This document shows positions 1 through 32,000 of a stretch of DNA of 32,000 nt, one piece after another; positions within the stretch are counted from its first letter, which is position 1, and each line of letters starts with the position of its first letter. Under the pieces are notes generated by a model. It ran no database searches and had not been told where the DNA came from. It worked only from the letters and a program-made list of their open reading frames with translations. Made by a program: the position numbers and the translations under genes. This DNA comes from an uncultured Thermoleophilaceae bacterium (GTDB lineage: Bacteria > Actinomycetota > Thermoleophilia > Solirubrobacterales > Thermoleophilaceae), in the NCBI GenBank assembly GCA_963746825.1, contig CAVVCU010000005.1, positions 742,446 to 774,445 of the forward strand, read 5' to 3'.

Positions 1-2268
1 GAGGGCAAGCGCCGACTCGATTCGCTGCGGCGGCGCTTTGCAGGCTTCCGGGCGACGGAACTGCGCACCAGCAACGCCGCCGCCCGGGACGCCGCCGCCT
101 CTGCCGACCGTTCGCTGGTGTTCGCCGCGGCCGGGCTCGTGCTGTCGATCCTGCTTCTCCTCGCCCTGGCCGCCTACGTGATCCTGCGCGTCCTGCGGCC
201 CGTCGGTGACGTGGCGTCGGCCGCCGACCGCCTGGCCTCCGGGCGCCGCGACGTCCGGGCCTCGGAGCGCGGCGGCGGCGAGATCGGCCGGCTCGGGCGC
301 TCGTTCAACCGCATGGCGTCGGCGCTGACCGAACGCGAGCGCGAGCTGCGAAAGGCGCGCGAAGAGGCCGAGGAGGCCTCGGCGCTGAAGTCGGGCTTCC
401 TGGCCAACATGAGCCACGAGATCCGGACCCCGCTCAACGGCGTGATCGGGATGAACGAACTGTTGCTGGGCACCGATCTCGACACCGAGCAGACCGAGTA
501 CGCACGGACGGGGCGCACGTCGGGCGAGGCGCTCCTCAGCGTGATCAACGACATCCTCGACATCTCCAAGATCGAGGCCGGGCAGCTCGAGATCGAGGAG
601 CGCGACTTCGACCTTCGCGAGGTGGTCGAGAGCGCGGCGCAGATCGCGGCGCTCACCGCGCGCGAGAAGGAGCTCGATCTAACAGTCTACGTCCACGAGG
701 ACGTACCCCGCGCGGTGCAGGGCGACAGCACACGGCTCGCCCAGGTGCTGACCAACCTGCTCTCCAACGCGTTGAAGTTCACGCCTGACGGGGAGGTGGC
801 TCTGGAGGTGCGGGCCGACGGACACGAGGCAGGCGCGACGATGATCGGCTTCCACGTGCGCGACACCGGCATCGGCATCGAGCCCGAGCGCCTGGAGGCG
901 CTCTTCGAGCCCTTCACCCAGGCCGACCTCTCGACCACCCGCCGCTACGGCGGATCGGGGCTCGGGCTGGCCATCTGCCGCGAGCTGGTCACGCTGATGG
1001 GTGGCCGCATCGAGGCGAAGAGCGTGATCGGCAAGGGCAGCGATTTCGACTTCGTGGTGCCCTTCGAGTACGCGACCTCCGAGCCGACCCACTCTCCGTC
1101 CCGCCCCGAGCTGCGCGGCCTGCGTGTTCTCGCCGTTGACGACCATGCGACCAACCGGCGCATACTCGAGGCCTACCTGGCCGCGTGGGGTATGCGTCCG
1201 GAGCTAGCCATGAGCGCGTCGGACGCGATCGAGCGGATGGAGACCGCCGTGGTCCGCGGAGCGCCCTTCGACCTCGCCATCCTCGACTACGACATGCCCG
1301 ACATGGACGGCGCCGAGCTGGCCCGGAGGATCTCGGAGTCCCCAGCGCTGCGCGGCACCCGCTTGATCATGCTGGCGTCGAGCGCGGCCGCCCTCGAGCC
1401 TGCCTTGGGGGCCGGAGTGCTGAGGATGCTCACAAAGCCCATTCGTCAGGCGCGGCTCTACGAAGAGATCGCGGCGGCCATGGCCATGAGCACCCGCCGG
1501 CCGGGGCCGGCTACGCCAAGCCAACAGGAGGCCCTCCAGCGCGACCCTGCCGGAGGGGCTCTCGTCCTCATCGCCGAGGACCAGCACGTGAACCGGCTGC
1601 TGACCGAGCGCCTGCTCGAGCGCCGCGGACACCGCACGGTGGCCGCCGGCGACGGCCGGGAGGTCTTGGAGGTGCTGTCGCGCGAGCAGCCCGACCTGGT
1701 GCTGATGGACTGCCAGATGCCGCTGCTCGACGGCTACGAGACCACGCGCGAGATCCGCGAGCGCGAATCACAGCTCGAGGCCGGGCGGCTGCCCATCGTG
1801 GCCATGACGGCCAGCGCCATGGAGGGCGACCGCGAGCGCTGCCTCGCCGTGGGCATGGACGACTACCTGGCCAAGCCGCTTCGCTTGGAAGACCTCGATG
1901 CCGTGCTCTCGCGCTGGCTGCCGGCGGGCAGCGCGGTCGACACGGTCGACAGGGCGCGCCTCGACGATCTGGAGCACGACTTCAACCCACTACTGGTGCG
2001 CGACTTGATCGAATCCCTCCTCGGGACCTCACCCGGTCTGGTCAAGCGGATCGCCGCGGCCGCGGAGGCGTCCGATCGCGACACCGCGGCCCACGCCGCG
2101 CACCGCCTCCGCGGCGGCTCTTTGGCCCTTGGCGCGACGGAGCTGGCCGAGGCCTGCGCCGCGGTGGAGGCGCCCGGCGCCGACCTCTTCGCCGCGGCCG
2201 CATCGGTGGAGCGCGCCTGGCAGGCGACCGAGATCGCGCTGCGCGAGCGTGTCGGCCAGCCGCGCTAG
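1..2268 (+). CDS. Hybrid sensor histidine kinase / response regulator (TM-HAMP-HisKA-HATPase-REC-REC-Hpt); 5' end lies outside the window
   Basis: Track ORF 118..2268 stays open in the same frame back to base 1 ([16 protein letters not shown]...), so the GTG at 118 is probably internal. Motifs read directly: TM helix plus HAMP ([15 protein letters not shown]), H-box [19 protein letters not shown], ATPase boxes ([27 protein letters not shown]), two receiver domains with acceptor-Asp contexts ([13 protein letters not shown] and [13 protein letters not shown]), and a C-terminal Hpt-like [12 protein letters not shown]. Confidence 0.9.
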
Positions 2269-2270
2269 CG

Positions 2271-2666
2271 CTAGAGGTCGCGGATGTCGAACGCCTCGTC
2301 GGCGTCGTCGACGGTCGGCTTGCGAAAGAACCCGGGATTGACGCAGTCGAAGGCCTCGCTGTAGCCGTCGTACGCACGCTCGACGGTCGACCGGCATTGG
2401 GCGAGCGGGAGGCCGCTCATCTTCACGCCACCGAAGCCGTGACGGGTCCGCTCGGCCTGCTCGAAGAGCTCCACGTCGATCTCTCCACGGAACACCTTGT
2501 TCATGCAGCCCATGAAGCGCCGCCCGCTCTCCTCGTCGTCGTAGAGGTAGAGGTATTGGCATCCGCTGGTGATGCAGCCCGCGGGATGAACGGTGCGGTC
2601 GCAGAACGAGCAGCACTGGCGGCACTCGTGGAGCTCCACGGTCGTGCGTTCTGAGATCGGCGCCAC
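2271..2666 (-). CDS. Cys-rich small hypothetical protein (131 aa), possible metal-binding
   Basis: GTG start lies 21 nt downstream of the dnaE stop on the same strand. Composition is balanced (D/E/F/Y/K) and unlike the R/A/G/P-rich shadow ORFs of this window. N-terminal cluster HECRQCCSFCDRTVHPAGCITSGC plus three more Cys. I do not recognise a family. Start codon uncertain. Confidence 0.6.
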   Translation of the reverse strand: MAPISERTTVELHECRQCCSFCDRTVHPAGCITSGCQYLYLYDDEESGRRFMGCMNKVFRGEIDVELFEQAERTRHGFGGVKMSGLPLAQCRSTVERAYDGYSEAFDCVNPGFFRKPTVDDADEAFDIRDL

Positions 2667-2687
2667 GCAAAAAGTGTAGACCGACTG

Positions 2688-6167
<3,480 letters not shown>

Positions 6168-6177
6168 CCGGGCTTCG

Positions 6178-6183
6178 AATATA
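6178..6183 (-). promoter_or_regulatory. Candidate -10 element (TATATT on minus strand) for dnaE
   Basis: This is one of the very few AT-rich hexamers in the 105-bp dnaE/VOC divergent spacer. It ends 10 nt upstream of the dnaE ATG, which implies a very short leader. No -35 was identified. Confidence 0.3.
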
Positions 6184-6272
6184 CGTCCGGGCTCGGACCG
6201 CACGGGGGTCACAGTTCTCGGCTTTCCCCGGTATTGCGGGTTGTTCGTCACATGCCTGAGAGACTGCCGCCC

Positions 6273-6635
6273 ATGGCACTCATTCAAGAGCTCGACTTCA
6301 TCGGCGTCCCCTCGCGGGACGGTGACCGTGCGCGCACTTTCTACCGCGACGTTCTTGGCATGCGCCCGGACGAGCACGCGGAGTACGAGCAATGGGCAGG
6401 CGGCACCTGCTTTGCCGTCTGGGAGCCCGAGAACGTCGGGATGGAGTTCGTCGCCCAGACCGGCAGCCCGCTGCCGCTGCGCGTGGAGGACGTCCACGCG
6501 GCGCGCGAAGAGCTGGAGTCCAAGGGCGTGACCTTTTTCGGCGACACCTTGGACACCGGCGTCTGCCATATGGCGATTTTCGCCGACCCCGACGGCAACC
6601 AGCTCATGCTGCACCGGCGCTACGCGCCGTACTGA
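6273..6635 (+). CDS. VOC / glyoxalase-bleomycin resistance fold protein (120 aa)
   Basis: Only the last 363 nt of track ORF 4647..6635 look coding. ATG at 6273, with an alternative in-frame ATG at 6252. VOC-like pattern: FIGVPSRDGDRARTFYRDVLGM ... CHMAIFADPDGNQLMLH. Confidence 0.8.
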   Translation: MALIQELDFIGVPSRDGDRARTFYRDVLGMRPDEHAEYEQWAGGTCFAVWEPENVGMEFVAQTGSPLPLRVEDVHAAREELESKGVTFFGDTLDTGVCHMAIFADPDGNQLMLHRRYAPY

Positions 6636-7690
6636 GCGGGGGCCAGCCGCGCCTGAGCCTGCTCGATGGCGCCGCGAGCCTCGGCGCTCCAGCGACGAAC
6701 GAGCTCGCCGGCCGGGAGGTCTTCGGCGAGCGTGTGTGCCTGGCCGGCCCAGAGATTGATCGCGTCGGCGTCCCCGGCTTTGCGCGCAGCCGCCCGCAGA
6801 GGCGCGGTGAGGTGGAGCACGTGCGGGTAGGCCGGCGGCGCTTGTGTGCCGTGGTCGCGCATGAAGGCGTTGACGATGCCGCGGGCGCGGCGTCCGCTGA
6901 AGGCGCGCGTGAGGGCCGTCGGGGTCGGACGAGTCAGCGCATCCCGATGCGCATCGCTGGTGGCGGCCTCGGGGCAGCGCATGAACGCGGTCCCGATCTG
7001 GGCTGCCCGCGCGCCGGCCGCGAGCACGGCGGCGACGGCGGCGCCGTCGGCGATACCTCCGGAGGCGATCAGGGGAAGCTCGCTGGCCCGCGCGACGAGC
7101 TGCAGCAACGGGGTGAGCGCGATCTCACCGCGGCCGTCGGCGTCCTCGAACGAGCCGCGGTGCCCGCCGGCCTCCACTCCCTGCACGATCAGCGCGTCGG
7201 CTCCGGAGCGAGCAGCGAGGAGCGCCTCATCCACCTCCGTCACCGTGACCCACACGGCGATGTCGCGCTCGTGCAACCGTTGTACGACTTCGGGCGAGGG
7301 GCAGCCGAACGTGAACGAGGTGATCGGCGGGCGCTCTTGGCAGACGACGTCGAGCTTGGCGTCCAGCGAGTCATCGTCGAAATGCGGCTCGCCGACCGCG
7401 ACCCGGTGCCGCTGCGCCTCGGGCGCGATGGCCCGCGCGTAGGCGGTGAGCCTGGCGCGATCGACCGGGGTCTCGGCGAGGACGAACAGGTTCACTCCCA
7501 CCGGTTCCGAGGTGAGCTCCCTGGTCCTCGCGATGTCCGCTTGCAGATCGTCGTGGCTCCTGTAGCCGGCGGCGAGAAAGCCCAGGCCGCCGGCGACCGA
7601 TACGGCGGCGGCCAGCGCCGGAGTCGAGGGACCACCGGCCATGGGCGCCTGGATGATCGGGTGACGCAGCCGGGGGAAGTCGTGAGTCAC
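6620..7690 (-). CDS. Nitronate monooxygenase (NMO / 2-nitropropane dioxygenase family, FMN TIM barrel)
   Basis: 356 aa, GTG start. RLRHPIIQAPMAGGPSTPALAAAVSVAGGLGFLAAGY and GGIADGAAVAAVLAAGARAAQIGTAF are characteristic of the family. Confidence 0.9.
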   Translation of the reverse strand: MTHDFPRLRHPIIQAPMAGGPSTPALAAAVSVAGGLGFLAAGYRSHDDLQADIARTRELTSEPVGVNLFVLAETPVDRARLTAYARAIAPEAQRHRVAVGEPHFDDDSLDAKLDVVCQERPPITSFTFGCPSPEVVQRLHERDIAVWVTVTEVDEALLAARSGADALIVQGVEAGGHRGSFEDADGRGEIALTPLLQLVARASELPLIASGGIADGAAVAAVLAAGARAAQIGTAFMRCPEAATSDAHRDALTRPTPTALTRAFSGRRARGIVNAFMRDHGTQAPPAYPHVLHLTAPLRAAARKAGDADAINLWAGQAHTLAEDLPAGELVRRWSAEARGAIEQAQARLAPAQYGA

Positions 7691-7710
7691 GACGTCGAGC
7701 CTACCAGATT

Positions 7711-7735
7711 ATGTAACCGAACGGTACGGTAACAT
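7711..7735. promoter_or_regulatory. Imperfect 25-bp palindrome, candidate TetR operator overlapping divergent promoters
   Basis: ATGTAACCGAAC-G-GTACGGTAACAT has half-sites ATGT[A/T]ACCG[A/T]AC, with 10 of 12 positions paired. It sits in the 52-bp spacer between the NMO gene (minus, start 7690) and the TetR gene (plus, start 7743). It ends 7 nt before the TetR ATG. TAACAT could serve as a -10 for a leaderless tetR mRNA. Confidence 0.45.
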
Positions 7736-7742
7736 CATTGCG

Positions 7743-8321
7743 ATGGCCCGGCCCCCCTCCCCGCAGATCCACGCCGCGCTGCTGGACGCTGCCGGGCAGC
7801 TGTTCTACGAACGCGGCATCGGCACGACCGGTGTCGAGACCGTTGCCGGCAGAGCCGGGGTGGGCAAGCCGGCCCTGTATCGCCACTTCGCGTCGAAGGC
7901 GGGTCTCGTCGACGCGACGCTCGCCAAACGAGACGCCGACCGCCGGCAGTCGCTCGTGGCCGCGCTCGAGCACGCGCCTCCCTCTCCCGCCATACGCCTC
8001 GAGGCTGCGGTCGAATGGCAGCTCGACTGGGTTGGCGATACTCGCTTCCGTGGCTGTGGGTTCGTGCGAGCCGCCGCGGAGACCCAGGCGGGCGGGCGAG
8101 CGGCGGCCGCCAGAGCGCACGAGCACAAGACGTGGTACCGCGGTGAGCTGGAAGGGCTGGCTGCCGCCGCGGGCGCGGCGGACCCGGAGCAGCTCGCCAT
8201 GCGGCTCGCCCTGGTCGTCGAGGGGGCCACGACGCTTGCCTTTCTCGGCGATCGCGGCCTGGTGATCGACGAGGCGCGCGAGATGGCCCAAGAACTGATT
8301 CAGCAGTCCTGCCCACGCTGA
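7743..8321 (+). CDS. TetR/AcrR family transcriptional regulator
   Basis: 192 aa. N-terminal HTH TTGVETVAGRAGVGKPALYRHFASKAGLV. Confidence 0.9.
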   Translation: MARPPSPQIHAALLDAAGQLFYERGIGTTGVETVAGRAGVGKPALYRHFASKAGLVDATLAKRDADRRQSLVAALEHAPPSPAIRLEAAVEWQLDWVGDTRFRGCGFVRAAAETQAGGRAAAARAHEHKTWYRGELEGLAAAAGAADPEQLAMRLALVVEGATTLAFLGDRGLVIDEAREMAQELIQQSCPR

Positions 8322-8368
8322 CTCGTCGCGGACTCCTTGGAGCTCCTGGCACGTAGTCCAGGCTGATC

Positions 8369-9280
8369 GTGTTTTCCGAAGTCGCTGACCCCGCCGCAGA
8401 GAGCGGCCTTCGGCTGCGCTCGGGAGGCTTCGTGTCCGTACCCGGGGCCCTGACGCCTTCTGAGGTGACGCGGCTCGTTGCCGCACTCGACAAGGTTTAT
8501 GAGGACGAGATTGCCCATGGGCGTACCGGCGCCGGCGAGCCCATGCATCTGCTCGGCGAGATCGGCCGCGACGACGCTTTCCTCGAGCTGCTCGACCATC
8601 CGGCCGTGTTCCCCATCATCTGGAGCGAGTTGGGCTGGAACATCCACCTGTACCACTGTCACCTGGACGTGACCCCGCCGCGTCAACGGGCCCGCCATCA
8701 GCCCGCCTGGGGCTGGCATCAAGACGGGGGGCGCCAAAACCTCGAGCTCGAATCCGACCCCCGGCCGCGGATGTCGCTCAAGGTGGCCTTCTGGCTCTCC
8801 GACGTCTCGGCCCCAGACCGCGGCAACATGCTGATCGTTCCAGGAAGCCACGAGAGCAACACCCTTTCCAGGCCCGGGAAACCCGAGCTCGGCTTCGACC
8901 CGCCTACCGGTGCGGCACCTGTGCTCGCCTCGGCCGGTGACGCACTTGTCTTCGATCGCCGGCTCTGGCACTCGCGCAGCGACAACGTCTCAGAGCACAC
9001 ACGTCGAGTGATCTTCCTCGCCTACAGCTACCGCTGGGTCAGGCCGCGAGACGAGTTCGGCATGGACCCGGGCAGCGAGCGCTTCCTCGGCCTCTCTCCC
9101 GTGCGCCGTCAGCTCCTCGGCGAGCCCGCCGGCCCCCACCACCAGTGGGGACTGGAGCGCGATGCCGTACCTCTATACGCAGCGCTGAAGCGCCAGGGGC
9201 ACGGCGGGAACTACGGAGCCGGCAGCCGAGGATCCGGCCAGGGGGATTCGCCGTCCGGGCTGGCCAGCACGACGAGGTAG
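8369..9280 (+). CDS. Phytanoyl-CoA dioxygenase (PhyH) family Fe(II)/2-oxoglutarate oxygenase
   Basis: 303 aa. HxD facial-triad motif in GWHQDGG, distal His in RRLWHSRSDN, overall PhyH-like layout. The GTG start at 8369 is not verified. The low-complexity C-terminal tail overlaps the convergent VOC gene. Confidence 0.75.
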   Translation: MFSEVADPAAESGLRLRSGGFVSVPGALTPSEVTRLVAALDKVYEDEIAHGRTGAGEPMHLLGEIGRDDAFLELLDHPAVFPIIWSELGWNIHLYHCHLDVTPPRQRARHQPAWGWHQDGGRQNLELESDPRPRMSLKVAFWLSDVSAPDRGNMLIVPGSHESNTLSRPGKPELGFDPPTGAAPVLASAGDALVFDRRLWHSRSDNVSEHTRRVIFLAYSYRWVRPRDEFGMDPGSERFLGLSPVRRQLLGEPAGPHHQWGLERDAVPLYAALKRQGHGGNYGAGSRGSGQGDSPSGLASTTR

Positions 9281-9642
9281 CCGTCCGGGTCACGGAGCCA
9301 CAGCTCGCGATGGTCCGGCCCGCCGGGGCCATCGGGCGGGTTTCGGTGTGGTGGCCGGACGACCTCGGCGTCGAGCGCCTCGGCGCGACCGACTGCCTCG
9401 TCGAAGTCGTCGAGCTCGAACCACAGTGCGACGCCGTTTCCGTAGGGTCGCGACGACGGGTCGCCGATCATGCCGTGGTGGTGCTCCACGTCGAAGTGGT
9501 GCAGCTGCAGGACGAGTTCCCCGCGATGGACGAGCCGCTCGTACTCCTCCCCGCCGTGTGCGCTTTCGCAGGCCAGCAGCTGCTGGTACCAGCGACTGCT
9601 CCGCGGTACGTCGTTGACCGAGATCAGCGGCTGAGGGCGCAT
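9211..9642 (-). CDS. VOC / glyoxalase-fold protein (143 aa)
   Basis: ATG at 9642. Only the C-terminal third of track ORF 9211..10611 looks coding. MRPQPLISVNDVPRSSRWYQQLL ... GVALWFELDDFDEAVGRAEALDAEVV ... ELWLRDPDGYLVVLASP is a typical VOC beta-alpha-beta-beta-beta pattern. Confidence 0.75.
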   Translation of the reverse strand: MRPQPLISVNDVPRSSRWYQQLLACESAHGGEEYERLVHRGELVLQLHHFDVEHHHGMIGDPSSRPYGNGVALWFELDDFDEAVGRAEALDAEVVRPPHRNPPDGPGGPDHRELWLRDPDGYLVVLASPDGESPWPDPRLPAP

Positions 9643-9696
9643 CGTGGGGCGAGTGTACGGGGGTATGTTGCGTGCCCGACCGGGTACAGGCTCGAG

Positions 9697-10620
9697 ATGC
9701 CGCGCGCGGTGCGCTTCGACAGATATGGCCCTGTGGAGGAGCTCTACGTGGCCGACGTCGAGGCGCCGGAGACCGGCCCGGGCCGAGTGGTCGTCGAGGT
9801 GGTCGCAACCTCGATCAACCCCGGCGAGATCTCCATCCGCGAAGGCGCGATGGACGAGCAGACGCCCGCCACGTTCCCGTCGGGTCAGGGCAGTGACCTC
9901 GCCGGGCGCATCGCCGCCGTCGGCGACGGCGTGACCGACTGGGCGACCGGCGACGAGGTGATCGGCTGGACGGACGAGCGCGGCGCACAGGCCGAGGTCG
10001 TGGCCGTGCCGGCGGACCAGCTGACCGCGCGGCCCGACGGCGTGCCCTGGGAGCAGGCCGGGTCGCTGTACGTTGCCGGCTGCACCGCCTGCGCCATGGT
10101 GGATGCGGCCGGCGTCCAGGCGGGCGAGACCGTGGCCGTGGCCGGCGCGAGCGGCGGCGTGGGCTCGATCGCGATCCAGCTTCTGCGCAATCGCGGCGCG
10201 CGTGTGCTGGGGATCGCCGGCCCGGCGAACGCCGACTGGCTCGCCGAGCTCGGCGTCGAGCCCGTGGCCTACGGGGACGGTTTGGAGGAGCGCCTGCGCA
10301 CCGCGGCACCCGACGGGATCGACGCCGTGCTCGACGCCTACGGCGGCGGATACGTCGGCCAGGCCATCGACCTCGGGGTCGCGCCGCAGAGGATCGTGAC
10401 CATCATCGACTTCGAGGCGGCGAAGGAGCACGGGGCCAAGACGGTGTTCGGGCATGCGGTCGCCTCGGCCGCGATGCTCGCCGACCTCGCCGGCATGATC
10501 GATGCCGGCGACCTGAGCGTCCCGATAGCCGCCACCTATCCGCTGGACGAGGTGCGCGAGGCCTACACGCTGCTGGCCGAGCGCCACACCCGCGGCAAGA
10601 TCGTCCTCCACCCGAGCTGA
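9697..10620 (+). CDS. NADPH:quinone oxidoreductase / zeta-crystallin-type medium-chain dehydrogenase
   Basis: 307 aa from ATG 9697. GRVVVEVVATSINPGE, nucleotide-binding GETVAVAGASGGVGSIAIQLL, C-terminal RGKIVL. Confidence 0.9.
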   Translation: MPRAVRFDRYGPVEELYVADVEAPETGPGRVVVEVVATSINPGEISIREGAMDEQTPATFPSGQGSDLAGRIAAVGDGVTDWATGDEVIGWTDERGAQAEVVAVPADQLTARPDGVPWEQAGSLYVAGCTACAMVDAAGVQAGETVAVAGASGGVGSIAIQLLRNRGARVLGIAGPANADWLAELGVEPVAYGDGLEERLRTAAPDGIDAVLDAYGGGYVGQAIDLGVAPQRIVTIIDFEAAKEHGAKTVFGHAVASAAMLADLAGMIDAGDLSVPIAATYPLDEVREAYTLLAERHTRGKIVLHPS

Positions 10621-10622
10621 GC

Positions 10623-11555
10623 ATGACGAGCTCGGTCCGGCTCGAGCCCGTGGTCGCCGCCGACGCGGCGGGAGTGCTCGAGCTCGTGTCGGCGCTCGAG
10701 TCGTCGCTGTACGGCCAGAGTGCGTTCTCGCAGGCCGACCTGCAGGACGAGTGGGCGGACCTCGAGCTCGAGCGGGACGCCCGCGTGGTTCGCGAGGGCG
10801 ACCGCATCGTCGGCTACGGCATTGTGCGGGAGCGAGGCGAGCACTGGCTCACGGAGGGGTACGTCCACCCCGACGCGCTCGGGCGCGGAATCGGGAGGCT
10901 GATCGCGACGGAGCTCGAGCAGGGCGCGGCCCGGGCCGGCGCACGCAAGGTCCAGAACGCCATCCTCGAGGCCGACTCCGCCGCCCGCGGGCTGCTCGAG
11001 TCGCTCGGCTACGACGCGGTGCGCGTCTTTCGCGAGTTGCGCATCGAGCTCGAAGCGCCGCCGCCCGCACCCGAGTGGCCGGACGGGCTGTTCGTCGTCC
11101 CCTTCGATCCGGAGCGTCACGCGCGCGAGTTCCACGCCGCGCACCAGGAGGCGTTCGCGGACGTGTGGGACTACACGCCGCGCGATTTCGAGTCGTGGTC
11201 GAAGCTCCACATCGGGAGCGAGAGCTTCGACCCGACGCTCTGGTGCGTCGTCCGCGCCGAGGATGAGATCGCCGCCGGCACGATCTCCAGAGGCGACACG
11301 TACGGCGGCGGCTTCGTCGACGTGCTGTTCACGCGCCGCCCATGGCGCAGGCAGGGCGTGGGGGCGGCGCTCCTGGTCGATTCGTTCGGGCGCTTCTGGG
11401 AGCGCGGCGAGCGCAGCGTCGGGCTCAGCGTCGACACGGCGAGCGACACCGGCGCCTTTCGCCTCTACGAGCGCGCCGGGATGACGGCAACGCTGGGCTG
11501 GCTGCTGTACGAGAAGGAGCTTGGCGACGCCGGCGCCCCCGCGACCCGTCACTAG
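10623..11555 (+). CDS. GNAT family N-acetyltransferase, two-domain (MshD-like architecture)
   Basis: 310 aa. The start is 2 nt after the oxidoreductase stop. Two acetyltransferase-like halves: RGIGRLIATELEQGAARAGA, and RRQGVGAALLVDSFGRFWERGERSVGLSVDTASDTGAFRLYERAGM. Confidence 0.8.
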   Translation: MTSSVRLEPVVAADAAGVLELVSALESSLYGQSAFSQADLQDEWADLELERDARVVREGDRIVGYGIVRERGEHWLTEGYVHPDALGRGIGRLIATELEQGAARAGARKVQNAILEADSAARGLLESLGYDAVRVFRELRIELEAPPPAPEWPDGLFVVPFDPERHAREFHAAHQEAFADVWDYTPRDFESWSKLHIGSESFDPTLWCVVRAEDEIAAGTISRGDTYGGGFVDVLFTRRPWRRQGVGAALLVDSFGRFWERGERSVGLSVDTASDTGAFRLYERAGMTATLGWLLYEKELGDAGAPATRH

Positions 11556-11577
11556 GCTGGGCGGGCTGAAGAACCCC

Positions 11578-12591
11578 ATGCGTCTGCTGCTCGTTCTCAC
11601 GACCGTCTGCCTGGCTCTCGGTGGCGCGCTCAGCGCCCCGTTCGCGACCGCCGCGGTCGGCGTGCCGCGGGAGGCGCGGGCCGTCAACACCTCCCACCCC
11701 GACCGCTGGGTCGGCCGAGGCACGCCGCGCAGCTGCACGTCGCGGGCGGTCGTGCGGGCGGTGGCCAAGGGCGGGGTCATCAGGTTCCGCTGCGGGCCGG
11801 ACCCGGTCCGGATCGAGATGAGGCGTACCGCGAAGGTGGTCAACACCAGCCGTCGCGTGGTCCTCGACGGGCGCGGCCTGGTCACCCTCAGCGGCGGCGG
11901 GAAGCGGCGCATCCTCTACCAGAACACCTGCGACCAGCGGCAGATCTGGACCACCTCGCACTGCGACGACCAGGCCACCCCCCGTCTGGTGGTGCAGAAC
12001 CTGACCTTCGCCGACGGTGACTCCACCGGCGAGACCTACGAGGGTGGCGGGGGCGGCGCGATCTTCGCCCGCGGCGGCCGCCTGAAGATCGTCGGCTCGA
12101 CGTTCAGCGGCAACCGCTGCGACCCGGCGGGCCCGGATCTGGGCGGCGGCGCCGTGCGGGCCCTGTCGCAGCACGACGGCCAGCCGGTGTACGTGGCCGG
12201 CAGCAGCTTCACCGGCGGGGTCTGCAGCAACGGAGCCGCTCTGAGCAGCATCGGCGTGTCGTGGTCGATCTTCAACAGCGTGTTCACCGGCAACCGCGCA
12301 ATCGGCAGCGGGGCCAACCCCACGCGGCCCGGCACCGCAGGCGGCGGCTCGGGAGGCGCCCTGTACGCGGACGGCAACGACTTCCGCGTCCTGCTCGCGG
12401 GCACGCGGATGACCCGCAACCGCGCGCGCGAGGGCGGCGGGGCGGTCTTCTTCGTCAGCAACGACCGCAGCGGCGTTCTCGAGATCCGATCCTCGACCCT
12501 GCGTCGCAACCCGAGCGCAGGCTTTGAAACCGACCCGGGAATCTTCTTCCTCGGCCGCGACCAGATCATCGTCGACTCGGTCGTGAGGTGA
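11578..12591 (+). CDS. Secreted right-handed parallel beta-helix repeat protein
   Basis: 337 aa from ATG 11578. Signal peptide MRLLLVLTTVCLALGGALSAPFATAAVG. Recurrent Gly-rich turns with trailing F/N rungs (GGGGAIFARGG, LGGGAVRAL, GGSGGALYADGN, EGGGAVFFVSN; STFSGN, SVFTGN). Confidence 0.7.
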   Translation: MRLLLVLTTVCLALGGALSAPFATAAVGVPREARAVNTSHPDRWVGRGTPRSCTSRAVVRAVAKGGVIRFRCGPDPVRIEMRRTAKVVNTSRRVVLDGRGLVTLSGGGKRRILYQNTCDQRQIWTTSHCDDQATPRLVVQNLTFADGDSTGETYEGGGGGAIFARGGRLKIVGSTFSGNRCDPAGPDLGGGAVRALSQHDGQPVYVAGSSFTGGVCSNGAALSSIGVSWSIFNSVFTGNRAIGSGANPTRPGTAGGGSGGALYADGNDFRVLLAGTRMTRNRAREGGGAVFFVSNDRSGVLEIRSSTLRRNPSAGFETDPGIFFLGRDQIIVDSVVR

Positions 12592-12594
12592 CTC

Positions 12595-12629
12595 GACCGG
12601 GCGCGCCGGTCCACTGTGAGGCATGTCAC
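12595..12629 (+). terminator. Two GC-rich hairpins after the beta-helix gene (possible intrinsic terminator, no U-tract)
   Basis: GACCGG-gcgcg-CCGGTC at 12595..12611 begins 4 nt after the TGA stop. It is followed by TGTGA-ggcatg-TCACA at 12614..12629. Confidence 0.25.
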
Positions 12630-12665
12630 ATGGGGGTGGCGGCGGCTCTCTAGCGTGGCGTGGCC

Positions 12666-13848
12666 ATGCGGGTCCTATTCGCCACCACAGCCAACGCGGG
12701 TCATTTCCGCCCGCTGGTTCCGTTCGCCGAGGCGTGTCTTGCGGCCGGCCACGATGTGCTGGTGGCGGGGCAGGCCGGCGCGGCCCCGGCGGCGCGGCGG
12801 GCGGGGCTTTCGTTTCGGCCGATCGCCGAGCCGAACGACGAGGCGCTCGCGCGGTTTCGGGCCGGCCAGGCGGGCCTGTCGGCGACGCAGGCGATGGGCC
12901 GCGCGCTGACCGACCTCTATATCGGCTTGTACGCGGGGGCGGCTCTCGAGGACATGCTCGCGGTGGTCGAGGAGTGGCGTCCTGACGTGGTGGTGCGCGA
13001 GAGCGCCGAGTTCTCAGCCCTGATCGCCGCGCAGCGCCTCGGTGTTCCCCACGCCCGGGTGGGCATCGGACTCTCCACGCAGCTCGAGACCAAGATGCTG
13101 GCGCTGGCGGGTCCGGCGCTCGACGAGCTTGCTGCCACGGTCGGAGTCAGCCCCGGTCTGGCGGGCCATGCCGCCCGGTCGCTCTGTCTCACCGTGGCCC
13201 CCGCGTCGCTGGACGGCACCGCTGCGCCTGACACCGAGCAGGTGCGGCGTTTTCGTCCTACCTCCGCCGGCCCCGCCGGTTCGCCGCCCAAGGGCTGGGG
13301 CGACCCGGCCGCGCCGCTGGTCTACCTGTCGTTCGGCACCGAGGTGCCCTCGCCCGAGCGCGACTACTTCCCCGGCGTCTACCGCGCCGCGGTGGATGCC
13401 CTGCAGGGGACGGGGGCGCGCGTGCTGGTCACCGTCGGCGACCAGCGCGATCCCGCCGACCTGGGCCCGCTGCCGGCGGCGGTGCGGGTGGAGCGCTGGG
13501 TGTCCCAGGCCGAGCTGATGCCACACACCGCGGTGATGGTCGGCGCACGGCGGCTCGGGCTCGGCGCTCAGCGCGCTGGCCGCCGGCGTTCCCATGGCCC
13601 TGGTGCCCTTCTTCGCCGACCAGCACTTCAACGCGGGTCGCTTGGCCGAGCTCGGCGCCGCCATTGCGCTTGGTGACGGACCCGCGTCCCTCCCTCAGCT
13701 CGAGGAGGCCGTGCTCGAGCTGCTGAGCGATGCGCGTTATCGCGACCGAGCGGGCGCAATCGCGGACGAGATCGAGACCCAAGCTCCGATCGAGCAAGCA
13801 CCAAACGCGCTGTCGGCACTGGCCGAACATCCGGTAACAGCCGCATAG
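12666..13848 (+). pseudogene. GT1-family (MGT/UDP-glycosyltransferase-like) glycosyltransferase interrupted by a +1 frameshift near 13545
   Basis: The N-terminal 290+ aa (MRVLFATTANAGHFRPLVPFAEA...) are in the frame of ORF 12660..13676. The conserved C-terminal half (HGGSGSALSALAAGVPMALVPFFADQHFNAGRLAELGAA...) continues in the frame of ORF 13594..13848. Reading GTC GGC g CAC GGC GGC TCG restores VGHGGSGS if one base around 13545 is removed. Confidence 0.7.
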
Positions 13849-13876
13849 CCCTCGCGGGAGGTGGCATGCTCGCGGG

Positions 13877-15322
13877 GTGACCCTTGTCGTGGCCAGCCGC
13901 GCGGATTTGACCATCGACGCGGTACGTCGGGTGGCGTGGGAGGGCGAGGGGGTCGGACTCGCTCCGGAGGTCATCGAGCAAATGGACCGCAGGCATGGTG
14001 AGTTCAACGACTATCTCGCCGCGTGCCTGGCCGAGGACCCCGGTGCGCTGCTCTACGGCGTCACGACCGGGCCGGGCGACGCGGGAGCTGCGGTGCTGTC
14101 CGACCGGGCCCTCGCCACCAGGCCGCGTGGGCTGTGGACCGCCGCATCGTTCGGGGAGCCGCTTCCCGAGCGGGTCGTGCGGGGGATCGTGCTCGCGCGC
14201 CTGGCCAACTTCGTGGAGGGCCACGCGGCGGCTCGGCCGCAGGTGGCCGCCGCGGTGGCCGCGATGCTCGACGCAGGGCCGCTTCCGGCCGTGCCCGCGC
14301 GGGGCAACGGCGGATCGGGCGAGATCCTCGCGCTCGGCCACCTGTTCGGGGAGGTGGCCGACCGGCTCGAGCTCGAGCCGAGGGAGAAGATGGCGTTGAT
14401 CAACGGATCGCCCTGCGCCGCCGCGATGGTGGCCGATGCCGCCCTCGCCGGACGGGGCCGACTCGAGCTCGCCGAGGCCACCTTCGCGTTGTCGGTCGAG
14501 GCCATCCGGGCGCCGCTGGAGGCGTTCGCGCCCGAGCTGGGGGACCTGTGGGGCAATGAACACGAGGCCGAGGCGTTGACGTCGTTCAGGTCACTGCTGG
14601 CGGGAGGCGCTCACGAGCGCCAGGCCCATCAGGCTCCGGTGAGCTATCGCGTTTTGCCGCGGGTGCTCGGCAGGCTCCGCGAGGCGCAGGCGCACGCTGA
14701 GCGGACCGCGACGGGCTCGCTGGGCTCGGTGACCGACAATCCGGTCTTCCTGGCGCCGAGCGAAGACCACCCGCTGGGCGCGCTGGTGTCGAACGGCGGC
14801 TACCACAACGATCGTGCCCATCCCGCGCTGGACGGACTGGCCCACGCCTGGGCGGACGTCGCGCAGCTCGCTCAGCGACACATCGACAAGCTCTTCCAGC
14901 ACCCGGTCAGCGCGCCGTTGCTGGCCGGCGAATGGCTGACCAAGCCGCTGCACATGGTGGGCGCGAGCTACGCCGAGGAGGCGCGAACGGCGGCGCAGAC
15001 CACCGTGCTCGGCCTGGGCGGCTTCGGCCAGAACGACCTCCCCTCTCCCGCCTTTCTCGCGTGGAACAAGGCGGACGCCGTCGGCACCTGCCTCGAGCGG
15101 ACACTCGCGGTGCTGGCCGCGCTCGCCTCGCAGGCTCTCCACGTCGCCGGCCAAACGCCACCGCCCGCGCTCGCACCGCTGCTGGATCAGGTGCGCCGCT
15201 CCTTTCCGCCCGTTGACTCGCCCCGCCAACTCGGCCCCGACGCCGAGCGCCTCGCCGCGGCGTTCAGCCGCCACGTGCAACCGGAGCGCGTTCAGCGCTT
15301 CGGCGGTAGCGAGCGTGCGTAG
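13877..15322 (+). CDS. Aromatic amino acid ammonia-lyase (HAL/PAL/aminomutase) family protein with a divergent MIO motif
   Basis: 481 aa, GTG start. Family landmarks: LYGVTTGPG (cf. YGxNTGFG), GNGGSGEILALGHL (cf. GSVGASGDLAPLSHL), SVTDNPVF, NGGYHN. Confidence 0.8.
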   Translation: MTLVVASRADLTIDAVRRVAWEGEGVGLAPEVIEQMDRRHGEFNDYLAACLAEDPGALLYGVTTGPGDAGAAVLSDRALATRPRGLWTAASFGEPLPERVVRGIVLARLANFVEGHAAARPQVAAAVAAMLDAGPLPAVPARGNGGSGEILALGHLFGEVADRLELEPREKMALINGSPCAAAMVADAALAGRGRLELAEATFALSVEAIRAPLEAFAPELGDLWGNEHEAEALTSFRSLLAGGAHERQAHQAPVSYRVLPRVLGRLREAQAHAERTATGSLGSVTDNPVFLAPSEDHPLGALVSNGGYHNDRAHPALDGLAHAWADVAQLAQRHIDKLFQHPVSAPLLAGEWLTKPLHMVGASYAEEARTAAQTTVLGLGGFGQNDLPSPAFLAWNKADAVGTCLERTLAVLAALASQALHVAGQTPPPALAPLLDQVRRSFPPVDSPRQLGPDAERLAAAFSRHVQPERVQRFGGSERA

Positions 15323-15918
15323 GCCACTCCCCGCTTGACCCACGGCTCCAGCTGGCGCTTCGTCCGCACTCCCTCCGGGTCCACGCGCAGCCAGCCCTGC
15401 ATCTCACGGCCCCGCATCTCGAACGGCCGCGCGTGTGGCTTCTCGACGAGCTTGTCCGTCTCCTCGTGCTCCACGCGCACCATCAGGCCGCCCTGACCGC
15501 TGACCGCGACAGACATGTTCCCGGCGATCAGAAAGGCCAGGCCGCCGAACATCCGCATCTCGGTGAGATCGGATTCGCCGGCGACCAGCTCGCGGATGCG
15601 GTTGGCCAGGTCCTCGTCGTACGCCATGGGCCCGACATGGTGGCTCAGGAATCGGCGCGGCGCAAGCGGGCTCGAGCCGCGTCGGTGCTCGATCACCGCG
15701 ACGACCTCGAAGTCGACGAGGTCATCCCATCGAGCGATCCATGCGTCCAAGAGCGCGCGGTCGTCGGCCTCCATGAGTTGGAAGCACCGGCTGAGCCCCT
15801 CGTCGACCCAGCTGTCCACGTACCTGAGGCCCTCGGGCAGCATGCGCCCTTGTGCCGCGGCCCGCTCGTACACCGGGGCCGCGCCCTGCGTGAATCGCTC
15901 GATGACCATGTACTGCAC
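15292..15918 (-). CDS. DUF3303-like / TfoX N-terminal-domain fusion protein (208 aa)
   Basis: The N-terminal ~78 aa MQYMVIERFTQGAAPVYERAAAQGRMLPEGLRYVDSWVDEGLSRCFQLME...DFEVVAV resemble the small stand-alone DUF3303 family. From the internal ATG at 15627, MAYDEDLANRIRELVAG...EMRMFGGLAFLIAGNMSVAV resembles TfoX_N proteins. There is no stop between them. GGAG lies 8 nt upstream of the GTG at 15918. Confidence 0.6.
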   Translation of the reverse strand: MQYMVIERFTQGAAPVYERAAAQGRMLPEGLRYVDSWVDEGLSRCFQLMEADDRALLDAWIARWDDLVDFEVVAVIEHRRGSSPLAPRRFLSHHVGPMAYDEDLANRIRELVAGESDLTEMRMFGGLAFLIAGNMSVAVSGQGGLMVRVEHEETDKLVEKPHARPFEMRGREMQGWLRVDPEGVRTKRQLEPWVKRGVAYARSLPPKR

Positions 15919-15985
15919 GGGCGTCTCCTGGGCCGTTCAGGCAGAGGGGACGGCAACCCTACGTCACGGCCGGGATCTTGACCGG

Positions 15986-17248
15986 CTAGGCGGGCAGCCA
16001 CGCTCCGTGCAGCCCGTACGGCACCCGCACCGGCAGGCGCAGCCGGGCCACGGGGCCGCCGGCGAGGTCGCCGGCATCGAGCAGCAGCAGCTCGGCCGCG
16101 TCGCGGGCGGTGTCGTGGACGAAGCCCGCCACGAGTGACTGGCCGTCCACCTCACCGAGCGAGACCATCTCGCCCCCGAAGCGCCCCGGTCCGAACTCGT
16201 GGTCCTGGCGCGCGCCGCTCTCCAGGTCGATCGCGGAGACCCCGCGCGCCACGGTGTAGTTGTCGCCGGTCGGGCGCGTCACCACGACACGCCGCCCGTC
16301 GGCGAGCAGGGTCGGGAAGTCGCACGGCTGGTCGTCGATGTCCGCCTCGACCACGCCGCCGTCGCGGGTGTCGATGCTCCAGCGCCGCAGCGAGCCCGGC
16401 GTGTCCTCGAAGGGGTTGTCCTCGCCCGCGGTCACGCCCGGGACGCGCCGGCGGCAGCCGACGACGTGCACGGTCGGTCCGTCGGACCACGCGGCGGCCA
16501 GGTGCGACACATGGGCGGGCGTCACGTCCGCCACCACCGCGCTGCAGCCGGTGCGGTCGGCCAGCGCTATCGCCGCGCCGGTCTCGGGCTCCCACTCGAC
16601 ACCACGCTCGTGGCGGCGCCACGGCAGGTCGAGCGTGACCACGCGTCCGTCGACCACGCGCAGGTCGTGCATGAACGGCCGCCGCTCGGTCGAGTACTCG
16701 CCGGTGGCGCGCCAGTGGCCGTCGTCACCTCGCTCGAGGAAGGTCAGCGCCGGGTCGTTCCATCGCGTTCCGACGGTCACCGGCCGTCCGTCGACCCGCG
16801 TCACGTGGGGCAGCACCATGTCGACCCCCGGCGCATCGACCACGTCGGGGCCGACCGTCTCCAGCGTGACCGGGTCCACGCGCCATGGGCGCCCGCTGTC
16901 GCTCAGGGCCAGCAGCCCGTCGGCGCCCAGGTCGGCGAGGCCGGCCGACGCCGGCTCCTCGGCCCGCCCGAACGCGGGCACCAGGTCGTCGAGCGACGGC
17001 GTGCGCACCCAGCGGTTGCCGTAGGTGGCGCGGCCGTCCTCGATCCGCACGGCGTGGACCATGCCCTGCCCGTCGACCCATACCCCGCCCACGCCTTGGC
17101 TCGCCGCGCGGTTGGGGCCGTTGCGCACATAGGTGCCCGCCAGCCCGGCGGGCAGGGTCCCCTGCACCTCGAGCTCGATCTCCACCCCGCCGGCCTCGGA
17201 GGCGACGGGCCGGTAGTTGGAGCGCAGGTCGGCGGTCGCGGTGCTCAT
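15986..17248 (-). CDS. Carotenoid cleavage oxygenase (RPE65/CCO) family non-heme iron dioxygenase, last gene of the RiPP operon
   Basis: 420 aa from ATG 17248, which overlaps the upstream ABC stop (ATGA, 17245..17248). Family motifs: VDGQGMVHAVRIEDGRATYGNRWVRT, and four candidate His-ligand contexts LPHVTRVDG, FMHDLRVV, VSHLAAAW, YGLHGAWL. The long track ORF (to 18826) is an out-of-frame shadow over the ABC gene. Confidence 0.85.
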   Translation of the reverse strand: MSTATADLRSNYRPVASEAGGVEIELEVQGTLPAGLAGTYVRNGPNRAASQGVGGVWVDGQGMVHAVRIEDGRATYGNRWVRTPSLDDLVPAFGRAEEPASAGLADLGADGLLALSDSGRPWRVDPVTLETVGPDVVDAPGVDMVLPHVTRVDGRPVTVGTRWNDPALTFLERGDDGHWRATGEYSTERRPFMHDLRVVDGRVVTLDLPWRRHERGVEWEPETGAAIALADRTGCSAVVADVTPAHVSHLAAAWSDGPTVHVVGCRRRVPGVTAGEDNPFEDTPGSLRRWSIDTRDGGVVEADIDDQPCDFPTLLADGRRVVVTRPTGDNYTVARGVSAIDLESGARQDHEFGPGRFGGEMVSLGEVDGQSLVAGFVHDTARDAAELLLLDAGDLAGGPVARLRLPVRVPYGLHGAWLPA

Positions 17249-20100
17249 GCCGTCTGCCTGCGCACCAGGTCGTCGAACAGGCCGGGCTCGGCGGCCAGGG
17301 TGTCGTAGGTCCCCTCCTGCACGATCCGCCCGTCGTCGATCACGTACAGGTAGTCGGCCCGGCGAATGGTGCTCAGGCGGTGGGCGATCACGATGCGGGT
17401 GGCGTCGAGGCCGTCGATCGCCCCCATCACGTCCTCCTGGGTCTCGTTGTCGAGCGCGCTCGTGGCCTCGTCGAGGAAGAGGATGCGAGGCCGGTGCGCG
17501 ATGGCGCGGGCGATCATCAGGCGCTGCACCTGCCCGCCCGAGAAGGTGACCCCGTTCTCGCCCACCAGCGTGTGCATCCCCATGGGCATGCGATGGATGT
17601 CGTCGGCCAGCCCGGCCTGCTCGGCGGCCCACCAGGCATCGTCCTCGGTGAGCGCGGAGTTGCCGATGATGTTGCTCTCGAGCGTGCCCGGCATCGGCTT
17701 GCTGTCCTGGAGTACGACGCCCACCTGGCGGCGCACCATTCGCATGTTCAGCGAGGCGAGGTTGCGCTCGTCGTAGACCACGCTGCCGCGATCCGGTGTC
17801 TCGAAGCCCAGCAGCATCCGCATCACCGTCGACTTGCCCGCCCCCGACGGCCCGACCAGCGCGACGTTCTGCCCCGGCTCGACGGTCAGGGTCACGCCCT
17901 GAAGCGTCGGCTGGGCGTCGGGCCCGTAGCGGAAGTGGACGTTCTCGAGGCGGATGCGCCCGGTGAGGAGGCCGGGGTCGCCGTCGGGCTCGTTTCGCTC
18001 CGGCACCGCCTCGAGCACGGGCCGAAGCCGCTCGTAGAGCGGGATCACCGTGATCGACGCCACCAGGGCGAAGCTCAGCTGCGTCGCGGCGACGGTGAAC
18101 TGGGCCAGGGCGGCGGCGAAGGCGACGAACGTGCCCGTGGCGATGTCGGCGTTCATCAGCCCGGCCACGACGGCGAACAGGATCATCGACAGGACCAGCG
18201 GGGTGCCCGCGATCGTGGTGGCCAGCGCGCAGTACACGAGCTGGCTGCGGTAGTTGGCGTCCTGCTGGCGGTGGAAGCGCTCGGCCCAGCGGGCGAAGGC
18301 CGGGATCTCGCGGCCGGCGATGCGGATCTTGTCGATTCCCTCGAGCAGCCCGAAGAGGACGCCGAAGATGTGTCCCTTCTCCAGGAACATCGTGCGCTGG
18401 TGGCGGACCTGGCGCACGCTGAGCCAGGCCAGCAGCGCCCCCACCGCCACCAGGCCGGCGACGGCGAACAGGGCGAGCAGCGGGCTGTAGACGAACAGCA
18501 GCGCCAGGCTGAAGCCGCCGAACATCGTGCTCAGCACCGCGGACACGGTGGCGTTGGAGAGGATCGCGTTGATCGAGTTGACGCCGTAGGCCCGCGACGT
18601 CAGGTCGCCGGTCGCGTAGCCCGCGTGGAAGCTCGCCGGCAGCGCCAGCAGCCGGTCCCAGACGCCCGCCTGAAGCACCCCGTCGAGGTTCCCCGACAGG
18701 CGTGCCACGGCGATGGCGCGCGCGTAGGCGAGGACGCCCCCCGACACCGCGGCGGCCAGCAGGAAGGCGGCGGTCCACCAGATCGCGGGGCGATCGTTGT
18801 CGGGGATGAACGCGTTGAACAGCCACTGGGTGCCGATCGGCAGCGCCAGCGCGAGCAGCCCGCCGGCCACGCCGGCCACGAGCAGCGAGAGCAGGGCGGC
18901 CTGCTGGTGGCGAAAGCCGATGCGCAGCAGGTCCTTCAGATCCAGCGGGCGGGCGGGAAGCGGCGCGTAGAGCTCAAAGCCCAGCGGGTCGAGCGCCGCG
19001 AGCAGGTCGGCGTCGACCCGGGACTCGGCGCCGGTGGCCGGGTCGTGACAGAGGTAGCCCCCGCGGGGCCGCGGCAGGAGCGCGACCGGGTCCCGCTCGG
19101 CGCCGCGAAAAGCCAGCACCGGGCTCGTGGCGCGCCGGTGCCAGCCGGAATCGAGCGAGACGCGGCGGTGGCGTACCCCCGCCGCCATGGCGATGGCCGA
19201 CACGGGGTCGGTGCCGCGGCGATAGGACGCGGGTGGGTCGACGAACTCCACGCCCAGCCAGGCCCCGATCCTGCGACAGGCGCTCAACGTGCGGTCGAAG
19301 CCGTCCTGCTCGGCAAGCGGTGGCGCGGCGGGCATGTCCCCGAGCGCGGACGCGATGTGGGTGATCGAGCGGGTGAGCAGCGCGGTGCCGCCCGCGCGCG
19401 CGGCGGCCAGGCGCGCGTCGGAGTCGCGGTCCAGTTGCTCGACCCTGGCCCGCGCGGCCGTGAGCAGCACCCGATGGGAGCCGCGAAGTGCCTCGAGGGT
19501 CGCCGCGGTGTCGCCCTGCGCGAGCGGGTCGGTCACCACCACGCGCGTCGCGCCGCGGGCGATCAGCCGCACGCCGGCGGCGAGGGGAATCGCGGCCGTT
19601 GAGTCGAGCGCGCCCAGCACATCGTTCCGCGGGCCGATCAGCTCGAGGCGTCCCGCCTGGACCGCCAGGGCGAGCCCGTCGGCGCGCAAGCGGACGATGT
19701 CGCCGTCGCCCAGCTCGTAGGCCCCGCCATCGGCGGCGTCCAGCACCCGGTCCGCCTCGCCGTCCTCGTCGAGCGTCCCGGCGAGCGCGGCAAGCCACGC
19801 GCCCAGCGCAGAGGCGTCGACCGTGGCCTCGGCCAGCTCGGTCCGGGGCTCGCCGACCGCGACGACCGTGTGGCCGTCGGGCACGTCGGCGGGGTCGAGC
19901 GGGGCCACGCACGCGCCGGGCGCGGCCCGCAGCAGGAAGTGGCGCCGGCCGCCCGGCTCCGCGAGCGTGCCCGGCTGGAGGAAGACGTTGAGCGCGCCGG
20001 CCTTGACCAGCTGGACCCGCTCGGTCGCCTCGAGGGCAAAGGGGTTCGTGGCGTCGAAGGCCTCGGTGCGGGCCTCGCCGTGGGCGTCGGAGACGGTCAC
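17245..20100 (-). CDS. ABC exporter (permease + ATPase) with ~390-aa non-peptidase N-terminal region; NHLM-system second transporter type
   Basis: 951 aa from GTG 20100 (GTGA overlap with the upstream ABC stop). Six-TM region, Walker A GPSGAGKST, signature FSGGQVQRLMIARAI, Walker B ILFLDEATSALD. The N-terminus has beta-rich repeats and a degenerate C39-like segment (LSACRRIGAWLG ... SPVLAF). Confidence 0.85.
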   Translation of the reverse strand: MTVSDAHGEARTEAFDATNPFALEATERVQLVKAGALNVFLQPGTLAEPGGRRHFLLRAAPGACVAPLDPADVPDGHTVVAVGEPRTELAEATVDASALGAWLAALAGTLDEDGEADRVLDAADGGAYELGDGDIVRLRADGLALAVQAGRLELIGPRNDVLGALDSTAAIPLAAGVRLIARGATRVVVTDPLAQGDTAATLEALRGSHRVLLTAARARVEQLDRDSDARLAAARAGGTALLTRSITHIASALGDMPAAPPLAEQDGFDRTLSACRRIGAWLGVEFVDPPASYRRGTDPVSAIAMAAGVRHRRVSLDSGWHRRATSPVLAFRGAERDPVALLPRPRGGYLCHDPATGAESRVDADLLAALDPLGFELYAPLPARPLDLKDLLRIGFRHQQAALLSLLVAGVAGGLLALALPIGTQWLFNAFIPDNDRPAIWWTAAFLLAAAVSGGVLAYARAIAVARLSGNLDGVLQAGVWDRLLALPASFHAGYATGDLTSRAYGVNSINAILSNATVSAVLSTMFGGFSLALLFVYSPLLALFAVAGLVAVGALLAWLSVRQVRHQRTMFLEKGHIFGVLFGLLEGIDKIRIAGREIPAFARWAERFHRQQDANYRSQLVYCALATTIAGTPLVLSMILFAVVAGLMNADIATGTFVAFAAALAQFTVAATQLSFALVASITVIPLYERLRPVLEAVPERNEPDGDPGLLTGRIRLENVHFRYGPDAQPTLQGVTLTVEPGQNVALVGPSGAGKSTVMRMLLGFETPDRGSVVYDERNLASLNMRMVRRQVGVVLQDSKPMPGTLESNIIGNSALTEDDAWWAAEQAGLADDIHRMPMGMHTLVGENGVTFSGGQVQRLMIARAIAHRPRILFLDEATSALDNETQEDVMGAIDGLDATRIVIAHRLSTIRRADYLYVIDDGRIVQEGTYDTLAAEPGLFDDLVRRQTA

Positions 20101-22286
20101 TGAGCGCCCACCAGCTCGGCGTAGCGCCCGTCGGCGGCCATCAGGTCGTCGTGGGTGCCGCGCTCGGACACCTTGCCCTGGTCGAGCACGATGATCTCGT
20201 CGCAGTCGCGGATCGTGCTCAGGCGGTGGGCGATGATCAGGCACGTGCAGCCGCGGCGGCGGAGGTTGAGGTCGATGGCCAGCTCGGTCTGGGTGTCGAG
20301 CGCGCTGGTGGCCTCGTCGAGCACCAGCACCGACGGCTCCAGGGCGAGTGCGCGGGCGATCTCGAGTCGCTGGCGCTGGCCGCCGCTGAAGTCGCGCCCG
20401 TCCTCGGCCACGCTGCTCTCGAGCGCTCCCGGGCGCTGCATGATCACCGGCCGGATGCAGGCGTCCTCGGTGGCCCGTTCGACGACCTGGCGGTCGACCG
20501 ACTCGTCCCAGAGCGTGAGGTTCTGGGCCACCGTGCCGGAGAACAGGCGGATGTCCTGATCGACCGAGGCCACCGAGCCCGTGATCACGTCGCGCGGCAG
20601 CTGGGTGCGGTCCACCCCGTCGAGCAGCACCTGGCCCTCCCACGGCTCGTAGAGGCCGAGCACGAGCTTCCCGACCGTCGACTTGCCGCTGCCGGTCGAG
20701 CCCACGAGCGCCACGCGCTGCCCGGGCGCCAGCCGCAGCGAGAAGGACTCGAGCAGCGGGGCCTGGTGGCGCCCGTAGCCGAAGGTCACGTCACGCAGCT
20801 CGACGAATCCCTCCAGCCTGCGCGCGCGATCCGCGGACGCTCCGTTGGCCTCCGCCGGGCGGGCGGGATCGCCGATGCCCGCCAGGTGAGGATCGATGTC
20901 GTAGTCGAGCACGTCCTGGACCTGGGCCAGGTTGGCGCGCGCCGTCTGCAGCTGGGTGGCCAGGGCGACGAGGTTCGAGATCGGCAGGAGAAAGGAGGCC
21001 ATCAGCGTCGTGAAGGCCACGAGCGCCCCGACAGTGAGCTGGCCCTCGGTTACCAGCAGAGCGCCTCCGACGAGCACCACGGCACTGCTGAAGGCCGACA
21101 GCGTGGCGGGTGTTGCCGTGAGCGTGGCGGTCAGCCCGCCGACCGACTGCGAAGCGTTGACCGCGTGCGTCTGGAAGCCGGCCCAGCGGGCGAAGTACTC
21201 GTCCTCGGCGCCGGTGGCCTTGATCGACTCGATGATCCCGAGGCCGCCGAAGGCCACCCCGTCGAGGCGCACCTGCTCGTGCTGGAGCAGGTTGTTGGCA
21301 TCGATGCGCCGGCGGGCGACGAGCTGGAGCGCGACGAAGTTGAGCAGCCCGATGCCGATGCCGATCAGCGTCAGCGTCACGCTGTAGTGGAACATCACCA
21401 CCACGTAGAGGACGAGGGTGATCAGCCCGATGAAGGCCGTTGCGAGCTGGCCGGAGAGCAGCTGAGCGATGTCGTCGTTGAGCTGCACGCGCGTGACCAC
21501 GCCGCCCACGAAGCGCTGGGCGAAGAACTCGCTGGGCAGGCGGAGCAGGTGCCAGAGGAAGCGGCTCGAGGTACGAAGCGTGAGCCCGATCTGGAGCCGC
21601 ACCAGCGCCAGCTGCTGCACGTAGGTGAGCGCCAGCAGGAGAGCGAGGGTGAAGGTCATGGCGCCCAGGAGCGGCCAGACCGAGTCCGACGAATCCGGAA
21701 TCAGCACCTCGTCGATGAACAGCTGGGAGAACAACGCCGCGAGGATCGTCGGCACGGCCAGGGCCACCCCCGCGATCACGGCAGCGAGCAACCCCAGCCG
21801 CGAGCCGTCGAGTATGCGCCAGAGCGACCGCGTGAAGGTCGAGCGCCGGCCGCCCCGCTCGAACTCGGCCGTGGGCTCGAAGGTGAGGACGATGCCGGAG
21901 TAGGCGTCGGCGAACTCCTGGAAGCTGATCTTGCGGCGGCCGATCGCGGGGTCGGCCAGTTCGATCGTGTCGCCGTGAATGCGCGTCAACACGACGAAGT
22001 GGCTCGCGTTGAGGTACACGATCGCCGGTAGCCGCACGTCGGCCAGCTCCTGCTCGGTCTTGCGGTATCCGTGCGCGTCGAGCCCGTACGAGCGCGCCGC
22101 CGCCAGCAGCGCGGCCGCGCTGGCCCCGTCGCGCGAGACGCCGCAGTCGGCGCGCAGCCGCTCGAGGGCCACGAAGCGGCCGTGGGCGCCGAGCACCATC
22201 GCCAGCGACGCCGCACCACACTCCGCCTCCTCCATCTGGAGCACCACCGGCACGCGGCTGGCCGGGATGTCGTGCTCCCGTTTCAC
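20097..22286 (-). CDS. Peptidase C39-domain bacteriocin ABC exporter (leader-cleaving, double-glycine type)
   Basis: 729 aa, GTG start 22286 (GTGA overlap with the HlyD stop). C39 motifs QMEEAECGAASLAMVLG (Gln/Cys) and NASHFVVL (His). Walker A GSTGSGKST, signature FSGGQRQRLEIARAL, Walker B VLVLDEATSALD. Confidence 0.9.
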   Translation of the reverse strand: MKREHDIPASRVPVVLQMEEAECGAASLAMVLGAHGRFVALERLRADCGVSRDGASAAALLAAARSYGLDAHGYRKTEQELADVRLPAIVYLNASHFVVLTRIHGDTIELADPAIGRRKISFQEFADAYSGIVLTFEPTAEFERGGRRSTFTRSLWRILDGSRLGLLAAVIAGVALAVPTILAALFSQLFIDEVLIPDSSDSVWPLLGAMTFTLALLLALTYVQQLALVRLQIGLTLRTSSRFLWHLLRLPSEFFAQRFVGGVVTRVQLNDDIAQLLSGQLATAFIGLITLVLYVVVMFHYSVTLTLIGIGIGLLNFVALQLVARRRIDANNLLQHEQVRLDGVAFGGLGIIESIKATGAEDEYFARWAGFQTHAVNASQSVGGLTATLTATPATLSAFSSAVVLVGGALLVTEGQLTVGALVAFTTLMASFLLPISNLVALATQLQTARANLAQVQDVLDYDIDPHLAGIGDPARPAEANGASADRARRLEGFVELRDVTFGYGRHQAPLLESFSLRLAPGQRVALVGSTGSGKSTVGKLVLGLYEPWEGQVLLDGVDRTQLPRDVITGSVASVDQDIRLFSGTVAQNLTLWDESVDRQVVERATEDACIRPVIMQRPGALESSVAEDGRDFSGGQRQRLEIARALALEPSVLVLDEATSALDTQTELAIDLNLRRRGCTCLIIAHRLSTIRDCDEIIVLDQGKVSERGTHDDLMAADGRYAELVGAQ

Positions 22287-23092
22287 GGGAAGACCTGGTC
22301 GAGTACCGATCCCTCCGACACGACGATGCTGGCCTCGGTCAGCTGGCCGGCCGAAATCGAGGCGTCCGACCCGCTCGGCGTGGACCAGGCCAGGCCTCCG
22401 GGCCCCGACGGGTCGGAGCGCAGCTTGATCTCAACCAGGTAGACGGCCTGCGAGCGAGCAACCTCGTTGATCACGCGCTCGCCGCCGAAGATGCGCTCCA
22501 GCTCGGCGTCGCCGGCCGGATAGGGGTCGATGTCGGCCACCTTGCCGTGGGCGTAGCCGAGCTCGGCGCCGCCCACGCTGTCCGGGCGCACCTGCACCGG
22601 CGCACCCACGTAGATCTCCGAGCGCCGGTCGACCGGCACCACGACGTTCGCGGCCAGCGCCCCGCCGGTCGGCTCGAGTGAGAAGAGCCGCTCGCCGGTG
22701 GTCACCACCGCCCCGGTGCTCGCCACGGCGTCGACCACGCGTCCGTCGATCGGTGAGCGGAGGACCGTGGGCGTGCCGTCGGCCCCCGTGATGGTGGCCA
22801 GCGCCTGGCCCTTCCGTACGCGCGCGTCGATGTTTGCCTGGAGCGCCGTCACGCGGCCGGCGGCCGGCGCCTGCACGACGCTCGGGCCCTCGCCGCGCTG
22901 CAGGATGCCGCGGCTCGGCACGGTCTCGCGCACGGTGGCGAAGAAGCCCCACGCGACCGCGAGGCCCACGAGGACGAGGAGCGCGGCGAGCACGATCCAC
23001 AGCCGTGGGCGGATGAGGGTGAGCAGGCGGTCGAGCTGGTCCGGCGAAACGGGGCCGCGGCCTGCGGGGGCGTCGACGGGCTCGGCGGTCAT
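22283..23092 (-). CDS. HlyD-family secretion adaptor, short form (NHLM-system secretion protein type)
   Basis: 269 aa from ATG 23092 (ATGA overlap with the SagB stop). N-terminal anchor LWIVLAALLVLVGLAVAWGFFA, then barrel-sandwich/lipoyl-like strands (VVQAPAAGRVTALQANIDARVRKGQALATI ... LRSPIDGRVVDAVASTGAVVTTGERLFSL). There is no long coiled-coil hairpin. Confidence 0.8.
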   Translation of the reverse strand: MTAEPVDAPAGRGPVSPDQLDRLLTLIRPRLWIVLAALLVLVGLAVAWGFFATVRETVPSRGILQRGEGPSVVQAPAAGRVTALQANIDARVRKGQALATITGADGTPTVLRSPIDGRVVDAVASTGAVVTTGERLFSLEPTGGALAANVVVPVDRRSEIYVGAPVQVRPDSVGGAELGYAHGKVADIDPYPAGDAELERIFGGERVINEVARSQAVYLVEIKLRSDPSGPGGLAWSTPSGSDASISAGQLTEASIVVSEGSVLDQVFP

Positions 23093-24423
23093 GGCGCACC
23101 CGTGAGCAGGAACTCGCCGACGCTGCCCTCGTCCCAGCGGTCGAGCCCGCTGGCCCGCTCGAAGGCAAGGGCGTCGCCCCCGCCGAGTGCACAGCCGCCG
23201 ATCCCCGTCGCCGTCGCCGCGAGGTAGAGGGCGTGGTAGGCGACGCCGACGTCCTTGAGGGCGGCGGCATACGCCATGCCGGTGTACTTGTATTGCAGGC
23301 GGCCAAAGCGCGCGGCCAGTACCAGCAGCACCTGGACCGGCGCCCCGTCGGGCAGGCCCGCCGTCCAGCGCGCGCCGCCCACGAGCGGCGCCAGATCGGC
23401 GTCGGTAGCAGTTTCGATCCGGCGCAGCACGTGCTCCTCGCCCGAGTAGTGGTAGAGCCCTGGGTCGATCCCCTCGCAGTCGACGACCAGCGGGTAGAGG
23501 CCCACGGCGGCGAGCGATCCGGCGCTCGGCACCGGCCGGCTGACCTCGTCGCCGGCAGGGGCCGGGCCCACCGCCCGTACGCGCACCGTCCTGTGCAGCA
23601 GCTCGGCGAGCTGATCGATCGTCAGCGATCCGGCCGCCCGGCGCCGCGACCGGCGGCGCTCGGCCACCTCCGCGTAGCCGGCTGCGTCGTCCGGAGCCGG
23701 CTCGATGAGCTTGATCGGGGCGCCCGTGGCCCCGGCGGGCAGATGCTCGCCCGGGAGCGCGTCCATCTTCCCCGCGAGGGGCTTGGTGGCTCCGTAGGGC
23801 CGCGGAGAACGGCCCCAAAGGCGGCTGCGTGTGTGGAAGAGGCGGTCGTGGAACTCCCAGCGATCCACGGGCTCGAGCGGCCCGGGCGCGTCGTCGTCGG
23901 TGGCCACGAGGATTCCCGCGTGGCACAACACGTTCCGCCATGCCGGGGGCACGTCACCGGAAAGCAGCGCGCTCGCGAAGCGGGGTTCGATCGGGTCGCT
24001 GCGCCCCGGGTCGGCCGCCGATTCGAGGATCAGCCCGCCTAGGTCGCCGAGGCCGCGGCGCAGGAACACGTCGGGACTCAGCTCGAGCTCGTGGGCGTGT
24101 CCCGTGGGCTCGTCGGGCAGCGCCGGTGTGGCGATCGTGGCCGCCACGCCCTGCTCGTCCAGCAGCTGCGCGGAGATCATCCCGCGGCCACACAGCCGGT
24201 CGAGCAGCGACCGGGCCTCGATCTCGGCCAGCAATCGGTTGTCCGGGCCCGCGGCGCCCGCCGCCTGGTCGATCAGCTGGTCCGCGGACACCCCGGGCGA
24301 GGAGCCCAGCAGCTCCAGCAGCGTGGCCGACAACGGCGACGCGCCGGCGGGGACCGCCTCGAGGCCCGGGCGCCATCCAAGGGCCACCGTGGTCTGCGCC
24401 TCGGTTAAAAGAAGACTGCCCAC
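23089..24423 (-). CDS. SagB-type FMN-dependent azoline dehydrogenase (nitroreductase fold) with N-terminal extension
   Basis: About 444 aa. The C-terminal half matches SagB/McbC-type dehydrogenases (RRSRRRAAGSLTIDQLAELLHRT, PSAGSLAAVGLYPLV, YKYTGMAYAA, GIGGCALGG). The start is set at GTG 24423, a 19-nt overlap with the YcaO gene. A GTG 9 codons downstream is an alternative. The track ORF start at 24741 lies inside the YcaO gene. Confidence 0.85.
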   Translation of the reverse strand: MGSLLLTEAQTTVALGWRPGLEAVPAGASPLSATLLELLGSSPGVSADQLIDQAAGAAGPDNRLLAEIEARSLLDRLCGRGMISAQLLDEQGVAATIATPALPDEPTGHAHELELSPDVFLRRGLGDLGGLILESAADPGRSDPIEPRFASALLSGDVPPAWRNVLCHAGILVATDDDAPGPLEPVDRWEFHDRLFHTRSRLWGRSPRPYGATKPLAGKMDALPGEHLPAGATGAPIKLIEPAPDDAAGYAEVAERRRSRRRAAGSLTIDQLAELLHRTVRVRAVGPAPAGDEVSRPVPSAGSLAAVGLYPLVVDCEGIDPGLYHYSGEEHVLRRIETATDADLAPLVGGARWTAGLPDGAPVQVLLVLAARFGRLQYKYTGMAYAAALKDVGVAYHALYLAATATGIGGCALGGGDALAFERASGLDRWDEGSVGEFLLTGAP

Positions 24424-26708
24424 GGGTTCAGGTCCTCCTCGGGGACGGGACGCTCGAGCCAGCCGAGCGCGACGGGGACGTCGTAGAGCCGCCCGGCGCC
24501 GAGCCGCGACCACATGTGGCGCAGCCCCGGTGCGACGGCCTTCACCACCGGCAACCCGATGTCCGGGCGCGTCTGGTCGAGCAGGTACAGCGGCACCCCG
24601 GCCTCGGCAATGCGCTCCGTGCAGGTGGTGAGCTCGGTCAGCAGGTCGGGATCGGACCGGTCGGGCATCTCGGCGATCGAGCGCGACGGGCCCGGAGCGG
24701 GCGCCAGGTAGGCGTGCTCCTCGAGCCGGGCGCAGCTCCACCAGCGGGAGGCCGCCTCGTCGAAGGTGACGTAGCGGTCCTCACCGGCGTCACCCCACCG
24801 CTCGAAGCTGGCCAGAAACTGGACCAGCTCGGAGAGGGCGCGCACCACGGCTCCGGCAGGGTCGATGTGGGCTCCGAAGCCGAATACCAGCTCCTCGTCG
24901 GAGCCCCGTCGGCGGCTGGCGGCGCACACCACCGGGATGCCGAGGTCGTTGGTGAGGTCGATCGCCCACACCTCGCGGCCGAGCTGGTCGAGGCGGTTGA
25001 CGAGTCGCTCGACGTAGGGGTCGGTGACCGAGGCGAGGTCGATGCCGGGCCGCTGCACGCGGTTGTACCACCAGATTCCGACCGCGTCCCGCTCGATCAG
25101 CTCGAGCACCCCCTGCAGGGCCGCGTCCTCCAGTGACGAGCCGGCGGCGTGGCCGTTCGAGTCGGCCAGGAAGTAGAGCTCCGAAGCGCTTCGGTAGCCG
25201 TGGTAGCTCGCGTAGTTGAAGTAGCACATGCCCGCCGGCAGCAGGCGGCGAGTGCCGTCGACCGGCGACCACATCGGGCTCCAGTCGATCTCCGCGTCGA
25301 CGTCGAAGGGCTCGGGGACGAGCTGGGACGAAATGGTATGGATGCGGCCGGCCTCGTTGAGCGCCTCGCGCTCGCGGTACTGGCGCTCGCTGAAGCCCAT
25401 CACGTCGTTGGGGTGGATGGCCTCCTCCAGCTCGGAGTAGCGGCCCCGAACATTGGCCTCGTCGCCGCGGTACACGCCCGAGTAGCGCTCGAGCGCCTCG
25501 CAGATGGCGCCGACGCGCGCGTCCGCGTCGGTCGGGCCCTTGCCGCCCGAGCGAACCCTGAGGCTCCGGCGCAAGAAGGCGAGGCCGTCGTACTGGACGG
25601 CGAAGTTGTGACCCGCCGTGTAGGCGTGGATCACTCCCTCCTGGTCGGCGAACACGCTGTCGACCGACTTGACCGCACCGGTGATCGGGCTGACGTGGGT
25701 GCCCACGCGCTCGAGGGTGGCCTCGACGCTCGCCGCGCGGTGCAGGCGGTTGCCGGCCGAGGGCCGGCTGCTGAGCACGGGAGCCGAGAAGCCGCGGTCC
25801 GCGACCATTCCGGGGTCGCCGCATGCCGGGCATTGGGGGCGCCGGATCAGCGCGTGCCGCGCGACCTCGAGGGTGCGGGTGTCGATCGTGAGCAAAGTGC
25901 CCTCGAGCGGCCGGGCGGCGGTGCCCCCGGCGACGTTGCGCAGCTGCTGTGCGGCCAGGGCGGCGGCGAGCCGTTCGGCCGCGGGATCCTGTGCGCGGCC
26001 GACCGGGCTCTCGATCGGTGCGCCGCGCTGCTGAGACAGATACGACTCGACGGCCCGGTTGCCCTGAAGGCGCTCGGCCAGGCAGTGCCAGCAGCCGGTT
26101 TGCCCGGGCACCAGCAGTGGGCCGAGCCAGATCGTGGCGCCCACCGGCTTGAGCAGCAGCCAGGGCTCGCCCGCGGCCCGCTGGCGCTCGTCCACCGCGG
26201 CCAGCTCGGAAGTGAGGTAGTCGGCGGTGGCGACCGCCGTGAGCGTGCCCTCCGCGCCCGGAGCACCGAGCAGCCCGGCGGCGTCGAGCGCCTCGTCGAG
26301 CACGGTGGGGTCGATGTCGCCGAGGGTCGTGGCGCGCACACCGGTGGCCGCGACCCGCGGCTCCGCGTCATCGGCGCTCACCCCCGCCAGCGCCCAGTAG
26401 GCGCGCTGGCCGTCGGAGACGCCGGCGTCGCCCGCGGTCTCCAGGTAGCCCTTCGCGGTCATGGTTTCGAGCACGTGGTAGGTCTCGAGGGGCGTGAAGC
26501 GGTCGGCCAATGCCTCCGCGAGGTCGTCGGCGCTTCGCGTGCCATCGACCAGCTCACCCAGCGCGCGGTGGATGGGCTCGCTCAGCACCTTCGAGCCGTC
26601 CTCGGAGAGCAGGAAGACCCCGACCCCGTCCACGCGCTCCACCGAGAAGCGCGGATCGAAGCGCACCGCGGTGCTGCCCGTTGCGAGGGGAGGCGAAAGG
26701 GTGCTCAT
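24405..26708 (-). CDS. Fused TOMM cyclodehydratase: E1/ThiF-like docking (C-protein) domain + YcaO (D-protein) domain
   Basis: 767 aa, ATG 26708 (ATGA overlap with the LLM stop). N-terminal winged-helix-like segment (VLSEPIHRALGELVDGTRSADDLAEAL). The E1-like region ends in RRPQCPACGDP. The C-terminal half is a YcaO/SagD-type domain (GKGPTDADARVGAICEALERYSG ... NGHAAGSSLEDAALQGVLELIERDAV ... PVVKAVAPGL). Confidence 0.9.
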   Translation of the reverse strand: MSTLSPPLATGSTAVRFDPRFSVERVDGVGVFLLSEDGSKVLSEPIHRALGELVDGTRSADDLAEALADRFTPLETYHVLETMTAKGYLETAGDAGVSDGQRAYWALAGVSADDAEPRVAATGVRATTLGDIDPTVLDEALDAAGLLGAPGAEGTLTAVATADYLTSELAAVDERQRAAGEPWLLLKPVGATIWLGPLLVPGQTGCWHCLAERLQGNRAVESYLSQQRGAPIESPVGRAQDPAAERLAAALAAQQLRNVAGGTAARPLEGTLLTIDTRTLEVARHALIRRPQCPACGDPGMVADRGFSAPVLSSRPSAGNRLHRAASVEATLERVGTHVSPITGAVKSVDSVFADQEGVIHAYTAGHNFAVQYDGLAFLRRSLRVRSGGKGPTDADARVGAICEALERYSGVYRGDEANVRGRYSELEEAIHPNDVMGFSERQYREREALNEAGRIHTISSQLVPEPFDVDAEIDWSPMWSPVDGTRRLLPAGMCYFNYASYHGYRSASELYFLADSNGHAAGSSLEDAALQGVLELIERDAVGIWWYNRVQRPGIDLASVTDPYVERLVNRLDQLGREVWAIDLTNDLGIPVVCAASRRRGSDEELVFGFGAHIDPAGAVVRALSELVQFLASFERWGDAGEDRYVTFDEAASRWWSCARLEEHAYLAPAPGPSRSIAEMPDRSDPDLLTELTTCTERIAEAGVPLYLLDQTRPDIGLPVVKAVAPGLRHMWSRLGAGRLYDVPVALGWLERPVPEEDLNPWAVFF

Positions 26709-27982
26709 CGGCCGGCCGCCTCGAGGGAGACCATCTCGTCCGGGCTCCAGCCGTCGACCAGGTCGAACTCCGGCATCACCTCGGAGGCGAAGAGCTCGAG
26801 CTGGGCGATCAGCAGGTCGTCGTCCACGAGCCCCCAGGGCAGGTGCCAGACGAAGTACTCGATCCCGGCCTCGACGATGGCCTCCATGCGGCGCTTCACG
26901 TCGTCCAGGAGCCCGCCGATGACCATGCCCGAGCTCAGCAGCCGCCCGCCCACGGTCTCACCCGGGCCAGGGACCGGTCCGGTCTCGCCGGGGTGGCGCA
27001 GGGTCTCGAGAAAGCCGAAGTTGCGGTACCAGTCGGTCCAGATCGCGCGGTTGTGGTTGCGGGTCATCTCGTCCAGCTGGCTGCGATCGCGACAGATCTG
27101 GACGCTGCGGACGATGCCGGTCTGCTCGCCGGGGGCGAGCTCGCGCCCCACGCTCGCTGCCACCTCGCGGTAGCCGCGGGCCAGGCGAAACACGGTCTCG
27201 TCCGGCGTGGCGAGCATGGTCGGGATCAGGCCCTCGCGCGCTGCCCAGTCGACCGTCTTGGCGCTGGTCGAGTTGGCCTGGAACACCGGCGGGTGGGGCT
27301 GCTGGAAGGGCCGCGGCACCACGCTCACGCCGACGACCGTGCCGTTCTCGTCGACCTCGCCGGGCGTGCCGTATTGGCGGGTGAAGTCGGCCGGCGGCCA
27401 GTTCTGGATGCCCTCGTCGTAGGGGTAGGGCACCTCGTAGTGCTCGCCCTTGTACTGCAGCAGGTCGTCCGTCCACGCGGCCTTGAGGATGCGGAAGTGC
27501 TCGGCGAAGAGCCGGCGGTTGCGGGCATCGGCTTCCTCGTCGCCGAGGGACGCGGCCCTGTTTCCCATGTGCTGGCCGAGCACGTCGACCCAGCGGCGCT
27601 GATACCCGCGGGCAAGGCCGACGAAGAACCGGCCCCCCAGCATGTGGTCGATCATCGAGCAGCGCTCGGCGAGCCGGATGGGATCGTGAGTCGGCAGCAC
27701 GAAGCCGAGCTGTCCATGGCGCAGCCGGGTGGTCCGGCTGCCCAGATGGAGGTTGTACAGCCCGGGGTCGGGCGAGAGCTCGAGGCCCTCGGAGTGGAAA
27801 TGGTGCTCGGTATGGGAGAGGCCCCAGTAGCCGAGCTCGTCCAGGGTGATGGCGAGCCCCTCGAGGCTCGTGAGCATCTCCTGGAATACCTCGTTGTTGC
27901 GTCCAATGGGACGCCGCTCGAGGTCGGCGGCCGGATCGCCCGCCGACGGGTGGACCTGAATGATGACTTTGGTCTTAGCCAC
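26705..27982 (-). CDS. Luciferase-like monooxygenase (LLM) class flavin/F420-dependent oxidoreductase
   Basis: 425 aa, GTG 27982, 30 nt downstream of the precursor stop. LLM landmarks: LGYWGLSHTEHHF, RLRHGQLGFVLPTHDPIRLAERCSMIDHMLGGRFFVGLARGY, and a C-terminal TIM-barrel region. The cofactor (FMN versus F420) cannot be told from sequence by eye. Confidence 0.85.
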   Translation of the reverse strand: MAKTKVIIQVHPSAGDPAADLERRPIGRNNEVFQEMLTSLEGLAITLDELGYWGLSHTEHHFHSEGLELSPDPGLYNLHLGSRTTRLRHGQLGFVLPTHDPIRLAERCSMIDHMLGGRFFVGLARGYQRRWVDVLGQHMGNRAASLGDEEADARNRRLFAEHFRILKAAWTDDLLQYKGEHYEVPYPYDEGIQNWPPADFTRQYGTPGEVDENGTVVGVSVVPRPFQQPHPPVFQANSTSAKTVDWAAREGLIPTMLATPDETVFRLARGYREVAASVGRELAPGEQTGIVRSVQICRDRSQLDEMTRNHNRAIWTDWYRNFGFLETLRHPGETGPVPGPGETVGGRLLSSGMVIGGLLDDVKRRMEAIVEAGIEYFVWHLPWGLVDDDLLIAQLELFASEVMPEFDLVDGWSPDEMVSLEAAGR

Positions 27983-28012
27983 GACGGCGGGCGGTAGTCA
28001 GGCCGGCGTGGG

Positions 28013-32000: not shown

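What the first reader, a model, noticed from the sequence alone, without database searches (positions are those of the whole stretch)
15986..17248. Carotenoid-cleavage-oxygenase family enzyme whose start overlaps the RiPP exporter stop
The 420-aa RPE65/CCO-family ORF starts with an ATG that overlaps the stop of the second ABC exporter (ATGA at 17245..17248). This argues that it is co-transcribed, and probably co-translated, with the operon rather than being a chance neighbour. By eye, all four His iron-ligand contexts are present (LPHVTRVDG, FMHDLRVV, VSHLAAAW, YGLHGAWL), so it is probably catalytically competent. It is shorter than the roughly 480-500 aa I recall for typical bacterial members. 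CCO enzymes cleave C=C bonds of carotenoids or stilbenoids. I know of no characterised role in peptide natural-product maturation. It may act on the polyazole, on a dehydro-residue, or on an unrelated small molecule.
Basis: partly seen in the sequence, partly recalled or inferred. Interest (0 to 1): 0.7.

Follow-up and report, generated by a model that had tools for sequence, protein, structure and literature searches.

The report
Carotenoid-oxygenase-like enzyme in thiazole-peptide operon
A shortened relative of the iron enzymes that cut carotenoid and stilbene double bonds is the fixed last gene of a ribosomal thiazole-peptide operon in uncultured soil actinobacteria, so it probably has a peptide-related job that has not been described for this enzyme family.

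Summary
ORF 15986..17248(-) encodes a 420-aa protein that matches Pfam RPE65 end to end (E 3e-59). Its ATG overlaps the TGA of the NHLP exporter subunit ABC2 (ATGA, 17245-17248). The AlphaFold2 model (pLDDT 88, pTM 0.90) superposes on ACO, LsdA, NOV1 and NdCCD at TM 0.84-0.86. H148, H194, H249 and H414 fall in invariant His columns.

It is not a chance neighbour. It ends an eight-gene, translationally coupled operon: NHLP precursor, LLM, E1-like/YcaO, SagB, HlyD, ABC1, ABC2, CCO. Eleven related loci keep the ABC2-then-CCO order. Ten of them keep an [AG]TGA overlap, although downstream genes differ and one cluster is rearranged. Among 1.84 billion representatives the clade has two 50% clusters (730 and 570 bits; next 224). 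CCOs outside it lack NHLP neighbours. dN/dS matches the core genes.

The clade has lost about 50 cap or loop residues. It also carries small residues near the iron (Thr to Ala102, Trp to Ser116, Phe to Ser248, two Glu to Asp).

The most likely role is O2-dependent tailoring of the polythiazole peptide. The substrate and reaction are untested. No paper in the library links this family to RiPPs.

The parts
15986..17248 (-). CCO/RPE65-family gene, 420 aa plus stop. Predicted Fe ligands: H148 (16805-16807), H194 (16667-16669), H249 (16502-16504), H414 (16007-16009). Second sphere: A102, D117, D310, E360.
17245..17248 (-). ATGA overlap of the ABC2 stop codon with the CCO start codon
   Evidence: an [AG]TGA overlap is kept in 10 related loci
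17245..20100 (-). NHLP bacteriocin export ABC transporter permease/ATPase (ABC2), 951 aa. The GTG start overlaps the ABC1 stop (GTGA).
   Evidence: TIGR03797 792.7 bits against cutoff 709.4; start codon; 100% match to P0070
20097..22286 (-). NHLP export ABC transporter with a C39 peptidase domain (ABC1), 729 aa
   Evidence: TIGR03796 948.8 bits against cutoff 853.3; Peptidase_C39
22283..23092 (-). HlyD-like NHLP secretion adaptor, about 269 aa. Its ATG overlaps the SagB stop (ATGA).
   Evidence: TIGR03794 157.2 bits against cutoff 156.2; start codon
23089..24423 (-). SagB-type azoline dehydrogenase, about 444 aa. Its GTG start lies 19 nt inside the YcaO gene.
   Evidence: TIGR03605 114.7 bits against cutoff 78.4; start codon; the same 19-nt overlap is seen in L029
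24405..26708 (-). Fused leader-binding (E1-like/wHTH) and YcaO cyclodehydratase, 767 aa
   Evidence: PF02624 311.6 bits; TIGR03604 and TIGR03882 both above cutoff
26705..27982 (-). Luciferase-like monooxygenase (LLM), 425 aa. It is conserved together with the CCO, and its stop overlaps the YcaO start (ATGA).
   Evidence: PF00296 101.3 bits; junction; present in L001, L009, L010, L013, L029, L031 and L032
28013..28345 (-). NHLP-leader precursor peptide, 110 aa. The predicted cleavage is ...ELSDSELEGVAGA|GCACCCCCTGAASDEIL.
   Evidence: TIGR03793 48.5 bits against cutoff 50.9; coordinates; family alignment; cleavage logo from PMC2887384

Best explanation
The ORF encodes a soluble, cap-trimmed member of the 4-His Fe(II) carotenoid/stilbene cleavage oxygenase superfamily. 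It has been recruited as a dedicated component of an NHLP-leader, YcaO/SagB polythiazole (linear azole peptide) pathway in Thermoleophilaceae-type actinobacteria.

Shown here:
- It is the last gene of an eight-gene operon in which six of the seven junctions are overlapping start/stop codons (a 30-nt gap follows the precursor gene).
- It travels with that operon across lineages.
- It keeps the metal ligands.
- It evolves under the same constraint as the core genes.

Inferred:
- It is made together with the exporter from the same transcript.
- It acts in the cytoplasm, because it has no signal peptide or hydrophobic segment.
- It acts on the leader-bearing peptide after azole formation.
- It uses O2 to cleave a C=C bond in, or conjugated with, the contiguous thiazole/(methyl)oxazole run of the core GC[A/S/C/T]CCCC(C)TGAASDEIL.
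- The enlarged, small-residue pocket and the loss of a long inter-strand segment and several loops are adaptations to a bulky, water-soluble peptide substrate instead of a membrane-dissolved polyene.
- The resulting carbonyl may be processed further by the co-conserved luciferase-like monooxygenase.
For: Family, fold and ligands.

Operon packing: ATGA or GTGA overlaps, or a 19-nt overlap, at six of the seven junctions.

Synteny: the order ABC2 then CCO is kept in L001/L011, L002, L003-L006, L007, L009, L010, L013, L017 and L029. In these loci CCO identity runs from 95% down to about 46-48% and ABC2 identity down to 53%. Downstream genes differ (cytochrome bd, GntR, HicAB, SpoU, DUF3303/TfoX). 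In L029 the 5' end is rearranged, with the LLM ahead of the precursor.

Exclusivity: an exhaustive HMM search found only two 50%-identity representatives in the clade (730 and 570 bits), and the next hit scores 224 bits. Eight CCOs outside the clade have no NHLP genes nearby. The nearest NHLP ABC2 relatives outside the clade (41-44% identity) have no CCO and no YcaO.

Selection: CCO dN/dS is 0.12-0.35, against 0.08-0.28 for ABC1, ABC2 and YcaO.

Soluble character: pI 4.9, GRAVY -0.25, and no hydrophobic 19-mer.

Clade-specific changes: the segment 83-100 is 17 aa shorter, and there are four further loop deletions. Substitutions are T136(ACO) to A102, W149 to S/G116, Phe/Tyr/Trp to S248, Asn to A/T252, and E150 and E370 to Asp.

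Precursor: the core, including its tail, is conserved across the family.
Against: There is no biochemical evidence of any kind. The substrate, product and metal content are unknown.

No alkene is obvious in the predicted product. There is no dehydratase, so no Dha or Dhb, and azole C4=C5 bonds are aromatic.

The protein has no RiPP recognition element. In bacteriocin operons, a position after the exporter genes is typical of immunity genes rather than tailoring genes.

The second-sphere changes (occluding Thr to Ala, two Glu to Asp) could weaken or alter canonical reactivity. The T151G change in CAO1 lowers efficiency about 135-fold (PMC12051055).

All loci come from a narrow group of uncultured MAGs or metagenomes, so part of the synteny reflects shared ancestry.

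The His geometry and the tunnel were therefore not inspected, and the His1 alignment is ambiguous in HMMER.
Confidence: 0.5

Rival explanations
1. Self-protection. The CCO oxidatively inactivates, or sequesters, mature leaderless polyazole that stays in or re-enters the producer's cytoplasm. It would act alongside the exporter as an immunity function.
For: The gene is the last in the operon, directly coupled to the exporter subunits. That is the usual place for bacteriocin immunity genes such as mcbEFG (established knowledge). The protein is cytoplasmic and soluble. No other immunity candidate is present in the operon. The metal site is conserved.
Against: Degrading one's own product is costly. 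No CCO is known to act as an immunity factor. The co-conserved LLM is easier to explain as a partner in tailoring. Sequestration alone would not require four invariant His plus E360.
Confidence: 0.18
2. Small-molecule enzyme. The CCO cleaves a carotenoid, apocarotenoid or aromatic alkene and not the peptide. It may supply an aldehyde that is attached to the peptide or used as a signal, or its function may be unrelated and it simply rides on the operon's promoter.
For: All characterised CCOs act on small lipophilic alkenes (PMC12051055). The best NCBIfam hit is an apocarotenoid dioxygenase model. An aromatic amino-acid lyase gene lies nearby at 13877-15322.
Against: NCBIfam scores are far below the equivalog cutoffs: 149 against 675, and 63 against 800. 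Part of the region where canonical enzymes carry their membrane-binding surface is deleted, and the protein has no hydrophobic stretch. Lys134 of stilbene cleavers is Ser or Gly here. The lyase neighbourhood is shared only with the 95%-identical locus L009. The clade is never seen outside this operon.
Confidence: 0.15
3. Non-oxygenase chemistry or a structural role. Like RPE65, the iron centre could act as a Lewis acid, for example in hydrolysis or isomerisation on the peptide. Alternatively, the propeller could serve as a docking or chaperone partner for the exporter.
For: RPE65 shows that this fold supports non-redox catalysis (established knowledge). The second sphere is altered (A102, D117, D310). 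The gene is coupled to ABC2.
Against: There is no specific resemblance to RPE65; the top structural matches are oxygenases. A purely structural role would not keep all four His and E360 down to 48% identity.
Confidence: 0.1
4. Chance neighbour that happens to abut the operon.
For: 4-bp overlaps are common in compact, high-GC genomes.
Against: The same junction and partner recur in 10 other loci with unrelated downstream genes and with a rearranged 5' end. The clade is absent elsewhere.
Confidence: 0.02

Closest known systems
Synechocystis apocarotenoid-15,15'-oxygenase (ACO; PDB 2BIW and mutants 5KK0, 5KJA, 5KJB)
   Same: This is the best structural match: Foldseek E about 1e-27 to 1e-25, TMq 0.83-0.84. 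It shares the seven-bladed propeller, and His183/238/304/484 correspond to H148/H194/H249/H414. The Glu that aligns with E360 (taken as Glu426 from memory of the ACO structure) is retained.
   Different: Sequence identity is only 23-24%. The query is about 70 aa shorter; relative to its 45 nearest homologues the shortfall is concentrated in segment 83-100 and four loops. T136 becomes A102, W149 becomes S116, E150 becomes D117, and the Glu before the F-P motif becomes D310. There is no hydrophobic patch. The genomic context is a RiPP operon rather than retinoid metabolism.
Lignostilbene/resveratrol dioxygenases (LsdA 6OJR/6OJW, NOV1 5J53, CAO1 5U8X)
   Same: Same fold, TMq 0.82-0.86. They have a 4-His site, are soluble bacterial or fungal enzymes, and act on aromatic-conjugated alkenes.
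   Different: Identity is 19-22%. The NCBIfam LSD equivalog scores are 58-63 bits against cutoffs of 650-800. The Lys that precedes the second-sphere Glu (Lys134, which binds the phenolate) is Ser or Gly here. The occluding Thr, invariant in this clade of enzymes (PMC12051055), is Ala.
9-cis-epoxycarotenoid dioxygenase VP14 (PDB 3NPE)
   Same: It is the one known CCO subfamily with Ala at the iron-occluding position (PMC12051055), as in A102. TMq is 0.83.
   Different: VP14 is a plant plastid enzyme of 529+ aa with a full helical cap and a carotenoid substrate. Identity is 23%.
NHLP-leader TOMM/LAP systems (Haft et al. 2010, PMC2887384; Cox et al. 2015, PMC4603692)
   Same: The surrounding operon has the defining set: an NHLP-type precursor with a Gly-Gly-type cleavage logo, a fused cyclodehydratase, a SagB dehydrogenase, and the TIGR03794/03796/03797 export trio.
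   Different: Neither paper mentions a carotenoid oxygenase, a dioxygenase or a luciferase-like enzyme. Here both an LLM and a CCO are fixed extra members. The core, normally hypervariable, is conserved including a C-terminal TGAASDEIL tail.

Membership tests
Carotenoid cleavage oxygenase superfamily (Pfam PF03055 RPE65) | Full-length sequence match above the curated threshold | tested here: met
   201.7 bits against cutoff 27; profile positions 2-469 of 469
Carotenoid cleavage oxygenase superfamily (Pfam PF03055 RPE65) | Seven-bladed beta-propeller fold | tested here: met
   AF2 model with pLDDT 88.2 and pTM 0.90, almost all beta. Foldseek TMq 0.81-0.86 to ACO, LsdA, NOV1, NdCCD, VP14, CAO1 and NinaB.
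Carotenoid cleavage oxygenase superfamily (Pfam PF03055 RPE65) | Four His iron ligands | tested here: met
   H148, H194, H249 and H414 are invariant in 55 of 55 aligned sequences. The His1 register is ambiguous in HMMER pairwise alignments but is supported by the anchor spacing and P0009. The 3D geometry was not inspected.
Carotenoid cleavage oxygenase superfamily (Pfam PF03055 RPE65) | Three second-sphere Glu hydrogen-bonded to the His ligands | tested here: inconclusive
   E360 is retained in 55 of 55 sequences. The ACO E150 position is D117 (9 of 10 in the clade, Thr in one member). The Glu before the F-P motif is D310 (10 of 10). The acidic character is kept but the side chains are shorter.
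Carotenoid cleavage oxygenase superfamily (Pfam PF03055 RPE65) | Occluding Thr/Val/Ile that enforces five-coordinate Fe(II) (PMC12051055) | tested here: not met
   A102 in 10 of 10 clade members, against Thr/Ile/Val in 43 of 45 others. Ala also occurs naturally in NCEDs.
Carotenoid cleavage oxygenase superfamily (Pfam PF03055 RPE65) | Helical cap with a hydrophobic, membrane-facing patch at the tunnel entrance | tested here: not met
   Segment 83-100 is 17 aa shorter than the median of other CCOs, and four other loops are 4-9 aa shorter. The model has only three helices of 4-5 residues. The maximum 19-residue hydropathy is 1.07.
Carotenoid cleavage oxygenase superfamily (Pfam PF03055 RPE65) | O2-dependent cleavage of a conjugated C=C bond | not testable with these tools
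   Requires an enzyme assay.
Characterised CCO subfamilies (NCBIfam equivalogs NF052295 apocarotenoid 13,14-dioxygenase; NF053778 and NF053780 lignostilbene dioxygenases) | Score above the equivalog cutoff | tested here: not met
   149.3 against 675; 63.0 against 800; 58.4 against 650
Stilbene-cleaving CCOs (LsdA/NOV1/CAO1) | Phenolate-binding Lys134 next to the second-sphere Glu, and an invariant occluding Thr | tested here: not met
   S/G116 and A102. The position of Lys134 is from memory of the LsdA/NOV1 literature; Tyr101 was not tested.
NHLP-leader TOMM / linear azole peptide system (the surrounding operon) | Export trio TIGR03794, TIGR03796 and TIGR03797 | tested here: met
   157.2 against 156.2; 948.8 against 853.3; 792.7 against 709.4
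NHLP-leader TOMM / linear azole peptide system (the surrounding operon) | YcaO cyclodehydratase with a leader-binding domain, plus a SagB dehydrogenase | tested here: met
   TIGR03604 263.3 against 219.25; TIGR03882 141.4 against 36.9; TIGR03605 114.7 against 78.4
NHLP-leader TOMM / linear azole peptide system (the surrounding operon) | NHLP-type precursor with a Gly-Gly-type cleavage motif and a Cys/Ser/Thr-rich core | tested here: inconclusive
   TIGR03793 scores 48.5 against cutoff 50.9, and Pfam NHase_alpha scores 26.8 against 27.2. Both are just under their cutoffs. However, ELSDSELEGVAGA fits the published 13-residue logo at every specified position except the last, where Ala takes the place of the second Gly, and the core has six Cys.

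The most novel reading that the evidence does not exclude
This would be the first carotenoid-cleavage-oxygenase-family enzyme whose natural substrate is a ribosomal peptide. It would oxidatively open or cleave an azole, or a bond conjugated to the polythiazole run. One example is cleavage at the Thr-derived methyloxazole, which would release the conserved GAASDEIL tail. That would define a new RiPP tailoring reaction and a new substrate class for 4-His iron dioxygenases, possibly working in tandem with the co-conserved luciferase-like monooxygenase.
Probability: 0.4. Interest if true: 0.85.

Novelty: new variant of a known kind. Interest (0 to 1): 0.68.

Why it matters
CCOs are known only as cleavers of carotenoids, stilbenoids and related small alkenes. 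RiPP tailoring chemistry has no member of this superfamily. A CCO locked into a thiazole-peptide operon would extend the chemistry of 4-His iron enzymes to peptide-borne heteroaromatic systems. It would also add a new tool to RiPP engineering and point to an unknown natural product from a poorly studied, uncultured actinobacterial family. The natural variants at the occluding and second-sphere positions (Ala102, Asp117, Asp310), together with a trimmed cap, also give a ready-made test of current models of how CCOs control O2 reactivity and select substrates. The hypothesis can be tested directly with synthetic genes.

Tried and rejected
- **His geometry and tunnel.** I wanted to inspect these in the AF2 model, but coordinates are not exposed in /data. 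Only Foldseek summaries were usable.
- **ACO second-sphere mutant paper** (doi 10.1074/jbc.M116.744912). The paper is not held, so PMC12051055 was used instead.
- **Promoter and terminator scan of 15200-17800.** It found no sites on either strand, against about 0.1-0.3 expected. This is uninformative for an actinobacterium.
- **Metagenome scan with the clade profile.** It added only one clade member (L017). The other 11 hits were generic CCOs.
- **The nearby aromatic amino-acid lyase and glycosyltransferase genes** (12660-15322, + strand) as possible suppliers of a phenylpropanoid substrate. I rejected this because that neighbourhood is shared only with the 95%-identical locus L009 and is absent from all other clade loci.
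- **The downstream DUF3303/TfoX_N gene** (15292-15918) as a possible operon member. I rejected it for the same reason.
- **Dha or Dhb as the alkene substrate.** I rejected this because no lanthipeptide-type dehydratase is present in any locus.
- **Other short CCOs in natural-product clusters.** P0018 (Streptomyces) and P0025 sit next to TetR/MFS and PadR genes, not RiPP genes.
Full report
**Observation**

The window has about 71% G+C. ORF 15986..17248 on the minus strand translates to 420 residues. The minus-strand sequence around its start is GACGGCATGAGCACC. The ATG (17248-17246) therefore shares ATGA with the TGA stop (17247-17245) of the upstream gene. Third-position GC shows coding in this frame only below about 17250, even though the frame stays open much further upstream. 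Pfam RPE65 matches end to end at 201.7 bits (E 3.2e-59, profile 2-469 of 469). The upstream gene is the NHLP export subunit TIGR03797, at 792.7 bits against a cutoff of 709.4.

**The operon**

Reading the minus strand from 28345 to 15986 gives the following genes:

| Gene | Coordinates |
|---|---|
| NHLP-leader precursor, 110 aa | 28013-28345 |
| Luciferase-like monooxygenase (LLM) | 26705-27982 |
| Fused leader-binding/YcaO cyclodehydratase | 24405-26708 |
| SagB dehydrogenase | 23089-24423 |
| HlyD-like adaptor | 22283-23092 |
| C39-peptidase ABC exporter (ABC1) | 20097-22286 |
| Second ABC subunit (ABC2) | 17245-20100 |
| CCO | 15986-17248 |

After the precursor, which is followed by a 30-nt gap before the LLM gene, all six junctions overlap. 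They are ATGA, a 19-nt overlap, ATGA, GTGA, GTGA and ATGA. The sequence ELSDSELEGVAGA in the precursor fits the published 13-residue NHLP cleavage logo. That logo has acidic residues at positions 1, 4 and 6, Leu at 2 and 7, Ser at 3, Val at 10, and Gly-Gly at 12-13 (PMC2887384); here positions 12-13 are Gly-Ala. This predicts the core GCACCCCCTGAASDEIL. Genes outside this block look unrelated. They include a hybrid histidine kinase, DnaE, a nitronate monooxygenase, TetR, PhyH, an ADH, a GNAT, a glycosyltransferase, an aromatic amino-acid lyase and a DUF3303/TfoX_N protein.

**Chance neighbour or operon member**

A word-indexed search found nine 90%-identity cluster representatives at 48-94% identity and 373-429 aa. 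Identity then drops abruptly to 33% or less. An exhaustive HMM search of 1.84 billion 50%-identity representatives found only two in the clade, at 730 and 570 bits. The next hit scored 224 bits.

In every locus that includes upstream DNA, the CCO follows the ABC2 orthologue directly. These loci are L001/L011, L002, L003-L006, L007, L009, L010, L013, L017 and L029. Ten of these junctions read ATGA or GTGA. Downstream genes differ between loci: cytochrome bd, GntR, hypothetical genes with HicAB, and SpoU. The window's DUF3303/TfoX gene is shared only with the 95%-identical L009.

L029 comes from a MAG labelled Acidimicrobiia. Its LLM sits ahead of the precursor, its ABC2 is only 53% identical, and its CCO (401 aa) is about 46-48% identical. 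The ATGA junction is still kept.

The converse also holds. The nearest NHLP ABC2 proteins outside the lineage, at 41-44% identity in Thermoanaerobaculia and Streptomyces, have neither a CCO nor a YcaO. Eight CCOs outside the clade have no NHLP genes nearby.

Pairwise dN/dS for the CCO is 0.12-0.35. This matches ABC1, ABC2 and YcaO at 0.08-0.28. Named genome hits are uncultured Thermoleophilaceae MAGs. The gene is therefore a fixed, selected component of this operon.

**The protein**

AlphaFold2 with a 55-sequence alignment gives pLDDT 88.2 and pTM 0.90, and the model is almost entirely beta. Foldseek places it on ACO, LsdA, P. brassicacearum LSD, NdCCD, NOV1, VP14, CAO1 and NinaB. TM-scores are 0.81-0.86 normalised to the query and 0.67-0.79 normalised to the larger targets.

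H148, H194, H249, H414 and E360 are invariant in 55 of 55 sequences. There is one caveat. HMMER pairwise alignments pair P147 with the Pro of AHPK, which puts H148 two residues off. Against this, the His lies 15 residues after the L-E/Q-T-V/I-G anchor in the query, in P0010 and in plant CCD1 alike. P0009 also aligns His to His without a gap on its downstream side. I therefore accept H148 as the ligand, with a two-residue deletion after it.

Aligned to ACO, the clade shows these differences:

- A102 replaces the iron-occluding T136 in 10 of 10 members.
- S/G116 replaces W149.
- D117 replaces E150 in 9 of 10 members.
- D310 replaces the Glu before the F-P motif.
- S248 replaces the aromatic residue before His3.
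- A/T252 replaces the Asn three residues after His3.

The occluding Thr/Val/Ile enforces five-coordinate Fe(II), and T151G in CAO1 costs about 135-fold in efficiency. NCEDs naturally carry Ala at this position (PMC12051055).

The roughly 50 missing residues are concentrated in a few segments. Segment 83-100 is 17 residues shorter, and from memory of ACO and RPE65 structures this is the region where canonical enzymes carry helical, membrane-facing cap elements. Segment 209-219 is 7 shorter, 326-341 is 9 shorter, 267-289 is 4 shorter and 360-379 is 4 shorter. The N-terminal segment is also about 9 residues shorter. The protein is acidic (pI 4.9) and hydrophilic, with no hydrophobic stretch or signal peptide. 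NCBIfam equivalog models for apocarotenoid and lignostilbene dioxygenases score far below their cutoffs.

**Mechanism**

Shown: co-transcription is very likely, and the junction is arranged for translational coupling. The protein has the CCO fold and the metal ligands, and it is under purifying selection.

Inferred: it is an active O2-dependent enzyme that works in the cytoplasm on the YcaO/SagB-modified, leader-bearing peptide before the C39 exporter removes the leader. A contiguous run of five or six thiazoles plus a possible methyloxazole is a flat, conjugated, hydrophobic rod. Its dimensions are comparable to those of an apocarotenoid. The smaller residues around the iron and the trimmed cap would suit such a rod attached to a soluble peptide.

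The conserved TGAASDEIL tail and the co-conserved LLM hint at a two-step oxidative edit near the azole/tail boundary. The LLM's nearest solved relatives are FMN-dependent aldehyde and ketone monooxygenases, but the similarity is weak. This remains speculation.

Rival explanations are listed with their confidences. They are an immunity or degradation role, a small-molecule substrate, non-redox chemistry as in RPE65, and chance adjacency, which is effectively excluded.

**What is known already**

Five full-text searches combined carotenoid cleavage/oxygenase or PF03055 with RiPP, YcaO, NHLP, precursor peptide or biosynthetic gene cluster. None returned a relevant paper. The NHLP founding paper and the TOMM landscape survey mention no carotenoid oxygenase, dioxygenase or luciferase-like enzyme. 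Public annotation calls clade members 'carotenoid oxygenase family protein' and says nothing more.

**Verdict**

This is a real, ordinary-looking gene in an unusual, conserved context. It is a divergent, cap-trimmed CCO subfamily dedicated to a polythiazole RiPP pathway. I classify it as a new variant of a known kind. Its function is unproven but directly testable.

Noticed in passing
window 28013-28345 (-); alignment A3: The NHLP precursor family has an unusually conserved core. C[A/S/C/T]CCCC(C)TGAASDEIL is nearly identical across about 15 cluster representatives at 69-99% identity, including the acidic C-terminal tail. NHLP cores are described as hypervariable. The logo-based cleavage site leaves an N-terminal Gly, so the first thiazole would be an aminomethyl-thiazole.
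   Followed up: partly
window 26705-27982 (-); L029 8631-9899: A divergent luciferase-like monooxygenase is co-conserved with the CCO in every locus that reaches that far. In L029 it has moved upstream of the precursor. Its nearest solved relatives are bacterial luciferase (alkanal monooxygenase) and diketocamphane monooxygenase, matched only over about 100 N-terminal residues (E about 1e-13).
   Followed up: partly
L029 (GCA_036558745.1, contig DATBEZ010000013.1): The most divergent copy of the whole cluster sits in a MAG labelled Acidimicrobiia, whereas the others are labelled Thermoleophilaceae. This could be horizontal transfer between actinobacterial classes or a binning/classification error.
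   Followed up: no
window 17245-20100 (-), N-terminal ~270 aa of ABC2: The N-terminal ~270 residues of ABC2 lie upstream of the TIGR03797 match, and the first ~400 residues have no Pfam hit. The region is conserved in orthologues, including L029 at 53% overall identity.
   Followed up: no
window 15292-15322: The aromatic amino-acid lyase gene (13877-15322, +) and the DUF3303/TfoX_N fusion gene (15292-15918, -) converge, and their 3' ends overlap by 31 bp.
   Followed up: no
window CCO residues R47, R190, R197 (about 17108-17110, 16679-16681, 16658-16660): Three Arg residues are invariant or nearly invariant in the clade. They replace Pro, Pro and Ala of canonical CCOs (RNGPNP becomes RNGPNR; HDFAIT becomes HDLRVV). 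They might contact the acidic SDEIL tail of the core, but their orientation could not be checked without coordinates.
   Followed up: no
L013 (ENA ERZ25039595 contig_77094): This locus has the complete cluster including the CCO, but most genes are split into fragments and the ABC2-CCO junction is gapped. This looks like frameshift errors in a long-read assembly rather than decay.
   Followed up: no
P0069 (precursor homologue, 122 aa): One precursor variant keeps the leader up to GVAGA and then has an unrelated tail, DEQAFDISGAPFFRHMKNADPRFYRLRRE. It sits on a 696-bp contig and is probably a frameshift or an assembly artefact.
   Followed up: no
window 7743-13676 (+): A run of same-strand genes (TetR, PhyH-type dioxygenase, zinc ADH, GNAT, a PMP-repeat protein, an EryCIII-like glycosyltransferase) precedes the aromatic lyase. 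It may be a separate small-molecule locus. It is shared with L009 only.
   Followed up: partly
L015/L016 (Streptomyces coeruleoprunus) 6585-6797 and 13082-13294: An NHLP-type export trio without YcaO or CCO is flanked on both sides by 70-aa ORFs, which are possible precursor peptides of a different class.
   Followed up: no

Follow-up and report, generated by a model that had tools for sequence, protein, structure and literature searches.

A luciferase-like flavin enzyme dedicated to NHLP/YcaO azole peptide clusters, very probably an undescribed tailoring enzyme

Here, we analyze an operon in a 32,000-nucleotide stretch of DNA from an uncultured Thermoleophilaceae bacterium (the window), in which a gene for an enzyme of the luciferase-like monooxygenase (LLM) superfamily lies between an NHLP-leader precursor and a YcaO cyclodehydratase (Table 1). 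The stop codon TAG of the precursor (28015..28013) is separated from the LLM gene by 30 nt (28012..27983), and the LLM stop codon TGA (26707..26705) overlaps the ATG of the cyclodehydratase (26708..26706), giving ATGA at 26705..26708. Both features had been read from the sequence in the original prediction and are as described; of the enzyme genes, that for the LLM lies closest to the precursor, and its translation is coupled to that of the cyclodehydratase. The overlap recurs in three orthologous loci (L003, L092 and L093), and a gap of 2 nt separates the two genes in L004. GTG 27982 is the earliest start available downstream of the in-frame stop 5' of the LLM gene; because the consensus N-terminus of the family, MPKVIxQVYPS, aligns from residue 3 of the window protein, we consider this start correct. 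The stretch from the precursor to the LLM gene was scanned for regulatory hairpins and terminators, with 0 sites returned and a fold z-score of −1.1.

Table 1. Genes of the azole peptide operon and their positions in the window
Feature	Coordinates	Strand	Families
NHLP-leader precursor, 110 aa	28013..28345	-	TIGR03793
LLM flavin enzyme, 425 aa, GTG start	26705..27982	-	PF00296
Fused winged-helix/E1-like docking domain and YcaO cyclodehydratase, 767 aa	24405..26708	-	PF02624, TIGR03604, TIGR03882
SagB-type azoline dehydrogenase	23089..24387	-	TIGR03605
HlyD-type NHLM secretion adaptor, 269 aa	22283..23092	-	TIGR03794, PF13437
NHLM ABC exporter 1 with C39 leader peptidase domain	20097..22286	-	TIGR03796, PF03412
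NHLM ABC exporter 2	17245..20100	-	TIGR03797
RPE65/carotenoid-oxygenase-like gene	15986..17248	-	PF03055

Each member of the NHLP-type TOMM set (precursor, cyclodehydratase, SagB and NHLM export) scores above its NCBIfam cut-off. TIGR03793 gives 54.6 bits for the precursor (cut-off 50.9), and the cyclodehydratase reaches 263.3 bits with TIGR03604 (cut-off 219.25), 141.4 bits with TIGR03882 and 311.6 bits with PF02624, in agreement with the identities first proposed for these two genes. SagB, scored on the ORF 24741..23089, reaches 114.7 bits with TIGR03605 (cut-off 78.4); its start is GTG 24387 or GTG 24423, both in frame, and its orthologues in L003 and L005 have PF00881. The HlyD adaptor scores 157.2 bits with TIGR03794 (cut-off 156.2), ABC exporter 1 948.8 bits with TIGR03796 (cut-off 853.3) and 124 bits with PF03412, and ABC exporter 2 792.7 bits with TIGR03797 (cut-off 709.4). 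Two further ORFs in this region, a 552-aa “HlyD” ORF (23941..22283) and a 140-aa ORF (24376..23954), are spurious products of the high G+C content, and the region actually encodes SagB in a different frame and the 269-aa HlyD, whose genes share an ATGA overlap. The TIGR03794 and PF13437 matches fall exclusively in the C-terminal portion of the 552-aa ORF, and HlyD orthologues are 263–302 aa long, with tblastn identities of 81–91% over 269 aa. The RPE65-like gene (PF03055, 197.7 bits) also lies downstream of ABC exporter 2 in L003, L006 and L007 and closes the operon in Thermoleophilaceae-type clusters.

Several lines of evidence support the LLM ORF as a real gene. First, the protein scores 101.3 bits with PF00296 (cut-off 27.9), which places it in the luciferase-like monooxygenase superfamily. 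Second, homologues with 69–96% identity span its full length. Third, its AlphaFold (AF2) model has a mean pLDDT of 91.7 and the TIM-barrel LLM fold, with the last 13 residues disordered. Foldseek matches this model to many LLM structures with a probability of 1.00. Ranks 1–48 are LLM-fold monooxygenases and luciferases, several solved with FMN; RslO1, Atu2307, luciferases and the type II Baeyer-Villiger enzyme 3,6-DKCMO are at the top, and a PKS/NRPS OX domain (6KET), MsuD, SfnG and SsuD are also included. The earliest F420 enzyme, FGD1, appears at rank 49. The motifs E59-H60-H61-F62 and A124-R125-G126-Y127 align with EHHF and GRGF of the luciferase 8cbb, and the corresponding E-H-H-F and x-R-G-[YF] motifs also align with RslO1. 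These motif residues are invariant across 67 aligned family members, in which 57 columns are invariant, including H60, H61, H63, E65 and R125-G126-Y127. The window protein, thus, has the LuxA-type His pair after strand 2 and the phosphate-binding Arg, which we take to be the equivalents of the catalytic pair H44/H45 and of R107 in LuxA. Its best sequence and fold matches are LuxA-type oxygenases (luciferase, RslO1 7BIP, Atu2307 2I7G and 3,6-diketocamphane monooxygenase 4UWM), with which it has in common the E-H-H-F and R-G motifs and the TIM-barrel, where the TM-score on the target reaches 0.86. It differs from them in that identity is only 15–20%, about 70 residues are additional, forming a family-wide insertion around 175–232, and the substrate is presumably a peptide.

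Our data support, on balance, a scenario in which the enzyme is an FMN oxygenase; that it is an F420H2-dependent reductase, representing a new F420 lineage in the luciferase-like branch that reduces a peptide C=N or C=C bond, e.g., converting some thiazolines to thiazolidines before SagB oxidation, appears possible but unlikely. FMN is favored by the LuxA-type motifs and by the Foldseek neighbors, the nearest of which are all oxygenases or luciferases. It is also favored by P0057, a 53% identical homologue in Mesobacillus harenae that has the 57 invariant columns of the family and occurs in a non-RiPP context with an NAD(P)H:FMN reductase two genes away; searches of this genome for cofD and cofE found neither. 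Counted on the side of F420 is the distribution of its biosynthesis genes. In the window genome, cofE, fbiC and cofD are all above cut-off, and an argument for FMN from an F420-less host was therefore dropped; across hosts the enrichment is striking, with F420 biosynthesis genes in 12 of the 14 genomes tested (cofE or cofD, and the two together in genomes searched for each). Among the hosts of homologues with 36–41% identity, three of four Pseudomonadota and one Myxococcota are F420-positive, against a background of 6/300 in a Pseudomonadota sample. Moreover, two TIGR03619 F420 LLMs flank the gammaproteobacterial homologue L010, which lies some 20 kb away from cofD/cofE, and the homologue P0024 has a gene for a PF04075 F420H2-dependent reductase as its neighbor. 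No flavin reductase gene was found in three cluster layouts (L003, L108 and L189) or among the scanned ORFs of the window; for LuxA-type oxygenases, a partner reductase encoded nearby is common but not obligatory. There is also precedent for a change of cofactor: the FMN/luciferase-like branch has given rise to F420 use on one or more occasions, and Type C F420 LLMs descend from FMN ancestors (PMC8518648).

The two TIGR03619 proteins beside L010 have E-H-[VT] and G-[TA]-G-W in place of E-H-H and A-R-G-Y. Judged against these proteins, the window enzyme lacks the flavin-site motifs of F420 LLMs, and they lack the second His and the phosphate-binding Arg that are invariant in its family. The window protein lies below the cut-off of every F420-LLM family in NCBIfam that we compared (TIGR03619, 03560, 03559, 03621 and 03854), the best score being 58.9 bits for TIGR03619 (cut-off 166.9), in the N-terminal half only, and none of the 67 family members reaches any of these cut-offs. 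The best partial NCBIfam match across the family is TIGR04020, the MupA/Atu3671 family of secondary-metabolite LLMs to which NRPS/PKS OX domains belong; it gives 53.4 bits on the window protein (cut-off 244.45) and covers residues 47–130 only. NCBIfam sub-families were, however, rejected as a guide to the cofactor in the window protein and its 67 homologues, as partial FMN and F420 scores are alike and none is above cut-off; we count these non-deciding scores against the FMN reading. To our knowledge, thiazolidines do not occur in RiPPs, which counts against the reductase.

The original prediction had drawn an analogy to F420H2-dependent LLM reductases of other RiPP pathways. LxmJ, which converts dehydroalanine to D-Ala in lexapeptide with F420H2, is a precedent for RiPP tailoring by an F420 LLM and shares with the window enzyme the LLM fold and an F420-making actinobacterial host. 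The analogy is nevertheless weak given the LuxA-type fold and motifs, the rank of the first F420 enzyme and the sub-threshold NCBIfam scores. With its TIM-barrel, LxmJ belongs to the Type A F420 enzymes and groups with Mer (PMC8518648), and the window enzyme is distant from Type A and Type B F420 enzymes in the fold ranking. An LxmJ-type role in forming D-Ala is excluded, as no dehydratase that could supply dehydroalanine is encoded in the operon. The second example that had been named, TpnL of the thiopeptins, turned out to be a split beta-barrel enzyme rather than an LLM (PMC8518648).

The LLM clade is dedicated to NHLP/YcaO clusters, and close relatives stand in the same operon type in many actinobacteria. 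For LLMs with at least 69% identity, an NHLP precursor lies within 86 nt in 8/8 distinct loci, and YcaO is present in these loci wherever the flank is long enough. In a tree, the clade of the window LLM is monophyletic (support 99/89) and nested in a 36-row clade (100/99) that spans about 51–97% identity and three cluster layouts; the sampled members L107, L108, L189 and L087/L190 are all in or near an NHLP-YcaO-SagB-HlyD-ABC cluster. L111 and L114, which are 53–54% identical and lie outside the tree sampling, have the same cluster type. Homologues of 50–58% identity came from protein look-ups and a metagenome scan and were missed by the contig pattern scan. Co-occurrence with RiPP genes, whose absence would have refuted the original prediction, is real: this clade, NHLP precursors and YcaO genes occur together in at least 13 distinct loci. 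Below 48% identity, RiPP genes were found near none of about 75 loci of LLM homologues. The identities of LLM and YcaO decrease in step (96/93, 86/79, 82/82, 75/72, 69/60, 55/43 and 54/35%).

It is improbable that the LLM is a catabolic or protective passenger that does not act on the peptide and serves, e.g., self-protection or small-molecule metabolism. Sister clades (P0032, P0057 and P0024) would fit such a role, as they occur in non-RiPP contexts in which no RiPP genes were found, beside FAA-hydrolase, cyclase and lactamase-B genes. Likewise, in Microbacterium sediminicola, which together with Rudaeicoccus suwonensis is one of two cultured hosts of related clusters, pabB, a 2TM gene and ispG stand between the LLM and the cluster. 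However, a role of the LLM in maturation is favored by the coupling of its stop to the YcaO start, its location next to the precursor, its co-divergence with YcaO and its retention across three cluster layouts.

The precursors share characteristic cores. In the window, the leader ends ...SELEGVAGAG and the core is CACCCCCTGAASDEIL; the orthologue cores (L003, L004, L006, L007, L008, L092 and L093) follow C-x-C(4-5)-(T)-G-A-[AT]-S-x-E-[IT]-L. Every LLM-linked core has a run of 3–7 contiguous Cys with Gly or Ala directly after the last Cys, Thr or Ser of the run, and C-T-G-A-[AV]-S is retained across clusters with strongly diverged leaders. Rudaeicoccus-type cores end ...CTCTA, and the tail is absent. 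YcaO homologues of 41–43% identity in a phylum sample are without this LLM; no NHLP precursor was detected in their vicinity with the precursor HMM, which leaves no cores of LLM-less relatives for comparison. The Cys runs and the adjacency to the cyclodehydratase would also suit a second azoline oxidase or SagB helper that oxidizes thiazolines SagB handles poorly, but this is the least probable reading, given that every full LLM cluster retains a complete SagB, that ordinary B proteins suffice for contiguous azoles in other linear azole peptides and that we know of no azoline dehydrogenation by an LLM.

The operon shares its leader, cyclodehydratase, SagB, HlyD and exporters with NHLP-type TOMM/linear azole peptide clusters (Haft, Basu and Mitchell 2010) and differs from them in two respects: the canonical set lacks an LLM, whereas here the LLM clade belongs to the cluster as a constant addition, and the cores have a contiguous Cys run followed by a conserved tail. 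As originally stated, LLMs lie outside the canonical NHLP and TOMM gene sets; they are mentioned in neither Haft 2010 nor Cox 2015, and a literature search for LLMs in NHLP/TOMM clusters found no description. Altogether, the window LLM can very probably be regarded as a tailoring enzyme that has not been described before. We suggest that it is dedicated to NHLP-leader poly-Cys azole peptides and, as the reading we prefer with modest confidence, acts as a two-component FMN oxygenase. The view that its function cannot be assigned from sequence stands for the exact reaction but gives way in that the options can be narrowed.

As a model for such an FMN oxygenase, we propose that the LLM was recruited into these clusters from a broader family of LLMs of about 420 aa, otherwise found in catabolic-looking contexts, and was then inherited jointly with the YcaO cyclodehydratase. 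It would form the oxygenase half of a two-component system in which a host flavin reductase supplies FMNH2, and FMNH2 and O2 would give a flavin (hydro)peroxide on the LLM. The leader-bound peptide may then be oxygenated in the cytoplasm, ahead of C39/ABC cleavage and export. The LLM carries no RRE-like recognition domain: Pfam finds PF00296 alone, the model is a single barrel, and LLM lengths are equal in RiPP and non-RiPP clades. We propose that, lacking such a domain, it probably recognizes the heterocyclized core or the conserved post-Cys tail (T-G-A-A-S-x-E-...).

The reaction we would favor is alpha-hydroxylation of the small residue after the last azole-forming residue, i.e., Gly, or the terminal Ala in one cluster type. 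The MOX domain of MtaG and MelG (myxothiazol and melithiazol) is LLM-type and converts glycine by alpha-hydroxylation to a terminal amide (PMC11411415). The PKS/NRPS OX domain 6KET, likewise an LLM-type oxygenase with a peptidyl substrate, is one of the top Foldseek matches of the window LLM. The MOX domain is NRPS-embedded and acts on a carrier-bound substrate, unlike the window LLM, and the parallel reaction is an analogy only. By this analogy, release of the tail might leave an azole-carboxamide as the new terminus. The Gly or Ala after the Cys run, the conserved C-T-G-A-[AV]-S and the MOX-domain precedent are consistent with this idea; it is less simply reconciled with Rudaeicoccus-type clusters because their cores lack the tail. 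Alpha-carbon hydroxylation with oxidative tail loss to a polythiazole azole-carboxamide, undescribed in azole RiPPs, is a doubtful proposal that we put forward tentatively.

NHLP-leader azole peptides are a large class in genomes with few known products. The fixed extra flavin enzyme marks a sub-class of them in which thiazoles cannot be the only modification of the product, and it delineates an uncharacterized LLM lineage acting on peptides. With motif evidence pointing to FMN and host-genome evidence to F420, the family is a useful test of LLM cofactor prediction; should the cofactor prove to be F420, the enzyme might instead be a reductase that forms thiazolidines, which would make it the first of its kind in RiPP biosynthesis. 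Because R. suwonensis and M. sediminicola are cultured and have related clusters, the chemistry is directly testable.

Here, we confirm the observation of a luciferase-like flavin enzyme (LLM) gene between precursor and cyclodehydratase and support its interpretation in part: LLM is noncanonical and dedicated to its NHLP-type TOMM cluster, but oxygenase activity is more probable for it than F420-dependent reduction of the LxmJ/TpnL kind. The original prediction is therefore retained as to a noncanonical, cluster-dedicated gene, while the F420-dependent reduction for which it cited lexapeptide and thiopeptins appears less likely than oxygenation. LxmJ belongs to the Type A F420 enzymes, which are TIM barrels, and TpnL is a split β-barrel enzyme, so that the thiopeptin example does not concern an LLM (PMC8518648). 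Canonical NHLP-type TOMM clusters share their marker genes with the window cluster, whereas LLM is the addition of the latter. Neither an LLM nor a monooxygenase is mentioned in the founding description of NHLP-type TOMM clusters or in the 2015 survey, and a literature search for LLM in such clusters found no describing paper.

In the window, every canonical NHLP-type TOMM NCBIfam marker fits the setting of the LLM gene. The precursor stop TAG and the LLM GTG are separated by 30 nt, in which no terminator or significant hairpin was found, and the LLM stop TGA overlaps the ATG of the YcaO gene (ATGA at 26705..26708). On re-reading of the sequence, this gap, the overlap and the ORF bounds all proved to have been predicted correctly. 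As read from the sequence, the precursor leader ends in ...SELEGVAGAG and the core is CACCCCCTGAASDEIL. Two raw ORFs in 22283-24741, a 552-aa "HlyD" and a 140-aa ORF after YcaO, are frame artefacts of high G+C; orthologous loci have SagB and then a short HlyD there. An RPE65-like gene after ABC2 is also present in three Thermoleophilaceae-type loci (L003, L006 and L007); none was seen in Rudaeicoccus-type or L189-type clusters, and the sequence of L008 ends before that position.

Features of the window in and around the LLM operon
Feature	Position	Strand	Remarks
NHLP-leader precursor, 110 aa	28345..28013	minus	TIGR03793, 54.6 bits (cut-off 50.9)
LLM, 425 aa	27982 (GTG)..26705	minus	PF00296 (Bac_luciferase), 101.3 bits
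Fused docking/YcaO cyclodehydratase, 767 aa	directly downstream of LLM	minus	TIGR03604, TIGR03882
SagB dehydrogenase	GTG 24387 or GTG 24423 (likely start)..23089	minus	TIGR03605, 114.7 bits; reading frame of ORF 24741..23089
HlyD adaptor, 269 aa	23092..22283	minus	short HlyD after SagB in orthologous loci
Two NHLM ABC exporters	downstream of HlyD	minus	TIGR03796 and TIGR03797, both above cut-off
RPE65/carotenoid-oxygenase-like gene	15986-17248	minus	3' of ABC2, stop/start overlap
PhyH dioxygenase, zinc ADH, glycosyltransferase-like ORF, aromatic amino acid lyase	8369-15322		upstream of RiPP operon
DNA-repair-type genes (DnaE-type Pol III alpha, exonuclease III-family, LigD primase-polymerase domain)	2688-6614, 28454-29314, 29325-30392		around operon; exonuclease III-family gene divergent from precursor

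Several observations bear on the pairing of LLM with NHLP clusters. First, a protein search returned ten proteins with 69-96% identity to LLM (P0003-P0013), the next ones being only 58% identical. The genomic surroundings could be read at eight distinct loci with ≥69% LLM identity, i.e., the window, the Thermoleophilaceae MAGs L006 and L007, an Acidimicrobiia MAG (L008, identical to L005), and the metagenome contigs L003, L004, L092 and L093. An NHLP precursor lies ≤86 nt from LLM in all eight, and those with enough flank share the gene order YcaO, SagB, HlyD, ABC. The sequence beyond the operon varies among these loci, so that the precursor delimits one side of a unit transferred en bloc. Second, the percent identities of LLM and YcaO drop in parallel across loci (96/93, 86/79, 82/82, 75/72, 69/60, 55/43 and 54/35), a pattern that fits long co-inheritance. 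Third, none of the ∼75 examined loci with <48% identity to LLM has a precursor or YcaO nearby. In a phylum sample of 400 genomes, an LLM homologue, merely 36-39% identical, was found in just three others, and five have a YcaO homologue (41-43%) without a window-type LLM. LLM is thus specific to one cluster sub-class.

In a maximum-likelihood tree of 72 LLM sequences, the window clade is monophyletic (support 99/89) and nested in a 36-row clade (support 100/99) containing RiPP-linked relatives, the other branches of which were sampled through four proteins. Downstream of P0069 (metagenome locus L107) come NHLP precursors, two or three in number. P0063 of Rudaeicoccus suwonensis (L108) lies in the order precursor-YcaO-SagB-M20 peptidase-LLM-B12 radical SAM-ABC2-HlyD-ABC1-ABC2, and P0033 (metagenome locus L189) in the order LLM-precursor-precursor-YcaO-SagB-HlyD-ABC1-ABC2. 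In Microbacterium sediminicola (P0043; L087/L190), two precursors, with cores ...MCCCCLLSGGVVSQDDWV and ...ACSCSTLTACCCTGVASPDNAH, accompany the same enzyme set, and LLM is displaced by ∼7 kb, with pabB, a 2TM gene and ispG in between. Two of these layouts recur in metagenome loci L111 and L114, L111 having LLM-precursor-precursor as in L189. The co-occurrence survey suggested by the original prediction thus finds LLM homologues together with RiPP genes, both at the eight loci and in the 36-row clade, contrary to the refuting case named there, in which homologues would never accompany RiPP genes. The neighbour clades (P0032, P0024 and P0057) are not RiPP-linked and adjoin FAA-hydrolase, cyclase, lactamase-B or FMN-reductase genes.

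Three loci deserve further mention. In L108 (7800-12245), LLM lies between the M20-type peptidase gene and the B12-binding radical SAM gene and overlaps the latter. The gammaproteobacterial MAG L010 carries four LLM genes within 8 kb (5359-13368), two of which are TIGR03619 F420 LLMs. In L106, another actinobacterial MAG (57% complete), a YcaO-SagB-HlyD-ABC cluster with 41% identity is immediately preceded, on its 5' side, by the 144-aa remnant of another kind of LLM (8378-8812, minus strand), the C-terminal part of which matches TIGR03858. This remnant could represent LLM decay in the equivalent position or else an artefact of assembly.

No additional domain is present in LLM, and RiPP-linked and non-RiPP clades are equal in length. 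They separate cleanly at only a few positions: 55 (L versus I) and 56 (S versus T), which adjoin the His motif, and 380 (H in 36/36 versus L in 31/31) and 382 (P versus H), both in the final strand of the barrel. The net result is a two-position displacement of a histidine on the catalytic face, as would suit a changed substrate with retained chemistry.

Based on fold neighbours, motifs and one host in which cofD and cofE were not found, we lean, with moderate confidence, toward LLM being an FMNH2/O2 oxygenase. With a confident AlphaFold model of LLM (pLDDT 91.7, pTM 0.91), ranks 1-48 of a Foldseek search against the PDB are solely LLM-fold oxygenases or luciferases, i.e., RslO1, Atu2307, the Enhygromyxa and Vibrio luciferases, 3,6-diketocamphane monooxygenase (type II Baeyer-Villiger) and a PKS/NRPS OX domain, then MsuD, SfnG and SsuD; the top-ranking F420 enzyme, FGD1, is at rank 49. 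A PDB sequence search gave the same neighbours, and no solved structure in the PDB is >20% identical to the LLM family, which passed none of the curated sub-family models. T-E-H-H-F-H-S-E-G of LLM aligns with luciferase EHHF and G-R-F-F-V-G-L-A-R-G-Y with GRF..G.GRGF, motifs that we equate with His44/His45, the catalytic pair of LuxA, and with Arg107, its phosphate-binding residue. H60, H61, H63, E65, R125, G126 and Y127 are invariant in 67 LLM homologues. P0057 of Mesobacillus harenae, 53% identical to LLM, is two genes from an NAD(P)H:FMN reductase, and neither cofD nor cofE was found in this genome.

That LLM is instead an F420H2 reductase seems less likely, and the evidence for it is one of association. 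Against expectation, the host genomes are not neutral on the cofactor. The window's genome contains cofE, fbiC and cofD, and F420 biosynthesis genes are present in 12 of the 14 host genomes tested. Hosts of 36-41% identical homologues are F420 positive in three of four Pseudomonadota and one Myxococcota, against a Pseudomonadota background of cofE above cut-off in just 6/300 sampled genomes. In L010, an LLM homologue is followed by the two TIGR03619 F420 LLMs, ∼20 kb from cofD/cofE by coordinates, and none of the RiPP clusters examined contains a flavin reductase gene. Moreover, likeness to luciferases does not exclude F420, because one F420 lineage, Type C (Apd6), is reported to have arisen within the FMN branch to which luciferases also belong (Mascotti et al., PMC8518648). 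However, two genuine TIGR03619 F420 LLMs (235 bits), when co-aligned, differ from the LLM family in having E-H-[VT] and G-[TA]-G-W at the E-H-H and A-R-G-Y sites. We place FMN above F420 because the direct motif and fold evidence and the host without a cofD or cofE hit outweigh the association, which could stem from pathway partners rather than from LLM's own cofactor. An LxmJ-like Dha-reductase role is excluded, the operon being without a dehydratase.

For the FMNH2/O2 oxygenase, the precursors suggest a candidate reaction. All LLM-linked precursors contain uninterrupted Cys runs, three to seven residues long, with Gly or Ala directly after the run's last Cys, Thr or Ser. Three of the four sub-lineages then continue with a conserved tail (TGAASDEIL, TGAASPETWS, TGAVSHDTWY, GTSTSEI or TGVASPDNAH), and C-T-G-A-[AV]-S is kept between clusters with strongly diverged leaders. 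The LLM-type MOX domain of MtaG/MelG hydroxylates the α-carbon of glycine to give a terminal amide (PMC11411415), and 6KET, an OX domain related to it, ranks with the best fold matches to LLM. Given the conserved Gly/Ala and tail, this precedent and this match, we infer as the favoured specific reaction that LLM would hydroxylate the α-carbon of the Gly/Ala after the run, whereby the tail would be lost and the peptide would terminate in an azole-carboxamide. The Rudaeicoccus-type cores (L108) weaken this idea, since they end in ...CCTCTA without a tail; the data would fit another oxygenation, at sulfur or on a side chain, just as well. Altogether, the LLM-NHLP pairing is of moderate interest for RiPP and flavoenzyme specialists and, with cultured hosts, is directly testable.
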